Below are positions 1 to 64,000 of a stretch of 64,000 bases of DNA, piece after piece (within the stretch, counting starts at the first letter, position 1; the number at the start of each line of letters is the position of its first letter). The stretch covers positions 77,936-141,935 of the IMG/VR virus record IMGVR_UViG_3300021399_000111, one strand, 5' to 3'. Made by a program: the position numbers and the translations under genes. This stretch comes from a virus. Lineage: Duplodnaviria > Caudoviricetes. The notes below the pieces were generated by a model. It made no database searches and was not told where the DNA came from. It was given only the letters and a program-made list of their open reading frames with translations.

Positions 1-111
1 AACTGGTTTTAATCCAGACTTAGCATCAGGTATTGCTCTATCTGAATTTACTGCATAACTATATTCAATAAAATTTATACCTAATTCATTTTTAATATCA
101 TTAGTTATCAA
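1..111 (-). CDS. gyrA: Type IIA topoisomerase subunit A (GyrA/ParC), 5' part only, runs off window
   Basis: Not in ORF track. TTG start at 111 overlaps the GIY-YIG stop, with a GAAGGAG RBS. Translates MITNDIKNELGINFIEYSYAVNSDRAIPDAKSGLKPV, containing the GyrA/ParC RAIPD..GLKPV motif. Confidence 0.9.
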   Translation of the reverse strand, partial: MITNDIKNELGINFIEYSYAVNSDRAIPDAKSGLKPV

Positions 112-833
112 TTTAGTTCTCCTTCTCTACAATATTGAAAAGTATATCCTTCTTGAGTCTTTCTTTTATTTTCTAATACTTCACTAATATGATTTGATTT
201 AAGATTTAAAATTCTTTTACATTCTAATTTATTTGTAAATGGTCCAAATACTTCTCCAGTTTTTATATTTCTTGCTATAAAAGGAGTAACTTTCATCTTT
301 GCTACTCTAATACACTCTTGTAATCTTTCTTCAGTAAAAGTAGCTTTATCAATACAAATTACTCCATTACAATAATACATTTGATTATGAAGCATTCGAT
401 ATATATCACCTTTGCTCATATTATGCTCTCTAGCAAATTCTCTTTGATTAAGAAATTCTCCTAATTTATTACCTTTTAAATCAAATGCATAAAATGGATA
501 ACTACCACATTGTTTTAAAAATTTATCTGTAATTATAATAGTTTCTCCACCATCTTTTGTATTATAGCCTTCTTCAATACTATTATAATAAATTATCCAT
601 TTTTTTTCTTTTTCATCTAACTCTTCTTGAGAATTTGCTGTATCAATAATCTCCCAGATAAAAGATTCTTCAGGGTACTTTCTTAAAGCATTTATAAAAT
701 GAGTATTATAATTTTTTTCTTGTCTTGCTTTATAATAATGTTTATTTTTTCTTTCTTGTAAAGTTTGAATTGTTTGACCAATATAAATTTTATTATTTTC
801 TTTATTTGTTACTTTATAAATTATCCCATACAT
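108..833 (-). CDS. Free-standing GIY-YIG homing endonuclease with C-terminal NUMOD-like DNA-binding repeats
   Basis: N-terminal GIIY...IYIGQT, conserved R/E and GYN..GG motifs; lies between gyrB and gyrA. Confidence 0.9.
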   Translation of the reverse strand: MYGIIYKVTNKENNKIYIGQTIQTLQERKNKHYYKARQEKNYNTHFINALRKYPEESFIWEIIDTANSQEELDEKEKKWIIYYNSIEEGYNTKDGGETIIITDKFLKQCGSYPFYAFDLKGNKLGEFLNQREFAREHNMSKGDIYRMLHNQMYYCNGVICIDKATFTEERLQECIRVAKMKVTPFIARNIKTGEVFGPFTNKLECKRILNLKSNHISEVLENKRKTQEGYTFQYCREGELN

Positions 834-956
834 TTTTTTAAGAACCTCCTTTATTTGTTCTATTATATATGAAAATAAAGGAAGATAATTTATCTACTTT
901 TACCCAATTTGGGTAAAAAATTTTTAAAGATCATGGCAGTCTAGGTCAATGTTTTA

Positions 957-1139
957 TCAGCCTAACTCCCGTGGCTTAAAATTAGGATCTATATTTTGTA
1001 ATAGTTCTTCAAAATATTTTAATCTTTCCTTGTCATCTTCTTCATGATCTTCTGAAAATTCACTTTTAAGTATTAAAGAAAGCTCCTCAAGAACACTTTT
1101 AAATTCTTCATATATTTCACTTAATGTATTATTCTGCAT
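957..1139 (-). CDS. Small acidic hypothetical protein overlapping the gyrB stop
   Basis: ATG lies inside the gyrB end (ATGCAGAATAA); 60 aa. Confidence 0.55.
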   Translation of the reverse strand: MQNNTLSEIYEEFKSVLEELSLILKSEFSEDHEEDDKERLKYFEELLQNIDPNFKPRELG

Positions 1140-3039
1140 TATATTTTCCAGCCTCCTGTGAATGTTCTTTAATATATACCTTCCTTGCGGTTACCCCAGT
1201 TCCCATTAACTGTTCAAATAAAATATCAGTTTCTCTTACATCTTCAACTGTAATTTGCTTAATAATCCTATTATTAGGATCGGTTAAAGTTTCTTCAGTT
1301 TCTTCAACAGACATTTCACCGAGGCCTTTAAGTCTATTTACAGTATATTTCTTACCTTGATTAGCTCTCTTAAATTCTTCAAGTGCTTCATCATTTTTAA
1401 GATACTTATACTCTTTACCTATTGTAATCTTATAAAGAGGAGGAACTCCTGCATAAATATAACCATCTTGAATTAACTGCGGACAAAAATTCCAAATGAA
1501 AGTATAGAAAAGATTCTTAATATGTGCTCCATCAACATCAGCATCGCTCATAATAATAATTTTTCCATATCTCAAATCTTCTTTATCATAGGTAACTTTC
1601 ATTGTTTTTGGATCAATTCTTAAACCAAACGCTTCAATCATTGTCATAATCTCTGCATTTTTCTGAATTTGCGCTAAAGTTGCCTTTTGTGTATTAAGAA
1701 TTTTTCCTCTAACAGGTAAAACTGCTTGTGTTGCGTTATTTCTTGCAAGTTTGATATTACCAGAAGCACTATCACCCTCTGTAATATAAATTTCACATTC
1801 CATTCTATTTTTGGAATTGCAATCGGCAAGTTTACTATCAAATTTAATTACTTTTTCTTTTTTCTTCTTTTCAGTTTCACGAGCTGCATCTCTAGCTTTT
1901 TTAGCCGCCTCCCGCGCTTTACGAGCGGAAATTGCTTTATCAAAAATTACCTTTATATCTTTTTCATTAAAAGATAACCAATTTTGGATATTTTCTGTCA
2001 ATTCAGAAGTAAATGGACTCATATCCAATTTTACAATTCTGCTTTTAGTCTGAGCATCATAAGACACTCCAGATGTTGTGATATTAAATGCAATTAACAT
2101 TCCCTCTTGAATATCAGATCCATCAAGAGTTTCTTCTTTTTCTTTTAACCAACCTTTTTCTTTAAAGAATTTGTTAAATTCTCTTGTAATGGTTGATTTA
2201 ATTTGTGTAATATGAGGTCCACTATCTGTTTCACCTGTATTAACATATGAAATAAGATTAAGTGAATAATTAGTTGTATAAGTTAATACAAAATCTAATC
2301 TATTTTTCCCATTAGAATAATTAATATTTAATCTATTTTTAAGAATTTCATTATCTTTAACGATGTCATTAACTAAATCATTTAATCCATTATTAGAATG
2401 ATATGTAATTAAATCTTTCCCATTATGAGTTAAATTAATAGTTAATCCTTTGCATAGGCAAGTTAAAGTATGAAATAATTTTTTAATTCTCTCTACATCA
2501 ATCTGAGTGTGTGTAAAAAACTTTGCGCTAGGCTTCCATTCAACAATAGTACCAGTATGAAAATCGCCTTGTTTTCCGACTTCTCTTTTATTAAAAACTC
2601 CTTCAACAAAATGAATATGCTCACTTCTACCATCTCTATAGGTGTAAACATCAAGCCAATTACTTAAAAAATTAGTAAGTTTTGAACCAATACCGTTAAG
2701 ACCAAGAGCAGTCCCTTCATAAACTCCATCATCAGAAAATTTTCCAGATGTATTTAAAACATCAAAAGAAGCCTGAAGAACAGTTTCTCCATCTTCACGC
2801 TTAACATTAACAGGAAATCCCTGAGCAAAGTCTTCTACTCTACAACAACCATCATCTTGATAATCTACATTAATAATATTTCCATGCCCTACCGACCATT
2901 CATCTATTGCATTAGAAACAATTTCAATAAGTAATTGAGTTGAATATTCTGTTGAACCGCAATAAACTCCAGGACGAAGCCGAGTAAATTCAAGAGGTGA
3001 TAATGATTCAATTGATTTATCATTATATAAATTACTCAT
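1129..3039 (-). CDS. gyrB: Type IIA topoisomerase subunit B (GyrB/ParE)
   Basis: RLRPGVY, EIVSNAIDE, GKF, GLNGIG (GHKL ATPase); TEGDSA, PVRGKILN, DADVDGAHI (TOPRIM); RLKGLGEM. Confidence 0.97.
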   Translation of the reverse strand: MSNLYNDKSIESLSPLEFTRLRPGVYCGSTEYSTQLLIEIVSNAIDEWSVGHGNIINVDYQDDGCCRVEDFAQGFPVNVKREDGETVLQASFDVLNTSGKFSDDGVYEGTALGLNGIGSKLTNFLSNWLDVYTYRDGRSEHIHFVEGVFNKREVGKQGDFHTGTIVEWKPSAKFFTHTQIDVERIKKLFHTLTCLCKGLTINLTHNGKDLITYHSNNGLNDLVNDIVKDNEILKNRLNINYSNGKNRLDFVLTYTTNYSLNLISYVNTGETDSGPHITQIKSTITREFNKFFKEKGWLKEKEETLDGSDIQEGMLIAFNITTSGVSYDAQTKSRIVKLDMSPFTSELTENIQNWLSFNEKDIKVIFDKAISARKAREAAKKARDAARETEKKKKEKVIKFDSKLADCNSKNRMECEIYITEGDSASGNIKLARNNATQAVLPVRGKILNTQKATLAQIQKNAEIMTMIEAFGLRIDPKTMKVTYDKEDLRYGKIIIMSDADVDGAHIKNLFYTFIWNFCPQLIQDGYIYAGVPPLYKITIGKEYKYLKNDEALEEFKRANQGKKYTVNRLKGLGEMSVEETEETLTDPNNRIIKQITVEDVRETDILFEQLMGTGVTARKVYIKEHSQEAGKYNAE

Positions 3040-3095
3040 TTTTTATCCTTTCCTTATTATTATAATATATATTATAACATATTTTTTATAAAAAA

Positions 3096-3614
3096 TCAAA
3101 TTATTATATCATAATTCTTAACTAATTTATTAAATTTTCCTTGATTATTTGCGGCAACCGCATCTGCTAATTCATTTTCTAAAAATCCAACATGACCAAC
3201 ACATTTTTTTATTGAATAATTAGTAGAATTATTTAATAAATTATATAATTCTTTTATTAAATCTAAATTTTTAATTGGCTTTCCTTTTGCTCTTGTCCAT
3301 CCATTTTTTGCCCATTCCCAAATCCATGTGGAACATAATTGTACTACATATGCAGAATCAGAATAAATAATATAGAAATAATTTTTATCTTCTTGAGCCT
3401 TTTTGAGAACATGTATTACCGCCATTAATTCCATTCTATTGTTTGTTGTATTTTCAAATCTTTCTGAATAACAATAGGCTAAATGAGTTTCTGGAAGCTT
3501 ATTTTGTTTAAATACAGTTGATAATCTTATAACACCAAAACCGCCAGGTCCTGGATTCCCAGAACAGGCTCCATCAGTATAATATTTTAATAAAGGTTTT
3601 TTTAACTTTTCCAT
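3096..3614 (-). CDS. rnhA: Ribonuclease HI
   Basis: YTDGACSGNPGPGG, TTNNRMEL, YSDSAY, GH.G..ENELAD motifs. Confidence 0.96.
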   Translation of the reverse strand: MEKLKKPLLKYYTDGACSGNPGPGGFGVIRLSTVFKQNKLPETHLAYCYSERFENTTNNRMELMAVIHVLKKAQEDKNYFYIIYSDSAYVVQLCSTWIWEWAKNGWTRAKGKPIKNLDLIKELYNLLNNSTNYSIKKCVGHVGFLENELADAVAANNQGKFNKLVKNYDIII

Positions 3615-3757
3615 TTTTTCCGCCCTCTAAAAAATCATTTCTGTATTCATAACTCTTATTCATTCTATTATAATTATAACAAAATTTTCGATAAAAGTCA
3701 AGCCTTTTTTATTTTTATTTTACTAGAAAAGAACAAGAAGATTTTTACAATAAAAAA

Positions 3758-3792
3758 AATGGCTGCGGAGGACTTTCGCCTTCTGCAGCCAT
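3758..3792 (-). terminator. Intrinsic terminator after the endolysin
   Basis: GGCTGCAGAAGG..CCTCCGCAGCC hairpin followed by a T-run on the minus strand. Confidence 0.8.
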
Positions 3793-3796
3793 AGAA

Positions 3797-4786
3797 TTAA
3801 AGTTTTTTAGTATATTTTAAATTAATCCATCCACCAGCTTTTAACTCACCCCAATTATTTTGTTCATTAATAATAGTATAAACACCTTTATCTTTAATAG
3901 AACCAATAATTGCATATGTTACACCTGGGCCTTTTCTAATATTTAAAGAAGATGCAGTAACTTGTATTTTATATTCATTGCTTGTAATTGCTGGGGTAGA
4001 TTGATTGATAATGGTAACATAATTAGGATTATTTATATAAATCCAGCCTGCACCGCTTTTTAATTTACCCCAACCATTTTGTTCTGCAACAATTGTATAA
4101 ACACTATTTTTTGGAACAACAGTAGTAATGGCGTATGAGTTTCCAGGGCCAGAACGAACATTTAATTCATTAACTTTAATTTTGACTTGATAATTTACTA
4201 TAGATGCCTCAGAAGTAGGAGTATCTTGTGCAGCTACTTTATTTAAAAAACTTCTCCAATTAACTAATGCTGTTTCATTTTTACACCATGGTTGAGGACA
4301 AGGTTTTCCAGTTACCATATGATGCATAATAACATGATCAATATCAATATTATATTTTTTCATAAGATATTTAGTTAATTCAATAGCATTATTAATGGTA
4401 GCCTCAGTTAAATACCAATCATCATCATTAACACTTAATGAGGTTGTATTTTTTTTATTACTACACATTTCAATACTAATGGAATTAGCATTTGTGCAGA
4501 TTTTATAAAATTTAGCACCTAAGGAAGTTTTACTACTTAATTTGCTTCCACCTACTGCCCATGTATAGCGATTTTCAATATTTCCATTATATTGAACAAT
4601 TTCAAAATCATCTACAATAAAATCTGCTGATGCCTCTCTAGAACTAGTGGCAAACATATTTGCAGCTGCAATAGCTTTGCCTCTAGAAGAAGAGGTTCCC
4701 GCAGTATAATGTAACACTATAAACTCAATTTTTCTTTTACTTTTAGCTGAAGTATTATGAGTGCTATTTCTTTGGATAATGTTCAT
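3797..4786 (-). CDS. Endolysin: N-acetylmuramoyl-L-alanine amidase (Amidase_2) with two SH3b cell-wall-binding domains
   Basis: IVLHYTA, SISIEMC, H..VTGKPCP motifs; two LNVR/IRxGPG...WGxLK.G.GWI repeats. Confidence 0.93.
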   Translation of the reverse strand: MNIIQRNSTHNTSAKSKRKIEFIVLHYTAGTSSSRGKAIAAANMFATSSREASADFIVDDFEIVQYNGNIENRYTWAVGGSKLSSKTSLGAKFYKICTNANSISIEMCSNKKNTTSLSVNDDDWYLTEATINNAIELTKYLMKKYNIDIDHVIMHHMVTGKPCPQPWCKNETALVNWRSFLNKVAAQDTPTSEASIVNYQVKIKVNELNVRSGPGNSYAITTVVPKNSVYTIVAEQNGWGKLKSGAGWIYINNPNYVTIINQSTPAITSNEYKIQVTASSLNIRKGPGVTYAIIGSIKDKGVYTIINEQNNWGELKAGGWINLKYTKKL

Positions 4787-5085
4787 CTTAAACTTTCCTC
4801 CTCATCATTTTCTAAATTTCTCATAGCAGTTTCATATACAATTCCATCTTTAGTATTTTCTGCTTTTGATTTAGAACAATAAATTCCATAAGATAATGTT
4901 TCTCCAATAACTGCGCCTAATAAGGTAATTAAAGGAGTGAAATCAGGCATTGTTTCAATTGCATAAGCAAGTGAAAATGATTTAATTGTAACCCAACCTG
5001 TAAAAATTTCTAATAAAAAGAAATTTATAAATAATAGAGTTAATAATAATTTACTATAAGATATTTTTTTCTCTTTCTTTTTCAT
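4783..5085 (-). CDS. Putative holin
   Basis: Two hydrophobic segments, basic N-terminus, stop overlaps the endolysin start. Confidence 0.6.
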   Translation of the reverse strand: MKKKEKKISYSKLLLTLLFINFFLLEIFTGWVTIKSFSLAYAIETMPDFTPLITLLGAVIGETLSYGIYCSKSKAENTKDGIVYETAMRNLENDEEESLR

Positions 5086-5126
5086 TGGCTCTCCTTTATA
5101 AAAAAAGAGAAGCTAATGCTTCTCTT

Positions 5127-6362
5127 TTACATTTGTTCTGCAATTTGGGCTATTTGACTACGATAAATATTTTGTAATTCAATTTCTCCATAAAAAGGTT
5201 GTCCTTTAAATACTTCTGATACCCTTCTCATTCCATTACTTGAGCCAGCATAAGAACTCATATCTACTTGATGAGCATAATCACCATCAATAATACAAAT
5301 ACTATCTTCTCCGATTCTTTGTAAAGCTAATCTCATTAATTCAATATCAAGATTTTGAGCTTCAGAAATATACACTGCGGCATTCATATTTGTAGTATCA
5401 TATCCGCGGATATCAGACATAGGTAATAAAATTAATTGACCATCATCAATTAATCTTTCTACAGCAATTCTATCACCTAATTTACTTTCCAATAAATTAC
5501 CAATTTGTGAATCTAAAAGTTTTTCTGTTCTAGATCCTGGATAAAATCCTAATCTTGCTGATCCTTTAGTTGCAACTGTGTTACAAAAAATAACTATCTT
5601 ATCAATTTTGCCACGTTCGAGTAGAGAAAACATATATCCAAAAGCTAAATATGTTTTTCCAGTTCCCGCCCTTCCGCGCAGCATAGTAATTTGATTATTA
5701 TTTAAACTATCTAAAGCGCATTGCTGGAATACATCACCATGTTTAGGAGCTATTTTTCCAAACATTTTAGATTCTGCTTTTTGAAATTGAACTGCTTCAT
5801 AATGTTCGTTTTTCCATTTATATTTATCAATTAATTCACCATTGCACTTAATAATAATATATTGATTTTCTAATAAATTATAGCTATTTTTATTATCCAC
5901 ATAATGAGTATAAAAATCAGCTAATCCTGTTTCATCTAATTCTAGGATTTTAAATCCTGTATATTCATTTGTTTCTTGCTGTCCTAATAGAGTGGCATCT
6001 AATCCAACTATATCTTTTGCAATTTTATAACATAATAAATCTTGAGTAATAAATTCTACATCTTTATTAAGTGCGGAAATAATTATTTTATTATCCGCAT
6101 TTAAAGGTAAAGAATAAGAAGATAAAAGTGGATCTAAATCTGTTGTGTAAGGGATTACTTCATATTTATTTTGGTTGTTGGCTAAGAGACGAATTATAGT
6201 ACGAGCATTATACTTTATTTCTTCATCTCTTGTACTTGAAGTTTTAATATTTTCTAATTCATTTATTGTAATTCCAGATATATAAAATTTTTCTTCTTCA
6301 TTAAAAGCTTTTTCTTGTAAAGCAAGCAAACTACAAGTGTCATAAAATTTAATTTTACTCAC
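5127..6362 (-). CDS. phoH: PIN-PhoH family protein
   Basis: N-terminal PIN domain (FYDTCSL, ADNKII, TQD); GRAGTGKT Walker A, LGFYPG, IRG, EAQN, DGD..Q.D, YRS motifs. Confidence 0.92.
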   Translation of the reverse strand: MSKIKFYDTCSLLALQEKAFNEEEKFYISGITINELENIKTSSTRDEEIKYNARTIIRLLANNQNKYEVIPYTTDLDPLLSSYSLPLNADNKIIISALNKDVEFITQDLLCYKIAKDIVGLDATLLGQQETNEYTGFKILELDETGLADFYTHYVDNKNSYNLLENQYIIIKCNGELIDKYKWKNEHYEAVQFQKAESKMFGKIAPKHGDVFQQCALDSLNNNQITMLRGRAGTGKTYLAFGYMFSLLERGKIDKIVIFCNTVATKGSARLGFYPGSRTEKLLDSQIGNLLESKLGDRIAVERLIDDGQLILLPMSDIRGYDTTNMNAAVYISEAQNLDIELMRLALQRIGEDSICIIDGDYAHQVDMSSYAGSSNGMRRVSEVFKGQPFYGEIELQNIYRSQIAQIAEQM

Positions 6363-6427
6363 ACTAAAGTCATCCTTTCTTTAAGTAATAATTTTTACAA
6401 TATTACTTAATTTTTTAAATAAGATAA

Positions 6428-6841
6428 TTAACCTTTTTTGTCATTTAGTTTCTTGAGTATCTTATCTTTTGCGGAAATGCTTGCTTTTAATTGAAGTTCT
6501 ATCATAGTAATTTCAGCAGCTAATTTATTAACTTCTTTAATGCGTCTATTTAATTGTCTAAACATTGCTTTAGCACTAGGATCTTCAGGATTAAAATTTT
6601 TATATTGCTGTACTGCAACAACAAATTTTCTACATTCTTCACATTTTTCCTTTTTTAATTTATGCTCATATTTTAATGCAGAAATTTGTGCTCTGGTTTC
6701 TGCGATGCGGCAACCAGTTAATTCAGACCATGCATCATCTGGATGGCACCAAGCTAATCCAACAAATTTTTTTCCTTTATGGCTTACAGTAACCGCAGAT
6801 TTTTTTAACCCAGGCTCTGTATGACTGTATACAAATTTCAT
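6428..6841 (-). CDS. Hypothetical phage protein
   Basis: RBS and upstream promoter; A.CHP.D...G..IA motif. Confidence 0.7.
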   Translation of the reverse strand: MKFVYSHTEPGLKKSAVTVSHKGKKFVGLAWCHPDDAWSELTGCRIAETRAQISALKYEHKLKKEKCEECRKFVVAVQQYKNFNPEDPSAKAMFRQLNRRIKEVNKLAAEITMIELQLKASISAKDKILKKLNDKKG

Positions 6842-6991
6842 AAAATTACCTACCTTTACATTTTTTCTTTTATTATATCATAATTTTTTAAAAAAGACAA
6901 TTTTATGCGGAAAATATCTAGCGTATGTGCGAAAATTCGTCCCCGTTATCCTAATTAAAAACCCTGGCATATGTAAGCCAGGGTTTTTTAA

Positions 6992-7237
6992 TTAATCATT
7001 ATTTATTTTGAATTGATAAAAAAAGCTTCCAATCCAAGAAAGTGTTCCTGCAAGTAATGGAATCTGATTAAGGGCTATCGAGATATGAACTAAACTCAAT
7101 CCTTCAATAAGCACTTTACCTATTGTAATTTTAGCAATCCAGCCTACAAAATAACCAAACCAGAAGAAAAGAAATGGCTCAATTAAAAAGAATATAATGA
7201 AAAATATTAATACTTTATATAAATTATCTCTTTTCAT
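6992..7237 (-). CDS. Hypothetical membrane protein
   Basis: Hydrophobic; overlaps the upstream gene. Confidence 0.65.
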   Translation of the reverse strand: MKRDNLYKVLIFFIIFFLIEPFLFFWFGYFVGWIAKITIGKVLIEGLSLVHISIALNQIPLLAGTLSWIGSFFYQFKINND

Positions 7238-7781
7238 TTATTTTATTTTTTATCCTTTCAATAATATCATCAAGAGACCATGGAGTACAATTATTAGTAT
7301 CCATTTCACAATGAAAAATAAGTCCTTTATCCCAATCAGCAAATGGATCTTGTGTATGACTATGTCCACAAAGACTAATCATTTTTGCGGAAAGTGGTTT
7401 ATCATCATCAAAATTGGAAGTAATACAAGGATAATGTGAAAGATAAAAATGATATTTACCATATTGAAGAAATTTACCTTCACAAATTTCAACAACATTC
7501 CAACAATGATTATAGAGTTTCATTCTATTATCACCATCATGGTTTCCGCGGATAATATGAATATTGCCTTTAAGCTGCTTAATACAATATAGTCCTTCTA
7601 TATCATCATTAAGCATCATATCTCCAAGACAATAAATATCATCATCTGGATTTACAATATTATTCCAATTATGTATAATAGCATTATTCATTTCATATAC
7701 AGAATCAAATCCGCGTGGGCGCCAAAGGAACTCGCGAGCATGACAAAAATGTGGATCACTAGACATAAAAATTCTACCCAT
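7224..7781 (-). CDS. Calcineurin-like metallophosphoesterase
   Basis: SDPHFCH, LGD, GNHD, SHYP, GHSH motifs. Confidence 0.92.
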   Translation of the reverse strand: MGRIFMSSDPHFCHAREFLWRPRGFDSVYEMNNAIIHNWNNIVNPDDDIYCLGDMMLNDDIEGLYCIKQLKGNIHIIRGNHDGDNRMKLYNHCWNVVEICEGKFLQYGKYHFYLSHYPCITSNFDDDKPLSAKMISLCGHSHTQDPFADWDKGLIFHCEMDTNNCTPWSLDDIIERIKNKINEKR

Positions 7782-8310
7782 TTGAAGTCTCCTTATTATT
7801 TACTTTGAATAAATGCTTTCTTTCTTGATCTGTATCGTCTATAATGTGAATAATATCAAAACCCTCTTCGAAAGTTGGCATAGTGATTTGTGTTGCCATT
7901 CTTCGGATTACCTGCTCAGGAACATAAAATCGAGTGTTAATACGATTTTCATTTCTGTGAAGAGCCCTCCATACAGGAACTTTAAAAAATACAATTTCAA
8001 CACAACAATCTTTTAAAGACATTCCTAATGCACGAAGAAGTTTTGTACGGGATGCTTCATTAATATGAGTGGCATCCGCAATAACAGTTTGTCCATTATC
8101 AAGAGCTTTTTTAATTTCAGATACAAAAATATCATAAACTTGTTTTTCTTTATGAAAATAATCTTCTCCATCTTCGAGTAAAGAAAATCGAATTTGATCA
8201 CGAGAAACTAACTTATCAATATTTGCTGTTGGATGCTCATAAAGCTCATTTGCATAAGTAGATTTGCCCGAGCCGGGGATTCCACTCATCATAATCAATC
8301 TTTTGCTCAT
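7774..8310 (-). CDS. Polynucleotide kinase (AAA_33, Pnk-like)
   Basis: GIPGSGKST, SRD.IR, DATH...R, RN.NR...VPE.VI motifs. Confidence 0.88.
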   Translation of the reverse strand: MSKRLIMMSGIPGSGKSTYANELYEHPTANIDKLVSRDQIRFSLLEDGEDYFHKEKQVYDIFVSEIKKALDNGQTVIADATHINEASRTKLLRALGMSLKDCCVEIVFFKVPVWRALHRNENRINTRFYVPEQVIRRMATQITMPTFEEGFDIIHIIDDTDQERKHLFKVNNKETSNG

Positions 8311-8598
8311 TTAAATAACACCTTCTTTCTTCATTTTGTCTTTAAAGATACCATAAGGAAGGATTCTGTTTTGTTGTTCATCAAAATTATGGTGTTCAAA
8401 TTCAAATAGAAAATCATCATGGCTATATTTAGAACCAGGAATGCATTCGACATGATTAATTGTGTCATTGCAAGTTAAACACCAAAGTCGTTTAAGGTGC
8501 CCCGGTGCTCGTTCTTTTCCCTTAACTCTAACTATTGGCAAACCGCGGCTGCCGCATTTACAACAATAAAATTCATGATCAAGTATTAATGTTCCCAT
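8311..8598 (-). CDS. Zinc-ribbon hypothetical protein
   Basis: CxxC...GHLK.LWCxxC. Confidence 0.65.
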   Translation of the reverse strand: MGTLILDHEFYCCKCGSRGLPIVRVKGKERAPGHLKRLWCLTCNDTINHVECIPGSKYSHDDFLFEFEHHNFDEQQNRILPYGIFKDKMKKEGVI

Positions 8599-8676
8599 AA
8601 AATATCACTCCTTTATTTGATTTTCTATATATATTATAATATATTTTTTATAGAAAATCAAATAAAGAAAATTTAA

Positions 8677-8901
8677 TTAAACAAATTGATTTAAAAAAGT
8701 ATCAAATTCTATTGCATCACTAGGATATTCAACAGTAACACCTTGAGAAACATCAATGGACATAATTCCCATTAAACTTTTTCCATCAATTACATATTTA
8801 CCTCTTTTAAGAGTTACATCTCCTTCTACTCTTGTTGCTTCTTGGATAAAATTAGTTACATCAGCGAGTCCATAAATTTTAATATATTTAGTTGCTATCA
8901 T
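8677..8901 (-). CDS. HPr-family (PTS phosphocarrier-like) protein lacking the His15 equivalent
   Basis: IDGKSLMGIMSI (Ser46 region of HPr); 74 aa; no His in the sequence. Confidence 0.8.
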   Translation of the reverse strand: MIATKYIKIYGLADVTNFIQEATRVEGDVTLKRGKYVIDGKSLMGIMSIDVSQGVTVEYPSDAIEFDTFLNQFV

Positions 8902-8970
8902 AATATACCTCCTTTTTATACAACAACTAGAGCGAGTTTTTCTCGCTCTAGTTTATTAATTTTATTTAAA

Positions 8971-10155
8971 TTACTGGTGGTAACGAACTAGAAACTCATT
9001 AGATACTGCCTTGAAACTTCTAGTCCCATCTGGAGATCTAAATACGAGCCCTTCTCTCATACCTTCATCAATAACAGAAGTGCCAGTTGCAATTTTGAGT
9101 AACTCGTCAACAGTATCGGGAAGAATAAAATGCTCATTGACGATAGGAACCCAATGGATGCCATATCTTTCAAGGAACTCTTTTGCTTCAATAGAATTCC
9201 ATCTTCCATCCTGTGAAGTAATGAAATTAAAAGCACGGAAATCATGGTCAGCCATTCCATAGTATCTTCTCTGAATGCCCGCGCCGAAAGTTTCTCCCTG
9301 GATAGTTACCCATTTAAGAGATTTATTGTTTTTAAGAATATCCTTAAGTACATTCTCAATATTGTACTTTTTAGCCATTTCAAGATAAACATTAGTATCA
9401 TAGAAACAAGCTTTGTCAGGAGTATCAAAAACTACATTTCGAGAGCAAACATAGAAATCATACTTTCCAAACTTATCTCTTTTCATAGTGAAAGTAGTGC
9501 TTGTACCATCTATCTTCTCAGTTGCAATCCACTCAGACTTATCTTCAAGAATCCAAGTCATGTTCTGGACTCTCTCTTCGTCAGTCTTTACAACCCAAGC
9601 AGGCCAGTTTCGTACATCTCTCTTCTTACCAAAAAGAAGAATAAATACTCTCCGCAGAAACTTATTTCTCTTAATTACTTTACCCCATTTTCTTGCAATC
9701 TTAGGATGACGAGCAAGAGCTGCATTAATTCTAGCATCAGGGTTAGATTTAGCCTTTCTCTTATTATCCTCTGGCTCAGCATAGGTTACGCCAAGCTTTT
9801 CAGTAAGGAAGTCTCCTTCTACAAGAGAAGTAGCATCCCAACCAAAGTCCTTTGCGCTCATAAGAAGACCCTGAGAATAAAAACCAGGATTTTTTCCACC
9901 AAAAGTATACTTTTGAGTTTTTACATTACCATGTTTCTTTTCAAGAAATGCAAACTCAGGCTTAGTAGTGTCTACATGAGAGTCGATTTCAAAATAAATT
10001 GCAAGATCTCCAGCATTGAAAGTCCCTTTTCTAACCATGACCTTCCAACCGCCAACTACAGCAGCTTCGCAGTTGTCAGAACCAACAATAGGCTCAATAG
10101 CATCAATTTTTACTACATAAGCGAGTTCTCTTACATTAGTATTAGGATTAAGCAT
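8971..10155 (-). CDS. ATP-dependent RNA ligase (Rnl2/DRB0094-like) with N-terminal OB domain
   Basis: KTDEERVQN, TEKIDGTS (motif I), QGE, AFN, EGLVFR, FKAVS motifs. Confidence 0.9.
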   Translation of the reverse strand: MLNPNTNVRELAYVVKIDAIEPIVGSDNCEAAVVGGWKVMVRKGTFNAGDLAIYFEIDSHVDTTKPEFAFLEKKHGNVKTQKYTFGGKNPGFYSQGLLMSAKDFGWDATSLVEGDFLTEKLGVTYAEPEDNKRKAKSNPDARINAALARHPKIARKWGKVIKRNKFLRRVFILLFGKKRDVRNWPAWVVKTDEERVQNMTWILEDKSEWIATEKIDGTSTTFTMKRDKFGKYDFYVCSRNVVFDTPDKACFYDTNVYLEMAKKYNIENVLKDILKNNKSLKWVTIQGETFGAGIQRRYYGMADHDFRAFNFITSQDGRWNSIEAKEFLERYGIHWVPIVNEHFILPDTVDELLKIATGTSVIDEGMREGLVFRSPDGTRSFKAVSNEFLVRYHQ

Positions 10156-10278
10156 TTTTTACACCTCTTTTCTTTTCTCTTTCATTTTCTATAAATATTA
10201 TAACAAATATTTTAATAAAAATCAAATAAAATGCGGCGGTCCAGTCTTTGAGATCTCTTAAGCTAGCCCGCCGCATAA

Positions 10279-10599
10279 TTATTTCACAGGAACAATATTA
10301 TCTGAATCTGAAGGAATAATATCTTCACCAATTTGTCCATTGGGACCGAATTCCTTAATTCTTACAATAGTGTTCTTTCGCAATCCGCCAAAGGTATTGA
10401 TAAAAACTCCTAATGCAGCTTTAGCATCTACTGCAGTTACACCACGCGCTTTTGATAATCTAATTGTTGTTTTAGTATGAACAGGATCTCCATATTTTGC
10501 TTCTTTTGTTGGATACCATTCAAATTCATAACTTCTAAAAATTTGATTAGCCATTATTAATATCTTCCTCCATTGATTAATCAAAATATATTTCTTCAA
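10279..10599 (-). CDS. Hypothetical protein (true start probably MANQ at about 10554)
   Basis: GGAGG RBS precedes the internal ATG. Confidence 0.65.
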   Translation of the reverse strand: MKKYILINQWRKILIMANQIFRSYEFEWYPTKEAKYGDPVHTKTTIRLSKARGVTAVDAKAALGVFINTFGGLRKNTIVRIKEFGPNGQIGEDIIPSDSDNIVPVK

Positions 10600-11350
10600 A
10601 AGTGTCTAAGTCAAGAAGAGCGATACGATTAGATACAGCGGTACACATGTCTATACAAAACTTATGTCCATCACAGTAACGAATAATTGTAGGTTTAGGA
10701 TATGATGTATCATCTCCATATAACCAATTATGCGCTTTTTTTATATCTTCTTTTGTTTTAGGCGGTTGACCTTTATATCCGAATTCATATTCCAGAAATT
10801 GAACTGGAGTATGCCCATGAACTAAATAAATAGTATTAGGGTCTTCTTTTGTGAAAAAATCATCCTCTACCCAATTATCATAGAAATGACTTCTATCCCA
10901 AAGGGGGTCATGGGGACGGTGTGAAGCTATTAAAGAATGCCCGGCGTGTTCCAAAATTACAGTATGAGATCCTTTAACAGAATAATATACTAATTGTTTA
11001 GGTAATTTAGAAATAATATTAATATAATGATCTTGAATAAATCTAGGGAATTTAAGTAATTGATTTACTGTTAAATTCTCACTATCATCAAAAATTTCCC
11101 AGCGGTTAGGCTTGCGTCTATGGTTTATTTCTTCCACCATCATATCTTCGTGATTACCACAAAGAAAGTGTACTCTAGGATCATCTATTAATACATTAAA
11201 TAATTCTAAGCCATGCGGGCCTCGATCAACTGCATCACCAATAAAATAAAGTGTATCATCAGGCTGCAACCAATTTAAAACTTTTTTGCCTAATTCAAGT
11301 TGAGCATGCCAATCTGAACTTGCAAAAACTCTTCCCATAAAAAACACCAC
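10577..11350 (-). CDS. Ser/Thr protein phosphatase family metallophosphoesterase
   Basis: SDWH, GDAVDRG, GNHE, HAG, HGHTP motifs (PPP/lambda-phosphatase type). Confidence 0.88.
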   Translation of the reverse strand: MVFFMGRVFASSDWHAQLELGKKVLNWLQPDDTLYFIGDAVDRGPHGLELFNVLIDDPRVHFLCGNHEDMMVEEINHRRKPNRWEIFDDSENLTVNQLLKFPRFIQDHYINIISKLPKQLVYYSVKGSHTVILEHAGHSLIASHRPHDPLWDRSHFYDNWVEDDFFTKEDPNTIYLVHGHTPVQFLEYEFGYKGQPPKTKEDIKKAHNWLYGDDTSYPKPTIIRYCDGHKFCIDMCTAVSNRIALLDLDTFEEIYFD

Positions 11351-11523
11351 TTCCTTTCTTTTATAATTAATTATATCATAATTTTTTTAAGATTTCAAAT
11401 TTGCGTTTTTTAAAAAATTATGATATAATAAAATTAGACAGAAATGTATAATTTTTTTAGAGAGAAAATTATATATTATGAGAAGAAGGATTTTCTCAAT
11501 ATTTTACAAGGAGGTAAAAAAGT

Positions 11524-12897
11524 ATGGGTATGAAATTAACAGGACTTGTTTCTGGAATGGATACTGATGCAGTTATTAAACAAATGACATTAGCATACAC
11601 AGCAAAAAAAGATAAAGTCTGGAAAGCTAAAGAAACTTTAACTTATAAACAAGATGCTTGGAAAAATCTTAATAAAGAAGTTTATGATATGTTTACAAAA
11701 CTTTCTAAACTAAGATTAACTTCTACTTATCAAAGAAGTGAAGCCTCTTCATCAAATGAAAATATTGTAACGGTTGCGGGAGATAAAATTCAAGGGCAGC
11801 ATGATGTAACAGTGAAACAAATTGCTACTCAAACTTATCTTACTGGAAATATTGTTAATCAAAGTCAACCTATTAATGTTTCTGGTAATTTGACTGTTAC
11901 AATAGGCGGGAAAGAAAAAGAATTAAATATTACTCCAGATATGTCAATGGAACAAGTTGCTAGAAAATTAACCGAAGCGGGAATTATTGCTAATTTTGAT
12001 GAAAATAATGCAAGATTATTTTTAGCGTCAAAAACAACAGGAGCAAGTAGTGATTTTAATATAAGCGGAGATGCAAGCTTACTAGATGCCATAGGGCTAG
12101 GGTCTTCCGCAATAAAACAAGTTGGTAAAGATTCTATTATTAATGTAAATGGAGTGGATTTTGTATCTTCTTCAAATAAATTTAATATTAATAATATGAC
12201 AATTACCGCAAAATCATTAGGTTCTGCTACTGTTGGAATGAAAACAGATGAACATATTTTTGATACTGTTAAATCTTTTATTAAAGATTATAATGCTTTA
12301 ATTAAAAAAATTGATAGTTCTTATAATAACACTGCCGCAAAGGGATTATCTCCATTAACCGATGAAGAAAAAGATGCTTTAACAGATAAACAAATTGAAG
12401 AATGGGAAAGTAAATTAAAAGAGAGTGCTTTAAGCAAAGATGAAACTTTATCCTCTTTAAGTTCTTTGTTAAAAACTACAATGAGTTCTATTTCTGTTGA
12501 TGGAATTAATTTAACTTCTATGGGTATTACTCTTGGAGGATATTTCACAACAGAGAAAGATGAAAGAGGCGTTTATAATATTGATGAAGATAAACTCCAA
12601 AAAATAATTGCAGAGAACCCTGATAAAGTAATAAATTTTGTTACTAAACTTGCGGGAACCTTATATGATAAATTAAATACAAAGATGAAATCATCTTCTT
12701 TAAATAGCATTTATAGTATCTATAATGATAAGCAAATTAAAAATAATCTTGCAAATTATGATAAGAAAATTGCTGAATGGGAAGATAAGATTGTAAAAAT
12801 GGAAGATAAGTGGTATAAGCAATTTGCAAGAATGGAAAGCGTATTAAGTAAAACGCAGAGCCAAGCAAATTATTTATCAAATTTCTTTGGAATATAA
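11524..12897 (+). CDS. fliD: Flagellar filament cap protein FliD (HAP2)
   Basis: FliD_N (LTGLVSGMDT..VI..M; YKQ.AW..LN), GKDS.I.VNG...S.SN.F.IN, FliD_C (FIKDYNALI; PLTDEEK..LT..QIE.WE; KQFARME..LSK.QSQ..YL..F); strong AAGGAGG RBS. Confidence 0.93.
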   Translation: MGMKLTGLVSGMDTDAVIKQMTLAYTAKKDKVWKAKETLTYKQDAWKNLNKEVYDMFTKLSKLRLTSTYQRSEASSSNENIVTVAGDKIQGQHDVTVKQIATQTYLTGNIVNQSQPINVSGNLTVTIGGKEKELNITPDMSMEQVARKLTEAGIIANFDENNARLFLASKTTGASSDFNISGDASLLDAIGLGSSAIKQVGKDSIINVNGVDFVSSSNKFNINNMTITAKSLGSATVGMKTDEHIFDTVKSFIKDYNALIKKIDSSYNNTAAKGLSPLTDEEKDALTDKQIEEWESKLKESALSKDETLSSLSSLLKTTMSSISVDGINLTSMGITLGGYFTTEKDERGVYNIDEDKLQKIIAENPDKVINFVTKLAGTLYDKLNTKMKSSSLNSIYSIYNDKQIKNNLANYDKKIAEWEDKIVKMEDKWYKQFARMESVLSKTQSQANYLSNFFGI

Positions 12898-12931
12898 AAA
12901 AGGAGAAGGTTTTAAACCTTCCCCAATTTTT

Positions 12932-14383
12932 TTAGTATACAGCTAAATATCTCTCAGAAAGAAGAATATCAAGCATAAGTTCCATTCCATTCTTCCCTGT
13001 TGCCACCTGTTTAAAAATCAGCGGAGAAGATCCACTAACAAAAGAGACATTAGGGCCGAGATCAAGGAATGTATCATTACGAGCATCTACATTCCAATAA
13101 ACCAACCGAGGCATTTTAAGCCCAACTGCTTCCCACTCTTTCCGCATGATTTCCATTTCTGTGGCAGTTCTTTCCTCGCTCCAGCTTCCCACAGTCATAG
13201 CATTAATTTCCATATCGGAAATAACTACAACAGTATCAAGGCGGTCTTCAGGCTTTGCCGCAAGACTTGCTTGCTTAAGAAGTCTGAAGGTTTTTACAAG
13301 GTCTGTATCTTCACAGAGATTAGTGCGATAAATGCGGCGAACCTTATCTACAAAATCAACACCTTCAATTTTGATTAATTGAGGGCGAGAACTAAAACTA
13401 ATGTAGTGGTTCTTAAAAGGACCTCCAATGCGTTCCGCACAATACATGCCAAGCCCAATAGCCATATCAATAGGAGTTCCATGCATTGAACCAGAAGTAT
13501 CAACGACACAGATCATCTTACAAGGTTCGCCCTGTAAAACATCAATTTGATTCTCCCAATACTTTTCAAGCATTAATCTATCTGTATCACTGATATTGTA
13601 AGGGTAAGCCTTATGAACAATTTCATAAGGATAAAGCGCTCCAGCGTTCACCTTAGAATTCTTATCCTGCGCGAATGCTTCATATTTCTTTGCAATAATA
13701 TCTCTACGAGCAAAAGCATTGCGATAAATAAGACCCGCCTTAGAAGGGATTTTATCAAATTCAATTTCATCCCAACGATTTTCACTCATAAGTTTTTCAA
13801 TAATATTGATGCGAGAGCGCAGAGTAGAAAGTACTTTTCTATACTCTTTGTGAGTAAAACCAAGTGCTTCCCGCACGGCATTACCAGCCCTTTTAGTTTC
13901 TGCGGAAGATGCATTTTCAGAAGGAAGCCATTTTGCAAGTAAGCTAGGTGTCTTGCAATCTGCATCAAGAGCAAGCTGATGAGTAATAATCAGCATAGCC
14001 TCATTCCATACGGGAGTATCAAGAGTAGTATAAATTAAGTCATCCCATCTACCATATTCAGACACATTTTCAAGATTGCGGCGGGCTGCCTCAGGGAAAT
14101 TCTTGGCAAGCCAATTAAAGCACACACGAAAGAACCTACGCTCCCCCTGCCCGCCGCGAATATCACGAAGATAAAATAAACACTTTAAAGCAATAGATTC
14201 ATTCTCTTCAAAAGCATTTTTAAATGCAAGAATACAATCTTCATCAGAGCGTTTTCTATATGCTCCGCAAAGTGCAAACATATCCAAAATCGCACTTCTA
14301 GTTGTATTATGCTTCAATCCGCCATTCTCAGTATATCCAAAATTAGTAGTTTCAATTAAAGCATCAAGTAATGAATTCATCAT
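12932..14383 (-). CDS. DUF2828-type Ro60/TROVE-related protein with C-terminal vWA domain
   Basis: TENG, FYLRDIRGGQGER, YGRWDDL, LAKWLP; vWA MIDAS VVDTSGSM, ISDME, YWNV. Confidence 0.85.
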   Translation of the reverse strand: MMNSLLDALIETTNFGYTENGGLKHNTTRSAILDMFALCGAYRKRSDEDCILAFKNAFEENESIALKCLFYLRDIRGGQGERRFFRVCFNWLAKNFPEAARRNLENVSEYGRWDDLIYTTLDTPVWNEAMLIITHQLALDADCKTPSLLAKWLPSENASSAETKRAGNAVREALGFTHKEYRKVLSTLRSRINIIEKLMSENRWDEIEFDKIPSKAGLIYRNAFARRDIIAKKYEAFAQDKNSKVNAGALYPYEIVHKAYPYNISDTDRLMLEKYWENQIDVLQGEPCKMICVVDTSGSMHGTPIDMAIGLGMYCAERIGGPFKNHYISFSSRPQLIKIEGVDFVDKVRRIYRTNLCEDTDLVKTFRLLKQASLAAKPEDRLDTVVVISDMEINAMTVGSWSEERTATEMEIMRKEWEAVGLKMPRLVYWNVDARNDTFLDLGPNVSFVSGSSPLIFKQVATGKNGMELMLDILLSERYLAVY

Positions 14384-14484
14384 TTTCCTTTTTCTCCTTT
14401 TTCCTATTGGAAGGCTATTTTCATAACCAAAAAAAATAAGGGATAAAATATTAAAACAATAGTAATATTTTCTAGATTATTTCT

Positions 14485-14593
14485 AGGGGCAAATCTGTTT
14501 TGAAAATATTTTCTTGTTTTAATATTATCCCAAAATGGCGCCAAATACTGTTAATTTTCTTTATCCCAACAATAAGAATTGCAGTAAGCCCCT
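14485..14593 (-). ncRNA. Stem-ACWGCAA element copy 1 (Y-RNA-like candidate)
   Basis: AGGGGC-TT-ACTGCAA...GCCCCT; 5' and 3' ends pair. Confidence 0.55.
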
Positions 14594-14611
14594 TTTAAAA
14601 CAATATAAAAC

Positions 14612-14677
14612 AAGACACAAAAATAATAATATTATCAAAAAAATATTTGTTATTTATAATTTTGCTGTATGTGTCTT
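14612..14677 (-). ncRNA. Stem-ACWGCAA element copy 2 (Y-RNA-like candidate)
   Basis: AAGACACA-T-ACAGCAA...TGTGTCTT; starts 3 nt after tRNA-Thr. Confidence 0.65.
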
Positions 14678-14680
14678 AAT

Positions 14681-14753
14681 AGCCGCCAGAGGGACTTGAA
14701 CCCCCAACCCTTTCATTACAAGTGAAATGCTCTACCAATTGAGCCATGGCGGC
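14681..14753 (-). tRNA. tRNA-Thr(TGT)
   Basis: Cloverleaf; anticodon arm TTTCA-CTTGTAA-TGAAA. Confidence 0.95.
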
Positions 14754-14766
14754 AAATGGATTAGAC

Positions 14767-15066
14767 TTATTCAGTCTTTTCCGTTTTAGCAGACTTTTCC
14801 TCTGCCTTAGCTCGCTCAGCCTTAATCTTTTCAGCCTTTGCGATGAGAGCTTTATTAGTGCATCTTTTGTTATCTACGGCGTCAATAAGATGATCTTCCG
14901 CCATAAGACGCTCCTGATAAAGCTGTTCACTATGCTTTGTCATTTCTGGCACGGAAAGAGATTTCATACTCCGTACCATATTCTGAAATCTACGAAAAGT
15001 ATCCGCAGAAGGCATTACATGCTTTACATCATTTACTGTTGAAATTTTAACTTCATTCTTTGCCAT
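14767..15066 (-). CDS. Hypothetical protein with own promoter
   Basis: RBS and TTGATT..TATAAT promoter. Confidence 0.7.
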   Translation of the reverse strand: MAKNEVKISTVNDVKHVMPSADTFRRFQNMVRSMKSLSVPEMTKHSEQLYQERLMAEDHLIDAVDNKRCTNKALIAKAEKIKAERAKAEEKSAKTEKTE

Positions 15067-15171
15067 TTTTCTTTTCCTTTTTCTTTTGTTTCATTTTCTA
15101 TAAATATTATAACAAAAATTTTATTAAAAATCAACTTTATGTTACTACACTCCCCACAAGAGTATAAAGAA

Positions 15172-15522
15172 TGGAGATGACGGGAGTCGAACCCGTGTCT
15201 TGAAACCTTACTAATTATCAACCTTTTACGCAATAGTGTTTTTAAAGTGTTCTCTCACTTTTCGAGCTTTTCCTACTTCCACCACTTTATTTTGAGAAAA
15301 TAAAGAAAACAATGTGTTTTTTATTCATAAAATCAAGCATTGACCAAACACGAGGAATAACTTGAAGTTCCATTAAAGAACTCAAGCAGCTGCCTGAGCA
15401 AGTCTTCTAGGAAAGTTTACAATTTTCTTGTCGTTTAAATTTATAGGTTGGTTGCATAACGCGCATACCATTTCGTGCGAGTTAATAATATTCAAGCCCC
15501 AATCGATAGCCATTTCATCCCC
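15172..15522 (-). ncRNA. ssrA: tmRNA; tag peptide (A)DKKIVNFPRRLAQAAA* at 15432-15382
   Basis: 5' GGGGATG pairs with 3' CATCTCCA giving G3.U70; T-arm GGTTCGACTCC; resume codon after ATAAATTTAAAC; tag ends in AAA. Confidence 0.93.
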
Positions 15523-15673
15523 TTAACATCTCGGTTTGTCGATAACCGAAAACGCCAATGGTGTAGCTATATGCTCAAAGAACCTAGGCTCACTCTTTAA
15601 AAGTTAGATCTGCTCTACCCAAGCGACTTCCCATTGGATTAATCATTCTGCGGAAATTGCTAACTCCCGCATA

Positions 15674-15746
15674 GCAGCGGATACAGGAGTCGGACCTGTA
15701 CGACATGAGTCAAAGTCATGTGTCCTACCATTAGACTAATCCGCCA
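15674..15746 (-). tRNA. tRNA-Gln(TTG)
   Basis: CATGA-CTTTGAC-TCATG arm; T-loop TCCGACT. Confidence 0.9.
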
Positions 15747-15840
15747 TAAGGGCTTTAAAAAAATGTTCACGATTTCACGCGGATCTAGTTTACGCACCCC
15801 TGCCTTGTTCTAGAATTGACAGGTTTCTACTAGATCCGCA

Positions 15841-15915
15841 TCGGGGTAGCGGGATTCGAACCCACGACCTCGTGTACCCAAAACACGCGCTCTAGCCAAA
15901 CTGAGCCATACCCCG
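15841..15915 (-). tRNA. tRNA-Pro(TGG)
   Basis: CGGGGTA acceptor; CGTGT-TTTGGGT-ACACG. Confidence 0.95.
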
Positions 15916-16196
15916 AGATACTCTAAGTAGATATAATGTATCGCGACCCATCATTTATTTTAAGATTTGTAGCTCTCAAACCTCATTATATCTGAACTTA
16001 AAGTATAGAACAATTCATGCCGCATCTATCTGAAACTTGCCACGATATTTCCCTTTTGTAAGAGCTATAATATGCAAAAAGGAAAATAAAAAAGTTATTT
16101 ATTCTATTGCTATGCTTTTGCATTTATAAAAACAAATAACTTTCTTTATCTATAAATAATTATAACAAAAATTTTGAAAAATGTCAAAAATTTTAA

Positions 16197-16267
16197 CAGG
16201 CTCTGTAGGAATCGAACCCACATCTAAGGATTTGGAGTCTATTATGTTACCATTACACCAAGAGCCC
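16197..16267 (-). tRNA. tRNA-Trp(CCA), two mismatches in the anticodon stem
   Basis: ATAGA-CTCCAAA-TCCTT; intact D, T and acceptor arms. Confidence 0.85.
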
Positions 16268-16351
16268 ATAATTAACGCATATTTTATGCGTTAATTTATT
16301 TTTTATTGTATATATATTATAACAAATATTTTTTATAATGTCAAAAATTTT

Positions 16352-18712
16352 TTATGGACAATTATTATATAATCTAATATGGTAACCAGTATTAGTATAA
16401 CCATTTGTTATTGTTGTCCAAGTAATAGCGGTGCCTCTACCTACCATACGATTATCAGAATTTCTAAAAGGTGTTAAATCATTACAATAAATAGTAAACC
16501 AACCTAATCTTGAAGATTGTGTATTAAATATGTTTTCTAATGCAGATGGCCTGTTCAATCCATTTTTAAAGAAAAGATTACAGTTAAGATAAGAACTGCA
16601 GTTAGAAAACATATATTGTGTATTATATATATTATTTTGGATATACATATTTACTTGTCTTAAATTACTGCAATTACGAAACATATAAGCGGTATTGTTA
16701 ATAAAAGTGTCTTCTGGAATGTCGATTGGATAATTTAATTTTTTACATTGTGCAAATAATAATTGAGCATCTATTAATGTGACATTATTACCAAAAGTTA
16801 TGCTTGTATTAAAATTGTTACAATTATTAAACATCATTGCCGCATTATTTATATAGACATTATCAAATATAATTGGTTGATTAAAGGAAAGGCAATTATT
16901 AAATGCAATATTTGCATAGTTAATTATACAATTTGAGAAATTAACTGGAGCATTATAAATGCTACTTTGAAATAAAGCTGTTATACTACTTATTGTAGAA
17001 TTATAAAAATTAAAATTAAAATTTTTATTCAAAGTAATTAAAGACCCTTGAAAATTTGTATTAATTATATTTAAATTAGTAATGTATCCAGGGATTCTAA
17101 GATGTGTATATGTAAATAATGAATTACTAATATTAATCATTTTTAAATTATTACAATTATAAAACATATCAGTTACACCATCACTATGAGAATCAATATT
17201 AATATTTTCAATATTGATAGATATTAATTGATTGCAATTAGCAAACATATAATTAGGATACATTATATTTATATTATTTAAATTTAATTGTTGAATGTTA
17301 CTACAATTAGTAAACATACCTAGAGCATTTTGAATGTTTAAATTATTAATATCTATTTGAAATAATGAAGTGCAATTATTAAACATCCGAGCTGCTGAAG
17401 TAAAAGTGGTTTGATCAGCAAAATTTATTTGTTCTAATTTTGTGCATTGATTAAACATGTTTTCAGCAATTATTCTGGCTTTATTATTTAAAGTAAAATG
17501 ACTTAAGTTAGAACAACCACTAAACATTTCATGCATATCAATTAATTCATTTTCTTCTTCATTTATAATAAAATTAATATTTGCATTTAAATTATTGCAA
17601 TAGTCAAACATATAAGAGTAGTTAGTCCCTGTCATTTTAATATTTATATCGGTATTAAAATTAGAAAAACTAAACATACTACCCCCATCATTTATTGATA
17701 ATATGTTTATTTCTTCTCCAAGATCAGTAAAGCAATGAATATTTCCATTAAAATTATAACAACCATAAAACATACTATATGCAAAAATATTCGTTTCATT
17801 GGATATTCCATAAAAATTAATAGGACTGTTTAATGAATGACAACTAGCAAACATACCATTGCAAAATAATGCATTTACTTTAGTCGTAGTACCCTCCATT
17901 TTAATTATATTAATTGGTGAATTTAAATTACTACAATCTACAAACATATTTTCACCATAAAAATGTAAATCTGTTGCTACAGATGGTAAAAATACGAAAT
18001 TACTATTAACTGTTGTAAGTCGATTGCAATAACCAAACATGCCATTATACCATCCACCAGATGATATATAGTTTTTTGTACTAAATTTAGAAAGACTAGA
18101 TCCATAAAACATATTTTCACAACTTGATTCATAAGAATTCATTAGCATATTTTGATTACAATAAAAATCAGTTATTTCTTGACTTTGGAAAGACCCTACT
18201 AAATTATTAAAACAAATATCATCGATTGCATAGAAATTAATTGATTTAAACATATAATATGATGGTCGATAGGTTGTTGCAAAAGAATAGGCTAAATTTA
18301 TACCATCTTTATCAAATGCTTGTGATGCATTCGCAGTATGATTATTACCAAAATAAAATTTTTTACTATAAAGATAATGATTAAACATAACATAACTTAA
18401 ATCTGTTATATTGTTTCCAATATAAATACTTCCGCCATTCTCCCCAAATATGAATGGCATTAAAGAAACACTTTCAGTTGACATTCCAGGGACTGCTGTC
18501 ACATTATATTGATACTCAACATAATCAGAAATACTTGGTAAAGTATTATTCATTAAACAAAAATAATCTCGTTCAGTATTTAATAATGTATTTTGAATAA
18601 ATATTGAATTGATAGCATCTGGAAATTCATAAGGAGTATAATAATTATCTACATTTAATCTATCTCTAATCGCATTTGCTATATCGCTAAAAATTGATTG
18701 TATATTTTGCAT
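16352..18712 (-). CDS. DUF285/BspA-like repeat surface or receptor-binding protein
   Basis: Many 'MF.NC..L/FN..I' repeats of about 25-30 aa; N-terminal DIANAIR..P..F..AI motif. Confidence 0.75.
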   Translation of the reverse strand: MQNIQSIFSDIANAIRDRLNVDNYYTPYEFPDAINSIFIQNTLLNTERDYFCLMNNTLPSISDYVEYQYNVTAVPGMSTESVSLMPFIFGENGGSIYIGNNITDLSYVMFNHYLYSKKFYFGNNHTANASQAFDKDGINLAYSFATTYRPSYYMFKSINFYAIDDICFNNLVGSFQSQEITDFYCNQNMLMNSYESSCENMFYGSSLSKFSTKNYISSGGWYNGMFGYCNRLTTVNSNFVFLPSVATDLHFYGENMFVDCSNLNSPINIIKMEGTTTKVNALFCNGMFASCHSLNSPINFYGISNETNIFAYSMFYGCYNFNGNIHCFTDLGEEINILSINDGGSMFSFSNFNTDINIKMTGTNYSYMFDYCNNLNANINFIINEEENELIDMHEMFSGCSNLSHFTLNNKARIIAENMFNQCTKLEQINFADQTTFTSAARMFNNCTSLFQIDINNLNIQNALGMFTNCSNIQQLNLNNINIMYPNYMFANCNQLISINIENINIDSHSDGVTDMFYNCNNLKMINISNSLFTYTHLRIPGYITNLNIINTNFQGSLITLNKNFNFNFYNSTISSITALFQSSIYNAPVNFSNCIINYANIAFNNCLSFNQPIIFDNVYINNAAMMFNNCNNFNTSITFGNNVTLIDAQLLFAQCKKLNYPIDIPEDTFINNTAYMFRNCSNLRQVNMYIQNNIYNTQYMFSNCSSYLNCNLFFKNGLNRPSALENIFNTQSSRLGWFTIYCNDLTPFRNSDNRMVGRGTAITWTTITNGYTNTGYHIRLYNNCP

Positions 18713-18724
18713 TATTTTACCTCC

Positions 18725-20953
18725 TTATATATTATTATATACATAAATATTACCATAGTAGACACCATATTCAAAAGGAGTCCATGAAATATAGGTTCCA
18801 GTAATAGAAGTATAATAGCCCCCTTGAGATTGCACATTAATAATTTTGTTAAAACAATTATTGACATCATTAACATGAATATTAATTCTTTTTGAAGAAT
18901 CATATCCCGCAATAAAACTATCCACTCCTATAAGATTAGGGCAATAATTTAAATAAATATCTGATGGAATATTGGATTTCATATTAGCAAACATCCCATT
19001 TATCATTTGAAGATTTTCTGCCATAGCAAAATTAAAAGGAGATGTTAAAATTAAATTAGAGCAATTATAAAAAGCCCAAGATAAATCTATACAGTTATTA
19101 TCTGAAACTCTGTTCATAGGCCCTGATTGTAAATTAGTACAATTATAAAAAATTCTACTAGCATTTTGATATTTTGACCATGGGAAAGGTTGATTTAACA
19201 TGATTAAATTATTACATTCTTCAAACATGCTAACTGCATTTTTAAAATGATTTCCATATGTTGATAAAAAACGAAAATTAAAATATTGCAAGTTAGTGCA
19301 ATAATGGAACATATTATTGCCAGTAGTTATGTAACATTCTTCATAAGGATTTAATATTACACTTTGTAATTTAGTGCAGTATTCAAAAGCTGATTCTGCA
19401 TTTCCACTAATCTGACAATTAATTTCTAATATTTGATTAAAATTTTCGCACCCATAAAACATCCATGACATATTTCTAATTATAGCATTTGCATTATTAG
19501 AAGGAAAAATAATAGGTTGATTTAAATTATAACAATTTATAAACATATTATTCATATAAAGATTTACTGGGTATCTTCTTTTGTACGAATTATAATAATT
19601 TGAATGTAATATTGACATTGGACTATTATAATTTTCACAATTGCAAAACATAGAGGAAAAATCTATAAAATCTCCTTTAGATGTAGAATTATTGCATCTA
19701 ATGTAATCAACATTAATAGATGAATTAAAATTATAACAATTTTCAAACATATTTGAAAAATTAAAACTATTACCAAAAAATATAGAATAAGTATAATCAT
19801 CAGTATTTTCTGCATCAAACATATTTATCCATTGTATTGTTCTTAAATTCTGACAATTTCTAAATAGCTCAGTATAATTTCTTGTAAAACAATTATTAAA
19901 AACTACTGTAGTATTTAAATTATTACACTCAGCAAAAACTCCTATTAATGAATTAACAATTATATTTTCAGATGTAAAATATAAAGGCTGATTTAAATTA
20001 TAACAGCCTGCAAACATATAATCCATTCTAATTGGATAGTATGTTTGAGCAGATGTTGTTGCTGTTCTGGTATGAATATTAAAAGTAATTGGAGAATTTA
20101 AATTTTCACAATGAGAAAACATTCCTCTCATACTTCCCGCATAGTCTCCTTGTGGTTCAAAATTATCCGTATAATATGAATTTCCAGAAAGAATCATGTT
20201 ATTTGGTATATATAAAGGTTGATTAAAACTATAACATTCTGCAAACATATTTTCAGCATTTCCTGTAGCAAAATTTTGAAAATTTATTGGTTGATTGAAA
20301 GAAATGCATCGACGAAAACTATTAGAAGTATTACTAAAAATATATTCATTTAAATAAGATGGAAGCTGTACTATATCAGGGAAAATTAAAGGTTGATTAA
20401 AACTATATTGCATTCCTACTGAATGCAAAAATAAACCATATAAATTTTTAAGATGTGGTGTATTTTTAAAGTTTAATGGATAATTGTATGTTTCTTGCAT
20501 TCGAAACATATTTGATATGCTAACTAAATTATTACAGTTTTGACTAAAATATACTGGACAAGAATTATAAGTATCCTCCCAATATAAATTATGGACTTCA
20601 CTTATTTTTGGTCCAATAGTAATATAATCTACTCCTGCGTTTGCGGGAATCGTATAACCATTTATAATAACATCATTACATTCATTGATTATAGCATCAT
20701 GCATTTTATATAATACTTTTTCAGATGATGGTTCAAAAGATTGTATTTGCATTAATCCTTCTGTGGGATATTCCATTTCAACAATACGCGGAGATCCAGA
20801 AAATGGCACTATTGAATTTATCATAGGAGCCATTTGTTCTGGTGTAAAATTTGTATTTATACTTAAAGTTTCTCTTAAAGCTACAGCTACATTATGAAAA
20901 ATTTGAGGTATATTTATATTAAGAGGATTTTCCCAATTTGGTATTATAGACAT
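18725..20953 (-). CDS. DUF285/BspA-like repeat protein (paralogue)
   Basis: MF..CY.FNQP repeats; same N-terminal motif. Confidence 0.75.
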   Translation of the reverse strand: MSIIPNWENPLNINIPQIFHNVAVALRETLSINTNFTPEQMAPMINSIVPFSGSPRIVEMEYPTEGLMQIQSFEPSSEKVLYKMHDAIINECNDVIINGYTIPANAGVDYITIGPKISEVHNLYWEDTYNSCPVYFSQNCNNLVSISNMFRMQETYNYPLNFKNTPHLKNLYGLFLHSVGMQYSFNQPLIFPDIVQLPSYLNEYIFSNTSNSFRRCISFNQPINFQNFATGNAENMFAECYSFNQPLYIPNNMILSGNSYYTDNFEPQGDYAGSMRGMFSHCENLNSPITFNIHTRTATTSAQTYYPIRMDYMFAGCYNLNQPLYFTSENIIVNSLIGVFAECNNLNTTVVFNNCFTRNYTELFRNCQNLRTIQWINMFDAENTDDYTYSIFFGNSFNFSNMFENCYNFNSSINVDYIRCNNSTSKGDFIDFSSMFCNCENYNSPMSILHSNYYNSYKRRYPVNLYMNNMFINCYNLNQPIIFPSNNANAIIRNMSWMFYGCENFNQILEINCQISGNAESAFEYCTKLQSVILNPYEECYITTGNNMFHYCTNLQYFNFRFLSTYGNHFKNAVSMFEECNNLIMLNQPFPWSKYQNASRIFYNCTNLQSGPMNRVSDNNCIDLSWAFYNCSNLILTSPFNFAMAENLQMINGMFANMKSNIPSDIYLNYCPNLIGVDSFIAGYDSSKRINIHVNDVNNCFNKIINVQSQGGYYTSITGTYISWTPFEYGVYYGNIYVYNNI

Positions 20954-21018
20954 ATTAAAACCTCCTTTTCTTTCTATATATAAAAAGAAGGGTAAGATTT
21001 TATCTTACCCTTCCTAAT

Positions 21019-22140
21019 TTATTCAAATAAACAATCAGGACCACTTACTCCACATTTTATATCATTATCTAATATTTCTTGCGGGAGACGGCTTCTAATA
21101 TCTTTAAATTCTTCATCGCTGCCATAAGGTTCGTTTTTTACCTTTTCCATAAATTCAAAAAAAGTAACCTGTGGAATAATATTAATTAAATCTTGAGCCT
21201 TTCCCGCTAACTGCATTGTATAAAGTCCTTTGAGAATATCATCACTAATTTGACTTTCAATTTCTTTATAACATTCATTATAAAATTTCTTTGCATTAAA
21301 GAAATTTTGTTCTGCAAAAACAGGCTTCCGCTCAAGGCATTCAATATATGTAAAATAATGACCTACCATCATTTCTGCGGTAAATCTCGCAATAGAACCA
21401 TTAAAAGGATTTTTCTTTCTACAAAATTTAATAGCATTAATAGATGCAATAGTAGCTCCCCATTGACAAAGATCAAAATTATATTGCGGCATTCCATCTT
21501 CATCTTGCCCAATTCTAGTAATAGAATGCTCAGAGCCAATCCGCCATAAATAAACAGGAGTATCTTGAATCACATTGATCATTAAAGGGCTCCCTTCAAT
21601 GGTCATGCGGATCTTCCAATTTAGCTCACCATCCTCCATAGCGCGCAATTGAGTGAAACCAATTCCATTCTTGCGAAGAAAAGCTACATTGTAGAGTCTC
21701 CCGAATACCCATGGGTGTCCCACATCGCCGCGAGGAATAAACCGAACACCTTGAGGATTATTTTGCACTTCTTGGCAAAAAGGAGCTTGAACTTCAATAA
21801 CTTCAGGTTTATTTACTCCTCTGAGTAAAAATTCAATAGAAAATGGAGTAAAGAATACATCATCCGCATCAATAAAAGTAATCCAATCTGTCTTGCATGC
21901 ATCTAAACATCTTTGTCTTGCAAGCCCAGGGCCTGTATTTTTTTCACATTCAAGAATTGTAATATCTAACTGCGGGAATGCTTTTTTCACAAAATCATAA
22001 TCATCATTTGGGTTGTCTTTCGCAATAATAACTGAAATCATATCTTTTACAGTTTGAATATTAATTGAAGAAAGACAATCTATAATATGAGCTTCCGCTT
22101 TAAAAGCGGGAATACCAACAGTTACTTTCTTTTCATTCAT
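21019..22140 (-). CDS. Glycosyltransferase family 2
   Basis: VGIPAF, NTGPG.ARQ, FIDADD (DxD), MED motifs. Confidence 0.9.
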   Translation of the reverse strand: MNEKKVTVGIPAFKAEAHIIDCLSSINIQTVKDMISVIIAKDNPNDDYDFVKKAFPQLDITILECEKNTGPGLARQRCLDACKTDWITFIDADDVFFTPFSIEFLLRGVNKPEVIEVQAPFCQEVQNNPQGVRFIPRGDVGHPWVFGRLYNVAFLRKNGIGFTQLRAMEDGELNWKIRMTIEGSPLMINVIQDTPVYLWRIGSEHSITRIGQDEDGMPQYNFDLCQWGATIASINAIKFCRKKNPFNGSIARFTAEMMVGHYFTYIECLERKPVFAEQNFFNAKKFYNECYKEIESQISDDILKGLYTMQLAGKAQDLINIIPQVTFFEFMEKVKNEPYGSDEEFKDIRSRLPQEILDNDIKCGVSGPDCLFE

Positions 22141-22393
22141 ATAAATATTTCTCCTTGTGTCTCATTTATATCTCTATATAATAATTATACTATAAATTTT
22201 TTTAGATGTCAAGAGATATTTATTTCTAAATATAATAAAAAAAAAGGAGGATAGATTAAACAAATCTATCCTCCAATTTTTAATATTAAATTATAAAAAT
22301 TATGGCGCAGTAGGAGCTGTCATAGCAGTTCGCATAACGGGTGGAGTTGCTTTCTAGGGGGCAGATATTCTTCTGCCCCCTATTTCTTTATTA

Positions 22394-22603
22394 TTAATCA
22401 TTGCTTGTGTCTATTTTTACATTGATGTTATAAAGATTTGTAATTTCTAATTTTAAAACTTCATCATCTAAAAGAAAATCATCTAAGCAATCATACCCTG
22501 GAAGTCCAAATGTAATTAATAATAAATCATTTTCACTATAGAGATTAACTGTAATTACTTTCTCTGAAGCAATTACTTTAAGTAATCCTTCTAATGTAAT
22601 CAT
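22394..22603 (-). CDS. Hypothetical protein (possible tail-fibre assembly factor)
   Basis: RBS; last gene of the fibre operon. Confidence 0.55.
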   Translation of the reverse strand: MITLEGLLKVIASEKVITVNLYSENDLLLITFGLPGYDCLDDFLLDDEVLKLEITNLYNINVKIDTSND

Positions 22604-22633
22604 GATGTGTTACCTCTCTTAATTATTCTATTT

Positions 22634-24598
22634 TTATTCTTTTGTTTCAAGAGCTTCTATTCTTTTAGTAAGATTATTTATCTCCTGTTGTTGCATTTGA
22701 CAAAGCTTGATCAAGTACGGTGTAAATTGTTCATAAGCAACAGATCTAGGAACAAGTTTATTCTTATCTTCTTCACTAGGTTCATGTATAATTAAATCTG
22801 GTAATATTTTTTCTACTTCTTCTGCAATTACACCAACTTTATCATTTAATCTAGTATTAGATACTTGATCATCATTATAATCAAAAGTAATTGTACGGAT
22901 ATCTAAGATTTTCTTTGCTCTTTCTTCAGTTAAATCTTCTATATTATGTTTATATCTTCTGGATGATGTACCTGTGCTCCAAATAACAGTAGAACCAATG
23001 GCATAAACGAGATTTTTGTCGGTTTGCATAGTAAGAGTGCACTTCGTATTAGGAACGCCAAATGCTACCATAGTTGATTTATCCTCACTACCTATAGAGA
23101 CAGCATAAGCGCGCCCTTCATTATCCCTTTGGACAATCGTAGCTCCAGAAGAAGTGCCTTGAGTGGCATTTAAAAAGGCTGCAGATTTAAGACCCTTAAC
23201 ACTTACATCTGCAGATGTACCGTTAGTATTAACTGAGATAGTACCATTAGCACTACCTGTACCAATACTTCTAACTCCACTATTACTAAATTTAGTACCA
23301 GAAAGAGATATTCCATCACCCGCAGAATAAGTAGTATCAGTAGTAGGGGGTGTGTATCCTAATGCACCAGTCACATTAGCCTTGGTTAAACTAAATGTAG
23401 TACCATTAAGTGTGATATTGCTACCCGCAGAATAGGTAGTATCAGTAGTGGGAGGAGTATATCCTAGTGCTCCAGTTACATTGGCTTTAGTCAAGCTAAA
23501 TGTTGTTCCATTAAGTGTTATGTTACTACCAGCAGAATAAGTGGTGTTAGTGGTAGGTGGTGTGTATCCTAATGCACCAGTTACATTGGCTTTTGTTAAG
23601 CTAAATGTAGTACCGTTAAGTGTTATATTATTTCCTGCGGAATAAGTTGTGTTATTGTCAGGAGGAACAACCCATTTTCCGTCTTGCCTTAAATACTTAG
23701 TAGTAGTAGTTTCATTAGGTAATTGTGGTGCTAAGCCATTTGCTGTTTTAGATACTACTCCTGGCTTATTAGAAAGATCACTATATGATCCACTAAATGC
23801 TACCGTTTTGAGATCAGCAAAATATTTCTTAATTTTACCAAATAATGTAGCTATAGTTTCTCCGCTATCAATATTAGTTCTACTAGCGGCTGCTGTAAAT
23901 GTAGGAGTTTGATTATTAGTAGTTACATTAGGTACATTACCTAATCCAACATCACTAGCAGTAGTTCCATGAGGGTTAGTCCCCGCGGGATGCGTATATA
24001 CATTAGTTTCAGTTCCATTAATAATTACATTACCATTTGTAGTACTAGCTTCTACTTTAGTAGCATCAGTTCGAGCATGAGCAGATTGTGAGTGATCATA
24101 AGCGGTTTTACCTCTATCACCGCGGTAAGCGGTAGTAGAAGTTTCACCTAAAGCAAGATCAGTTCCAACAATTGCATAAGTAGTGCCACCCCAACGATAA
24201 GTTACATTATTTGGAATATCAATATAAATTTTACCATTTTCTGGAGTTATTTCTTTTGTTTTAGCAGAATCTTCATAAAATTTTCCGCTTGCTTTATCAA
24301 AATAACCTTCAATTACATCATCCACATAAGAAGGAAGTTGTGCGGTAGGCACATGACCATATTCATCTAATGTGGCGATACCTGGAATTGGGTTACTAGG
24401 ATCTGTTTTATCAGTAGGTTTCCCAATCATCTTAAAGAATTTATTTTCTACCTCAGTAAAATATTTTTTTATTTTTCCAAGAATTGTAGAATGTGATTCT
24501 TTGCTATTTATATTTGCCCTTGTGGAGGCTTCAGTGAACGTAGGATTGAGAAGTTCCCTAGTATCACTACTATCATAAATATTATCTTGTGCTCTCAT
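22634..24598 (-). CDS. Tail fibre protein with C-terminal intramolecular chaperone (peptidase S74)
   Basis: GLGNV.N repeat; SSRRYKHNI autocleavage motif, G.IAEEV, terminal coiled coil. Confidence 0.88.
   Translation of the reverse strand: MRAQDNIYDSSDTRELLNPTFTEASTRANINSKESHSTILGKIKKYFTEVENKFFKMIGKPTDKTDPSNPIPGIATLDEYGHVPTAQLPSYVDDVIEGYFDKASGKFYEDSAKTKEITPENGKIYIDIPNNVTYRWGGTTYAIVGTDLALGETSTTAYRGDRGKTAYDHSQSAHARTDATKVEASTTNGNVIINGTETNVYTHPAGTNPHGTTASDVGLGNVPNVTTNNQTPTFTAAASRTNIDSGETIATLFGKIKKYFADLKTVAFSGSYSDLSNKPGVVSKTANGLAPQLPNETTTTKYLRQDGKWVVPPDNNTTYSAGNNITLNGTTFSLTKANVTGALGYTPPTTNTTYSAGSNITLNGTTFSLTKANVTGALGYTPPTTDTTYSAGSNITLNGTTFSLTKANVTGALGYTPPTTDTTYSAGDGISLSGTKFSNSGVRSIGTGSANGTISVNTNGTSADVSVKGLKSAAFLNATQGTSSGATIVQRDNEGRAYAVSIGSEDKSTMVAFGVPNTKCTLTMQTDKNLVYAIGSTVIWSTGTSSRRYKHNIEDLTEERAKKILDIRTITFDYNDDQVSNTRLNDKVGVIAEEVEKILPDLIIHEPSEEDKNKLVPRSVAYEQFTPYLIKLCQMQQQEINNLTKRIEALETKE
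23321..23650 (-). repeat. Three tandem 105-bp (35-aa) repeats in the tail fibre
   Basis: TTYSAG(S/N)NITLNGTTFSLTKANVTGALGYTPPTT(D/N) x3, diverged at synonymous sites. Confidence 0.95.
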
Positions 24599-24692
24599 TC
24601 CTTCGAGACCTCCTCTTTTATTTAAAAAATCAAGACAAAAGGGAGGCGGAAATGCCTCCCTTTATGGATGCGAGTGACCAAGGGCCGCCGCA

Positions 24693-24911
24693 TTAATTCG
24701 AAACAACTTTAACCATACCTTCAATAGTTACATTACCATCAGCATTTGGAACACCAGAGACGAGGTATTTCCCCGTCTCCCGCTCCTCTTCGGTCATCGC
24801 TAACCATTCTTCATATGTTTTATTTGTAAATCTATTTTCTTTTATTGCCCCAGCATATTCTGTGAGGACTTCTTCAGCGTCTTCATAAGACATAAAATTT
24901 TTATCGCTCAT
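24693..24911 (-). CDS. Tail-operon small protein
   Basis: T.EEW.A.T.EE...KY module shared with neighbours. Confidence 0.65.
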   Translation of the reverse strand: MSDKNFMSYEDAEEVLTEYAGAIKENRFTNKTYEEWLAMTEEERETGKYLVSGVPNADGNVTIEGMVKVVSN

Positions 24912-24932
24912 TTTTATTTAGTCCTCCTAAAA

Positions 24933-26357
24933 TTATCCTTCAGTAAATAATCCAATGGCAAAACCACGACCCCAGTTTCCACCACCAGTAATGCCGTTAA
25001 TTATAATATTGTTACCGTCATACTCATAAGTAGCATTTGTTAATTGAGTTGACATATCAGATGAATAGAATCTTAATGTTGCATCCCATCCAGTACTTTG
25101 TCCAGTCCAGATATAAAAAACTGCACCAGAACCATTCTGATTGGCATATACACATTGAATAATATTTCTATATCCACTAAAGATTTTCTTAAATCCAGGG
25201 ATGATTATTCTATTAGCATTTGTAGTAAGATATGCCATTCTTATTTTAGGATCGAATCCAATAACATTTCCTAAGACATCGGTAATCTCTGGGTTAGTCA
25301 TAGAGCAACGAGTATATTCAGTTTCTGGATCATTTGCTATTCTTACAAGAGGATAATATGTTACTCCAGAACTAATATCTACTCCATTTTCAGCAATCAT
25401 TCTTACTTCAACATTATTAATTGTTTCTGTAACTCTGAATATCTTAGGAACTTCTCCTGCTTTTTTATCTATCGCTGGAGAGCTTCCTTTATAAAGTTGG
25501 ACATAATATGTATGAGGATTTCCACCAGCTACTCCGGAAAGAATATAAGTTCCAGGTTTAAGATTAACTCTACCAAAACTAAAAATGGCAGCACTACTGC
25601 TACTATTAACACCAGTTGCAGAAATTGACATATTAGAATTAACTGTATATGTTATTCCATTATGCGTATAAGTATCTCCAGGATAATTATACCAAGGCTT
25701 AACCATATTTCTAGCACCTAGCATCTTATTTGCTTCCCAATCCATCTTGTTTTTGCTAAGATCCTGATTGGTTGCTCCGTAAGATTCAAATGTATCGTCC
25801 ATATCTTCAATATGACGAATCATAGGCTTAAATGTAATATCAATATTACTTTCTTTAAGCCAATAGCCAGTTCCGCCTCTAATATATTTAAGATTATCTT
25901 TTACTTCAAATATAATACCATTGCCTTCATCGTAGTATATCTCAGAAATATCTGCAGAACCAGATGGATTTTTATAATATAATATTATCCAGCAATAATA
26001 TTTACTATTAGAAAGGGTATCCGGATCATAATATCCACCTTCTGGGCAACCTGTTAGTATATATTTCCCTTTTGGTAATATAAAATCTTTTTTGCGATCT
26101 TTAAATCTTATAGATGTATCACCTGTTGCCAATGATCTATCACCAGTAAGAGTAAATGAACCATCTCCATTATCAGTCCAATCTATTGATCCTTTAGCAC
26201 TAGATGAAGAATCATCTTCTGGCTGTTCCCAAGGATAAGGAATAAGATTCTTAGCACCATTATTTTCTTGAATATCTTTTATACTTTTAATTACATCATA
26301 AGGAGTCCCAGCGATTCCTTGTTCTACGCCATTGGCGTCTCTATATTTCAAACTCAT
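24933..26357 (-). CDS. Putative tail/receptor-binding protein with two beta-sandwich repeats
   Basis: Two GA.N...P...L..G.YIL.G...G...PM/L.R repeats; in fibre operon. Confidence 0.65.
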   Translation of the reverse strand: MSLKYRDANGVEQGIAGTPYDVIKSIKDIQENNGAKNLIPYPWEQPEDDSSSSAKGSIDWTDNGDGSFTLTGDRSLATGDTSIRFKDRKKDFILPKGKYILTGCPEGGYYDPDTLSNSKYYCWIILYYKNPSGSADISEIYYDEGNGIIFEVKDNLKYIRGGTGYWLKESNIDITFKPMIRHIEDMDDTFESYGATNQDLSKNKMDWEANKMLGARNMVKPWYNYPGDTYTHNGITYTVNSNMSISATGVNSSSSAAIFSFGRVNLKPGTYILSGVAGGNPHTYYVQLYKGSSPAIDKKAGEVPKIFRVTETINNVEVRMIAENGVDISSGVTYYPLVRIANDPETEYTRCSMTNPEITDVLGNVIGFDPKIRMAYLTTNANRIIIPGFKKIFSGYRNIIQCVYANQNGSGAVFYIWTGQSTGWDATLRFYSSDMSTQLTNATYEYDGNNIIINGITGGGNWGRGFAIGLFTEG

Positions 26358-26372
26358 TTCGCTTTACCTCCT

Positions 26373-26930
26373 TTATACTGGGGTTACTGTAATAGTACTA
26401 CTATGTCTAATTGGCATTATAATGGTTCCATAGTATCTCTTTACTTGTGCAGTAAAACTAGTATCGGTTATATTTGTGATTATCGTACCGCTATGGTCAC
26501 CAACAATATCCGTTATAGCATCTGACCCGCCTCTAAATACGTATACATTTGGAATGCCCGTTCCATATCCTTCAAAACACAAGAAAAATTCTCCCATTTT
26601 ATTGAACGAGACATTATAAGTTTTGCCATTTGGACCTGCATCACCTGATAAAGTAATACTTTTATTTTGTTTATTCGCAAGATTATTAACTATATTTGCT
26701 ACTGAATCATAGACTGCATTACTGGTTACAGGATTCATATTGCCATTCTCTACTGCATCCACTACACCAGTAATATCACCATCATCAGTGATGGCTATAA
26801 GACAGTTTGTCGGGAGGGTCCCGGCAGCCGCAGCAGCATCATGAGCTGCCTTGGTGCCGAGCCAGATACGCTGTCCGTTAGCCAGAGTTGTGAGAGTCCC
26901 TGTTAAGGGATCATATTTATTTAAACTCAT
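26373..26930 (-). CDS. Putative tail fibre component
   Basis: GNMNPVTSNAVY module. Confidence 0.65.
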   Translation of the reverse strand: MSLNKYDPLTGTLTTLANGQRIWLGTKAAHDAAAAAGTLPTNCLIAITDDGDITGVVDAVENGNMNPVTSNAVYDSVANIVNNLANKQNKSITLSGDAGPNGKTYNVSFNKMGEFFLCFEGYGTGIPNVYVFRGGSDAITDIVGDHSGTIITNITDTSFTAQVKRYYGTIIMPIRHSSTITVTPV

Positions 26931-26949
26931 TTATCTGTTTCCTCCTTTA

Positions 26950-29900
26950 TTATACTGGGGTTATATTTTGAAGTAAATTATATCTGGTCATATTGCCATT
27001 AGTATCATATTTGAGCCAATATAACGTTCCGGAGACAACTCCTAAAATATAAATGTTATTGGTCGTTTTATCTTTAAATTTTATAAGAGATAATAATGAT
27101 TCATCCATTGCATGAGATATAGTATAAGCACAGCCTACATCTCGTCCACCAGCCCATGATGAGGTACCAGTTGCAGTTTCTTTGAATGGATATAACGCAC
27201 ACTTCCATGTATGTGTATGACCACACCATGAATATACATATCCATTAAGATCTGTCATGGCTGCAGTATTATAACTGTTATTACCTGTTTTTACAATCAC
27301 TAGTGTTCCATAATGAGCAGAAGGTAAATCAGTAGGCTCATTACTATCATTAACTAATACTACAGTATAATGACCATTAGGCAAAGTTTCCACTAATTCT
27401 TTAGTAGTTCTAGATATACCTTTTTCAATATTTGCATAATTGAGAAGCTGTGTTATATTGACAAAATTTTGAACTGGTCTTGTATAATTATAAACAGCTC
27501 CACCGCTGACAGCATTCATATCACCCTCAACAACTGATCCGGCAATATAAGCATCGCCATCAGCACAAAGGTCATCCGTAAAAGCTACTAAATCATATTT
27601 AGCCTTTTCTTCAGTTGTCAAAGCTTCCCATTCTGTATGAGTTCCACGGAAAATATAATCCTGTTTTTTATCAATTGCTTCTTTTACTACTTTATTTTGA
27701 ACAGGATTGATTGATTCATCATCTAATTCATCATCTATAACAATATTAATAGTAGGAACCCAACTATAAGTTACATCACCAGTATCTGGATCAGTTTCAC
27801 TCTTACATTCATAAATATATCCTTTAGTAAGAGTAGATGTTGTAGCTCCTTTATAATGAATTAATTTACCAAGATAAGTAGCAGATGCGACAGGAAGATT
27901 AACTAAACTATCTAATTTATCTTCTAATGCAGATTTAATACTAGTTATTTCAACATTAGTGCCAACTGTGACAGTATCACCAATAGCAATTGGAGAAGTT
28001 ACTTTGTAAAGTTGGTCATTTACAATAATTAAATCGTCAATAGCATGAGCAGATTCTGCAATAGGTTTATCAACAGTTGCAATATCAGCTAAAATTTTAG
28101 CGATAGTGGCTTTGTTAGATTGTGAATCATCATAAGCGATTTTACCTCTATCACCTCTATAGGCGGTTTCGGCAGTTTCGCCAAGAGCAAGAGAAGAACC
28201 AATATTAATAAAAGTACTTCCGCTCCATCTGTAACTCTTTTCAGTAAGAAGATCTACATAAATTTTACCAGTTTCACCAGTAATTTCATCTTCCCATGTC
28301 CGTACAAACTCATAATAGGTCTTGCCAGCGTCTACAGTAATATCAGTAGTAAGAATATAATCAGTACCATCAAATTCATACCAACCTTCTTCTGAAGGGT
28401 TCTCAGTTCCAACAGGAGTTACTGCATCAAAAGATTCAGTATATGTTTCATAGAACTTACCATCATCTTCATTATAATATCCTTCTATTACATCATCAAC
28501 ATAAGAAGGAAGCTGAGATGCGGGAACCTTTCCGCTTTCATTAAGTTCTGCAAGACCTTTAGCAGCACCTTTAAGAGAAACATTAAGTTTCTTCTGATTA
28601 AGAAGTCCTAATGCACCTTCAACTGTTGTAGCATTTGCAGTTTCACTATCAATTTTTAAAGGTGTATCAAGAACTTTATTTTGTTTAAGTTTAAGAAGAT
28701 CTTCAATAGTTATTGCGGAAATGTTTGTTCCAACAACAAATGTATCACCTGTATCAATTGCCGCAATTACTTTATAAAGAACATCTTCTCTAATAAGAAG
28801 ATCATTAACTGCATAAGCTTTAGATGCAGTTGTACCATTTTCAAGTCCAGTAATATCCTTTTCAAGTTGCTCAATAACATCATCTCTATCACCAAGAAGA
28901 CTGTTTACCCATTCTTCTACTGTAATAGATTCAATATTAGTATCTACAACAAGAGGATCATTAATTGCAATAGCTACTTTGACTTTGTAAAGTGCATCTT
29001 CTAAGATAAGCAAATCTCCTACAGAGTAGGCTTTAGATGCGGCTGCCGCATCTTCCTCGACGCCAGTGATCATGCTTTCCGCAGTATAAACGTCAAGGTC
29101 AGTTTTAAGAGCCTCTTTAAGAGTGTTGCTTAATGTAATTTTGGTAGCATTAACTTTAAAATCAGTAACTTTACTACCAGATGCCTGGTGAGAAACTTCA
29201 ATATCTGCGGGAGTTACATTTACATTTTGATTTGTATTATGTAAATGGATACCATCTTTAGAAACCCCTATATATTTATTTCCGCTATCATCAACGAACA
29301 TCATGTTGTTGTTATTGCCAGAAACAACTTGTGCGGGATTGCTATTAAAAATATCTTGTAAACTAGAAACACTATTGAAACTTCTAATATCATCAATTTT
29401 TGCGAGCTGGTCTGCGGTTTGTTTTGCTTTATTACCAACCCAATATGTTACAGCAGACGCAGAAGTAAAAGTATATGCACCATCAACAATTATTGCATCA
29501 TAGAAAGCAACATCTTGTTCGTCATACATCTTCATATTTCCATCTGTTGAAGTAACAATAATTTTAGAAATTTGATGTCCATCATATTTAAATCTCTTAG
29601 CCGCGGGAATGTAAGTATAATGAACATTGTCTGTAGAAGAACTAAATCCATTATTCGTAAAAGCTTCAGTATTTGCATCCATATCTGTATGAGATAAAAG
29701 GATATTTACTGTAGACCATTTTTCAGAATAATAGAAAGGATATAACATACCAGAACTTATTACCCCAATAAAAAGAGGTTCAAGTGCAGTATTATATATA
29801 TTCATTTCTCCTGTTGTGCTATTGATTACAATAGTAGAAATACTATAATCAGCTTCATTATGTAAATATCGAATATTAGCAGTAGCAGGAGTAAAAGTGT

Positions 29901-30141
29901 ATTCATCGCCATCAACATTAGTTGCAAAACCAATAGCCTCAAGATTTGTAGTATTGATAGTCATATCAGAAGCAGACAATTCAATACTATTAAATACCCA
30001 GTTATCAGAAGCAACTCTATAAATTGCATCAACAAGGTACTGGCTAGGTAATGTCGCTACATCAATAATTGGGAGATTCGCAAATGCTGATGTTAATGGA
30101 TTAAGTTCATCCGTAATAGGATTATAAACATTAACACTCAT
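26950..30141 (-). CDS. Large putative tail fibre protein
   Basis: QLPSYVDDVIEGY and LALGET..TAYRGDRGK modules shared with 22634-24598; three ASKAY..DL...LYKV..I..GTN repeats; S.NPVQNK. Confidence 0.75.
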   Translation of the reverse strand: MSVNVYNPITDELNPLTSAFANLPIIDVATLPSQYLVDAIYRVASDNWVFNSIELSASDMTINTTNLEAIGFATNVDGDEYTFTPATANIRYLHNEADYSISTIVINSTTGEMNIYNTALEPLFIGVISSGMLYPFYYSEKWSTVNILLSHTDMDANTEAFTNNGFSSSTDNVHYTYIPAAKRFKYDGHQISKIIVTSTDGNMKMYDEQDVAFYDAIIVDGAYTFTSASAVTYWVGNKAKQTADQLAKIDDIRSFNSVSSLQDIFNSNPAQVVSGNNNNMMFVDDSGNKYIGVSKDGIHLHNTNQNVNVTPADIEVSHQASGSKVTDFKVNATKITLSNTLKEALKTDLDVYTAESMITGVEEDAAAASKAYSVGDLLILEDALYKVKVAIAINDPLVVDTNIESITVEEWVNSLLGDRDDVIEQLEKDITGLENGTTASKAYAVNDLLIREDVLYKVIAAIDTGDTFVVGTNISAITIEDLLKLKQNKVLDTPLKIDSETANATTVEGALGLLNQKKLNVSLKGAAKGLAELNESGKVPASQLPSYVDDVIEGYYNEDDGKFYETYTESFDAVTPVGTENPSEEGWYEFDGTDYILTTDITVDAGKTYYEFVRTWEDEITGETGKIYVDLLTEKSYRWSGSTFINIGSSLALGETAETAYRGDRGKIAYDDSQSNKATIAKILADIATVDKPIAESAHAIDDLIIVNDQLYKVTSPIAIGDTVTVGTNVEITSIKSALEDKLDSLVNLPVASATYLGKLIHYKGATTSTLTKGYIYECKSETDPDTGDVTYSWVPTINIVIDDELDDESINPVQNKVVKEAIDKKQDYIFRGTHTEWEALTTEEKAKYDLVAFTDDLCADGDAYIAGSVVEGDMNAVSGGAVYNYTRPVQNFVNITQLLNYANIEKGISRTTKELVETLPNGHYTVVLVNDSNEPTDLPSAHYGTLVIVKTGNNSYNTAAMTDLNGYVYSWCGHTHTWKCALYPFKETATGTSSWAGGRDVGCAYTISHAMDESLLSLIKFKDKTTNNIYILGVVSGTLYWLKYDTNGNMTRYNLLQNITPV

Positions 30142-30159
30142 TAATGATTCCTCCTTATA

Positions 30160-30768
30160 TTAATCTTTTATAAACATTATATCACATATAACATCAGCAG
30201 CAGGAGCAGCTTGTGCAGTAAAAACAATCTTACCCGCATCAGTATCTGCGTCTATTTTAGCTGTTCTTGCTATACTAGGATTGTTATAAAAAATTTGTGC
30301 ATGTGTATTAGCAGAAATGCGTGAATCAATCACTTCCGCAATTAAAGTAGTTGAATCAAAAACTAAAGGAACATTTTTTATAATAATTAAATCTTGCATA
30401 TCTTTAATAGCTTGATAAACGCCATTACTGGTAACAGGATTCATGTTGCCATCTTCGACAATATTGGCTAAAAACCATTCTTCGCCAGCAAGGTCATCTG
30501 TTAAACAAACTAAAAGATATTTCTTTTTTTCATCTATTTCTAAAGCATGCCATTCAGCTCTTGTACCTGTGAATATATTAGGATGCCTAGGATCTTCTTG
30601 ATTTAGATCATCCAAAAAATTAACTATTTTATATAATACTTTTCTTTCTGGAGGAAGAGCGGCCCAGGCCTCCCGAGTACCAGTAAAAGTACTTGGATGT
30701 CTATATTCGAGGTCTATAGATAATCGCTCAAGACCCGCGTCATCTAAATACTTAATTTTATCATTCAT
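30160..30768 (-). CDS. Putative tail fibre component
   Basis: YLD.AGL start, two FTGTR.EW repeats, GNMNPVTSN. Confidence 0.65.
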   Translation of the reverse strand: MNDKIKYLDDAGLERLSIDLEYRHPSTFTGTREAWAALPPERKVLYKIVNFLDDLNQEDPRHPNIFTGTRAEWHALEIDEKKKYLLVCLTDDLAGEEWFLANIVEDGNMNPVTSNGVYQAIKDMQDLIIIKNVPLVFDSTTLIAEVIDSRISANTHAQIFYNNPSIARTAKIDADTDAGKIVFTAQAAPAADVICDIMFIKD

Positions 30769-30842
30769 TATGTATTAACCTCCAAGTATATAATTAGGGG
30801 CCTGATATAGAATTTTATACCAGGCCCCTATATATTTAAAAG

Positions 30843-31934
30843 TTAGATAAAGAGATCATCAATTTCCTTTTCTGTTATTCTAACCATATCATCAGTACCG
30901 CCATTAGACTGGGCAACCCACTCTTTTTCAGTAGCATCATACTGATAAATAACAGCCTTCTTGTAATGATCTGCTTCAGTATAGTAAACTTTTGCAGGAT
31001 CAACAGTAGTATCTTCAGAAGCTACAAAAGCACACTCATAATATGTCTTACCTGCATCTGCTGTAATATCTGTGCTAAGTACATAAAAGACTGCGCTAGG
31101 ATCAGTAGCATCTTCCTCATAAAGACCTTGCTGCTTAGGATTGTAAATTGTAGCAGGATCAGCAACAGGAGTTGCAGAATCTAATTCAAAATATCCATTC
31201 TCATTAGGTCTTCCTTCAGGGGTCTCAACCTTAACATAAATCTTAGAAGTTTCACCCATATAAAGGAATGTTCTACCATCAACTAATCTAGATGCGGGTC
31301 CCTGAGGGAACGTATCACCAAACTCAAGATATCTATCTTCAAGGTCGAATACTCCACCAAGAAGATCCCACTTCATAACAGTGCCAGCTTCAAAATAATC
31401 CTTACCAGCTACTGCAAGTCTATCTTGAGAAAGCTTATAAGTAACTTCAGTTTCCTTCTCATACCAACCTAAAGCAGAAGGATCTTCAGTACCAACAGGA
31501 GTTACTTCAGTATAAGTTTCAGGATCTGTTCCATTTGCTTGATAATATGTTTTGCTAGGATCAACACTAGTGTCAGTAGAAAGTGTATAAACATCAGTTG
31601 TAGTATCAACTTCATACCAACCTCTAGCCTTAGGATCATCATCCGCCGCAACAGTAGCAACTTTAGTATATTCACCAGTAAGTAATTCTACTGCGGCAAT
31701 GTTTTCACCATCAGCTACGATGTGACCAGCACCTTCAACGAAATCATCAGTTGTAAGACCGCCAGTTTTAATATTATACATCCAACCAGCTTTTACAGTA
31801 TTAAGCGCAGGAAGTGCTTCAATGTTTTCTACGGTACTCTTAAATACGATAGCTTGAATTGGAGCATACTTTTTGTCAATATTTTCAACTAAACGCTGAA
31901 GACCCGCATAATCGAGGTATTGTTTTTGTGCCAT
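30843..31934 (-). CDS. Putative virion fibre protein
   Basis: YLDYAGL start; P...GWYE..LS.D.....KTYY repeats; EIDDLF end. Confidence 0.65.
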   Translation of the reverse strand: MAQKQYLDYAGLQRLVENIDKKYAPIQAIVFKSTVENIEALPALNTVKAGWMYNIKTGGLTTDDFVEGAGHIVADGENIAAVELLTGEYTKVATVAADDDPKARGWYEVDTTTDVYTLSTDTSVDPSKTYYQANGTDPETYTEVTPVGTEDPSALGWYEKETEVTYKLSQDRLAVAGKDYFEAGTVMKWDLLGGVFDLEDRYLEFGDTFPQGPASRLVDGRTFLYMGETSKIYVKVETPEGRPNENGYFELDSATPVADPATIYNPKQQGLYEEDATDPSAVFYVLSTDITADAGKTYYECAFVASEDTTVDPAKVYYTEADHYKKAVIYQYDATEKEWVAQSNGGTDDMVRITEKEIDDLFI

Positions 31935-31968
31935 TTGTTTAATTTCCTTTCTTTAAAATTTTTTAGTT

Positions 31969-32487
31969 TTAAAAACCAAATAAAGAATCAATGTCATCAT
32001 CACTGATGACAGCTGGGTATTGAGGAACCCATTCTGTACCATCCCATAAATAAAAAATTCCTTCGTCTATGACATAGTACATTTTTCTGTCAGCACTTGT
32101 AAATCTGACAGGAAGGTCATCAACTGTTTCAACTAAATCATAATTACCATCTGGAGTACCTATGGCATTCCAATGACTTTCAATAAAAGTAGGATCTGAA
32201 TTAGCAGTAATACAGCGATAAAAACACGAAGTATAGATTACTAAATCTCCATATTCATAATGATTACCCGCTTCCCAGGTATATATTGGAGTACCATCAT
32301 CGACAGCAAATTGTGTTTCTCTTGTATCACCTTCATCATTTTTCCATTCAAGAGTAATTATATTTTGTCCATCTTTTTTTATAACAGATTTGACCTTACA
32401 AGGAGCGCCTTTAAGTCCACCAAATTGAATTGCGGTTTCATTAGTGTACTTTTTACATAAGGCATATGTTTCTGCACTGAAAGCCAT
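31969..32487 (-). CDS. Putative virion protein with CBM5/12-like motif
   Basis: WEAG..Y.YGDLV.Y...YRC...W. Confidence 0.6.
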   Translation of the reverse strand: MAFSAETYALCKKYTNETAIQFGGLKGAPCKVKSVIKKDGQNIITLEWKNDEGDTRETQFAVDDGTPIYTWEAGNHYEYGDLVIYTSCFYRCITANSDPTFIESHWNAIGTPDGNYDLVETVDDLPVRFTSADRKMYYVIDEGIFYLWDGTEWVPQYPAVISDDDIDSLFGF

Positions 32488-32501
32488 TTATTTGCACCTC
32501 C

Positions 32502-32687
32502 TTATAATTCATGCCAAGTGTAATCATTACCCAGCATCCATACGGAGGAATCTTCAAGGATGATGCAAGTGCTTCCTGGCAACCATGCAGTAGTAGGAAG
32601 AGTTTCTATATCAGCAAGAGTATCAGCTACGGTATCATATTTATCATATTGTACTGTATCACCTTGCTGGATAATGGTGTATGCCAT
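32502..32687 (-). CDS. Small conserved phage protein, first gene of the fibre operon
   Basis: D...DI..LPT...PGS.C.......W.L.....W.EL; GGAGG RBS. Confidence 0.7.
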   Translation of the reverse strand: MAYTIIQQGDTVQYDKYDTVADTLADIETLPTTAWLPGSTCIILEDSSVWMLGNDYTWHEL

Positions 32688-32958
32688 GTATTTTTCCTCC
32701 TTCTTTTTATTTCCTCTTCTTAAGAAAAAGTAACCAATACTTCTCTCTCTATATATTTAGATTTTTTTACTGATTAAATTTAGGGATTTGCCCAAGAAAG
32801 TAAAAGTGAAAATAGAAAATTGCGGGCGTCCTTTGGTTTTGGGAAGACGATGTTCTTGACCATTAGCCGCCCAAGCATCACAACGCAAAAAATGGCAGAG
32901 AGTACATGCTCTCTGCCATAGCAGCCCAGAACTGAACTTATAAATTCATCCCTAGACA

Positions 32959-33040
32959 CGCTGCACACAGGATTCGAACCTGCAAAGCCTTTCAGCTCAA
33001 CGGTTTTCAAGACCGCTCCCTCACCGCCCGGACATGCAGC
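32959..33040 (-). tRNA. tRNA-Ser(TGA), short D-loop
   Basis: GCGGT-CTTGAAA-ACCGT; long variable arm. Confidence 0.88.
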
Positions 33041-33091
33041 ATTATTATTCACTTATCTGACTATATTGCGCTTTATAGCGACGATTTCCGC

Positions 33092-33200
33092 AAGACACAA
33101 TTAAAGCGTGGATTCGAACCACGATTACTTGACTTCCATCAAGCGTCCTTCCCCTTAGACGACTCTGGCTAGGAGCCAGTATGTTTGCTGTTTATGTCTT
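33092..33200 (-). ncRNA. Stem-ACAGCAA element copy 3, enclosing a tRNA-like D/AC/T domain
   Basis: AAGACATA-A-ACAGCAA...TGTGTCTT; D-arm GTCTAAGGGGAAGGAC, 6-nt anticodon loop, T-arm CGTGG-TTCGAAT-CCACG. Confidence 0.75.
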
Positions 33201-33210
33201 TCTTTTGTAG

Positions 33211-33300
33211 CGGAGCCTGAAGGACTCGAACCTTCACACCAGATTTCTCTGGTCTAATTGATTAGCAATCAATCCTCGTCACCAATTTGAGTAAGACTCC
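33211..33300 (-). tRNA. tRNA-Ser(GCT)
   Basis: ATTGA-TTGCTAA-TCAAT; long variable arm. Confidence 0.93.
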
Positions 33301-33406
33301 ATTTGTGAGGACTAGGGCCTACCTCACTGTACCCGAAGCCTGAAACGGGCTTTCTCTTAATGTCGAGCCACAGCACATTTTTTTATTTCTTGATTTGCTT
33401 TGAAAA

Positions 33407-33482
33407 AGATATCGGTAGGATTCGAACCTACGACTACGAGTTTTGCAGACTCGCCTCTTTAGCCAGACTTGAGTACGATATC
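33407..33482 (-). tRNA. tRNA-Cys(GCA)
   Basis: CGAGT-CTGCAAA-ACTCG; U73. Confidence 0.93.
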
Positions 33483-33490
33483 AACTAGTG

Positions 33491-33574
33491 TGGGCGAAGA
33501 GGGAGTCGAACCCACTCGAACCCGAAGATAGCAGATTTACAGTCTGCCCAGCCTCCGTAGCCGTTTACTCGCCC
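33491..33574 (-). tRNA. tRNA-Tyr(GTA)
   Basis: GCAGA-CTGTAAA-TCTGC; long variable arm. Confidence 0.9.
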
Positions 33575-33730
33575 AAAATCGCGGAGCGCAACCTCCGCCC
33601 GCAGAGGAGTTCCCCTGGAATTCCCAATCTTGACGAAATTGGTGGTGGACCTCTATACGGTATTATCATTGGTGACCTCTTCTGAGGAACCGCATCCGGC
33701 CTCGGGTGTTAATGACTTTTCCTTGTCAAG

Positions 33731-33810
33731 TATCCGAGGAGGGACTCGAACCCTCACGCCTTCGCACTGCATCCTTAGTGCAGCCTGTCTACCAATTCCA
33801 GCACTCGGAC
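33731..33810 (-). tRNA. tRNA-Leu(AAG)
   Basis: CTGCA-CTAAGGA-TGCAG; Leu-type D-arm GGAATTGGTAGAC; A73. Confidence 0.9.
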
Positions 33811-33815
33811 ATAAA

Positions 33816-33889
33816 TACTCAAGGTAGGAATCGAACCTACAAGACTTTGATTTTGAATCAAATATGTCTACCAATTGCATCACTTGAGC
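33816..33889 (-). tRNA. tRNA-Leu(CAA) with short variable loop
   Basis: TTTGA-TTCAAAA-TCAAA; variable region only 4-5 nt. Confidence 0.88.
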
Positions 33890-33896
33890 CTAGATG

Positions 33897-33969
33897 TCGA
33901 GATGATAGGACTTGAACCTACAGCTTCTTCCTTGTAGGGGAAGCACTCTCCCAGTTGAGTTACATCTCG
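33897..33969 (-). tRNA. tRNA-Val(TAC)
   Basis: CTTCC-CCTACAA-GGAAG (C33). Confidence 0.9.
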
Positions 33970-33975
33970 AAATTC

Positions 33976-34042
33976 TTGCAACATTAGGATTCGAACCTAA
34001 ACCTCCGCAGTCAGTGTGCTCCTCCAATTACACCATGTTGCT
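33976..34042 (-). ncRNA. tRNA-like RNA with truncated anticodon arm
   Basis: GCAACA/TGTTGC acceptor, D-arm and T-arm TTAGG-TTCGAAT-CCTAA intact; anticodon arm reduced to CTG-ACTG-CGG. Confidence 0.7.
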
Positions 34043-34194
34043 AACGATTATTCATACTTTCACATCTGTTTAGCTATTTGCGCAATATAGCTCCGCTTAT
34101 ATTTCTTCCACCAATAAGTTGTTGCAACAACTTATTATCACCCTTGATGCTATCTCTTTGAATAACCGTTGATTGTACTTGCAATTACAATCAA

Positions 34195-34325
34195 GAGGGA
34201 AGGTGAGGATTTGCACCCCTACATGATATAGCCCATTATGACCAAACACAATTCATCGAACGCGCTTTACGCTCCTTATCGCTATATCTTCCCAAGCCCG
34301 CGTCTACCTATTCCGCCACATCCCA
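34195..34325 (-). ncRNA. Expanded tRNA-Leu-like RNA
   Basis: GTGGCGGAATAGGTAGACGC D-arm identical to tRNA-Leu(TAA); T-loop TGCAAAT; about 75-nt insert closed by GATATAGC/GCTATATC in place of the anticodon arm. Confidence 0.6.
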
Positions 34326-34874
34326 CTTACTCTGAATTGGTTTATAAATAGTTAATAATGAGACGATACCACCGCTCTACCTGAGGATAACTTTCCCAAC
34401 CTACAGAATATACTCTGTTTTCCAGATAATATACTCTGCTGCATGCTAGGTTGCTCAGGCCCCCGACATTAGTCGTTCAGAAGGTTTCTACGCACCTACA
34501 ACAAATAGATAGCTTACCGCAAGAGGCGAATTCATTTTTGTTCTTGTCTCTGATTCAAGGATATAAGGGGTGGCTTCGCCTAGTATCCCTTGTTCCTCTC
34601 TCGCCCATTTCAGCTAACAACCCTGGTCCTCGTGCTTCCACTTGTCTCGAACCTTTACCTGTAGGAGAACTGATCAGGTCCTCGTTCGCAGGCTTTTCCC
34701 CCGAAATCTGCGGGTCTGTTTGGGGACTTAGTGGTCAGCACAGCACATAGGTGGCAACATTTTAGGGTCCGTCGCCCAGACCGCTTGAGACGGGTTTTAT
34801 GTCTCCGTTCCGACAGATGATTATTTGTGCCCCTTATCCAAGGTTTTGCGTATGCATCCGCCACAAATAATCTA

Positions 34875-34958
34875 TGCTGATGGTGGGACTCGAACCCACA
34901 CGAGCTTTCGCTCAACGGATTTTAAGTCCGTTGCGTCTACCTATTCCGCCACACCAGC
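34875..34958 (-). tRNA. tRNA-Leu(TAA)
   Basis: ACGGA-CTTAAAA-TCCGT. Confidence 0.96.
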
Positions 34959-34965
34959 GAAGAAC

Positions 34966-35036
34966 TGTGCCCTACAGGAGTTGAACCTGCCTAGTTAGAT
35001 TAAAAGTCTAATGCATAACCGATTTGCTAAGGGCAC
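34966..35036 (-). tRNA. tRNA-Lys(TTT)
   Basis: TTAGA-CTTTTAA-TCTAA. Confidence 0.93.
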
Positions 35037-35196
35037 TGAATCTATCAGACTAGCTTTTCAAGATTGCGGATTTCGCGTTTCAGCCGCCTAACAACTCCGC
35101 CCGCCTTGATATCCTTAGGATCATTTACCAACTTATTCAGTCTATCTCTTTTCAGTGCCAACTTTTCATTAATAGTCATTTCTCTCTTCTCCTTTT

Positions 35197-35553
35197 TCAA
35201 TCATCTTCCCACATAACAGTATCATGCATTGGAGCAAAGGTCTTAATACGATTATGTTCTACAATACCAAGCAACTTTTCATTATCATCTTCTTCTAAGA
35301 TATAAATACGAGCAGTATCAGAAGTAAATGCTTTCCTTCCTTTTGGTTGAGTACACAACTTGGCACATTTTTCTATCCTTGCCATATCAGTTGTATTTAA
35401 CTCCATACGACCACCACCGCCAACAACGATAAAGATTGGTTTACCATTTTTAAACTTAGGTTTTGTATCAAGAATTCTACCAATCCATTTAATATGATAT
35501 TCGCTATGGACATCCTTAACTATTAAATGAGTTTTAATGAGAATCTCTTCCAT
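35197..35553 (-). CDS. Hypothetical protein
   Basis: ORF coupled to the upstream gene. Confidence 0.7.
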   Translation of the reverse strand: MEEILIKTHLIVKDVHSEYHIKWIGRILDTKPKFKNGKPIFIVVGGGGRMELNTTDMARIEKCAKLCTQPKGRKAFTSDTARIYILEEDDNEKLLGIVEHNRIKTFAPMHDTVMWEDD

Positions 35554-35758
35554 TGTTTATCCTTTCAAAGAAATCCATAATATCATTGTTAACTTGTCTA
35601 GTCACTATATCAGAACTGGCTACTGATTTAGATGGCGGAGGATTAGGATTATGTTCTTTCCAACATTTTAAATAGTGCTTTTGAATAAGTTCCTCTGTTT
35701 TAAACTTCTTAAAACAAGTAGGACAAATAAACAATATATTTATTCTCCTTTTCTCCAT
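35534..35758 (-). CDS. Small C2H2/C2HC zinc-finger-like protein
   Basis: CPTCFKKF.....IQKHYLKC. Confidence 0.6.
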   Translation of the reverse strand: MEKRRINILFICPTCFKKFKTEELIQKHYLKCWKEHNPNPPPSKSVASSDIVTRQVNNDIMDFFERINNGRDSH

Positions 35759-35924
35759 TTGATATATATATTATATCATAAATTTTAATAAAAATCAAAT
35801 GGTGTTTGCGGGCGCCGCCTCGGGAACTATTAAACGGAACATCAGGCGCTTTATATCCACGCCCGCCGCACCTCCAATATAAAAACGGGTTTTTGATTAT
35901 GCTAGAACCCCTTAAAACTAGCGA

Positions 35925-35998
35925 TAGCGAGGGCAAGATTTGAACTTGCGACCTTCTGGGCATGAGCCAGATGAGCTTCCGGACTGCTCCACCTCGCG
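35925..35998 (-). tRNA. tRNA-Met(CAT), initiator-like
   Basis: CGCGAGG start with unpaired 1:72; TCTGG-CTCATGC-CCAGA. Confidence 0.9.
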
Positions 35999-36019
35999 AT
36001 ATAGCATAGGGATAATTAC

Positions 36020-36140
36020 AAGACACTCAAGTTTTTGCTACCATTACACCATACAACCCCTAAATTGCACTGGGATTCGAACCCAGACCAAAAAATTTGC
36101 AGTTTTCTTTTATTCTTGAAAAATTTGCTGTATGTGTCTC
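36020..36140 (-). ncRNA. Stem-ACAGCAA element copy 4, enclosing a circularly permuted tRNA domain (YrlA-like)
   Basis: GAGACACA-T-ACAGCAA...GTGTCTT; internal order is anticodon-like hairpin, T-arm CTGGG-TTCGAAT-CCCAG, acceptor 3' TGCAATT, loop, acceptor 5' GGTTGTA, D-arm TGGTGTAATGGTAGC. Confidence 0.8.
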
Positions 36141-36142
36141 AA

Positions 36143-37061
36143 TCACCTGACCGGGACTCGAACCCGGATTTGCAGCGTGAAGCTGATTATGAGTCTTGCA
36201 CTCATATTTTTGACCAATCATCGTCAGAATATTTATTTATGTCAACTTTCTTTCGAGGAAGATTAAATTTATCGCACCATTTCCTTATAGCATTATCAGT
36301 TACTCCATATTGTAAACCTATCTGAGTAAAAGGCAAAGTACGAATTAATTTTTTTAATTCTTCTCTTGTAACAGGTAAATCTGTACAAGGAATAATTTGT
36401 TTTTTAGAAGAACATTCTCTACATCTTTGACTTTCTTTAGAAATTTCTTTCCCACAATCAATACAAAAATTCTTTTTTATATATTGTTTTCTATTTTTCC
36501 CATTTGTAGTATCTAATTGTTGATTACAATTAGGACAAACCCAACGAAGATTCTCTAATCTATCATCATGATTTGAACCATTAATATGATCGAGAATTAG
36601 AATTAATTCTTTTCCTTGCCATATTGGTTCTTGTCCACAGATACTACATACATATGGAACATAATTTCCTTTTACAAACCAATTTCTTAATGTTTTTTGA
36701 TCAGCAGTTGAATTTTCTACAAAAACATTTTCTACTGTTCTTTTAATTGGTTCCTTTTTTTGTCCAAAATGTGAATAATCAAATTTTTCAATTTTTTCTT
36801 CTAAAAAATTTTTTAAATCTCCTGAGAAAGCTGTATATCCCAACTTTCTTGCTAATTCTCTAAAAGAATTAGACTGTTCAACAATTTGTTGTAATTCATT
36901 TTCATTATAATTATCAATTAAAGAACTCATATATTTCTCTCCTTTTTTTGATATTATATATGAAAATTGAACTTACATAATTGAATTCGATTGTCCAAAA
37001 GTTTTCCTTTTAAACTAAAATCAACAAGGCTGCTGTCCTAGACCTGTTAGACGACCAGGCG
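36143..37061 (-). tRNA. tRNA-Glu(TTC) split by an 845-nt insertion (exons 37061-37027 and 36181-36143)
   Basis: Joined exons give a 74-nt cloverleaf: CGCCTGG/TCAGGTG acceptor, GCAGC-CT|TTCAC-GCTGC anticodon arm, CCGGG-TTCGAGT-CCCGG T-arm. Confidence 0.9.
36202..36930 (-). CDS. HNH homing endonuclease with zinc fingers, inside the tRNA-Glu insertion
   Basis: CSICG..LILDHING.NHDDRLENLRWVCPNC; CIDCG..RCREC; terminal HTH-like segments. Confidence 0.92.
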   Translation of the reverse strand: MSSLIDNYNENELQQIVEQSNSFRELARKLGYTAFSGDLKNFLEEKIEKFDYSHFGQKKEPIKRTVENVFVENSTADQKTLRNWFVKGNYVPYVCSICGQEPIWQGKELILILDHINGSNHDDRLENLRWVCPNCNQQLDTTNGKNRKQYIKKNFCIDCGKEISKESQRCRECSSKKQIIPCTDLPVTREELKKLIRTLPFTQIGLQYGVTDNAIRKWCDKFNLPRKKVDINKYSDDDWSKI

Positions 37062-37417
37062 AGAATCGATTTTAGAGGATAATCGAGAACCCGTGCTCCC
37101 TATACGCCGAGTCAGCGGTTTTTGTTATGATTTATATACCGGTAGCAAACAGGTTTTCTCCGCAAAGCCCGGTTAAAAAGACAATACCTTAACTACTTGG
37201 TTATGACCGCATTAACACCTAGTGTCTGCCGCCACTCGGATTTGCACCGAGGATTTTGTCTTATTCTCCACGATAGCCTGCCGATACAGCGCGCCCACAT
37301 CTGTTACTCTCTAGCTACTAGAGCGAGATTCGGACTATCCTCCAATCGGTTATCTACCCTTTGTGGAAATGAAGTCGTCCTGCCCCACTCCGAAGAGGTT
37401 GCGTGTCCTGACTTCAA

Positions 37418-37490
37418 TGACGGATGCGAGATTCGAACACGCGTTCCCCGACTGAGAATCGGGAGTCCTGAGCCACTAGACGAATCCGCC
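37418..37490 (-). tRNA. tRNA-Glu(CTC)
   Basis: CCCGA-TTCTCAG-TCGGG. Confidence 0.9.
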
Positions 37491-37730
37491 AGCTAATGCG
37501 TTTGCTTTATTTTTTACGAGTAATCAAGACGCTAATGGAAACTCGGTTCTTTTAACGAGGTTGTCTCCTCAATGAAGATAGGAAGAGTTGTGGGTTACTA
37601 CCGACCTCTTTCTGCAAGCCTTTTCAACTAAAAAGTATGCTAACTATCTTCTTAAAAAATATATACAAGTGTTTTTCATTTGTTATATATATTATAACAT
37701 ATTTTTTATAAAAAATCAAATTATTTTCAA

Positions 37731-37806
37731 TGGAGCTTATGAGAATCGAACTCATCTGCTTTCCGCATTGCAGGTGCGGTGACCACTCCTTGCAGTCCCA
37801 AACCCC
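37731..37806 (-). tRNA. tRNA-Ala(TGC)
   Basis: G3.U70; CCGCA-CCTGCAA-TGCGG. Confidence 0.9.
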
Positions 37807-37812
37807 AATCTC

Positions 37813-37936
37813 TAGGCACACCACTCTTTTTTTATTATTTTAAGTGGGAAAAATCTGTTGTTCAAAAAATCCACCGCGCTTTACTTTAAAAACAGTTAGC
37901 TTGATATTTTGTTAAAGTTTGCTGAACTTGTGCCTA
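37813..37936 (-). ncRNA. Stem-WCAGCAA element copy 5
   Basis: TAGGCACA-AGT-TCAGCAA...TGTGCCTA, between a promoter and tRNA-Ala. Confidence 0.55.
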
Positions 37937-38003
37937 TATATTTTCTTTTTCCTTAACTTTCTATAAATATTATAATATAATTTTTATAAAAAATCAAATT
38001 GGA

Positions 38004-38076
38004 AGCACCATGTGAGACTCGAACTCGCATTTCAGACTTGGCAAGCCTGTATATTAACCACTTATACGAATGGTGC
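38004..38076 (-). tRNA. tRNA-Gly(GCC)
   Basis: CAGGC-TTGCCAA-GTCTG. Confidence 0.93.
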
Positions 38077-38580
38077 AAAATACAAAACTCTAAATAATCT
38101 TTCTTAAAACATTTTACTTCCTCGCCTAGACATTGTTAAGGGGTCTGCGGGGCCACACCTCTTCCATAAATCCAGAATATTCCTCAAACATTTTAAAATT
38201 AATTATCTAAAAGTTTTGCTAAAATAGTTTTATAAGCAATTCGTTGGGCTACATTAGTGTATTTCATGTTCACTTATAAAAATATTTTTTAATATAGTTT
38301 TCCCATCTATTATTTAACTCCTAATACACATTCCCCTGTTTGACGTACAGGTAGAGTTATAACGCACATACAGTCATCTCTACGAAGTAGCTCGGCTATT
38401 CAGATATATCGTTTCACTGAAATAGCAGGATGGAGTATCCTTTTTCTATATGTGATGTAAGAAAAGAGCCTTCAGCTATAGGAGCAGCTCTCATGCATAT
38501 TCCCTAACGAGGATTTGGGACATCTATTTTAGATGCTTCCTACCCCGCCTATATTCACATCTTCTTACATTCAATTTAAA

Positions 38581-38653
38581 AGCACCATGTGAGATTCGAA
38601 CTCACATAGCAGGCGTGGAAGACCTGCGTACTAAACCGTTATACGAATGGTGC
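38581..38653 (-). tRNA. tRNA-Gly(TCC)
   Basis: CAGGT-CTTCCAC-GCCTG. Confidence 0.93.
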
Positions 38654-38655
38654 AT

Positions 38656-39217
38656 TTAGGATTGCTTTATTCTCACGCTCGTACAATCCTGCCGATGTAC
38701 CCCATCGGACGCCGTCGCATCTCATTATTTTTCATCTGCCCTTTGCGAGGAGCAGGCGATCTCGTTTACTGTCTATGGATCCTCGACAACTAAAGCCTAC
38801 CTCCGCCGTAGAATTTCAGCAGACGCTCAACCCTGTCTACTTCAGGACCACCCAGCACTTAAAGTGATCAAGAGCCATGGTCTCCAACGAGAACTTTTGC
38901 CCGTGTTAGCCGCCATCTGCCTAGCCTTTCGACTTGCCGAAATTAAATTAAAGAAGGACTCGACCAACATCCTACTTCGTTTGCAAACTAGCTTACTTCA
39001 TTTCGAGGCTTAGGCGAACACCTCAGGTAGCAACATAGCTTAATTAGACCTACCGCATTTTCTTGGCATCTTTTTACCATTCTCGTTGGTGGGTGAGGAA
39101 AGACAATGCTCTGCAAGATCCCCTACGATTAGCTTCCCTCTGGTCGCTAACTAACCACTGGTTTGTTCCTGTTCAACTCCAGCATCAAGCCACTCTAACG
39201 CTTTGTCTGCCTTAGAG
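38656..39217 (-). ncRNA. Candidate large structured ncRNA (about 560 nt) between tRNA-Asn and tRNA-Gly
   Basis: No ORF, raised GC, long-range CCAACGAGAA/TTCTCGTTGG pairing, terminal hairpins. Confidence 0.55.
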
Positions 39218-39220
39218 AAA

Positions 39221-39292
39221 CGGGAGTGTAGGGACTTGAACCCCAATACTACGGTTAACAGCCGCATGTCCTGACCATTGGACGACACTCCC
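39221..39292 (-). tRNA. tRNA-Asn(GTT)
   Basis: TGCGG-CTGTTAA-CCGTA. Confidence 0.92.
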
Positions 39293-39453
39293 TATTTAGG
39301 ATTTTCCATACAAGAAAGACCCTAAACTTTCATGTATGAGGTGAGATTTCTCTAAATCTCCGCACTCTCAAAAGCATCACCATAGCCTTTTATTATTCCT
39401 CGGTTTTAGTACGAGGTGGGATTAGAGAGGTGACAAGGAACCCTTACTTCGAG

Positions 39454-39526
39454 CGACCCCAGCGAGAATCGAACTCGCGACACGGATGTGACAGACCCGC
39501 ATTTTAACCATCTAAACTATGGAGCC
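39454..39526 (-). tRNA. tRNA-Asp(GTC)
   Basis: CGGGT-CTGTCAC-ATCCG. Confidence 0.93.
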
Positions 39527-39929
39527 AATTGCGGAGCCCATCCCGCATTTGTTGGGCAAAAAGAAAGAGAGGGGATATAAGATAAAGGAAAGACCTCAAA
39601 GGGAAAAATGTCAAAGCACTTCACATCCCCTTACCTTATATAAATATTATAACAAAAATTTTGAAAGAAATCAAGTAAATGGAACTCGGTTACATTTATC
39701 CACCGAAAAGTTAAACCCCGAGGGCCACAGGTGGTCGCCACTTGCTTTGAACAACTAGAATTTGTAAGAAATAAGATTTTTCTTTTTCAACTTTCTTACA
39801 AATATATTATAACAAAATTTTTATTAAAAATCAAATTGAGATATTTTATTTAAAATTTTGTTATTTCCGTTTCATACATTTTGTCCAATAACTTTATAAT
39901 TTTTCTTGTATGTAAGATGGAACCTTATC

Positions 39930-40001
39930 TAGGCTACCTGGGAATCGGACCCAGATCTACAGTTCCGTAGACTGTTGTTCTGTCCATTATACTAGTAGCC
40001 T
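39930..40001 (-). tRNA. tRNA-Arg(ACG)
   Basis: ACAGT-CTACGGA-ACTGT. Confidence 0.92.
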
Positions 40002-40007
40002 AAGAGA

Positions 40008-40081
40008 TCGGGAAGAGGGGACTTGAACCCCCAGCCTTTGGTTTATAAGACCACTGCGCTAACCTGTTGCGCCACTTCCCA
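40008..40081 (-). tRNA. tRNA-Ile(TAT)
   Basis: GTGGT-CTTATAA-ACCAA. Confidence 0.88.
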
Positions 40082-40084
40082 GTA

Positions 40085-40155
40085 TTGGGCATAATGGAAT
40101 CGAACCATTATTACCTCCTTATCAGAGAGGCTTCCTACCTTTGAAAGAATGCCCA
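40085..40155 (-). tRNA. tRNA-Ile(GAT)
   Basis: CCTCT-CTGATAA-GGAGG. Confidence 0.9.
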
Positions 40156-40156
40156 G

Positions 40157-40228
40157 TCAAGCGTCTGGGAATCGAACCCAGATTAACAGATTAGAAGTCT
40201 ATTGTTCTTTCCATTAGACTAACGCTTG
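40157..40228 (-). tRNA. tRNA-Arg(TCT)
   Basis: ATAGA-CTTCTAA-TCTGT. Confidence 0.92.
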
Positions 40229-40254
40229 ATTACAAAGTAAATATCATTCATTCA

Positions 40255-40296
40255 CTTTGTATATATATTATATCAAAATTTTTATTAAAAATCAAA
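40255..40296 (-). promoter_or_regulatory. Example of the pervasive sigmaA-type early promoter (TTGAYT-N17-TATAAT, often extended -10, followed by ATATAYA); drives the tRNA operon
   Basis: Same element precedes many genes, e.g. near 3060, 8630, 10195, 15105, 35770, 37690, 40915, 45255, 46435, 48255. Confidence 0.85.
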
Positions 40297-40600
40297 TAAG
40301 GAAATTTTTATTTCGAGCAATCTTGTTTATATATAAAACAAAAGCATGCATATTAGAATAATGGTTTTTGTCCCAGTGATATAACAAAGTTTTTCCATCA
40401 AAACTAATATGATCTGGTTTATAGTTCTCAATAAGCCACTTAATAAAATCTACTGGTGCCATATTAAGAAGCCTTGCGGGAACCCACCAATAACCGCTGA
40501 TTCCCGCTAAATCATTAACATCATTACAATGCCAGCCAGATGCACTCTCCCATTCTGTATACTTTAGGATATGTTTGCTCATTTTAAATTCCCAATGCAT
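40292..40600 (-). CDS. Hypothetical protein
   Basis: ORF in operon. Confidence 0.7.
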   Translation of the reverse strand: MHWEFKMSKHILKYTEWESASGWHCNDVNDLAGISGYWWVPARLLNMAPVDFIKWLIENYKPDHISFDGKTLLYHWDKNHYSNMHAFVLYINKIARNKNFLI

Positions 40601-40886
40601 TCATAAAATTTCTTACAGTTTCTAACTCTTCATCTGTTGGTGCTGTCACATTCTGCGGCGGCGCATCACTAAAATCGATTCTCCCAGAACTAACCTGAGG
40701 AGCTACAGGGCTGCCGCCTCCCACATTTTCCTTTGCACAAGTTAATGCAATTTTGATTTCAATAGGCTCACCATTCTCCACGATTGGAATTCGAATCTCT
40801 TTACCATCATTCCAAACAAAAGCACCATCAAAAGTATCTAAAATCTTCTGCGTAATAATCTGCTTACTTTCTGCGCCCTTTGCCAT
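40584..40886 (-). CDS. Hypothetical protein
   Basis: Promoter and GAAAGTGAGG leader. Confidence 0.75.
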   Translation of the reverse strand: MAKGAESKQIITQKILDTFDGAFVWNDGKEIRIPIVENGEPIEIKIALTCAKENVGGGSPVAPQVSSGRIDFSDAPPQNVTAPTDEELETVRNFMNALGI

Positions 40887-40940
40887 GTCTTATCTTTTCC
40901 TCACTTTCTATATATATTATAACAAAAATTTTATAAAAAA

Positions 40941-41792
40941 TCAAAAGCATTGCCTGAGGCAATCCGTACAAACATAATAATCTCCATACATATCTTTTAC
41001 ATGATGTTTGTCATTATGATTAAGAGAACTTCCGCATATTGCACATTTTGTACTATCACCGCGGGAAGGGAAAATATTATAGTAAATTGCAGAGCGATCC
41101 GCTATATACTCAAACTTAGGAATTCCTGATGCAGCAAATTCAAGAATTCCGCAAACTCTATCGAAAGTACTTTCTAACCAATCTGTATGTAATAATTCAA
41201 TATTCTGATGTTCATTTTCATAGCCAACAGAAAGATTAACTGCCGCAATATTCCATGCGGGAGCCAAAAAACTAATATCTGAATAACTACCCCATGCAGA
41301 TTTAAAACCAAATGACTCGATAAATTGTGTAAATGATGCATTATTACAATTATAAAAAACGCAATCATTTTTACCGCGTCTATCTAACTGAATTATTGCA
41401 TGCAAATTTTCCAAAGGGCATTTTGGTTTTTCTGAGACGAGGTTCTGGGCCCCCAGCGCCCCAAGCTCCTCATCACAAGTAAAAATAATTGAAGGTCTAT
41501 ATCCTTGTTCAATTATTTGCACAATAAGATAAACACCAGCTCGATCATCTGCTCCTAATAACTGCGGAGACCACATTACCTTTTTACTTTTGTCATAATA
41601 AATATCAGTAGGCGGAATGGATTCTACTGTGTCTAAGTGAGCCACTAAAGCAATTTGTAATTCACCTTGTGCATAAATATAATCTTCACCATCAACAACT
41701 GTATTATAGTATCTTTGTAAAAAATTCTTAAGTGTCGCTTTCAGTTGTTCCTGAGTCATCTTGCAAATTGTTTCCATCAAGGTCGTGTTCAT
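40941..41792 (-). CDS. Zinc-dependent peptidase/amidohydrolase (M20/M28-like)
   Basis: AHLDTV, LGADDRAG, DEE.G..G, DRRG, SD, GY.NEH motifs. Confidence 0.85.
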   Translation of the reverse strand: MNTTLMETICKMTQEQLKATLKNFLQRYYNTVVDGEDYIYAQGELQIALVAHLDTVESIPPTDIYYDKSKKVMWSPQLLGADDRAGVYLIVQIIEQGYRPSIIFTCDEELGALGAQNLVSEKPKCPLENLHAIIQLDRRGKNDCVFYNCNNASFTQFIESFGFKSAWGSYSDISFLAPAWNIAAVNLSVGYENEHQNIELLHTDWLESTFDRVCGILEFAASGIPKFEYIADRSAIYYNIFPSRGDSTKCAICGSSLNHNDKHHVKDMYGDYYVCTDCLRQCF

Positions 41793-42594
41793 ATACTCTT
41801 TTCTTCCTCTTTAATTTAAGTTCTTTTACTTCTAAAGTAGCTGCCGCACTTTTAATGTGATCACAAATATGGCATTGATCATATGCACATTCTTTTCTAC
41901 AGCGAGTCCTCGCTGCTCCAAAGATTGGCATAATTCGAGTATTATCAATGTCATCATTTAACTCAAGAATAATATCTTGAAGTCTTCCTTGCCAACGACC
42001 ATCGTGATAAATATCGTACAAAACAGGTTGTTTATCAATTGGACCCCAAAATTCTAACACATCAACATAAGGTTCATAAACCACAACATCATCGGGACGA
42101 ATAAAGAATGTCTTTAAATTCGGTGTTAAAAATTTGCTACTAGATTGCGCCACATTAGGATAAACTCTAATAGCAATTCCTTTTGCTTTGCAAATAGGAG
42201 AAATTCTTTCAAGATAAAAACCTAATTCATTGGCGACATAGATATCACTTACACCACAATTAATAACGCCTTCAAAATCATCAAGAGAAGAAATGGGTTC
42301 AATAAAAAAATATGGAAGATTGCATTCATAGAAATCAAATTTACGCTGAGGATGTAATGTTCTAGATATTATAAATGCAATGTTTTTATGTGCGGAGGCC
42401 GCCGCATTAAAGATTTCATAATCGAGGTATTCTAAATCAACTTCACAAGTATTTACAATTAATCTCTGCTCTTGTGGAAGCTCTTGCGCAAATCGAATAA
42501 GATCTTTTTCTCCACTTTCAGTATATTTAATTATAATTTCGTCTGCCTTAGGCAAGACTCTACAATTCCTATAAAAATTTATAGCGTATTTCAT
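41728..42594 (-). CDS. Hypothetical protein, possibly peptidase U32-like with C-terminal Cys cluster
   Basis: FFIRP.D...Y, R..C...C...C..C; family assignment tentative. Confidence 0.5.
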   Translation of the reverse strand: MKYAINFYRNCRVLPKADEIIIKYTESGEKDLIRFAQELPQEQRLIVNTCEVDLEYLDYEIFNAAASAHKNIAFIISRTLHPQRKFDFYECNLPYFFIEPISSLDDFEGVINCGVSDIYVANELGFYLERISPICKAKGIAIRVYPNVAQSSSKFLTPNLKTFFIRPDDVVVYEPYVDVLEFWGPIDKQPVLYDIYHDGRWQGRLQDIILELNDDIDNTRIMPIFGAARTRCRKECAYDQCHICDHIKSAAATLEVKELKLKRKKRVYEHDLDGNNLQDDSGTTESDT

Positions 42595-42695
42595 GTATAT
42601 AAAACTCCTTTTTATTTCTTAATAATATTATAACAAAAAATTGGCGGAAAGTCAACCCGACCTTCCGCCAACCTTTATGTTCAATACTATTTATA

Positions 42696-43088
42696 TTACT
42701 CCTCGGGGAGCTTATAAACCATTCTCTTCTTGCCATCCTCGGTCTTGGCAGGGCTCTTCACGATAGAGCCGTCCTTCTCAAGCTGGGTCAGCCGAGCGAT
42801 AACCTTGGCACGAGTCACTTCCTCGTCGTTGATTGCGGCAACGATGTCATCCGCAGTCTGCCACTCGTCAGTTACCTGAGCAAGCACATTAGCCTTCAGC
42901 TCATCACCAGCCGCCTTCTTCTTCGCAGCCTGCTCCTTTGCCTTCACCGCCTTAGCATCGATCTGCGCGACCTGCTTATCAATGAACTCCAGGACCTCGT
43001 CGGCAGTGAACTCACCAACCGCATCAGAATTCTCGACCATTACTCTCAGTGCATTGAAATAATCTCTCTTAGTTGCCTTCTTTTCCAT
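42696..43088 (-). CDS. Winged-HTH DNA-binding protein (family A, copy 1)
   Basis: T..DYF...FID..LD.K..; C-terminal wHTH; strong codon bias. Confidence 0.7.
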   Translation of the reverse strand: MEKKATKRDYFNALRVMVENSDAVGEFTADEVLEFIDKQVAQIDAKAVKAKEQAAKKKAAGDELKANVLAQVTDEWQTADDIVAAINDEEVTRAKVIARLTQLEKDGSIVKSPAKTEDGKKRMVYKLPEE

Positions 43089-43243
43089 TTTCTTTTCTCC
43101 TTTTTACTATTGTTTTTTGTTTTTTCTTTACTTTCTATATATATTATAGCAAAATCTTTTTTAAAAGTCAAGGAATTTTTTATTTTTATTTTTTATTTTA
43201 AAAACTTCCTTTCCTTTCTTACAAATACATTATATCAAAATTT

Positions 43244-44983
43244 TTATTGAAAATCAAATATTGGTTCTGCAAGATTACGAGTTGCGGGTTTCAATCCAGT
43301 TGTAATATGCTGTTTAACAAAATCACTAGTTGGTGAATAGACTTCTTTACTAAAAACCCCATCATAATCATCATCAAAACAATCTGTGTATGTCATTTTT
43401 TGAAAAAGATCATTAGGAGTTTTAAGTAACTTTTCAGCGCAAGCAGGACAGCATTGATATGCAACCATTGAATTTTCAACAAAATTAGAACCTCCTCTTA
43501 CATAGAGTAATTCTCCATAATGATATTCACTTTCATTATAGCGTCTCTCTGCGGTAAGGCAATCTTCTGTTAAGCGAATAAAAGGCGTTTTTTGCGGAGT
43601 CCATCTTGTTTTTTGAATAAAAGGCTTCCCGCAATCAGGACAAATTTTTACTAACTTATCCCAACACTCTTGACAGATTTTTCTCCCATTAAGATGTCCG
43701 ACTAATAAATCTTTAGACACACAATTGCATACATCACAGATAAAATACTCTAGGCAATCTTCGCATACTAACTGACTAGTATCGGTATATCTTTCATTAT
43801 AGTCATCTTCTTCGTAAAAATCTGAACTTCGCTTAAGTGCTTCTTTTCCACAACAAAGACAGGGTGCTTTGCCAGAATATCTAATAATAGTATTCTTTTT
43901 AACCTTATTTCTTACGCAGTAATAGTGGGTAGCCGCATGATCATTAAGCATATCATTATACATACCTCTTGTATCGAAGATAATGTTATGCTTCTTAACA
44001 TTACCATACCTAATCCAACGGCGGTTTTGCTCCATACGATAATTAGTACCAATGTGCGCCATATCTTGATACTCTTCAATACCATATTCATAAGTATGGT
44101 TCCAATTCACTTCTGCAAGATGGCGGAGTTCTTTTAAAATGGTTTCAGTCATTTGATAGTTCTGAAATGGATATGCCTTCCCGCTTACAATGATTTCTTT
44201 AGTGCAATAAAAAAGCTGCCGCCATTTCTTATTATTCCATGTATCTTCATAACCAGGCTTACCAAATGAAAAATCAGAACTACTTTCGAGATAGGCACAA
44301 ATAACATTATTAGAATTCATCATTTCTACAGTGCCAATTCTATAGCATCCATCCTCCATCCAGCTCATACAAGATTGCCAAGAACTATCATTGTCACTCA
44401 TTGTTAAAAAGTCTAAAGGATGAATAGATAAGCATAAATCCCCATGGAGCGTTTTTTCATTCAAAATCATTGAATGTTTAATGCGGATTCGCTCAAACTC
44501 TTTCTGTATTTCTTGGTCATCTGGGAGAAGGTAGTTAATTACTTTTGAAATTGCTCTTATAGGCTTCATCCCAATTTGGATTTGAAGAGTTCTATTTCTT
44601 GAAGGCAATTTAATTTTAATAGGATATTCTACTTTATCATTCACAAAAGTGGAAACATTATACAATCTATTTATAAGTCTCTTTTCTTCATCAGAAAGAG
44701 CATCTATCTTAGCTATAGCTAAAACTAATTTATCCCAAAAGCCATCTCCCGCCAATCCCGTAAGTAATGTATCTAATTCATCATTAGAAAACTCATAGGT
44801 AAAAGGAATCTTATGAATTAATTTACCGCCCAATAAATGAAATAACTTCTTATTAGATTCCGCCCAACATTTTAAATATTCATCATTTCCGATATATACC
44901 TGTTCAGGAACTCCATAAGAACATATAAAATTTTTAATTTTTCTATTATCTTCTTCTGTTAAATAATCAAAAAGATTAAGCAT
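43244..44983 (-). CDS. Large Cys-rich hypothetical phage protein
   Basis: SIHPLDFLTMS...W.SC motif; several CxxC pairs. Confidence 0.75.
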   Translation of the reverse strand: MLNLFDYLTEEDNRKIKNFICSYGVPEQVYIGNDEYLKCWAESNKKLFHLLGGKLIHKIPFTYEFSNDELDTLLTGLAGDGFWDKLVLAIAKIDALSDEEKRLINRLYNVSTFVNDKVEYPIKIKLPSRNRTLQIQIGMKPIRAISKVINYLLPDDQEIQKEFERIRIKHSMILNEKTLHGDLCLSIHPLDFLTMSDNDSSWQSCMSWMEDGCYRIGTVEMMNSNNVICAYLESSSDFSFGKPGYEDTWNNKKWRQLFYCTKEIIVSGKAYPFQNYQMTETILKELRHLAEVNWNHTYEYGIEEYQDMAHIGTNYRMEQNRRWIRYGNVKKHNIIFDTRGMYNDMLNDHAATHYYCVRNKVKKNTIIRYSGKAPCLCCGKEALKRSSDFYEEDDYNERYTDTSQLVCEDCLEYFICDVCNCVSKDLLVGHLNGRKICQECWDKLVKICPDCGKPFIQKTRWTPQKTPFIRLTEDCLTAERRYNESEYHYGELLYVRGGSNFVENSMVAYQCCPACAEKLLKTPNDLFQKMTYTDCFDDDYDGVFSKEVYSPTSDFVKQHITTGLKPATRNLAEPIFDFQ

Positions 44984-45243
44984 TAGTTTTTAGCTCCTTG
45001 CTGTTCCCAGATTTCTGATACTCTTGTTTGGATTCTCCTTTTGTCATAATCAGTGAGATCTCCAGGATTGATCCCTGTTTCTAGGTATACTGTTTGTTCA
45101 ATATCATTAGGATGATACCCACAAGCAATATAATCAGCGAAAGTTTTGATAATTTTATCTGCTGCTTCATCACTATTCATTACATAATAGTCAAAAGCAG
45201 GACCTAATCCAGTGATATTAAACATGACATTCTCTCTCCTCAT
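44983..45243 (-). CDS. Hypothetical protein
   Basis: Promoter and RBS. Confidence 0.65.
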   Translation of the reverse strand: MRRENVMFNITGLGPAFDYYVMNSDEAADKIIKTFADYIACGYHPNDIEQTVYLETGINPGDLTDYDKRRIQTRVSEIWEQQGAKN

Positions 45244-45495
45244 TTTCTATAAATATTATATCATAATTTTTATAAAAAATCAAAAAAGTGCGGCGGGCCA
45301 GCCTTGGGATCTCACTGGCTGCCGCCACCTTCTTTTTTAACAATAGGAATAAAGAATTCACATTCCTTAATATTTGGATTATAGAATTCACTAACGGTGT
45401 AGATACCGGGGCCGTGAGACCGGCCCCTCTCACACTCCTCTTTATGAGGACAGTTGGTTGAATTACAAAGACAAATATCATATTCAAACATTATA

Positions 45496-46413
45496 TTATC
45501 CTTCTCTCATTTTGCATCTAGTCATAACAGTTACATGAGCATTATCTTCATACTTATCTTCGATTAAATCCTTAATCGTACCAGATAAGAGTAATTTCTC
45601 TCCTTCCTCAAAAGGGATCTGCACTGCGGTAAACCATTTAATAATTGAGCCTTCTTCGGTTTCAAAAACAACAATTTGAGAATACCCAAATTTGCTAGTA
45701 AAACCAATCACTTTGTTAAGAGTGACAGGAAGGTCAGTGATTTTATCTTTGACTTCACCAATCCACTGAGATTCATGCTCAGGACGCGGGCGGGCTGCTT
45801 TCATGATGCTAGCAACCTTGTCTTTTGCACCCTCAATATAGTGTGCATCTCCCCAAGCAGACACTTCCGCAATATCACGAAGTGCAATTTCAACAACCTT
45901 ATCTTCATATCCTTCAGGGACTTCCGCAATATGCCAAAGTAGAGTGTAATCAAAGACAAAACCGACTTCTTTGAGCTGCTCTTTGACATTAAAGCTATCC
46001 GCAGGAAAATATGCAAAAGTAGTTTCATTCTGGTTGAAGCCATGCTCATTAAGCCATTTCTTATGCTTTTCCGCAAACTCTTTCTTCATCTTCTCTTCAC
46101 GCTCTTGTTCTTTCTTTTCAGAAGCTCGTGCATTTGCCTGTTCCATCTTTTCATACTCGGTATCGGTGTAGAGGCGAATTTCCTTGGTAATATATTTTGC
46201 CCCTTTACATTGATAACAAATTCCTTGATCTACAGGAATTGGAATTAATCTATCATTTTCAACTCTAGCAACAATAATTCCAAGACCGCCACATCTAGGA
46301 CATTTTGTTCTTGCTTTTGTATAAAGTTTTCCACTCTTTTCAAAAGGCTCTCCAATTCTTTCCCAATTTTTATAAGTTTTTGCGGTCATTAATTTTCTTT
46401 CCATAAAAATCAC
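45496..46413 (-). CDS. Zn-ribbon plus OB-fold-like protein
   Basis: CPRCGG.G..CYQC.G; C-terminal GTIK....Y....T..TRC. Confidence 0.65.
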   Translation of the reverse strand: MIFMERKLMTAKTYKNWERIGEPFEKSGKLYTKARTKCPRCGGLGIIVARVENDRLIPIPVDQGICYQCKGAKYITKEIRLYTDTEYEKMEQANARASEKKEQEREEKMKKEFAEKHKKWLNEHGFNQNETTFAYFPADSFNVKEQLKEVGFVFDYTLLWHIAEVPEGYEDKVVEIALRDIAEVSAWGDAHYIEGAKDKVASIMKAARPRPEHESQWIGEVKDKITDLPVTLNKVIGFTSKFGYSQIVVFETEEGSIIKWFTAVQIPFEEGEKLLLSGTIKDLIEDKYEDNAHVTVMTRCKMREG

Positions 46414-46492
46414 CCCTCTCTTTATCTTACATATATATTATATCAAAAATTTTATAAAAAATAAAGTGGGCGGTATATACCGCCCACCCGCA

Positions 46493-46987
46493 TCAATAGG
46501 AATCTTCAAAATAAATATTAAAATCGTTGATGGTGATAGGATCTTCTTCATCCTCTTCCTCTTCCGTAAGCGCAATAAGGAATTCCCTGATAAGGAAGAT
46601 CTGATTAGCAAGAGAACGAATTGCTACATGCCAATCCCAAATACAACCACCATCATAAAAACCATTATTTTCAAGGACTTCGTTCCAATTATCTTCATTA
46701 AGGAAGAACTTAAGAACATTAATAACCCGCTCAAGATCCTCTTTGGAGTCAAAATACATTTCTCCACCCTGACCATCGTATTCTTTGTCTTTGAAAGTGT
46801 CAAGGATCATTCTGCGGATATTATAGCATTTCCGCCAATAGGCAAATTCATATGCAGTAATACCTTCTGCATTTACATAACTATCCATATTCGGATAAAT
46901 AGCATTAACAAACTCCTCAAGCCACTCTTCAGCACGATGATTCTTAGCTTCCACATAAATACCATTATCAAGTCCCATATTTATCAA
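46493..46987 (-). CDS. Hypothetical phage protein
   Basis: MGLD...YWRK...DSY pattern. Confidence 0.75.
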   Translation of the reverse strand: MINMGLDNGIYVEAKNHRAEEWLEEFVNAIYPNMDSYVNAEGITAYEFAYWRKCYNIRRMILDTFKDKEYDGQGGEMYFDSKEDLERVINVLKFFLNEDNWNEVLENNGFYDGGCIWDWHVAIRSLANQIFLIREFLIALTEEEEDEEDPITINDFNIYFEDSY

Positions 46988-47000
46988 CCTCCCTCTTTAC

Positions 47001-47201
47001 TTAAATGCTCATCATGCGGTGAACTTCATAATCAGTATGAAGGTCTCCCGCATTAACGAAATCCTGGATCAGACCCATATCCACGATAGTGGTGGAGCCT
47101 CCATTGTCAGAAGGGATCCGCATACCAATATCAAGGATTGCCAGAGATTCAAAACTGGTTTTAGTTCCCATGTCATCAATGCACCAATAAATAAAAGTCA
47201 T
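47001..47201 (-). CDS. Hypothetical protein
   Basis: Promoter and RBS. Confidence 0.6.
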   Translation of the reverse strand: MTFIYWCIDDMGTKTSFESLAILDIGMRIPSDNGGSTTIVDMGLIQDFVNAGDLHTDYEVHRMMSI

Positions 47202-47256
47202 AAAACAAATCCCTCCCTTTTCTTTATCTTATATATATATTATAATATATATTTTA

Positions 47257-47481
47257 TTAATTTTCAAGTCCGAGTTCTATAATCGCCGCAAGTGTAATTA
47301 TAACGACTACATCAGAAGCAATAAAGAACAATAATGCAAAAATGGATTGAGTAGGAGTAAGAGCTATTCCGCCGTTTTGAATAGCCATTACAAGTACACC
47401 TGTAATAAAGGGGAAAAACATTAATATTAATGCGGCAGTGTATCTTCCTATTCGTGCATAAAATTTTTCCATGTCATTCAT
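47257..47481 (-). CDS. Small membrane protein
   Basis: Two hydrophobic segments. Confidence 0.65.
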   Translation of the reverse strand: MNDMEKFYARIGRYTAALILMFFPFITGVLVMAIQNGGIALTPTQSIFALLFFIASDVVVIITLAAIIELGLEN

Positions 47482-47492
47482 ATTTTTCTCTC

Positions 47493-48218
47493 CTAGTCCT
47501 CCCTATAGCCGCTGAAGTCAAGTAATACAGGGCGGCCATCTTCCGCAAATCCAATATTTCCAGTATGGAGATCCTGACTGAGATTAAAATCTCGTAAAAA
47601 AGCACAAAATTCAATTACCTTTTCAAGTCCATACCACTCAATAGCAAGAGCCATCCAATCCTTATTAATATAGACAAGTTTGCTTCTATTATCTTCATAT
47701 TTCTTTTTAGAGTCTTCTGAAGGAGTTACTTCTGTCGTTGCTTTATCAACAAATGCGGTGACCTTTTCCTGGATATAAAATTTTCGTCCATGAAAAGTCC
47801 CAAGAAGTGCGGTTTCCGCAAAGAACTCTTCAAAGCCAGCCTCTACCGCCATATTATATTTAATTAATTCATTCTCGCAATAGTCCCACTCACTAGCGAA
47901 AGAATTATAAAGATCATTTGCATATTCAAAAGGTTGAAAACTATCCTCCTCTTCATCACAATCGTAAGTCCACATGCCAGAAAAAGGGATCTTAATAACT
48001 GCATTGAGAGAATTAGGAATGATAACATATTTGGTGCATCCTTCACCAATAAAAAAGTTCTCATTGCCCATGATTTTTTCTACTTGATCGCGGACATCTT
48101 CAAATTGTGCGCAATCATCGCTATCATCATAAGGACCGAATCCCGCAGGAATATTCAGTCGAGAAGCAATTTTCTCCAGAGCAGTAATATCTTCTTTTTT
48201 AATTCTCATATTAATCAC
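47493..48218 (-). CDS. Protein-kinase-like fold enzyme
   Basis: GEGCTK, VIKIP, E, DLHTGNIG catalytic loop, LLDFSG. Confidence 0.78.
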   Translation of the reverse strand: MINMRIKKEDITALEKIASRLNIPAGFGPYDDSDDCAQFEDVRDQVEKIMGNENFFIGEGCTKYVIIPNSLNAVIKIPFSGMWTYDCDEEEDSFQPFEYANDLYNSFASEWDYCENELIKYNMAVEAGFEEFFAETALLGTFHGRKFYIQEKVTAFVDKATTEVTPSEDSKKKYEDNRSKLVYINKDWMALAIEWYGLEKVIEFCAFLRDFNLSQDLHTGNIGFAEDGRPVLLDFSGYRED

Positions 48219-48329
48219 CCCTTTTTTCTTTCTTTCCTTACTTTCTATAAATATTATATCATAAATTTTTATAAAAATAAAGGGGGCGCTAAGGCGCCCG
48301 CCATCAAGTTAAAAATTTTACTGTATTAT

Positions 48330-51300
48330 TTCGCCTTTTGATTGTTGGATGATTCAAATATTGTATATTGTATTATTTTGTTGATTTCACGGCACATTCT
48401 TCCTCGTTCGGAATCTTCTGCTTTGTACTTATCAATTATTTTTGCGATTTCTACTACAGCGGTTTCGTATGGGTTTTTTACCATGTGTGTTTCTCCTTAA
48501 TTTAATGACATTAGCCTTAGCGTCCGCCATCAGTATTGTCAGGGTCTTCCACTACATAAATAGTAAGATAATTTTTATTTTGATTAAGGAAAATGGCTTC
48601 ACCATTCTCATTCACATGAAGATACATGTCAGCGATCCACCAAGGAATATCGAGAGGAGTTCCATTAAAAACCACTTCCTCTTTCTCTTTGTCAATGTAC
48701 GCATCCATCTGGACAACTTTTACATTACAAATGAAATCAATATAAGGAATTAATTCTCTTAAAGTCATTTTATGATTTTCTTTTCTCATGTTTATTTATT
48801 CCTCCTCACCTTTTTTCTGTGGTTTAATCCATTTTTTATAGCACTCTTGAAATATCTCTTTAGTCATTACAAGTTGTATTGCATATATTCCATCACCGTA
48901 TTGCGGCAATGGTGTATAAAGAAATAATTTATCATCATCAAATCTTAATTCTGCCTCATTCATTTCTCTTTCTCTCTTTTTGCTTTTTCATATCTATATC
49001 GTTCAAAGATTTCTTCTTTGAACGCATCAACTAAGGTTTCAATATCTATATAATCGTGTAAAGTTTCCAACATTTCATAAGAGTATGCACGATTATATCT
49101 ATATATGTCATAATTAGTTAAGGATAGGTCGAGCCAACCCTTTAATACCATTTCAAATCTATTAAATTCGAACTCGATTGTCAATCCTTTATCAGCATAT
49201 TTGAGAGACAACTCTCCCAATTTACTATAGATTTTTGAGTCTTTCATATTATTTCCCACTTTCTGTCTTACATATATTGCATTTGCCATGCACTTGGTTC
49301 GTTCATTCCCCTATCTTCATGTTGCACTACAGGCTTCCATTTTGATATAAAATCTGAATAGGCTTGCTTGGTAAACTCTTTAGGCAAGTCTTGGCACGCT
49401 CTTTGTGCAAGATATGTGGCATATTCAATTTGCTTTTCAGTTGGTTTTATATTCCTCATAATGCTCCTTATACTTGTCCATATACCCTTCAATAACATCG
49501 TCATAGACCCACTCTAATGCTTCAATCCGCCCATCGTTGTAATCGCTATTTCTCCATGGAATACTGTCATATTCGGCCTTTATCTTAGATCTTATCTCTC
49601 CAAGCACTTCATAGACCTCTTGTCTAACTATATTTTTTACTGCGATTTCTAAGTATATCATTCCTTTCATACTATTTCTCTCCTTCTACCTTGCAAATCA
49701 AAATTGGTATAATTAAATACTAAATATCCAAAACAAATAAAGAAATCAAAACATTTATCTCCATTTTTTCTTTTGCCGCCATTTGATCTTATTTCCCATG
49801 CTGGTTTATAACCAGCTTCTTTCCAAGGCTTTTTATAATTAACTAAACCAATGTGTTTTGTGCCTTTACCCCACCATATATTTAAATAAACTTTATGTGT
49901 TGCCATATTATTCCTCGCTTTCTACCTTCCTCTAAAAGAAGTCTTTGTATCAAAGCCATGCATAATGATTTTGTCATTGTTCGTGGCTCCTTCCGGCTCA
50001 GTTTTTTCAGCTTCGGTCTTTTTCATAGAGAAATGCTCCTCAATGGCACTAAAGACTTCTACTGGATCCAAAAAAGCGCTGATACCGCATGCCTTCAGAA
50101 GCGGGATTGTTAGTGTTTTATGTGTCCAGTCGCCTTTATAATCTACATGCACATGCATGACACCGATATCCCGTTTGTCATTATACTCTTTATGGATGTA
50201 AGCATCCTTTAACTCATTAGCTCTCTTTCTAATGATCTCCTTTGCAGAAACTCGTCCTGGAAAAAATGGCATATACCATAAAGGGAATGTGACCAAATAA
50301 AGTCCAATCGGCACTCGCTCTGCGGAGTAGTCTTTCCATGAAATCAAAAGCTCTAGGTCATAATCTAGTACACTGCAGATAGCATGACCATCTGTTTTTG
50401 TAATTGTCAAAAGGAAAAGCCAAAATGTGGCACCGCACTGCAGCAGCAAAAATCGGAAATCCTCATCACATTTGTGGGCTAACATAGACCCAGCTTCCTT
50501 ACAAACCATCTGCTTAGTCAAAAGGAAAGATCCTCTCCTATCAAATACAATACTGTCAGTAGGGCTCTGGAGATAATCATAAAAGTCCTGATTTTTGTCT
50601 ATTATTCTCATAAATTATCCCTCACTTTCTTTTTTATTGTTGTTCAATCATGCATGCGGTATCCACAATTAGGGCAATATTTGCTATTGTAATATGTAGT
50701 TGCCAAAATCCAATATGGAGCGTGCTCTCCGCATATAGAGCATTCCCCATTGATCCACTGCCCCATCTTTGGTTGAGGCGTTACAGGCGGTAAATCTTCA
50801 ACAAATTCGGTTACCGTCATATCGGGGCCATAGAATCCATATTTAAGCATTTGCTCTTTTACTTCTTGCCTACTAACTGCGTCTTCACAAGGCTCTTGCT
50901 CTAATGCTTTGAGATTGTTGCATATAGCCTTGTTGACTTCTAACAATAACTTATCTTTATCGGATATAGGTACTTCTTCATCATCGCCGCATACATCAAA
51001 GAATTGATATATTGTCTTGTGAATTACATCCAATATTTCTTTCATTCCTTATCCTCACTTTCCCACATCTTTGCGCCACAGTTCGGGCAATATTTGTATT
51101 CTTTAACTACAGTTGCCCCACATTGGTCACACTCATACCATCTCAAAGCATCCTCTATCTCACGAAATATCCAATGTCCAATCTTTACCGGTTCTCATTC
51201 TAATGCCCTAATTTCTGCTTTTGTTGTCTGTTCTGTCAATAGACGATACAGGATATCTGCCTGTTCTCCTGACTCCATTTTCAAGACAGTGATTTTGCCA

Positions 51301-53172
51301 TTGACTACTCTTCCAATGCATATTCCTGCTGCATCACCTAAACTTCTATCAAATGTGATTGTCAACATATCTGCCATTTTATATTCTCGCTTTCTTTTCT
51401 CTCTTAAATCGTTTTGAATACTTCTCCAAAATCTCAAACAAGGCAATCTCGTTAATCTGCGTCTGCCCTAATGGATCAATTACATACCAATCTTCACCGA
51501 GAAGATAATTAATCGCAAACTTTCTAAATTCGGCATCCGACATTCCGACCCCAAATATATTGTCTTTATCTACTCGGTTGTCGTACTTTTTCTGCATATA
51601 GTCTAGAATTTTCATTTCTCTTCAATTTCCGCTTTATATGGCTTTGGTAATGGCATCCATGCTGTAATAATAGTGTTATACATATGCTTATCTATGACAT
51701 CTTCTACACAAGCTTCTGAAACAAATGGCTCTTTCGTATCATCAAATGATTCATAACCTGTTATTAATACTTCTCTCTGCCATACTATTGAACCATAATC
51801 GTCTAAATTTGGTAATTTCTCATTAACAGGAATCCACCTCGGCATCTTTGACAAAAATACTACCAAATCTCTCATTTCATTCCCATCAAGTTCTCGTTCG
51901 TCCTTTATTGCACTGCTTATATGATTTATCCAATCTTTTAAATTAAAATTTCTATAGTTCATTTTTTCCCTCGTTTTCCTGTGACTCAATTTCTGTCGCG
52001 TACTTGTCTATGACGTCAAGTACTTTGTTTAAACTAAAATGACAACCTGCACCACCCAATTCAGGCTCGCCCGCATAGTTTTTAGGATATCTTTCAATAA
52101 ATTCGGCTCTCATCTTGTCAAGAGATACGCCGTTTCCTATTGCTTTGATAAGTATATTCTTTTCCTCTTCTGTAAAGGGCCTCTCAAAACCTTCACATAT
52201 TAATTTGTCTGGGACATTAATCACTATTTGCATCTTTACTCTCACTTTCCGCCGTATATTTGTCAATAACTTTAAGACAATAGTTGATACCTTCAAGAAA
52301 TTCTGTTTTTCCATTAACTTCTTGTTCGTATGCTCCTGTATCCATTATCTCAGCTCTCATCTTTTCAATAGCATCTTGCAGTCTATTTCTATCAGCTCTT
52401 AACTGGGATATAACGATTGCGGATTTTTCTTCAAAGGTCATCCTTTTCACCCCCATTTTATGCTATAATAATTGTTGTCCAATTATTACTGTTGTAAAGT
52501 TCTTCATAACTAATAAAGACATGCTCATAGAAATGACCTGCAAAATTATCCCAATCTCTTCGACATTTGATTCCATGCTTATATATATCTATCACTTTAT
52601 ATGTGTCATATTCGTCAAAAATGTAAGAGCCAACCTTAATCTTAGGGATGAGTCTCTTCTTTTCTTCAAAGGTCATTTACTTATCCTCACTTTCTATAAT
52701 AATTATATCAAAATTTTTATTAAAAATCAAATACGCCATTAAGTCCTTGTACTTAATGGCGCATTTAATCAAGCCTATTAAAATTCCTCTCCTTTTCCAT
52801 CAATTATCAGCTTCCCGCCGCACAACAGAACAGCAATCCAGATCCAGAATACCGTTCCCCAAGAGAAAGCAAGAGTCGTAATAACACAAACTACCCATAC
52901 TGCGGCAGCCACGAATAAAAAAGCACCTCCCGCAATACATAAAATTATCCATAATGCAATCATTTGTGTTCATCCTCCCACAGATAACTTCCCCAATAAA
53001 TTACAACAGAATACTGATTTGGTCCGAGTTCTCTATAGCTAATTGCATAACCTTTTGCAAGTAATTCCTCGATGGTCTTGTTAAAAGTTTCCTTTTTCAT
53101 AACTAAATTAAGAGTAGTGCTTTCCTTGCCTTCACACGCCTCTTTAAGAATAGCATTTGTAATATCAACCAT
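48330..53172 (-). other. Cluster of about 17 small overlapping hypothetical genes (incl. 48517-48789, 48960-49289, 49667-49906, 49922-50611, 50644-51045 Zn-ribbon, 51612-51989 DUF551-like, 52458-52676, 52778-52963, 52960-53172)
   Basis: Tightly packed ORFs with ATGA overlaps; WIPV.E.LP...AWMPLP.PY (DUF551-like) and YCPNCG motifs typical of siphophage accessory regions. Confidence 0.75.
51042..51377 (-). pseudogene. Zn-ribbon gene with in-frame TGA at 51195-51197
   Basis: ...RALE*EPVKIGHW...ECDQCG...YCPNCGAKM; the neighbouring gene has ALEQEP. Confidence 0.7.
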
Positions 53173-53245
53173 AATTATTTCCCCTTTCTTTATCTTACAA
53201 ATATATTATATCAAATTTTTTATAAAAAATCAATAGCGGCAAAAT

Positions 53246-53599
53246 TTGACTACTAATAAAAATTATGATATAATGTATAAAATGGAGGAAATGGTTATGT
53301 TAGTAATTTGTAAAAACACGAGATGCCGTTTTTGTAAGAGCGGATGCTGCTCTAGACAATATGTTCGTCTAAACCAGATAGGCGGTTGTTCATTATGGTT
53401 TACAAAAGATGGAATGTTAAGTCGTTATGAAATTGTTGAGCCTGATATAAATTCTGATCCTAGTTATAAAGGAGATGCGGCGACCGAGGTTGATGGCGCC
53501 ATAGGGCAAGGATCGCCGCATTTAGAAAAAGAAGGGGTTTCCGCAGAAAAAGAACCTGAAACCGAAAAGTCGGGATCGACAGAAAAAGACGAAGGGTAA
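53246..53599 (+). CDS. Cys-motif hypothetical protein (start probably about 53297)
   Basis: C.N..C.FC..G.C motif; TTGACT/TATAAT promoter and GGAGG RBS. Confidence 0.65.
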   Translation: MTTNKNYDIMYKMEEMVMLVICKNTRCRFCKSGCCSRQYVRLNQIGGCSLWFTKDGMLSRYEIVEPDINSDPSYKGDAATEVDGAIGQGSPHLEKEGVSAEKEPETEKSGSTEKDEG

Positions 53600-53607
53600 G
53601 CTTAAGC

Positions 53608-54138
53608 TCACCCTAAAATTCTATTAATGAGATCTTGGATAGTAATTGTATCTTTGTTCTGCACGAGATTTGAAAACCACTCTTCATCGGGTTCATATCC
53701 TGCATCAATGAAACCATTGCTTACAAGGATATTATGGAGTTTATCAGCATGAATTGATTCTGTAGACTTTTCTTTCTTTGCGGCAAGGGATATTCCACTA
53801 GATACCATTTTGTCGATAGTCTTAGTGCTATGTCCAGCCATTGCTGCTGTATATACTGCCTGTTCTACTGCGGTAAGCTCTGGCGGGATGATGTTTTCTT
53901 CCTTTTCCAGTTCAAGATCCTTTTCATCCCAAATAAAATCACTAAATTTATCGGGGGTCAACTTGAGATCATCAAAGGCAATGTAATATCTCTTTTCAAT
54001 ACTATCTTTATCATCGCTATAATTAAAAGCATAGCGGGAAATGATAGTACCTGTCTTTCCCTTAAAGCGATCTAAAGAGGGGGATGTCTTTACAACTGTA
54101 ACTCTGTCATTGATATTAAATTTGAAATTAATGTTCAT
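53608..54138 (-). CDS. Hypothetical protein with KOW/SH3-like N-terminus
   Basis: KFNI.DRV.V...G..G.I. Confidence 0.65.
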   Translation of the reverse strand: MNINFKFNINDRVTVVKTSPSLDRFKGKTGTIISRYAFNYSDDKDSIEKRYYIAFDDLKLTPDKFSDFIWDEKDLELEKEENIIPPELTAVEQAVYTAAMAGHSTKTIDKMVSSGISLAAKKEKSTESIHADKLHNILVSNGFIDAGYEPDEEWFSNLVQNKDTITIQDLINRILG

Positions 54139-54249
54139 AATTTTCTCTCCTTTTCTTATATTATAATTATATCAAAAAATTTGCGGAAATGCAAGTGGGT
54201 GGATGCTAGATATCGGGGGTATATGGATGCCAGGGAGCAAGGGTTGCCG

Positions 54250-54515
54250 CATTGTTAATTTTTTGGATAAGTTTATCATGTGTTAAAAAAAGTTGTTAAT
54301 TTTTTGGATAGGCTTGTATTTGTCATAAAATTTCTAATGATTTGTCTAAAAAATGTGTCGTATTTTTTCTAATGATTTGTCATAATTTTTCTAATAAACT
54401 TGTTAAAATTTTGGATAAGTAGATAAAATTGTTAATTTTTTGGATAATCTTAACAATGTGTTAAAAAAAGTTGTTAATTTTTTGGATAAGTAGATAAAGT
54501 GTTAAAATTTTGGTT
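54250..54515 (+). repeat. Iteron-like direct repeats TGTTAAWWTTTTGGATAR (5-6 copies) plus TTTCTAAT repeats
   Basis: Copies near 54253, 54294, 54401, 54430, 54472, 54500. Confidence 0.85.
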
Positions 54516-54613
54516 TTTGTTATCTATTGGACAAAAATTTGTAAATAGTTTAACAAAAAATTTAAGTATAAATGTAGGAGGTAATATTATTTTATTAAAA
54601 GGAGATTTTTATT

Positions 54614-55288
54614 ATGAGTAATGAAAGACAAATTCCTCAATCAAAAGAATATTTATGTAATCCTTTATACTGGGATATAGTATATGGATATATTCAAGTT
54701 AATTCTGAATGGGATGGTATTGAGGGGCATCCTAGGATATTGCCAAGAAAAAATGCTGTATTTTCAAAAATTGGAAGATATTTAGGGCTAAGTAGGCAGA
54801 CAGTTTCAAAACATTTTCAAGATCTTGGGGAGGGGAGTAAATCAGATGGAACTGGGTTAAATCTCATCCGAAAATTAGAAAATGGAGATTATGAAATTGA
54901 AATTTTGGATAGTAAAATTGCAACATTAATCAATGTAAATACTTTAAGGGTATTAACAAGTGCTTTAAATGAACACACTATTTCAGTATATGTGTATTTA
55001 TACAGTCGTTGGAAAGCTAGTGGTGATAAAGAATTTAATTTTACTTATGAGCAGTTAAAAAAGATTATTGGAATTGGTTCTGACAGCACTAGTAATAATT
55101 ATATTGTTAAGGATATATTGAATGTATTAGTGGCGATGCAATTACTCGTATTAGATATTGATACTACATCATTATCTGATAATGGTGGATATAAAACTAT
55201 TTTTAAAGTTAAAAAAATGAATGATACTATAACAGATCATATAGCAGAGTTAATTGAAGAACGACGTGTTAAAAAATTGGATAAGTAG
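54614..55288 (+). CDS. HTH protein, candidate replication initiator
   Basis: FSKIGRYLGLSRQTVSKHF HTH plus a second wHTH-like half; flanked by iterons. Confidence 0.6.
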   Translation: MSNERQIPQSKEYLCNPLYWDIVYGYIQVNSEWDGIEGHPRILPRKNAVFSKIGRYLGLSRQTVSKHFQDLGEGSKSDGTGLNLIRKLENGDYEIEILDSKIATLINVNTLRVLTSALNEHTISVYVYLYSRWKASGDKEFNFTYEQLKKIIGIGSDSTSNNYIVKDILNVLVAMQLLVLDIDTTSLSDNGGYKTIFKVKKMNDTITDHIAELIEERRVKKLDK

Positions 55289-55350
55289 ATATGTGTTAAA
55301 ATTTTGGATAGACTTTTGTTAAAATTTTGGATAGACTTTCGTTAATTTTA
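55266..55350 (+). repeat. Second iteron cluster (3-4 copies) at the 3' end of the HTH gene
   Basis: TGTTAAAAWWTTGGATAR near 55267, 55294, 55317. Confidence 0.85.
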
Positions 55351-55402
55351 TAGAAACCTATATAATAGATATATAATACTTATTTTAATAGAGAGGCTTT
55401 AC

Positions 55403-55801
55403 TTGTCCGACATTCGTCGGCCAGTAAATCCTCTAATGAGGCTGGCCAGAAAGGATAGAAATATGGTAGAAACAATAAAAAATGCAAGAAGAAGGATCAT
55501 GGAGTATGATATTTTAGTAAATCATTTAGATTATTTTGAAGATAACTATAATGAATGTACTACTTTTAAAGAAAAAATGAGATGTATATATAATCATTTA
55601 TATTATTATGTAATAGTATTTAAAGAAGATTATTCTATGGATATGGATTTATTTAATTTAATTTATGATGTAATAGAAGCAAAATTAGATGAATTATTTA
55701 AAGAAAATGGATTAGATTTAGAATTATTTAAGGAAGAAATAGGGGAGAGTGGTGATTGGTTAGATATAATATTTAAATCAATGGATAAAAGGGGGAGATA
55801 A
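55403..55801 (+). CDS. Hypothetical protein (start probably about 55463)
   Basis: AAGGA RBS before MVET. Confidence 0.6.
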   Translation: MSDIRRPVNPLMRLARKDRNMVETIKNARRRIMEYDILVNHLDYFEDNYNECTTFKEKMRCIYNHLYYYVIVFKEDYSMDMDLFNLIYDVIEAKLDELFKENGLDLELFKEEIGESGDWLDIIFKSMDKRGR

Positions 55802-56667
55802 TTATACTATTAAGTAGCGGAAACGAGGAATATTGCGGGGATGGGGAAAGATTGCTAAAATTGCGGGAGTGGGGTGGCCGCGCTTCATCTAGCCCCTAAC
55901 CTTCCAATCCGCCCTCGTTTCCGCCATCCTTCTTAATATTAAAAAATTTTTTATTTGTCAAGTCATTGCCACTAGGCACCCCCGACCGCCGCACTTGACA
56001 TTTATAAAAAATTATGATATAATATAAATGTAAAATAGGAGGACTGTCTTTAACAGCCTCCTTGTTTTGTTGCTATTGTTTATATATAAAAAATTGCAGC
56101 CCGAGTGATTGCAACCCTATTTTATATCCCGACAGTGTCGCACCCTGATATCGGCTTGCTATTTTATTATTATCTCCTTTCTTATTTTACATCTATATTA
56201 TATCATATTTTTTTATAAAATTCAAGTAAGGCTCCGGCGTTAAAATTGTAGGTGAATTTGCTTGCTCTTGTTCGTTCTAGTTTAATCAAAAGCCATAAAA
56301 TGTAAATTTGACCGACTGGAAAATTTTGAGGCAAATTTTCCTTCTATTGTGGCGGCATATGGATTGCGGGATTAAGGCAGCGCACTTGCTAGGTCACTTT
56401 TGGCATATGAAATTTCGCATATGGGATCGGGTGGGGTAGAACGGCGCCTCCCGTTGGTCCGCGCCGCGACCAGCGTTTCAGGATAACAAAACTAGGGTTA
56501 TTTAACCCATTTCCGCACAAAAAATCGCTAAAATACTTGACAAATTAAAAATTCGGCCCATGCGCAGCATGATCGGGCCGCAAAACAGGTGTTATTATAA
56601 CAAAAGTTATTAAAAAAATAAAAAAATAAGGAAAATCTTGCGATTTTCCTTAAAAAACAGGCGGTTT

Positions 56668-57027
56668 TTATTTCTTTTTAGGCTGGCGGCATTCAATAAC
56701 ATCAATTTTGAAACGCTTTTCGCCAATTTTTACCTCAATTAACTTGTTTTGCGTAACAATTGTGATGTTTTCAGGCTCTACACCGATGCATCTGGTGAGA
56801 TTTGCGACAATAGTGTCAAATAACTCCCGCTTTTCATCAGAGACTTTCACGGGATGCGGCTTGCGCTCTTTCTTGACAGGCTCTGCCGCCCTTGCGTCAC
56901 GGCTGACATCACGGGAACCTAATTCCATTTTTGCCATCTCTTCGGCTTCCGCCTTTGTGACAGGCTCGCCATCTTTTTCAGCATCCGCCATAATCTCTGC
57001 GACAAGTTTGTCAAAATCTTTCATCAC
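56668..57027 (-). CDS. Hypothetical protein (family B, copy 1)
   Basis: DGE.VT..EA.EMAKME shared with 61163-61573. Confidence 0.75.
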   Translation of the reverse strand: MMKDFDKLVAEIMADAEKDGEPVTKAEAEEMAKMELGSRDVSRDARAAEPVKKERKPHPVKVSDEKRELFDTIVANLTRCIGVEPENITIVTQNKLIEVKIGEKRFKIDVIECRQPKKK

Positions 57028-57080
57028 AGCCCCCTTATCTAGGGGCTAGGAATTCTGCCTAGCCCCGACACCTTTGTCAG

Positions 57081-57443
57081 TTACTCTGCGGTCACCGCAA
57101 AGTAGCGAGTGACACGCTTGTCAGTAGTGCTATCGACACGTCCTGCCTTCTTCATCTGAGTAAGCAGGCTAGTCACCTTCTGAGAAGTCAGCCCGACAAG
57201 AGCGTCAGTGCTCTTAATCAGTTCGGTGACGGTGACAGGCTCACCCATGGCGACAAGACCGTCATAGATGGCATCCTTCAGCCCCTCGTTCTCCACCTGA
57301 GCCTTAGTGGGCTTGCGGTTTGCACTCTTCTTATCAAGAGCGGCGATACGCTCATCCACAAACTTCACCAGGGCATCCTCGCCATTAGCAACCAGCACAT
57401 TCTTGATAGCCTTAAAGTAATCCTTCTGAGTCATCTTTTCCAT
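57081..57443 (-). CDS. Winged-HTH DNA-binding protein (family A, copy 2)
   Basis: KMTQ.DYF, ERI.ALDKKSANRKPTK.Q.ENE. Confidence 0.75.
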   Translation of the reverse strand: MEKMTQKDYFKAIKNVLVANGEDALVKFVDERIAALDKKSANRKPTKAQVENEGLKDAIYDGLVAMGEPVTVTELIKSTDALVGLTSQKVTSLLTQMKKAGRVDSTTDKRVTRYFAVTAE

Positions 57444-57746
57444 AATGCAACACCTCTTCTTTCTGTTGTTGGGTTTTCTTTGTTACAAGAACATTGTACC
57501 ATATTCAGTTTTGATTGTCAAGTGCTTTTTTGAAATTGACTGTCTAGGTTTTCCTTGTGCGCACGAGAGAGGTTTTCCTAGCCCTTTAAAGTCGCTTTCC
57601 TTATTTCTTATGTATTTATTATAGCACTTTTTTTATTGATTGTCAACAACTTTTTTTATTTTTTTGTAAGGCGGGCGGTTGACTTTCTCCCCTCACCTTG
57701 TATAATAATTATAACAAAAATTTTTTAAAAAATCAATATCGGAAAA

Positions 57747-57873
57747 TTGCACAAATTTCGGGATCTAGAAACTAAAAAATTTGTGCAAAATTTCACTTGA
57801 CAAAAAGTGCGGGAAGTGGTATACTGGAAAATTCGGCGCTCGCACGACTGAAAGGAGTCGCGCTCGCGCCGCC
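57747..57873 (+). promoter_or_regulatory. Operator/promoter/hairpin cassette (other copies 58979-59104, 60373-60487, 62136-62248, 63072-63185; degenerate 61064-61144, 56512-56580)
   Basis: TTGCACAA..TTGTGCA inverted repeat, TTGACA-N17-TA(T/C)A(A/C)T, GRAAWWYTYG, GC-rich hairpin. Confidence 0.85.
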
Positions 57874-57916
57874 AAAATTGCGGGTGTTATTTTTTATGTA
57901 AAAAAATAGGGGATGA

Positions 57917-58189
57917 TTAAAACACCCCCTCACGCTTGCAGATGCTAGCAAAGCAATCAGTAATGCAATTCCAGTCATCTTCATCCGCCGCATATTCCAA
58001 AAGGTCATCAAAAGAAGATCCATCGGGAACGCCTTCCTGTAACCACCAGTCCAAAATATCTTCATCCCCGATATTTCTGATATATTTATCCATCCACATC
58101 AGAACTTCTGCTCTTGTAACAATTACATCACTCATTTTGTTCACCTCACTTTCTAGGGCTATTATATCATTTTTTAAGGGACTTGTCAA
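57917..58189 (-). CDS. Hypothetical protein (start probably MSDV at about 58135)
   Basis: GAAAGTGAGG leader; W...GVPDG motif. Confidence 0.7.
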   Translation of the reverse strand: MTSPLKNDIIALESEVNKMSDVIVTRAEVLMWMDKYIRNIGDEDILDWWLQEGVPDGSSFDDLLEYAADEDDWNCITDCFASICKREGVF

Positions 58190-58254
58190 GAGGTGGGCGG
58201 GAAACTATTTTTTAAAATTTAGTTTCCGCGCCCTTTATACCTCGGTTCCCGCAA

Positions 58255-58491
58255 TTAAATTCTTCTTAAAAATTCTTCTGCGGTTTCAGTCTTTTTTCTA
58301 TCTTCGATAGAAATTTCCTCATAAATAGGCACATCAGCAAATTTTACCAAATCATAAATTAACATTGCCAACTGTCCTTCATCATCAACATTGTAGCAAT
58401 CCGTAATACATTCCCCATTTACATAAAATCCAAAGTCACCATTTTTTGCTTTTACAAAATAAATATTATTTTTCATTTTTATTTCCCTCAC
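58255..58491 (-). CDS. Hypothetical protein
   Basis: GAAAGTGAGG leader. Confidence 0.65.
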   Translation of the reverse strand: MREIKMKNNIYFVKAKNGDFGFYVNGECITDCYNVDDEGQLAMLIYDLVKFADVPIYEEISIEDRKKTETAEEFLRRI

Positions 58492-58508
58492 TTTCTATAT
58501 TTATTATA

Positions 58509-58916
58509 TCATTTTTTATTGTATTTGTCAAGTGCTTTCTGCAATTTTTCAATCATTTTGATATGAGAATTGCAATAATCAATCGCCCACTCAGTAGCGA
58601 TATACTCTTCCTCTAAGAAAAAGTAGTCCCGCATACTTAAAGACTCTTTTAAGTCGGTGTCTTCCATATCATCAACCTCATCTAGTGTTTCATTATGTCC
58701 GATTTCGTGGAAGAATGAAATAGTAAAGACATTCACCCGACTATCAAGCCCACACTCACGGCATAAAGCAAGGAATTCATCATCATGCGGAAGCGGTTTA
58801 TCAGTAACTTCGATAAGGCTATCTGCATACCAATAGCAAAAGCCATCACTTTCAACGACCTTGCAATCAAAAGCTTTTGCAATCTTATTCAATTTGCGGA
58901 GTGCCTGTCTAGTCAT
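58509..58916 (-). CDS. HExxH metallopeptidase-like protein (family C, copy 1)
   Basis: FFHEIGH ... EE..A..WA. Confidence 0.7.
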   Translation of the reverse strand: MTRQALRKLNKIAKAFDCKVVESDGFCYWYADSLIEVTDKPLPHDDEFLALCRECGLDSRVNVFTISFFHEIGHNETLDEVDDMEDTDLKESLSMRDYFFLEEEYIATEWAIDYCNSHIKMIEKLQKALDKYNKK

Positions 58917-59124
58917 TGTGTTTCCCTCACTTTCTGAAATAAGTATAACAAAAATTTTTTACAAAAGCAACATACAGGTTGCACAAAATTGCGGGAAAAA
59001 TTTTGTGCAAAATTTTTTGTAAAAATCGCTTGACAAAAATGCGGCGATGTGTTATAATGAAAAATTCGGGTCTTTTGCGAAGTGCAACGCCCGCAAAAGA
59101 CCCGCCCATTAAAGGGCGGGCTCA

Positions 59125-59346
59125 TTATTTTAATTTTGACTTATCAATTGAATTAAATGCCTGATATTTTTCTTTTAAAATCCAAGTATTACGAACAATG
59201 CGCCATACTCTCCAAAAAGGTCTTTGCCATAAATACTTAAATTTAAAAGCATACTTATAAACCATACAAAAATTTTTAAAATTTTTCTTTTCATTCCAAC
59301 TGATAATCGAATTATAGCTATTTTCAGAAATATTATAAAATGGCAT
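59125..59346 (-). CDS. Hypothetical protein
   Basis: GGAGG RBS. Confidence 0.5.
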   Translation of the reverse strand: MPFYNISENSYNSIISWNEKKNFKNFCMVYKYAFKFKYLWQRPFWRVWRIVRNTWILKEKYQAFNSIDKSKLK

Positions 59347-59370
59347 TTTTTCTCCTCCCCTTGTGGGCGG

Positions 59371-60069
59371 TTAATCCGCCCACAATCTAGCGTCAAAGTG
59401 CTTGTGCTTACGATAGCAATATGCGAGAATTTCCTTTTCAATGAGGCAATCATCAAGCCCCTTATGCTCCTCTTCGAAGGTGTTGTCCTTCGTGATAAAG
59501 CGGTAAATGATTTCCGCGGTGAGCCTGGGCTGTGGGGTCTTGTGCTTGGTCATATAGCCATTACTCTCACAAAACTTGCGATAAGTGGGCATCGTTGCGA
59601 TTAACTGTCTAGACATCTTCAGTGTGTCGCAGATTTCCACATCCTTGGGGAAAAAGTAACGGTATTTAGACTTAGTGAGCCACCGTTCAGTATTGTTCAG
59701 AGAGCCATAATCAAACCGCATATTGTGGGCATATACCTGCTCCACCTCATAATCCGCGATATCCTGTAACAGTGCCTTGCGGATATTGTAGAAGCTCGTG
59801 AGAATGCGGGTTCCCGCCTTAATATCTTCCCAATATTCGGGAATCTTCTTTGCATAATATGCGCTTTTCATCAGTTCCGCTTCATCGAGGAAAACGTCTG
59901 CATTTACGAAACTTCTTTCCGCATAAACGTTTCCGTGCTTGTCAGTAACCACCCATCCCAAATCATATACAAGCATATTGCAAGGGGTTACCTCGTCAAT
60001 AGTGTAATCGCAGGGCGCGGTTTCACAATCCAAAACAATCTTATAGTTTCTGCGTCTGTCAATGCCCAT
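59371..60069 (-). CDS. DEDDh 3'-5' exonuclease (DnaQ-like)
   Basis: VLDCET, AHNMRFD, DT, H.GLDD motifs. Confidence 0.9.
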   Translation of the reverse strand: MGIDRRRNYKIVLDCETAPCDYTIDEVTPCNMLVYDLGWVVTDKHGNVYAERSFVNADVFLDEAELMKSAYYAKKIPEYWEDIKAGTRILTSFYNIRKALLQDIADYEVEQVYAHNMRFDYGSLNNTERWLTKSKYRYFFPKDVEICDTLKMSRQLIATMPTYRKFCESNGYMTKHKTPQPRLTAEIIYRFITKDNTFEEEHKGLDDCLIEKEILAYCYRKHKHFDARLWAD

Positions 60070-60508
60070 CTAAATCTGTCCTCACTTTCTTTTGTTGCGT
60101 CAACCTCATTGACAAGTACAGTATAGCATAGCGGTGGGGATTTGTCAACACTTTTATTCATAAATTTCAAAAATTCTTTTAATGACAATGATAGCCACTT
60201 TAATGCCATAAGCATATCCATTCTTAAATTCACTTTTATCTGTATCGGTTGCAATATCGTAATAATGCTCCCATAACTCTTTAACACATTCTCTCGCTTT
60301 TCTCTTCATTTTATTTCCCTCACTTCCTAAAGAAAGTATACACCCATCACATAAAAAAGTCAATAAGTAATATTGCACAAAATTCGGGATCTTTTCAACA
60401 AAAAATTTGTGCAAATTGCCTATTGACAAAATATCGAGAGTATGTTACAATGGAAAATTCGCGCCGTGTCGAAGTGCACACGGCGCGCCAAATAAAAGGG
60501 ACAGTGGT

Positions 60509-60799
60509 TTACCACCACTGTCCCATAAAAGCAAGGCTATCTTCCATTGCTACCTGATAGTCGTCTACTTCTTCATCTTCCCCAAACAAAGACCGCTGAC
60601 AAGGCGGACAAATGCCAGAATCCAGCACTTCTTTCTGCTCGGGATGAAGATAGGGGAAAGTATTTTCAACAGGTGACTGCCTGCCCCACTTGCGGTAGTC
60701 CTGGAAATACACAGGAACCTTAGTCACGCTCCCACAGACAGGGCAAGTGCAGGAAACTTCAATAAGGTAATCAGTATTTTCACGGATAATTTCTTTCAT
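60509..60799 (-). CDS. Zinc-ribbon hypothetical protein
   Basis: CPVCG...SGICPPC. Confidence 0.7.
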   Translation of the reverse strand: MKEIIRENTDYLIEVSCTCPVCGSVTKVPVYFQDYRKWGRQSPVENTFPYLHPEQKEVLDSGICPPCQRSLFGEDEEVDDYQVAMEDSLAFMGQWW

Positions 60800-61015
60800 T
60801 TATTCTACTCTCACCTCTACATTAAAGATAGCCTTAACAATCATTACGAGTACCCAAACCACAAAAGACAACTTCCAAGACCATACAAGAGCAAGTCCAA
60901 GCCAATTCAAAAGCAGAACGGCAAGATAGACAAGACCACTTGTGACAAGGAACGAAAAACCAAAACCGAAAATAACTAATAAAATTGCTGTAATAATCAT
61001 TTTTGTTTCCCTCAC
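60800..61015 (-). CDS. Small membrane protein
   Basis: Hydrophobic. Confidence 0.65.
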   Translation of the reverse strand: MRETKMIITAILLVIFGFGFSFLVTSGLVYLAVLLLNWLGLALVWSWKLSFVVWVLVMIVKAIFNVEVRVE

Positions 61016-61162
61016 TTTCTAAAGAAAGTATACTCTTATTTTAGGATAAATACAATAGATAGATTGCACAAAAAATCAGCATGAAATTTATGTAAATTGA
61101 CTATTGACAAAGGAATTCGTCGCGCTGCGATCCATAGCGCGACGGCAAGAAAAACCGCCCAA

Positions 61163-61573
61163 TTACTTGGGCGGTCTGTGCTTGGTCAACTTGAGCGTGT
61201 AGCGATTTCCATTATAGTCGAAGTGCAGACAGGTCTCGGTTTCCATCTGGACTTCCGCACCATCATCCCCCTCAAATTCAAGAAGTCCTTCAAGATATTC
61301 CTTGATGTTGGTCAAGATAAATCCCTTGTCTGCGTCAACCTTGCGCTCTTTCGGCTTGCGGGGTTTCTTTTCGGGCTCACCCTGGGTGTAGTTCTTTACC
61401 TCTTTGGCGCCCATCTCCATCTTTGCCATTTCAAGGGCTTCCTCTTTAGTGACTTCCTCACCATCTTCAAGGGCTTCCTTGTAGATTTCCTCGGCTAACT
61501 GTTCAAGTGTCTTTGCCATTTGTATCACCTCACTTTCTGAAAAGATTATAACATTTTTTGGCGGGGTTGTCAA
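61163..61573 (-). CDS. Hypothetical protein (family B, copy 2; start probably MAKT at about 61519)
   Basis: Paralogue of 56668-57027. Confidence 0.75.
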   Translation of the reverse strand: MTTPPKNVIIFSESEVIQMAKTLEQLAEEIYKEALEDGEEVTKEEALEMAKMEMGAKEVKNYTQGEPEKKPRKPKERKVDADKGFILTNIKEYLEGLLEFEGDDGAEVQMETETCLHFDYNGNRYTLKLTKHRPPK

Positions 61574-61635
61574 GGGGATGCGGGGAAACTATTTTTTAAT
61601 TTTTAGTTTCCCCGCGCGTGATACCTTGGGAATCG

Positions 61636-61800
61636 CTAAACCTGCTGGAATTCATCAGTGTTAATAACTTCGAATTCCACAGATTTAGTCAGAAGATCAT
61701 TATCCAGAAGAAATTCAAGAAGATTACACTGGTCGAGGGTTAAAGACAGATGCCCAAGATACGAAGTAGTTTCAGGGTTCCTAATAATCACATTTATCAT
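61636..61800 (-). CDS. 54-aa protein missed by the ORF track (family D, copy 1)
   Basis: MINVIIRNPETTSYLGHLSLTLDQCNLLEFLLDNDLLTKSVEFEVINTDEFQQV; promoter and GAAAGTGAGG leader. Confidence 0.75.
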   Translation of the reverse strand: MINVIIRNPETTSYLGHLSLTLDQCNLLEFLLDNDLLTKSVEFEVINTDEFQQV

Positions 61801-61911
61801 TTTTTATTTCCCTCACTTTCTAAAAAGATTATAGCATTTTTTTATGATATTGTCAAGGGGTTTGTGCGGAAACTATTTTTTAATTTTAGTTTCCGCACAC
61901 ATTGGAAGTTG

Positions 61912-62070
61912 TTAAGCAGTTTCAAAATCTTCCATAGAAAGAATCTGAATATTGGTATGAGGTAACAGACCTTTTCTCTCAAGGAGGTCAAGAAGATTTT
62001 TCTGCTCAGGAGTTAAACTCAAGAAGCATTGGTCATAAATTTTGGGACCTGTAATAATCACATTTATCAT
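61912..62070 (-). CDS. 52-aa protein missed by the ORF track (family D, copy 2)
   Basis: MINVIITGPKIYDQCFLSLTPEQKNLLDLLERKGLLPHTNIQILSMEDFETA. Confidence 0.75.
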   Translation of the reverse strand: MINVIITGPKIYDQCFLSLTPEQKNLLDLLERKGLLPHTNIQILSMEDFETA

Positions 62071-62309
62071 TTTTTGTTTTCCTCACTTTCTAAAGAAAGT
62101 ATACACCTGCCGCGCAAAAAAGTCAACAGGTAATGTTGCACAAAATTCGGGATCAAAATAATAAAAAATTTGTGCATTTTTTCTATTGACAAAAAATGTG
62201 GGGTATGTTATAATGGAAAGTTTGGTGCGCCGCGACCCATGGCGCACCGCCAAACAAAAAAAGACCCTAGGGGCTTACACCCCTAGGGCTTGTGAGAGGT
62301 CAAGGGCTA

Positions 62310-62711
62310 TCAGCCCTCAACCTCGTCCTCGACCTCTGCAACGGCGAAGCGGGACACCCGCTTCTCGCTGGTCTTGACAACCGCGCCCGCCTTGACAAGC
62401 TGGGTCATCAGAGAGGTAATCTTCTGCGTGTTAAAGTCGGACAGGCGCTCGTCAGCCTTGAGAACCTCGGTGACGGTCATAGGAGCGTCAGCCTTTTCCA
62501 GTACCTCGAAGATAACCGCCTTGATGCACTCGTTCTCGGTCTGGGTCTTCGTAGGCTTGCGGTTAGCGGACTTCTTGTCCAGTGCGGAAATGCGCTCGTT
62601 GGCAAAAGCCACGATGTCCTCTGCGGGAACCTTGGTCGGCTCACCATTTGCCATAGCGATAATTGCGTTAAAGTAATCTCTCTGCGTCATCTTGTTTGCC
62701 ATAATCAACAC
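62310..62711 (-). CDS. Winged-HTH DNA-binding protein (family A, copy 3)
   Basis: Close paralogue of 57081-57443. Confidence 0.75.
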   Translation of the reverse strand: MLIMANKMTQRDYFNAIIAMANGEPTKVPAEDIVAFANERISALDKKSANRKPTKTQTENECIKAVIFEVLEKADAPMTVTEVLKADERLSDFNTQKITSLMTQLVKAGAVVKTSEKRVSRFAVAEVEDEVEG

Positions 62712-63200
62712 CTCTTTCTTTTGTTAAGTTTTAGGGGTTATCCCCTTGCTACAAGAACATTGTACTACTTTTTGTTTGGAATGTCAAGCACTTTTTTTAT
62801 TTTTTATTGCTTGAACCGTTGTTCCTACGGCAAGTCGGGGAGCGTACTGCCCGAAACTTTTTTCATCCCTTTGTTACAAGAACATTGTAACATATCTTTA
62901 TTCAGTTGTCAAGCACTTTTTTTATTTTTTTGAGGAGTGCTAACCTCGTGGAATTGACTGAACAAGTTTGCCTTGCGCGCGCTGAATAGGTTGTCTTGCT
63001 ATCTTTAAGTCGTTTCCCTTACCTTGTAAATACATTATAATATAATTTTTTCTAAAAATCAAGTAGGAATATTGCACAAAATCCAGGATCTTTTTGCGGA
63101 AAATTTTGTGCAAAATTTCACTTGACAAAATTTTAGGGGTATGGTATAATGGAAATTTCGCGCCGCAGCAGTTCTTTGCGGCGCGTCAAAAAAACAGGGG

Positions 63201-63728
63201 TTATGATAACCCCTGTTCCTCTTCAAGAATTCCATTTGCAATGTAGAACGCCTGTAATGCAATCAGCACTTCCGCCCACATCTTCTTGACCTTGCGGGGA
63301 TGCTGACGGCAATACCATACTGCCCAGGCGGTTGCCATAATCTCATCGGGCAGGCTGAAATACTGCCATTCAAGAACCTTTGAGCGGTCTGCGTCTGCGG
63401 TTCCCATTTCTTCGGAAATCCGTTCCTTTTCTGCAATGCAGAAATTATATACCTCAGGACCGATATCATCATTTGCCTTATGATGACCGACTTCATGGAG
63501 CAGAGAGAAGATGAAAGGATACTTGACTTCATAGTCGAAGCGTTCCTTTACAAATTCCTTGAACCAAATATCCCCGATCTCGTTTTCAGTAACCTTATAG
63601 GTTACTTTTTCCTTGTCGTAGTAATAGGCATATTCATCGGAAAGCTGGGCGGACTTGATGCCAAAAGGAGCAAGTTGTGCGGTAACCGCCTGATTTAATT
63701 TTGCCTTACCTTTAACTCTTTTAACCAT
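63201..63728 (-). CDS. HExxH metallopeptidase-like protein (family C, copy 2)
   Basis: LLHEVGH ... YF.LPDE..A.AWA. Confidence 0.7.
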   Translation of the reverse strand: MVKRVKGKAKLNQAVTAQLAPFGIKSAQLSDEYAYYYDKEKVTYKVTENEIGDIWFKEFVKERFDYEVKYPFIFSLLHEVGHHKANDDIGPEVYNFCIAEKERISEEMGTADADRSKVLEWQYFSLPDEIMATAWAVWYCRQHPRKVKKMWAEVLIALQAFYIANGILEEEQGLS

Positions 63729-64000
63729 TTTGTTTACCTCTCTTTCTAAAACCTATTATAGACTATTTGCGGTTAGTTGTCAAGGGCTTTCCGCAAATTA
63801 TTTTTCTGCTCTTGACGAGTAGGGTACTTGGCACTTTTCATAGTGCGAGTGCCAGTGTTAAAGCCATTAGTGTCACGCTGGATTTTCTGCAAGGCTTTGT
63901 AGGCTTTTTTAGTCATTCCCTTTTTATTTCCGATGCTTGCCATTGTCTGTCCCTCACTTTCTAAAAAAATTATATCAAAAAATTATAAAAAAATCAAGTA

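Follow-up and report, generated by a model that had tools for sequence, protein, structure and literature searches.

A gut phage genome carries a gene for the flagellar cap protein FliD, paired with a flagellin gene and preceded by a candidate CsrA-type leader

Results

An intact fliD gene in a phage genome

The stretch of DNA that we analysed (64,000 nucleotides, hereafter the window) belongs to the complete genome of a gut phage, which is 141,935 bp long and has direct terminal repeats. On the plus strand of the window, at positions 11524..12897, lies a coding sequence of 457 amino acids for FliD (HAP2), the flagellar filament cap protein, with the Pfam domains FliD_N and FliD_C. An initial annotation had described an intact fliD with both terminal domains, which our analysis upheld, but had placed its start at 11434; the ATG is at 11524, 90 nt downstream, and since stop codons stand in frame between the two positions, 11434-11523 is non-coding and represents promoter and leader. 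The gene had also been described as alone on the plus strand and as carrying the CG signature of the genome. Indeed, it is the sole real plus-strand gene within the first ~46 kb of the window, and exactly 8 of its 15 CG dinucleotides fall within GCGG or CCGC, whose genome-wide observed/expected ratios are 4.0 and 3.5, respectively; its G+C content of 29% is the same as that of the neighbouring genes. Instead of a flagellar late operon of the flaG-fliD-fliS/fliT type, its surroundings consist of genes for a phosphatase, an RNA ligase, a DUF2828 protein and tRNAs. The convergent fliD and DUF2828 genes are separated by a bidirectional intrinsic terminator (12902..12924), with stems of 10 bp for the minus strand and 7 bp for the plus strand, each leading into a T-run.

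The junctions of the gene with its surroundings were checked in independent data. In sheep, bovine and goat gut runs, contigs span both fliD junctions, and a relative at 86% identity shows the same gene order around fliD in each of two independent contigs. Agreement between independent assemblies, together with the bridging of both junctions in these three further gut metagenomes, thus excludes an assembly chimera. The single RNA run had no cover on fliD, a result that weighs neither for nor against expression.

Next to the gene identity we considered the predicted protein. FliD_N (PF02465) matched residues 10-103 with an E-value of 2.7e-17 and 63.6 bits against the Pfam cut-off of 24.8, and FliD_C (PF07195) matched residues 201-445 with 8.7e-29 and 101 bits against a cut-off of 25.4, both profiles being covered end to end. 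The AlphaFold2 model (pLDDT 87) has a confident full-length FliD fold, with helices at 14-63 and 402-455 and strands at 70-243 making up terminal D0 helices, D1 and D2-D3, whereas residues 1-10 form a disordered N-terminus with pLDDT below 50. Its top Foldseek matches were FliD 6sih (E 8.5e-20), 9gnz, 9m67 and 5h5v, the best structural matches being FliD caps and cap-filament complexes, and at the sequence level Salmonella FliD was matched at 1.3e-14. Alignment with a 486-aa bacterial FliD was collinear at 38% identity with no domain lost. By domain content and modelled fold, then, the product is FliD/HAP2, for which formation of a tip-cap oligomer after type III export is the predicted role. 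A FliS-like match within fliD, at 19.8 bits and under the cut-off, was judged to be coiled-coil noise, and a PHROGs search returned no family for the protein.

Phage FliDs form a separate clade under purifying selection

In a tree with 92 bacterial FliDs, the phage protein fell into a phage-specific clade with an SH-aLRT support of 100, comprising 27 proteins of 452-463 aa and one more, at 44-86% identity. On all long contigs examined, the clade members are surrounded by phage genes. None of the bacterial FliDs exceeded about 40-44% identity to the phage protein, and the best match in 185,579 species genomes was at most 40% identical. Lachnospiraceae FliDs, encoded in flaG-fliD-fliS-flagellin loci, share with the phage protein both Pfam domains, the predicted D0-D1-D2-D3 arrangement and collinearity over the full length; in contrast, the phage proteins are at most 40-44% identical to them, group in their own fully supported clade and are shorter, at 452-463 aa where bacterial FliDs have 486-797 aa, and the phage gene lies outside a flagellar operon with no flaG or fliS alongside.

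Comparison with the closest relative gave a dN/dS of 0.16 at a dS of 0.49; this closest pair alone was used, as distant pairs, with dS of about 1 or more, are unreliable. Purifying selection therefore acts on the phage fliD, and conservation within the clade is even over all domains, the D0 termini included. In the relatives, fliD adjoins genes for DNA polymerase III, NrdD or RNA repair, moving between non-structural neighbourhoods. The earlier view of fliD as a long-term phage resident is borne out by the phage-only clade reaching down to 44% identity, the phage-like composition, the phage promoter described below and the low dN/dS. The suspicion that the gene might be a recently captured, functionless host gene or an assembly chimera found no support beyond the existence of bacterial fragments among GenBank 'phage' FliD records, and we regard it as highly improbable given the gene order shared by independent assemblies, the bridged junctions in three further gut metagenomes, the deep phage-only clade, the dN/dS and the match of fliD to the phage in composition and CG context.

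One such record, MT836129, proved to be a bacterial flagellar operon with FlgN, FlgK, flagellin, FliW, FlaG, FliD and FliS; MT836588 and short Listeria 'phage' records with FliD matches were likewise not counted as phage FliD. A single-sequence scan of IMG/VR for fliD gave no matches and an alignment-based scan gave two loci; both scans are pattern-based, so that IMG/VR counts are lower bounds. In a literature search of incomplete coverage we found no paper on a phage-encoded FliD.

fliD is inherited together with a flagellin gene

The gene had been described as having no other flagellar genes nearby, which holds for the window but not for the genome: a 270-aa flagellin is encoded outside the window at G000:C1:54999-55811 on the minus strand, ~34 kb upstream of fliD. 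Rather than being a lone flagellar gene, fliD forms a co-inherited pair with it. Flagellin (fliC) and fliD occurred together in 3/3 records, namely this genome and two IMG/VR relatives, and also on 3 metagenomic contigs, two of which have them side by side or 4 kb apart; a 99%-identical flagellin was found on a contig of 145,163 bases, and the contig of the 86% FliD relative likewise has 145,163 bases. Conversely, both genes were missing from 10/10 related phage genomes that have the neighbouring DUF2828 gene. The co-occurrence gave a Fisher p of 0.0035, a value that overstates independence since the counts are few and the phages related.

The phage flagellin is host-like, 71-83% identical to bacterial flagellins, and between close phages FliD evolves faster than flagellin (86% versus 99% identity). 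A comparison of all ORFs from 85 bacterial fliD loci against those of the phage recovered only fliC and fliD, besides a weak GT2 glycosyltransferase match. We found no FliS, no FliT/FlgN-type chaperone, no FlaG and no FlgK/FlgL in the phage genome, and the lack of phage chaperones implies dependence on those of the host, despite an identity of at most 40% between the phage FliD and known bacterial FliD. Judged from the nearest bacterial homologues only, the host probably belongs to the Lachnospiraceae; at 71-76% identity to several genera of this family, the flagellin singles out no host.

A sigma-A-type promoter and a candidate CsrA-type leader precede fliD

Upstream of fliD we read a sigma-A-type promoter (11401..11429, plus strand), presumably active, that consists of the -35 element TTGCGT (11401-11406), a 17-nt spacer and the TG-extended -10 element TGATATAAT (11421-11429). 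This TTGCGT-17 nt-TATAAT arrangement with its TG extension sits inside AAAAATTATGATATAAT. We counted 11 occurrences of the promoter core TTATGATATAAT in the genome, all preceded at about 17 nt by a TTGAC-like -35 element, and the promoter type is common to 10 other transcription units, mostly non-structural, such as that of topoisomerase. What had been taken for an unusual upstream motif tying fliD to the tail-fibre operon is thus an ordinary sigma-A-type promoter, of which the tail-fibre/GT2 operon has merely a looser variant. There is no sigma-28-type box near fliD, the single pattern match in the window being distant and at chance level. The core of the initial observation was confirmed, with three corrections, to the start, to the upstream motif and, genome-wide, to the flagellar partner.

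Between promoter and ATG, the fliD leader contains a hairpin with an 8-bp stem (11479..11498, plus strand), in the loop of which AGGA (11487-11490) forms a candidate first CsrA site, and a Shine-Dalgarno sequence AAGGAGG (11508..11514, plus strand), 9 nt before the ATG, that forms a candidate second site. CsrA binds GGA motifs displayed in hairpin loops and, on flagellin mRNA, masks the ribosome-binding site; through FliW this control is linked to flagellin export (PMC6529632, PMC13443453, PMC4894983). The spacing from GGA to GGA in the fliD leader is 22 nt, identical to that in the leader of the phage flagellin gene; Lachnospiraceae flagellin leaders have the same two-site design, and the CAAGGAGG context is kept in all three. 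Among 173 phage genes, the combination of a GGA-loop hairpin and an AAGGAG ribosome site was confined to fliC and fliD apart from one weak case, and it was present in 9/10 phage fliD and 5/5 phage fliC leaders. Importantly, the stem covaries: over 14 leaders of phage fliD and fliC, pairing was seen in 92% of cells as against 63% after shuffling, and none of 500 shuffles reached the observed level. The phage gene differs from bacterial fliD in its sigma-A-type promoter and in the two-site GGA leader, which bacterial fliD lacks, the hairpin design appearing in 1 of 74 bacterial leaders, as a weak case (p = 3e-10 versus phage).

Neither CsrA nor FliW was found in the phage genome; fliW and csrA are encoded, adjacent to each other, in 5/5 candidate host-family genomes. 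Motif and covariation together suggest that CsrA may bind the fliD leader, while the hairpin could also act as an mRNA stabiliser or as a site for another factor.

Discussion

The presence of phage-type promoters and a flagellin-style CsrA hairpin on both genes suggests that the virus probably builds or rebuilds host flagellar filaments during infection. We consider it probable that fliD and the 270-aa flagellin gene constitute a two-gene filament kit, the products of which are exported through the host flagellum under the gate of host CsrA-FliW. According to this model, host sigma-A RNA polymerase would transcribe both genes off phage promoters, making them independent of the host's late flagellar sigma factor, and the mRNAs would carry a two-site leader of the Firmicute flagellin type, with one GGA in the loop and one in the ribosome-binding site, by which host CsrA would stop translation of fliC and fliD unless FliW is free, that is, during flagellin export. 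Phage FliD and flagellin would then exit through the existing host flagellar type III export channel; FliD would cap the hook-junction or a broken filament tip, and phage flagellin would polymerise beneath it. As a result, host filaments may be kept, regrown or replaced in infection, either sustaining motility or changing the surface of the filament or its tip. More tentatively, we suggest that a lineage of large, apparently non-integrating phages of ruminant-gut Lachnospiraceae has domesticated both distal filament proteins as a unit, using housekeeping-type promoters and, for the cap, a flagellin-type CsrA/FliW-responsive leader so that flagella are regrown or re-surfaced on existing basal bodies only while export is active; if true, this would amount to 'auxiliary motility' run by a virus.

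The interpretation offered in the initial annotation is partly supported. Its idea of altered filament growth is plausible, and the pairing with a host-like flagellin favours filament building over blocking. We think it unlikely that the phage cap, alone or together with the phage flagellin, serves to alter or halt filament growth in such a way that the infected cell or its debris becomes a poor receptor, leading to superinfection exclusion of flagellum-binding phages or preventing re-adsorption of progeny. The distance of the phage FliD from all bacterial FliDs (at most 40-44% identity) and its faster evolution relative to flagellin in close phages would fit such a role, and exclusion of flagellotropic phages has been proposed as one benefit of flagellar remodelling by FRphi (10.1101/2023.11.30.569447). 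However, all FliD domains are equally conserved, including the filament-inserting D0 termini, co-inheritance with a flagellin 71-83% identical to those of hosts suits assembly better, nothing supports flagella as receptors of these phages, and the FRphi phage itself enters by FhuA and not by the flagellum (PMC13418256).

Another reading, which we find quite improbable, is that the leaders or the proteins titrate host CsrA, FliW or FliS, reprogramming the CsrA regulon or flagellin homeostasis of the host, with flagellar assembly being secondary. Two strongly promoted transcripts with two GGA sites each could act in this way, the more so as CsrA dimers of Bacillus subtilis are present at about 1:1 with hag transcripts, so that extra transcripts could titrate them (PMC6529632); but a decoy RNA has no need for 457 intact codons under purifying selection of the whole protein, and a complete FliD fold would be superfluous.

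We give very little credence to the remaining proposal, that FliD decorates the tail or head of the virion and binds mucus, glycans or flagellar tips. It is true that FliD of some pathogens has been described as an adhesin and that a distance of 3.5 kb separates fliD from the tail-fibre region (16352-32487 in the window). Yet fliD is served by a promoter and a terminator of its own and runs on the strand opposite the structural genes, lies in relatives beside DNA polymerase III, NrdD or RNA-repair genes, and is co-inherited with flagellin, and the protein has no PHROG family; the virion-adhesin idea of the initial annotation is disfavoured by these non-structural neighbourhoods, by the promoter type shared with replication genes such as topoisomerase and other non-structural genes, and by the flagellin-type translational leader with its CsrA-type sites.

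Filament building by the phage pair would have relatives among known systems. With auxiliary genes such as cyanophage psbA, lytic phages supply their own version of a host structural protein that turns over rapidly, which keeps a host function running after host transcription falls; the present pair differs in that it concerns motility and organelle assembly, not metabolism, and would require export via a host secretion machine. Structures of FliD-flagellin complexes have already been solved. The Hag-FliW-CsrA switch of Bacillus subtilis has the same leader design, with a loop GGA and a ribosome-site GGA about 20 nt apart, but its described target is flagellin mRNA (PMC6529632), whereas the phage has the design on fliD too and supplies targets only, without CsrA or FliW.

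The closest parallel is the FRphi prophage of Enterobacter, which likewise encodes a part of the filament that is exposed (fliC_P, accompanied by the RNA-guided repressor TldR) and whose flagellin replaces that of the host in working flagella, changing motility and immune recognition (10.1101/2023.11.30.569447, PMC13418256). A phage-encoded flagellin, here of 270 aa, is common to both systems, but FRphi has flagellin only and no cap gene, FliD being unmentioned in the Nature Microbiology paper, and the phage studied here adds the cap. A temperate siphovirus infecting a Gram-negative bacterium, FRphi relies on the sigma-28 promoter of its host and represses the host fliC by TldR; our phage has sigma-A-type promoters and a CsrA-type leader that predicts its control, no tyrosine integrase or serine-recombinase domain was detected in its genome, and a search for TnpB/TldR yielded nothing beyond a match of 13 bits, below the threshold, to the TnpB zinc-ribbon family.

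Filament building by these phages would therefore be a second and different case of flagellar remodelling, the earlier one being a prophage system with flagellin only; the lineage described here supplies the cap too, seems to be non-integrating, and would be controlled at translation instead of by RNA-guided transcriptional repression. The fliD leader would carry CsrA-FliW control beyond flagellin to the synthesis of the cap. These possibilities bear on how viruses may steer motility, colonisation and flagellin exposure in abundant gut Firmicutes, and fliC together with fliD offers a clean marker pair for finding such phages.

The phage gene encodes an intact FliD family protein

The fliD open reading frame occupies positions 11524-12897 (+) and encodes 457 amino acids. 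The initial annotation had placed its start at 11434, but that frame contains stop codons, so the stretch up to 11524 represents promoter and leader. The count of 15 CG dinucleotides in the gene, 8 of them within GCGG or CCGC, proved exact, and the genome has the same bias, GCGG and CCGC being enriched 3.5-4-fold while CG overall is depleted (observed/expected 0.68). The phage protein matched both Pfam domains, FliD_N and FliD_C, end to end, and it was collinear with a 486-amino-acid bacterial FliD at 38% identity with small gaps only, indicating that no domain is missing. In an AlphaFold2 model built on 28 relatives (mean pLDDT 87), long terminal helices (residues 14-63 and 402-455) flank a beta-rich middle, and the top structural matches were FliD caps and cap-filament complexes (6sih, 9gnz, 9m67, 5h5v); a profile of the phage FliD clade matched Salmonella FliD among PDB sequences (1e-14). 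Judged by its sequence and predicted fold, the phage protein belongs to the FliD family, on a separate, phage-only branch.

fliD is a long-term resident of a phage lineage

A database search returned homologues of 452-463 amino acids whose identity graded from 86% to 44%, and next below them bacterial FliDs of 486-797 amino acids, those with a taxon label being assigned to Lachnospiraceae, Roseburia or Clostridiales. In a maximum-likelihood tree, 27 short FliDs and one more formed a clade (SH-aLRT 100) separate from 92 bacterial sequences, the phage-specific clade that the initial annotation had proposed to look for, and every member located on a long contig was surrounded by phage genes. The closest relative (86%), on a 145-kb contig, has the gene order of the window; relatives with 54-61% FliD identity carry the gene at the same site with the adjoining phosphatase gene, and in others its neighbours are a DNA polymerase III alpha gene interrupted by homing endonucleases, or genes for PHP, PolIIIalpha, NrdD and dUTPase. 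fliD was also found in two additional IMG/VR genomes (146 kb and 122 kb). Among 185,579 prokaryote species, one genome each, no FliD exceeded 40% identity; the best bacterial matches were all from Lachnospiraceae. Compared with the 86% relative, dN/dS was 0.16 (dS 0.49). In gut metagenomes of sheep, bovine and goat origin, contigs bridged both fliD junctions, which together with the shared gene order of the 86% relative excludes a chimeric assembly. A passenger gene or an artefact is a very unlikely rival explanation for the presence of fliD; these comparisons indicate a real, intact, long-resident phage gene that is neither a chimera nor a fresh capture.

'Phage' FliD matches in GenBank phage records were judged not to be phage. 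One such record (MT836129.1, 'UNVERIFIED: Bacteriophage sp.', 13 kb) holds a bacterial flagellar operon (FlgN, two FlgK-like, flagellin, FliW, FlaG, FliD, FliS, FlgN) followed by a pyruvate formate-lyase gene.

fliD is inherited together with a flagellin gene

fliD had been described as a lone flagellar gene, but the same genome also encodes, outside the window, a flagellin (fliC) of 270 amino acids with Flagellin_N and Flagellin_C domains (G000:C1:54999-55811 (-), whole-genome numbering). This gene lies directly upstream of that for DNA polymerase III alpha, some 34 kb away from fliD. Flagellin was present in both IMG/VR relatives that carry fliD, and two metagenomic contigs have the genes next to each other or 4 kb apart; a 99%-identical flagellin lay on a contig of 145,163 bases, which is also the length of the contig bearing the 86% FliD relative. 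For the DUF2828 gene beside fliD, 178 relatives were counted in large IMG/VR phages, and among the best 80 of these a single locus had fliD within 5 kb, on a contig already among the known IMG/VR fliD carriers. FliD and flagellin were both absent genome-wide from 10 phage genomes sharing the DUF2828 gene, of which six have a completeness of 90% or more. With the pair together in 3 records, neither gene in 10 and none discordant (Fisher p = 0.0035, in a small sample of related phages), flagellin and fliD are present or absent together. The genomic position of the pair varies among relatives, although both genes are inherited together.

A comparison of every ORF from 85 bacterial fliD loci against those of the phage gave matches to fliC and fliD only, apart from a weak GT2 glycosyltransferase match, and neither FliS, CsrA nor FliW was found in the phage. 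The phage flagellin was 77-83% identical to many flagellins of 268-274 amino acids, mostly from metagenomic contigs, and 71-76% identical to those of genomes in which FliD reaches only 34-39% identity to the phage protein.

Several side observations concern these loci. The GT2 gene, located in the tail-fibre region, weakly matches glycosyltransferases of three bacterial flagellar loci. In the 122-kb relative (L002:4438-14739), LAGLIDADG homing-endonuclease genes split the gene for DNA polymerase III alpha, with flagellin and fliD located between the resulting fragments. In relatives L010 (4145-6221 (-)) and L016 (5837-6655 (-)) the phage flagellin lies about 4 kb from fliD, and in L010 it adjoins holin and amidase lysis genes.

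Both genes carry a flagellin-type leader

The most informative regulatory feature of fliD is its leader, in which a hairpin with an 8-bp stem and AGGA in the loop (11479-11498 (+)), a candidate CsrA site, precedes an AAGGAGG ribosome-binding site (11508-11514 (+)) whose GGA lies 22 nt past that of the hairpin. The phage flagellin leader, CCAC-AAGGAT-GTGG followed by CAAGGAGG, has the same design and the same 22-nt spacing. Among 173 crude gene calls, a GGA-loop hairpin and an AAGGAG ribosome site occurred together only at fliC and fliD, with one further, weak case. All 5 phage fliC leaders contain the hairpin, as do 9 of the 10 phage fliD leaders examined; the remaining fliD leader appears to have a 4-bp version, and in divergent members the stems are quite different. 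In an alignment of 14 leaders, 92% of stem cells were paired, versus 63% in shuffled and about 50% in slid controls, and double-sided stem changes numbered 28 against 8.2 expected; none of 500 shuffles reached the observed values. The same design occurs on flagellin genes of four Lachnospiraceae genomes, while among 74 bacterial fliD leaders we found a single weak case (p = 3e-10). Adjacent fliW and csrA genes were present in all five Lachnospiraceae genomes examined. The recognition element of CsrA is GGA exposed in a hairpin loop (PMC13443453, PMC4894983). On the flagellin mRNA of Bacillus subtilis, CsrA occludes the ribosome site, and FliW, freed on flagellin export, inhibits CsrA, so that secretion switches on translation (PMC6529632). 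fliD is one half of a flagellin and cap module with a shared candidate translational control element of the flagellin type.

The predicted promoter of fliD (TTGCGT, 17 nt, TATAAT with a TG extension) is its own and lies inside AAAAATTATGATATAAT. The 12-base core of this sequence, TTATGATATAAT, was counted at 11 genomic sites, among them the divergent promoter of the adjacent operon and a copy in front of the topoisomerase gene. The flagellin gene has a predicted TTGACA, 17 nt, TATAAT promoter. No sigma-28-type box was found near fliD, and a bidirectional terminator follows the gene.

A proposed role in filament maintenance

FliD and flagellin are the most distal exported parts of the flagellum, and both are needed for filament growth on an existing hook and junction. 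The cap has a chaperoning role (PMC5072837, PMC8533109). From the gene content and leaders, we consider it most likely that the phage uses host export to maintain filaments in the infected cell, to regrow them or to give them a new surface: both genes would have been taken off the host's late flagellar sigma factor, the export-coupled translational switch retained or newly installed on both, and their products fed through the host export apparatus. The leader on fliD would tie cap synthesis to a state of active export and low cytoplasmic flagellin, as expected for an uncapped or broken filament. Possible benefits to the phage are sustained motility or chemotaxis, a surface changed against other phages, or altered recognition by the animal. 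Rival explanations are that phage FliD serves as a blocking or exclusion device, and that the phage leaders or proteins act as a CsrA/FliW decoy. The earlier suggestion of a virion adhesin is the most weakened, since the promoter class of fliD, its flagellin-type leader, its mobile, non-structural gene context and its co-inheritance with flagellin all count against it.

The closest described system is FRphi, the Flagellin Remodeling prophage of Enterobacter, whose own flagellin takes the place of the host's under the RNA-guided repressor TldR; this exchange improves motility as well as immune evasion and colonisation of the gut (10.1101/2023.11.30.569447; PMC13418256). FRphi has no cap gene, whereas the present phage has fliD plus flagellin; FRphi is temperate and uses TldR, whereas the searches here detected neither an integrase or recombinase nor anything like TnpB; and its flagellin is on a host sigma-28 promoter, in contrast to the predicted TATAAT-type promoters of our phage. 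A literature search of incomplete coverage found no paper on phage-encoded FliD. Phage remodelling of host flagella is already known, and to it the fliC and fliD pair would add a cap gene together with a flagellin-type leader.

Genome setting

The window covers bases 77936-141935 of an IMG/VR virus record that has direct terminal repeats, a length of 141,935 bp and an estimated completeness of 100%. The window is AT-rich (24-43% G+C in 2-kb bins), with nearly all genes on the minus strand. Around fliD lies an RNA-repair-like cluster (7224-14383 (-)) comprising a metallophosphatase, an AAA_33/KTI12-type kinase, an RNA ligase (PHA02142 OB fold and RNA_ligase), a NinI-like phosphatase and the DUF2828/DUF7788 protein (phrog_850, 'RNA-binding protein'). 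The tail-fibre region (16352-24598 (-)) encodes two large DUF285/BspA-type leucine-rich-repeat proteins, the GT2 glycosyltransferase and an S74-chaperone fibre with a CBM5/12 module. The replicative DNA polymerase III alpha (1334 amino acids; L015:3885-7889 (-), in a stretch of the same genome outside the window) has as its nearest match among isolates YorL of SPbeta-like Bacillus phages, at 40% identity, which hints at a distant SPbeta-like ancestry of this gut phage group. A tmRNA (15172-15522 (-); tag peptide DKKIVNFPRRLAQAAA) and 26 tRNA-like genes (14681-16268 and 32958-40228 (-)) are present in the window, and for one of the latter (33098-33170) ARAGORN called a four-base anticodon (ggaa). 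ACGT is nearly missing genome-wide (32 versus 435 expected, observed/expected 0.07), which looks like restriction-site avoidance.

Follow-up and report, generated by a model that had tools for sequence, protein, structure and literature searches.

The sole tRNA-Glu(UUC) gene of a rumen phage is split by an 845-nt insert lying between U34 and U35 of the anticodon loop, on the minus strand. With introns allowed, ARAGORN calls a tRNA-Glu(ttc) at 36142..37062 (-) of the window (the whole 64,000-nt stretch of DNA that was analysed), with an insert of 845 nt and the junctions gcctt/intron/tcacg, that is, after U34; a one-base shift of the boundary within the U-run is formally possible, and without the intron option no tRNA is called at these coordinates. 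The initial annotation, which had described two intact tRNA-Glu(UUC) halves separated by an 845-nt insert with an HNH gene in the anticodon loop, boundary movable within the U-run, was thus borne out. The outer gene is laid out as follows.

37026..37062, minus strand: outer tRNA-Glu(UUC) exon 1 as called by ARAGORN, which added the extra base 37062
37061-37055, minus strand: exon 1, acceptor 5' strand CGCCTGG, followed by the D arm
37033-37029, minus strand: exon 1, anticodon stem 5' strand GCAGC
37028-37026, minus strand: exon 1, loop bases C32, U33 and U34
36181..37025, minus strand: candidate intron of 845 nt, its two ends jointly forming a tRNA-like cloverleaf
36142..36180, minus strand: outer tRNA-Glu(UUC) exon 2 as called by ARAGORN
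36180-36177, minus strand: exon 2, loop bases U35, C36, A37 and C38
36176-36172, minus strand: exon 2, anticodon stem 3' strand GCTGC, followed by the T arm
36150-36144, minus strand: exon 2, acceptor 3' strand TCAGGTG
36143, minus strand: exon 2, discriminator A; CCA is not encoded

The predicted exon-exon junction reads ...GCAGCCUU/UCACGCUGC..., or in a longer form ...GGACAGCAGCCUU/UCACGCUGCAAAUCC.... That this is the only Glu(UUC) gene, as had been noted for the window, holds for the complete 141,935-bp genome as well, where Glu(CUC) is the only other tRNA-Glu gene. The phage uses GAA at 58 per 1000 codons versus 14 for GAG, and the split gene is its only gene for a GAA reader. The region just upstream (37062-37416) was considered as an RNase P RNA or a trans-acting ribozyme and rejected, with no Rfam match and a fold z-score of -1.4; it is taken as a separate expressed ncRNA.

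Most of the insert is coding sequence.

36202..36930, minus strand: HNH homing-endonuclease gene, 242 aa (729 nt with its stop codon), single-copy in the genome
36937..36944, minus strand: ribosome-binding site AAGGAGAG, read from sequence
36951..37000, minus strand: conserved upstream block TTTTGGACA..GTTCAA..GTTCAA..TATATAAT, common to free-standing homologues

Besides its HNH motif, the protein contains a zinc ribbon and, at the C-terminus, a helix-turn-helix, and it matches PHROG 10822 'HNH endonuclease' at E=1e-38, the Pfam HNH/HNH_3 match falling below cut-off. The motif DHINGxNxDDRLENLRWVCPNCN is invariant in an alignment of 24 of the more than 2,800 HNH homologues found. The conserved block is presumed to be a phage promoter or regulatory region of the HNH gene; the promoter that had been proposed there finds no backing in a sigma-70 consensus scan, which gives no call. 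The ORF length first reported was correct, as was the remark on how little flank accompanies it: the non-coding part of the insert comes to 95 nt before the ATG and 21 nt past the stop, 116 nt in all.

Such a short non-coding complement bears on the question of a ribozyme. Rfam cmscan finds no group I or II match at gathering score in the whole window, none at E<=10 on 35900-37600 and none at E<=5 on 32500-40500, and intron or small-ribozyme matches are likewise missing at E<=10 at the insert and at E<=0.01 in six related loci. A group I intron calls for a P3-P9 core (Rfam RF00028 and subtype models), a terminal omega G and about 200 nt or more of non-coding RNA, none of which is found at the insert; it ends in ...CAGCU (...AAUCAGCU) and, as previously noted, the terminal G is absent. 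As for group II, with its domains I-VI including domain V, there is again no Rfam match, the insert starts with GUUGA rather than 5' GUGYG, and its ORF encodes an HNH nuclease, not an RT/maturase. The earlier view that no self-splicing ribozyme is present is therefore supported by these scans, which show no group I core overlapping the ORF.

Archaeal-type features are likewise lacking in the insert and the phage genome. In place of a bulge-helix-bulge (BHB) motif, in which two 3-nt bulges with a splice site each flank a 4-bp helix, both junctions fall in a single internal loop, on opposite strands; it measures 3 nt on its 5' side and 5 nt on its 3' side and is set between the 5-bp anticodon stem and a 7-bp helix. 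The complete phage genome contains no EndA-like gene (PF01974), and RtcB and Rnl1 are missing from it too. Its tmRNA gene points to a bacterial host. Of the proposal that this is a protein-spliced intron reminiscent of archaeal ones, a protein-dependent route appears likely, but the archaeal analogy is not supported.

What the ends of the insert do form is a tRNA-like cloverleaf. A 7-bp acceptor-like helix begins at the first insert base. After U8 and a D-like arm comes an anticodon-like stem with the HNH gene as its "loop", and then a T-like arm; the latter runs without spacer into the inner acceptor 3' strand, as in tRNAs, and one discriminator base comes after it.

37019..37025, minus strand: inner acceptor-like 5' strand GTTGATT, whose G1 opens the insert; RNase P is predicted to cut just before it
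37000..37016, minus strand: inner D-like arm AGTT-TAAAAGGAA-AACT, with UU ahead of it at positions 8-9
36995..36999, minus strand: inner anticodon-stem-like 5' strand TTTGG, pairing with TCAAA at 36213-36209
36209..36213, minus strand: inner anticodon-stem-like 3' strand TCAAA, within the last HNH codons
36189..36205, minus strand: inner T-like arm ATGAG-TGCAAGA-CTCAT, 5-bp stem and 7-nt loop, the TGA stop in its 5' strand
36188-36182, minus strand: inner acceptor-like 3' strand AATCAGC, pairing with GTTGATT
36181, minus strand: discriminator-like U that closes the insert; RNase Z is predicted to cut here

Both the pairing of the insert ends (37025-37019 with 36188-36182) and the hairpin over the stop codon (36205-36189, covering TGA) had been described correctly. 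They had, however, been taken as separate features, whereas they are the acceptor stem and the T arm of one complete tRNA-like cloverleaf, and this identity suggests that RNase P and RNase Z do the cutting. The insert has the features expected of a tRNA-like substrate: G1, a 7-bp acceptor helix that continues directly into a 5-bp T stem with a 7-nt loop, and a discriminator left unpaired. The minimum-energy fold of the 921-nt precursor retains the terminal helix and the stop-codon hairpin along with the outer cloverleaf. ARAGORN does not call the insert alone as an intron-containing tRNA; its anticodon loop is gone. The inner D-like arm is homologous to the D arm of phage tRNA-Gln(UUG), and a degenerate D-arm pattern scan of IMG/VR found a genuine tRNA-Gln(UUG), showing the origin of the shell; the matches were otherwise mostly chance AT-rich ones, with no new copies of the insert.

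The design recurs more often than chance would allow, with covariation, in 19 distinct inserts from rumen and gut phage contigs, all of them in the anticodon loops of tRNA-Glu or tRNA-Asp. Across the 19, the inner acceptor is paired in 131 of 133 cells, in 12 distinct helices; both partners differ in 33 cells, and G.U pairs are tolerated. When partners were shuffled, 96.5 +/- 4.8 cells paired and none of 2000 shuffles reached 131. Such frequent G.U pairs argue for pairing in RNA over inverted repeats in DNA. The inner T stem is paired throughout (95/95 cells), its loop being the canonical TTCAAAT in the relatives L020, L068 and L128, and the G1-C72 pair of the inner acceptor is invariant (19/19). 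The inner anticodon-like stem has 5/5 pairs in 17/19 introns, with several pair sets, but its registers were fitted, which makes it weaker evidence than the acceptor.

The boundaries of the inner structure are also the boundaries that a spliced tRNA would require. In all 19 inserts the inner ends match, to the base, the junctions needed for a 7-nt anticodon loop. When the exons were rejoined at these boundaries and re-run, 16/16 gave a canonical tRNA-Glu(UUC/CUC) or tRNA-Asp(GUC), the test covering 16 of the 19 inserts and the three found later (L216, L217 and L219) being read by eye only. Insertion into many kinds of tRNA, suggested by ARAGORN calls of Gln, Ala, SeC, Gly and Trp, was rejected, as the re-derived boundaries all give Glu or Asp. 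A wider sample of 148 homologue loci included 124 in which ARAGORN called no enclosing split tRNA; these adjoin tRNA-Glu, Gln or Asp genes and have the upstream block in common, though tRNA-like ends were not seen beside them among the matches listed. This absence ties the ends to a position inside a tRNA.

The 3' boundary offers a further regularity. In 10 loci the inner acceptor is followed by a tail of the form NCCA, CCCA or NCAA (NCAA, not NCCA, in L001 and L008), and the neighbouring tRNA genes there encode CCA in 67/77 cases; in the other 9 loci the tail is 1-2 nt, and only 2/62 neighbouring tRNA genes have CCA. The tail type tracks CCA encoding, so the position of the 3' junction goes with the way in which tRNA 3' ends are matured locally. 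The tRNase Z of Thermotoga maritima cleaves after A76 in CCA-containing precursors (PMC1540738). The boundary is not simply "after N73", for 2-nt tails occur in 6/19 introns.

That the insert is a mobile element, as the initial annotation had proposed, gains support from its comparison with L216. The HNH proteins of the two are 96% identical and about 5% of the intron DNA sites differ, against 13-23% of the exon sites, where the changes are compensatory and lie away from the junction, the exons being identical next to it; the flanks cannot be aligned. An HNH copy so closely similar in a diverged tRNA-Glu allele is, on this comparison of sequences, a signature of homing, which marks the insert as apparently mobile. 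In the HNH tree, where some labels are wrong through duplicate loci, intronic copies are interleaved with free-standing ones and do not form one clade. Exact-pattern scans of IMG/VR found no intron-less allele of this tRNA-Glu, nor its 3' half, and blastn against cultured-phage genomes gave only tRNA-Met matches and weak HNH matches.

Considering these features together, the insert is probably (at a likelihood of roughly 0.55) a mobile tRNA-inside-tRNA intron that is cut by RNase P and RNase Z and sealed by a ligase. Its body would be a degenerate tRNA-Gln-like cloverleaf, the anticodon loop of which holds a putative promoter and the HNH gene, set between U34 and U35 of tRNA-Glu(UUC). At the DNA level, the HNH enzyme would spread the element by homing into intron-less tRNA-Glu and tRNA-Asp genes of co-infecting phages. 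At the RNA level, the minihelix of inner acceptor and T arm would make both exon-intron junctions resemble tRNA 5' and 3' ends. Host RNase P would then cut before the inner G1, leaving exon 1 with a 3'-OH, and cleavage past the inner discriminator by a tRNA 3'-end endonuclease of the RNase Z kind would give exon 2 a 5'-phosphate. The outer cloverleaf could hold both halves together after excision, and an ATP-dependent RNA ligase would join them in the anticodon loop. Both the identity of the cutting enzymes and the ligation of the halves to a working tRNA are what we infer from this geometry; ends of the 3'-OH and 5'-P kind would be directly joinable by an ATP-dependent ligase. In line with the predicted 3' cut, one RNA contig of metatranscriptome X4 (257 nt, 0 mismatches, depth 4.5) stops precisely at 36181, where the insert ends; no informative contig covers the 5' cut, and parts of the stretch have no RNA cover.

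The genes for sealing and healing RNA to which the initial annotation had pointed are present in the phage.

8971..10155, minus strand: ATP-dependent RNA ligase with an N-terminal OB-like domain and PF09414, the candidate sealing enzyme
7774-8310, minus strand: polynucleotide-kinase-like gene, a candidate for RNA end healing
7224-7781, minus strand: metallophosphoesterase gene, a candidate for RNA end healing

The closest solved relative of the ligase is the Naegleria gruberi RNA ligase (NgrRnl), of Rnl5 type (E=3e-29), and this Rnl5-like enzyme would most likely be the one that seals the tRNA. Ligases of the Rnl5 type are known for acting on nicks in duplex RNA, not on anticodon loops. PF09414 was seen in 7/7 intron-bearing phage records versus 6/12 records with only free-standing copies, in a small sample that ignores kinship and judges the intron status of each comparison record from one locus.

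The most serious alternative, less likely but live, and close to the recent inactivation that the initial annotation had named as one option, is a selfish insertion that inactivates the tRNA. An HNH cassette with relic tRNA-Gln halves would have landed at its own cleavage site in tRNA-Glu, with no ligation to follow; the tRNA-like ends would be relics, or would only release or stabilise the HNH mRNA from a tRNA-cluster transcript, and the halves would be intact simply through recent and frequent invasions. The close likeness of the window insert to L216 suits such a recent transfer, for where an intron moves faster than its exons diverge, intact halves may come from recent invasion too. Phage tRNA genes are often dispensable, and L001 has an intact tRNA, called Gln(ttg), beside its split gene. 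In the cultured Enterococcus phage PEf771, a distant HNH relative lies within a tRNA-Lys gene without tRNA-like ends and adjoins a second Lys gene, tRNA-Lys(ttt), from which it follows that landing in an anticodon loop does not by itself imply splicing; Enterococcus phage iF6 likewise has a distant relative within a tRNA gene. RNA evidence also leaves room for inactivation: no exon-exon joint was seen in the assembled contigs of three ordinary metatranscriptomes, which capture tRNAs poorly, nor in the source DNA run. Against this reading, compensatory changes have maintained the inner cloverleaf among introns that share no more than 50-65% identity in their HNH proteins, and free-standing copies express the same HNH gene without it. 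The exactness of the junctions in 19/19 inserts and the tracking of tail length with CCA encoding also speak against it. Cloverleaf-competent exons accompany 19/20 copies, the exception being L218, a broken copy without exon 2 that itself suits inactivation, and loss of the split gene would leave the phage with no reader of its own for the Glu codon it uses most.

A less probable alternative keeps splicing by protein and changes the cutter. Here another phage or host endonuclease, of the anticodon-nuclease or EndA kind, would leave a 2',3'-cyclic phosphate and a 5'-OH, the kinase and phosphoesterase would heal the ends, the ligase would seal them, and the tRNA-like shell would only present the internal loop. 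This would give work to a complete heal-and-seal set, whose healing enzymes are superfluous for RNase P and RNase Z products, and it could accommodate the 2-nt tails, which misfit a simple RNase Z rule. The junction registers 34/35 and 36/37 in Glu, Asp and related tRNAs are also the sites at which known anticodon nucleases, such as gamma-toxin and colicin E5, cut. Heal-and-seal cassettes are nevertheless common in phages, where they counter host anticodon nucleases, and the phage has neither the EndA-like gene, RtcB and Rnl1 nor the BHB geometry. Such a cutter would also leave unexplained why an NCCA tail is found exactly in CCA-encoding phages and why the insert invariably starts, at its 5' junction, with the first base of a 7-bp helix that stacks on a T arm. 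Finally, a self-splicing or self-cleaving ribozyme, be it a group I core overlapping the ORF or an unknown small ribozyme, is very improbable even though homing endonuclease genes are usually carried in group I introns, given the empty Rfam scans, the 116 non-coding nt, an ORF of about 29% G+C, a terminal U in place of G, and a cloverleaf and promoter-like block that fully account for the conserved non-coding parts.

If the halves are indeed rejoined, the tRNA-inside-tRNA intron would need neither a ribozyme nor a dedicated splicing endonuclease, borrowing RNase P and RNase Z by mimicry. At about even odds, it would then represent a fourth way of making an intron, in which ends disguised as tRNA are excised by universal tRNA-maturation enzymes and a phage ligase completes the work, in a family widespread in gut and rumen phages, specific to tRNA-Glu and tRNA-Asp, and with its origin in a tRNA-Gln gene split by an endonuclease. 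In that case phage tRNA genes would have their first described class of intron, phage RNA ligases, so far viewed as enzymes of anti-defence repair, would take on a housekeeping function as well, and one step would be seen by which a selfish endonuclease gene turns phenotypically neutral. On the practical side, tRNA finders without intron options miss such genes, so phage tRNA repertoires are under-counted, and with these options on anticodons are mis-called (ARAGORN gave Ala, SeC, Gln, Trp and Gly). A tRNA-shaped self-excising cassette might conceivably serve as a design for RNA processing tools.

The literature searched held no publication on a tRNA-shaped intron of this kind, and several known systems share parts of it. 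Group I introns occur in bacterial tRNA anticodon loops, as in cyanobacterial and plastid tRNA-Leu(UAA) and in tRNA-fMet with I-Ssp6803I (PMC3984707). They resemble the present insert in their anticodon-loop setting, the position after U34, the capacity to carry a homing endonuclease and homing with exon co-conversion; unlike them, it lacks both a ribozyme core and a terminal G, its non-coding part is limited to 116 nt, and its ends form a cloverleaf, not P1-P10. A 2014 review placed all known phage introns in protein-coding genes, despite the many phage tRNA genes (PMC3984707). With the BHB introns of archaea and eukaryotes (cut by EndA/Sen, joined by RtcB or Trl1, and in some cases encoding LAGLIDADG proteins) the proposed intron would share protein-dependent splicing, joining by a ligase and a possible homing endonuclease. 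It differs in lacking a BHB and, in the phage genome, an EndA homologue, in its probably bacterial setting and in having a tRNA-like minihelix as the putative recognition element, and the ends expected here are 3'-OH and 5'-P, not cyclic phosphate and 5'-OH.

Among phage elements, SegB of T4 is a free-standing homing endonuclease in a tRNA gene cluster (PMC2330249). Like SegB and the hegA genes of T5-like phages, the HNH gene is an endonuclease gene among phage tRNA genes, of a kind that drives the inheritance of that region; the hegA HNH genes are distant homologues (26-27% aa identity). Unlike these, it lies inside a tRNA gene, wrapped in a tRNA-shaped shell.

Processing signals for RNase P and RNase Z that look like tRNA are familiar from mascRNA (MALAT1), the punctuation model of mitochondrial tRNAs and the permuted tRNA genes of Cyanidioschyzon, and there, as proposed here, a tRNA-shaped fold directs these enzymes to exact positions. 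In cuts of the mascRNA type the separated RNAs are not rejoined, whereas here the excised piece would sit in another tRNA, the halves of which need ligation. A kinase, a phosphoesterase and a ligase that could reseal a break in an anticodon loop recall T4 Pnkp/Rnl1, although the ligase here is not Rnl1 but NgrRnl-like (Rnl5-type; cf. DraRnl), and the kinase is encoded separately from the phosphoesterase. A defence nuclease of the host causes the break that T4 repairs, whereas in the rumen phage the break would be programmed by removal of the intron.

The phage genome holding the window is complete and terminally redundant (141,935 bp, 33% G+C), comes from ruminant gut samples, and has 25 tRNA genes in a long minus-strand cluster, plus one tmRNA gene. 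A 26th tRNA, tRNA-Glu(UUC), emerged when ARAGORN was run with introns allowed; it spans 36142..37062 and is interrupted after U34 by an insert of 845 nt. All of the features listed in the initial annotation were found where it had placed them. GAA is four times commoner than GAG in the ORFs of the phage, and the split gene is its sole GAA-reading tRNA gene. The parts of the locus, and the RNA ligase of the phage, are as follows.

37062-37026, minus strand: exon 1 of tRNA-Glu(UUC) (ARAGORN with introns)
37025-36181, minus strand: insert of 845 nt (ARAGORN with introns)
36930-36202, minus strand: HNH endonuclease ORF of 242 aa (PHROG 10822, E=1e-38)
36180-36142, minus strand: exon 2 of tRNA-Glu(UUC) (ARAGORN with introns)
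8971-10155: phage RNA ligase (PF09414; NgrRnl-like, E=3e-29)

Several other observations concern the cluster itself. ARAGORN reported an unusual decoding set, comprising a tRNA whose anticodon has four bases (ggaa; 33098-33170), a tRNA-Ile(UAU) (40008-40081), and a tRNA-Leu(AAG) (33730-33810). Directly downstream of exon 2, the stretch 36019-36140 (minus) contains a weak tRNA match (RF00005, 30.9 bits, 36066-36128) whose acceptor is truncated; after the match comes sequence like a tRNA 5' half. Between tRNA-Glu(CUC) and the split gene lies a G+C-rich, ORF-free stretch, 37050-37405 (minus), for which two metatranscriptome studies (runs X5 and X6) yielded RNA contigs of the identical length of 356 nt and a third (X4) a contig of 213 nt sharing their 5' end. 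Rfam gives no match for the stretch and its fold z-score is only -1.4; it is a candidate stable phage ncRNA. ROOL RNAs (RF03087, 312-348 bits) occur in the tRNA clusters of relatives (L008, 3982-4587; L014, 558-1136); none reached the gathering score in the window, where several large G+C-rich, ORF-free tracts are present.

The ends of the insert are in their own right a tRNA cloverleaf whose anticodon loop holds the endonuclease gene, a common design found by aligning the junctions of split loci. The first seven insert bases, GTTGATT, pair with AATCAGC near the insert end as a 7-bp acceptor-like helix, whose 5' strand is followed by one or more U8-like bases and a D-like hairpin (AGTT-loop-AACT). 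A 5-bp inner stem (TTTGG/TCAAA) then encloses, as its "loop", a promoter-like block and the HNH gene. Three bases separate the TCAAA strand from a T-like hairpin (ATGAG-TGCAAGA-CTCAT; 5-bp stem, 7-nt loop), which has the canonical loop TTCAAAT in some relatives and abuts the 7-nt acceptor 3' strand with no spacer; in the window, a single base follows. The 5' half of this inner cloverleaf is closely similar to genuine phage tRNA-Gln(UUG) genes, and the outer cloverleaf, the inner terminal helix, and the hairpin are all retained when the whole 921-nt precursor is folded to minimum energy. Of the 133 cells of the inner acceptor over 19 distinct inserts, 131 are paired; the helix has 12 different sequences, and 33 cells are changed on both sides. 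Exchanging 3' strands among sequences gave 96.5 +/- 4.8 paired cells, and none of 2000 trials reached 131. All 95 cells of the T-like stem are paired. A G.U at acceptor pair 2 (13 of 19 sequences) fits RNA pairing; a DNA inverted repeat would have a mismatch there.

Homologues of the HNH protein number more than 2,800 in metagenomes, and in IMG/VR and metagenome contigs their genes lie almost always within tRNA gene clusters and in the same orientation as the tRNAs. The gene is free-standing at 124 of 148 loci, typically beside an intact tRNA-Glu(UUC), tRNA-Gln(UUG), or tRNA-Asp; at the rest, ARAGORN reported an enclosing split tRNA. Among the loci listed, free-standing copies share the upstream block TTTGGACA..GTTCAA..GTTCAA..TATATAAT and have no inner helix, D-like arm, or T-like arm. 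Some related phages (L004, L008, L042, L049, L116, L124) carry suppressor-type tRNAs (anticodons CUA, UUA) and in-frame TAG codons in their HNH reading frames, which hints that some phages of the group have a reassigned stop codon; the HNH ORF of the window is open under the standard code.

The nearest copy of the insert, L216, encodes an HNH protein with 96% amino-acid identity and matches the window at 94% nucleotide identity across the split gene only. About 5% of sites differ in the intron. In the two exons, 13% and 23% differ, with changes that compensate each other within the acceptor, anticodon, and T stems; the sequence immediately at the junction is identical, no alignment is possible in the flanks, and identity in other genes is ~66%. 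At the sequence level, this pattern is the product expected of homing with short co-conversion tracts. Two further close copies, L217 and L219, are both intact. A broken one (L218, Logan contig SRR23823269_211468; HNH 84% identical) keeps exon 1, the inner 5' half, and the HNH gene, and has an intact tRNA-Gln(UUG) gene in place of the T-like arm and exon 2.

RNase P cleaves on the 5' side of a 7-bp helix that stacks on a T arm, and RNase Z cleaves after the discriminator. The exon 1-insert junction (U-1, G+1) is exactly the predicted RNase P position, and the last insert base, 36181, is at the discriminator position, the predicted RNase Z site. Most likely, then, these two enzymes excise the insert and a ligase seals the exons. 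Exon 1 would then end in a 3'-OH (cleavage before the inner G+1) and exon 2 begin with a 5'-phosphate (cleavage after 36181), and the halves, staying together through the outer cloverleaf, would be a substrate for an ATP-dependent RNA ligase. The phage ligase is of this kind, and its gene neighbors a polynucleotide-kinase-like gene and a metallophosphoesterase gene, and the phage genome has no RtcB, Rnl1, or EndA. PF09414 occurs in 7 of 7 intron-bearing phage records versus 6 of 12 in which only free-standing copies were seen, a co-occurrence that is suggestive only. RNA-level support for excision is thin: one X4 contig, 257 nt long and free of mismatches, has its end exactly at 36181, and the assembled metatranscriptome contigs include no exon-exon joint. 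The wider RNA-repair neighborhood (7224-14383; phosphoesterase, polynucleotide-kinase-like gene, Rnl5-like RNA ligase) also holds a DUF2828/DUF7788 protein that is possibly Ro60-like (12932-14383) and a gene for a FliD-like flagellar cap protein, unexpected for a phage (11524-12897).

Boundaries were redrawn to start each insert with the inner acceptor and to end it where joining the exons gives back a 7-nt loop; the joined products re-run from 16 of the 19 inserts were then all called as canonical tRNA-Glu(UUC), tRNA-Glu(CUC), or tRNA-Asp(GUC). ARAGORN itself had reported the split genes as Ala-GGC, SeC-UCA, Gln, Trp, and Gly, identities rejected as boundary artefacts. Insertion occurs in three registers, 34/35 (window), 35/36, and 36/37, and the tails between inner acceptor and exon 2 fall into two clean groups. 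Ten loci, with encoded CCA in 67 of 77 neighboring tRNA genes, have 4-nt tails (ACCA seven times, CCCA, GCAA, ACAA; the NCAA tails are in L001 and L008), and nine, including the window, with encoded CCA in 2 of 62, have tails of 1-2 nt. Each type is represented in the Asp-intron clade as well as in the short-HNH group, so the difference does not come down to one split in the tree. Because the groups match CCA encoding, the 3' junction therefore tracks local, phage-host tRNA 3'-end maturation, an account that leaves outside it the 2-nt tails, the NCAA tails, and the three registers. Cleavage on the 3' side would come right after the discriminator or, where CCA is encoded, right after that CCA, which is where T. 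maritima tRNase Z cuts (PMC1540738; see also PMC7479834).

The main rival is that the insert merely kills the tRNA, with the tRNA-like ends serving the HNH mRNA or persisting as relics. Recent transfer of the intron, the broken copy L218, and a cultured Enterococcus phage with a distant HNH relative in a tRNA-Lys gene that lacks tRNA-like ends would all suit inactivation, but the shell has been kept long-term by compensatory changes, is missing from the free-standing copies among the loci listed, and has ends that are placed exactly and depend on CCA. It is also possible that another nuclease leaves cyclic-phosphate ends for the kinase and phosphoesterase to heal, although the tRNA mimicry would then be unaccounted for. 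Ribozyme and BHB mechanisms were rejected, as their defining tests failed; the claim of the initial annotation that there is no self-splicing ribozyme was borne out, with no Rfam match to group I, group II, or small self-cleaving ribozymes at the insert even at E<=10, none to ribozymes at six related loci, only 116 non-coding nt, and a terminal U.

Split tRNA genes with other endonuclease types occur in a relative phage (L005, IMG/VR contig 3300045988_174784; 2489-3334, 4342-4894). Its tRNA-Leu(UAA) has a 770-nt insert joining a different N-terminal nuclease domain to the C-terminal domain of the window's HNH family, and in its tRNA-Met(CAU) the two ends of a 481-nt insert pair as a 10-bp helix (TTAGTTGTCA/TGACAACTAA); neither insert has a tRNA-like shell or an Rfam group I match. 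Two cultured Enterococcus phages have distant relatives of the arrangement, which are bench-testable. PEf771 (L223, 1404-2238; MN241318.1, ~70651-71485) has a tRNA-Lys gene interrupted by 759 nt, nearly all of it HNH ORF, and iF6 (L222, 1416-2253; MT909815.1, ~35520-36357) has an unannotated HNH gene within a free-standing tRNA-like shell; these loci resemble the "inner shell" state alone. Neither tRNA-shaped or RNase P/Z-dependent introns nor phage tRNA genes split by an endonuclease gene in this way turned up in full-text literature searches. According to a 2014 review (PMC3984707), every phage intron known at that time was in a protein-coding gene.

Follow-up and report, generated by a model that had tools for sequence, protein, structure and literature searches.

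The host-takeover module of Bacillus phage SPO1 spans ~13 kb and contains many small orphan early genes, each with an unusually strong sigma-A promoter of its own; to our knowledge, neither hairpin-capped backward promoters nor paired upstream elements have been reported there. Lambda oop RNA and P22 sar RNA are short phage antisense RNAs whose promoter converges on a regulatory gene, at its 3′ end or its leader, and which lower expression of that gene; both are single-copy, have defined terminators and take part in lysis-lysogeny control. In T4-like phages, PeSL (promoter-early stem-loop) cassettes have been proposed to be recombination points (PMC2839356, PMC4122927). In E. coli, an engineered part that combines a unidirectional terminator with a constitutive antisense promoter behind it brings about repression of the gene, with polymerase collisions and antisense RNA contributing roughly equal shares (Brophy and Voigt 2016, PMC4731013). 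At the helD and pps dual promoters of B. subtilis the stronger opposing promoter suppresses the weaker one by interference (PMC12802891), and interference is also the mechanism given for the convergent-promoter switch pR/pL of coliphage 186 in papers that cite the original work (Callen et al. 2004, cited in PMC12802891 and PMC4731013).

Here we analyzed a 64,000-nt stretch (the window) of an uncultured phage of ~142 kb that infects gut or rumen Clostridia. The contig is a circular assembly with a 127-bp end overlap, and the end of the window coincides with the contig end. A prior sequence-only reading had described repeated cassettes in the window, and we confirmed five complete copies and two without a -10 element (Table 1), in a region with 52 promoter-like and 20 terminator-like sites compared with 20.5 ± 4.8 and 8.4 ± 2.8, respectively, in shuffles. 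This count stands for the window, but the array is actually larger, crossing the contig junction into genome positions 1-5,400 and comprising 10 complete and 4 short cassettes over ~12.8 kb. The array makes up 9% of the genome and contains 11 of the 14 exact occurrences of TTGCACAAA found genome-wide, and under strict criteria no hairpin-capped consensus promoter was found outside the array in the whole genome. The genes of the array are small early genes transcribed from the minus strand.

Table 1. Cassette features. Positions are those of the window unless marked as genome; arms are the paired upstream elements, and hp1 and hp2 are the hairpins next to the antisense promoter and nearer the stop codon, respectively.
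Feature	Position	Strand	Details
Short cassette s1	56537-56652		TTGACA 56537-56542, -10 absent
s1 hairpins			imperfect GC hairpin 56554-56580; terminator hairpin 56627-56652 of gene 56668-57027
Cassette 1 sense promoter	57708-57736	-	TTGATT-17-TATAAT; first among three tandem promoters serving wHTH gene 57081-57443
Cassette 1 paired upstream elements	57747-57788		TTGCACAAA at 57747, complement at 57780-57788
Cassette 1 antisense promoter	57797-57825	+	TTGACA-17-TATACT, TG
Cassette 1 hairpins	57834-57930		hp1 57834-57871 (dG -22.5), hp2 57908-57930; hp2 is minus-strand terminator, overlaps stop codon of gene 57917-58135
Cassette 2 promoters and arms	58942-59058		arms 58979 and 59002-59010, with short spacer
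Cassette 2 sense promoter	about 58970-58942		TTGCTT-17-TATACT (our reading)
Cassette 2 antisense promoter	59030-59058	+	12/12, TG
Cassette 2 hairpins	59067-59120		hp1 59067-59104, overlapping hp2 59101-59120; below gene 59125-59346; sole window copy also having a + strand U-rich tail
Cassette 3 promoters and arms	60335-60451		sense promoter 60363-60335 (TTGACT-17-TATACT), arms 60373 and 60406-60414
Cassette 3 antisense promoter	60423-60451	+	
Cassette 3 hairpins	60460-60524		hp1 60460-60487, hp2 60498-60524; U in 8-nt hp2 tail: 7 on minus strand vs 1 on + strand; hp2 overlaps stop of gene 60509-60799
Short cassette s2	61064-61175		left arm 61064, right arm degenerate, TTGACA 61104, -10 absent
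s2 hairpins			hp1 61118-61144, hp2 61154-61175; below gene 61163-61519
Cassette 4 promoters and arms	62098-62214		sense promoter 62126-62098, arms 62136 and 62169-62177
Cassette 4 antisense promoter	62186-62214	+	12/12, TG
Cassette 4 hairpins	62224-62288		hp1 62224-62248, hp2 62265-62288 (minus-strand terminator); below wHTH gene 62310-62702
Cassette 5 promoters and arms	63034-63150		sense promoter 63062-63034, arms 63072 and 63105-63113
Cassette 5 antisense promoter	63122-63150	+	12/12, TG
Cassette 5 hairpins	63159-63217		hp1 63159-63185, hp2 63193-63217; overlaps stop of gene 63201-63728
Next cassette, sense promoter	63969-64000	-	TTGATT-17-TATAAT
Next cassette, remainder	past window end, over contig junction		arms, antisense promoter (genome 184-212), hairpins

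The rightward near-consensus promoters noted in the earlier reading are well supported. In the five complete window cassettes, whose + strand -35 hexamers lie at 57797, 59030, 60423, 62186, and 63122, they match 11-12 of the 12 hexamer positions, and all have a TG extended -10 and a spacer of 17; in the two window copies lacking a -10, TTGACA (56537 and 61104) leads directly into the hairpin. Across the 10 complete copies of the array the -35, TG and -10 are invariant and the bases of the 17-bp spacer vary freely. Hairpin-capped promoters have a mean of 11.72 matches out of 12 compared with 9.75 for their divergent partners, outscoring them in 33 of 36 pairs and being weaker in none, and G or GG directly follows the -10. 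Because the hexamers and TG are invariant around a free spacer and these promoters are stronger than their partners, they look selected. They had also been described as pointing into the 3′ end of a gene with no credible + strand ORF following, and both statements hold: no + strand ORF with a Shine-Dalgarno sequence was found after the backward promoters of the window, and each promoter lies at the 3′ end of a gene and is directed against that gene, a cis-antisense layout. When we classified the gene faced by each promoter, using ORFs filtered by Shine-Dalgarno to exclude shadow ORFs that inflate co-directional calls, 69 hairpin-capped consensus promoters were convergent and 21 co-directional, whereas plain promoters were convergent in 156 cases and co-directional in 1012 (Fisher p = 1e-37).

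The GC hairpin hp1 begins ~7-9 nt past the -10 in this genome, and at 7-8 nt in 72 of 114 modules across many phages, so that the predicted start site sits at its foot, as had been proposed. The hairpin pairs have fold z-scores of -2.3 to -8.0, more stable than expected by chance, and the hairpin sequences differ from copy to copy. The GRAAWWYTYG motif reported as conserved after the promoter represents, in reverse complement, the T-rich tail of hp1 on the gene strand (AAUUUUCC), which is weaker than the U-run of hp2. The T-rich gene-strand tails of both hairpins are predicted to terminate upstream transcription, and hp2 is a good predicted terminator on the gene strand only: in this genome 5-7 of the 8 tail positions are U on that strand, whereas the promoter strand has 0-6, in most cases 0-3. 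Among relatives, at least 5 U follow hp2 on the gene strand in 52 of 61 cases vs 7 of 61 on the promoter strand. In the part of the array outside the window, + strand hp2 U-tails occur in short cassettes g891 and g2668 (6 U of 8), with a weaker one at g4255 (4 of 8), and two-way terminators are commoner in cassettes without a -10 (6/8). As most copies have their U-runs confined to the gene strand, the predicted terminators would let an antisense polymerase through.

The inverted repeat between the two promoters had been interpreted as an operator under one repressor. In all complete window cassettes the arms are TTGCACAAA and TTTGTGCA(A), with the leftward promoter adjoining the left arm. The upstream element TTTGTGCAA occurs twice per cassette, with 8-9 or 18-19 nt between each copy and the -35 to which it belongs, and accompanies 74% of hairpin-capped promoters vs 12% of other promoters. 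The arms are phased promoter-upstream elements, one per promoter. A dimer-binding operator is not supported, given that the half-sites have no fixed mutual spacing (14 or 24) and that 42 of 103 arms have no partner, and the single-repressor idea is unsupported because the arms are phased to their own promoters, are often single, and are present in ordinary chromosomal promoters of Clostridia. The wHTH paralogues suggested as repressors do fold as winged-helix proteins, but their co-occurrence with the arm motif gave no clear link between the two. Searching the literature for the motif brought up primers only, and a conserved ORF of 42-49 aa downstream of the motif in host genomes belongs to no Pfam or NCBIfam family.

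We propose that the cassette is a boundary module, a one-way terminator combined with an antisense promoter, that damps and insulates early genes, a reading to which we give slightly less than an even chance. Such a cassette would divide separately transcribed blocks of small early genes. A polymerase traveling along the minus strand would meet the stop codon, hp2 with its good U-run and hp1 with its weaker tail, then on the opposite strand the near-perfect sigma-A promoter with its start site at the foot of hp1, then the two phased TTTGTGCAA elements, and finally the weaker sense promoter for the next gene. Since the hairpin U-runs are on the gene strand only, polymerase from the backward promoter would not be stopped and would travel back through the preceding gene block, producing an antisense RNA with a hairpin cap at its 5′ end and meeting sense polymerases head-on. 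The likely effect would be that the preceding block is damped or shut off and insulated from the next. Firing of the promoter, the run length of its RNA, and its effect on the genes are predictions from this layout. The reading builds on what we observed of the anatomy: the conservation and strength of the promoter and the selection on it, the position of the hairpin, the orientation bias, the strand-specific tails, the more frequent two-way terminators of short cassettes, and the association with the upstream element. The repression obtained with the synthetic part is a precedent in its favor.

Several observations argue against a boundary module. Copies without a -10 keep hp1, with differing sequences (4 here; 14 short vs 65 long in relatives), which implies a role for hp1 independent of the backward promoter. 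With a strand-neutral choice of hairpins, the RNA of hp1 folds slightly better on the gene strand than on the promoter strand (59 vs 43, p = 0.025), and wobble pairs give no signal as to the strand of function (6 G.T vs 6 A.C). One-way terminators are the default in any case, as 79% of terminators without a promoter behind them are one-way vs 86% of those with one (p = 0.037); the depletion of promoter-strand U-runs against this background is modest. It is also odd that a strong sense promoter should be opposed by a strong promoter of the same sigma class unless one of them is regulated. The sequence-only reading had named, as a result that would count against it, hairpins acting only as minus-strand terminators, and the evidence goes halfway in that direction: the hairpins are terminator-like on the minus strand and are kept where the -10 is missing.

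Alternatively, the polymerase sitting on the backward promoter may matter rather than its RNA, with a putative long-lived open complex halting read-through sense polymerases over the hp2 U-run and completing termination. The promoter is over-optimised (consensus -35, TG, -10, 17-bp spacer, and G or GG after the -10), and short copies retain TTGACA. Counted from the start site of the backward promoter, the sense release point of hp2 falls at around +30 to +42; given the footprint sizes of polymerase, this is roughly where the leading edge of an oncoming polymerase would touch that of a promoter-bound one. However, the spacer in such a roadblock need not be a hairpin, and the missing promoter-strand U-run of hp2 is left unexplained. 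We consider this explanation unlikely in its own right, although it overlaps the boundary-module reading and does not exclude it.

The conserved part of the locus is confined to a core of ~150 bp that is present in many uncultured phages. Dozens of other phage contigs share 70-85% nucleotide similarity over the segment bounded by the sense -10 and the backward -10, arms included; the similarity is lost at the hairpin, and the genes on the flanks bear no relation to one another. A DNA search of a 50,697-record phage collection gave no match. Some relatives have two promoters facing each other across one hairpin ~45-60 bp wide (12 of 138 modules). A core shared between phages with unrelated flanks fits the earlier suggestion that the repeats are recombination points. 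In its strongest form this would make the core a homology patch for shuffling early genes, as PeSLs do in T4-like phages (PMC2839356), with the hairpins as plain terminators and the backward promoter as a passenger, and the gene order around a 232-aa protein does differ among relatives, with modules at the joints. A passenger promoter would be expected to decay, yet it is the best conserved and strongest of each cassette, and the promoter-hairpin spacing is fixed. We regard this form as quite improbable; shuffling can, however, coexist with a regulatory role.

The many strong geneless promoters might instead tie up the host's polymerase or, all pointing one way along a stop-free track, draw the genome into the cell. 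Ten evenly spread consensus promoters in one orientation would suit either function; ahead of them lie the gene for the phage sigma factor and those for packaging and portal proteins, and few + strand terminators intervene. Ten sites are few for a sink, though, the circular assembly does not place the genome ends, and under neither function is there a reason for a fixed hairpin, for upstream elements, or for the promoter pairs that face each other in relatives, so that we find this account harder still to credit. A family of discrete small RNAs, each with a 5′ hairpin, an A-rich linker and a second hairpin and acting in trans or as decoys, is the least probable of these alternatives. The two-hairpin folds do reach a z-score of -8, and a start site at the hairpin foot would yield a stable 5′ end. 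A + strand termination signal is nevertheless absent in most copies after both hp1 and hp2, cassette 2 being the only one of the seven window copies with a clear U-tail after hp2 (7/61 in relatives), which makes the small RNAs of the earlier reading unlikely. Furthermore, hairpin and loop sequences are not conserved among copies, both strands fold about equally well, and Rfam gave no match to the cassettes at the gathering score nor at E values up to 5. We also considered, but did not adopt, CRISPR-repeat mimics (stems overlong, no two sequences alike), HK022 put-like RNAs (conserved sequence absent), integron attC sites (integrase not seen), and R-loop replication origins (copy number too high).

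Taking the boundary module further, the cassettes may constitute a dedicated and widespread phage device, in which a hairpin-capped backward promoter with a host-type upstream element times shut-off and insulation by convergent transcription, possibly with a bound-polymerase roadblock boosting termination; we would lean against this fuller version, while holding it a serious possibility. A module of ~150 bp found 10-14 times per genome and common to many such phages is a concrete element for synthesis and testing, and it bears on early-gene timing in large gut and rumen Clostridia phages, for which there is no experimental model. If the proposal is true, it would show how a phage can separate dozens of takeover genes, each with its own promoter, and turn them off while lacking a dedicated repressor, would point to recognition of TTTGTGCAA ahead of Clostridia promoters by a host factor or a polymerase contact, and would supply natural gene-control parts for bacteria that are hard to engineer.

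The array resembles the SPO1 module in being a ~13-kb early-gene block with individually strong sigma-A promoters, and it differs from lambda oop and P22 sar in that the cassettes are a repeated module within an early-gene array. Like PeSLs, the cassettes recur as composite modules in which a host-type early promoter is combined with a terminator stem-loop, lying between small orphan early genes and conserved while the flanking genes differ; a strong early promoter of the host sigma-70/sigma-A type is found within the repeated intergenic motif here as well. In PeSLs, however, stem-loop and promoter serve the same direction directly before the next ORF, and there is neither a backward promoter nor paired upstream elements, whereas here, in another kind of phage with Clostridia as hosts, the hairpin-adjacent promoter is directed against the genes. 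The facing promoters of some relatives recall the convergent switches, although in the present phage the backward promoter opposes gene blocks hundreds of bases long rather than a promoter 45-100 bp away. The synthetic part has the same order of gene, one-way terminator, and strong promoter firing back. It was engineered in E. coli, while the cassettes are natural, occur 10-14 times per genome, have a hairpin at the start site, and are joined to upstream elements and a sense promoter that diverges from the backward one. By this analogy, nature would have its own version of the synthetic part in the cassette and, if the proposal is true, an evolvable counterpart that adds a new layer of early-gene control in large Clostridia phages.

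All seven repeated elements listed by the sequence-only reading were found in the window. The array to which they belong continues past the window end, over the contig junction and into genome positions 1-5,400 (genome coordinates refer to the whole contig), and comprises 10 complete cassettes plus 4 short ones over ~12.8 kb, with all of its protein genes on the minus strand. The 141,935-bp contig, of which the window forms the last 64 kb, has a 127-bp overlap between its ends, indicating a circular assembly, and its 25 tRNA genes and tmRNA gene, together with phage sigma factor, terminase and portal genes just beyond the junction, are those of a large phage. This phage has sigma-A-type promoters whose -10 is extended by TG, and the genomes having its motifs in common are mostly Clostridia.

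In each complete cassette, a + strand promoter that points back against the minus-strand genes (the backward promoter) lies directly behind a GC-rich hairpin, hp1, and is followed by two inverted-repeat arms and then by the next gene's leftward promoter. A genome scan with strict criteria found hairpin-capped consensus promoters in the array alone, always on the + strand. In the region, 52 promoter-like sites were counted, compared with 20.5 +/- 4.8 in shuffled sequences, and 11 of the 14 exact copies of TTGCACAAA genome-wide fall inside the array. The hairpin pairs also fold far better than shuffled controls (z-scores of -2.3 to -8).

Cassette copies in the window, with positions of complete copies given as those of the -35 hexamers
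Feature	Position	Strand	Description
Complete cassettes	57797, 59030, 60423, 62186, 63122	+	11-12/12 hexamer matches, 17-bp spacer, TG before -10
Short copies	56537, 61104	+	TTGACA kept, no -10, hairpin immediately after

The backward promoter appears to be under selection and is the stronger of the cassette's two promoters. When the 10 complete copies were aligned, the -35 (plus AAA), the TG and the -10 were invariant or nearly so whereas the 17 spacer bases varied freely. The leftward promoter is weaker, with TTGATT, TTGACT or TTGCTT as its -35. Across 36 divergent pairs from this phage and related ones, mean match to consensus was 11.72/12 for the hairpin-capped promoter and 9.75 for its partner; the hairpin-capped promoter was the stronger in 33 pairs and the weaker in none. 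In 72 of 114 modules picked regardless of strand the hairpin starts 7 or 8 nt past the -10, which places it at the expected start site. All backward promoters are aimed at the late genes and at the gene for the sigma factor. No gene faces the last of them (genome 5089), which lies ~450 nt upstream of the promoter that serves the sigma gene. A 400-bp non-coding gap (genome 5165-5540) follows the last cassette, and beyond it is the phage sigma-factor gene itself (genome 5602-6699, phrog_5767); the C-terminal ~45 residues of its product also match HNH/Lar-like zinc-finger families.

An exact-pattern scan detected the arms plus TTGACA in over 114 viral contigs, with lengths of 5-180 kb. What lies downstream of the arms is an ordinary gene for 180 promoters, a promoter with a hairpin in 65 cases, and the short form, in which the hairpin immediately follows TTGACA, in 14. 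Hairpin-capped consensus promoters pointed toward the 3′ end of a convergent gene in 69 cases and were co-directional in 21, a distribution different from that of plain consensus promoters (156 convergent, 1012 co-directional; p = 1e-37). Most of the 21 are the sense half of face-to-face promoter pairs around one hairpin, an arrangement seen in 12 of 138 modules. An upstream arm was present at 74% of hairpin-capped promoters vs 12% of others. Nucleotide similarity with other phages is confined to a core of ~150 bp that extends from the sense -10 across the arms to the backward -10; it ends at the hairpin, and the adjoining genes are unrelated. Likewise, the gene order surrounding a conserved 232-aa protein is not the same across relatives.

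On the gene strand, the stop codon is followed by a second hairpin, hp2, with 5-7 U within the next 8 nt, and hp2 is thus predicted to be a good intrinsic terminator. Next comes hp1 (-14 to -22 kcal/mol) and then AAUUUUCC. The conserved GRAAWWYTYG reported earlier is merely the reverse complement of this gene-strand tail of hp1. On the + strand, only 0-3 U follow hp1 and hp2 in most copies, with no U-run, which suggests that the terminators are one-way. Relatives showed the same asymmetry: of 61 modules, 52 had at least 5 U after hp2 on the gene strand and 7 had as many on the promoter strand. In the few short forms of relatives, the promoter strand reached this U count in 6 of 8 cases, as it did in short forms of this phage at genome 942-970 and 2742-2763. 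When all terminators in the loci were considered, 14% of those in front of a backward promoter were two-way vs 21% of those with no promoter behind them (p = 0.037), a modest depletion.

The evidence as to which strand hp1 serves is mixed. Wobble counts were equal between strands (6 vs 6), while the gene-strand RNA folded slightly better (59 vs 43, p = 0.025) and, when hp1 and hp2 were folded jointly, the gene strand was better in all five window copies. In addition, hp1 is kept, with varied sequence, in the short forms lacking a -10. On the other hand, hp2 is the better terminator, the U-tail of hp1 is weak, and the distance from hp1 to the -10 is fixed. We infer that hp1 probably has two roles: for sense transcripts it would serve as a spacer or a second, reserve terminator, and in the RNA made from the backward promoter it would form the 5′ stem.

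The inverted repeat had been taken for an operator. The arm motif is TTTGTGCAA, with 14 or 24 nt between arms, and cassette alignment showed the right arm to be displaced by one helical turn. What stays constant instead is the spacing between each arm and its own -35, read in the same orientation, at 8-9 or 18-19 nt. Of 665 promoters in loci picked without reference to the motif, 114 had such an arm; of the 103 arms at canonical distance, 42 had no partner. The repeat therefore consists of a back-to-back pair of phased promoter-upstream elements, and is not necessarily a site for a dimeric repressor. Where arm spacing is long (57756-57770, 60382-60391 and equivalents, also in relatives), a conserved TTCGGGATC containing GATC follows the arm nearest the sense promoter.

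Two paralogous winged-helix (wHTH) proteins, 52% identical, had been suggested as the repressor. A high-confidence model of one of them (pLDDT 89.5) shows a winged helix at the C-terminus, resembling those of Fur, MarR and MecI. However, no tie between these proteins and the motif was found, as few of the 120 bacterial loci with the motif encode a homologue. The motif also occurs upstream of promoters in Clostridia chromosomes, in one example between sugar-transporter genes, making a host factor a candidate reader of the arms, at least as likely as a phage protein. At L132:2020-2265 and ~17 other Clostridia loci (mostly Oscillospirales), the motif is located 7 nt upstream of the -35, in some cases as three copies; the gene behind it, as in the sugar-transporter example, is a conserved 42-49-aa ORF with no Pfam or NCBIfam family. 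The wHTH genes are each preceded by three tandem promoters of 125-bp direct repeats (57474-57664 and 62740-62930), with a TACAA-N5-TTGTA palindrome over the TACAAT -10 in two repeat copies per gene (4/6 promoters). This suggests, from sequence, very high and perhaps self-controlled expression.

Three other elements were observed in the vicinity. At 55988-56232, on the left edge of the early array, two perfect consensus promoters converge (+ 55995-56023, - 56225-56197) within 53-nt inverted-repeat arms, 87% complementary, around an ORF-less 139-nt segment; these could produce a pair of convergent small RNAs. A GC-rich, ORF-less stretch of ~270 nt (56240-56510) separates the early array from the + strand genes on its left. 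It had no match in Rfam and may work as a structured RNA or at the level of DNA. A second repeated element (58199-58237, 61577-61615, 61866-61900), an inverted repeat with conserved arms (GGAAACTA, ~12 A/T bases, TAGTTTCC), adjoins the -35 of three consensus sense promoters, has a U-run on neither strand, and resembles an operator or a different type of PeSL-like stem-loop.

We propose that the cassette would act as a boundary module, ending one early block, firing back into it and starting the next. In an overlapping roadblock variant, a polymerase bound at the over-optimised backward promoter would itself block; arithmetic on the hairpin coordinates would place the bound polymerase approximately where a sense polymerase pauses on the hp2 U-run. 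The boundary-module reading draws on two precedents. Several virulent phages make antisense transcripts with defined starts (PMC10914365), and the synthetic part of Brophy and Voigt has the same layout (gene, one-way terminator, antisense promoter) and represses its gene partly by head-on collisions and partly by antisense RNA, in roughly equal measure (PMC4731013). Our literature search found no paper on such a cassette design. Among natural systems, the PeSL cassette of T4-like phages comes closest: an early promoter plus terminator that is conserved between orphan early genes and drives shuffling (PMC2839356, PMC4122927). PeSLs, however, have neither a backward promoter nor paired upstream elements; the cassette described here has both, and is thus not a member of the PeSL family.
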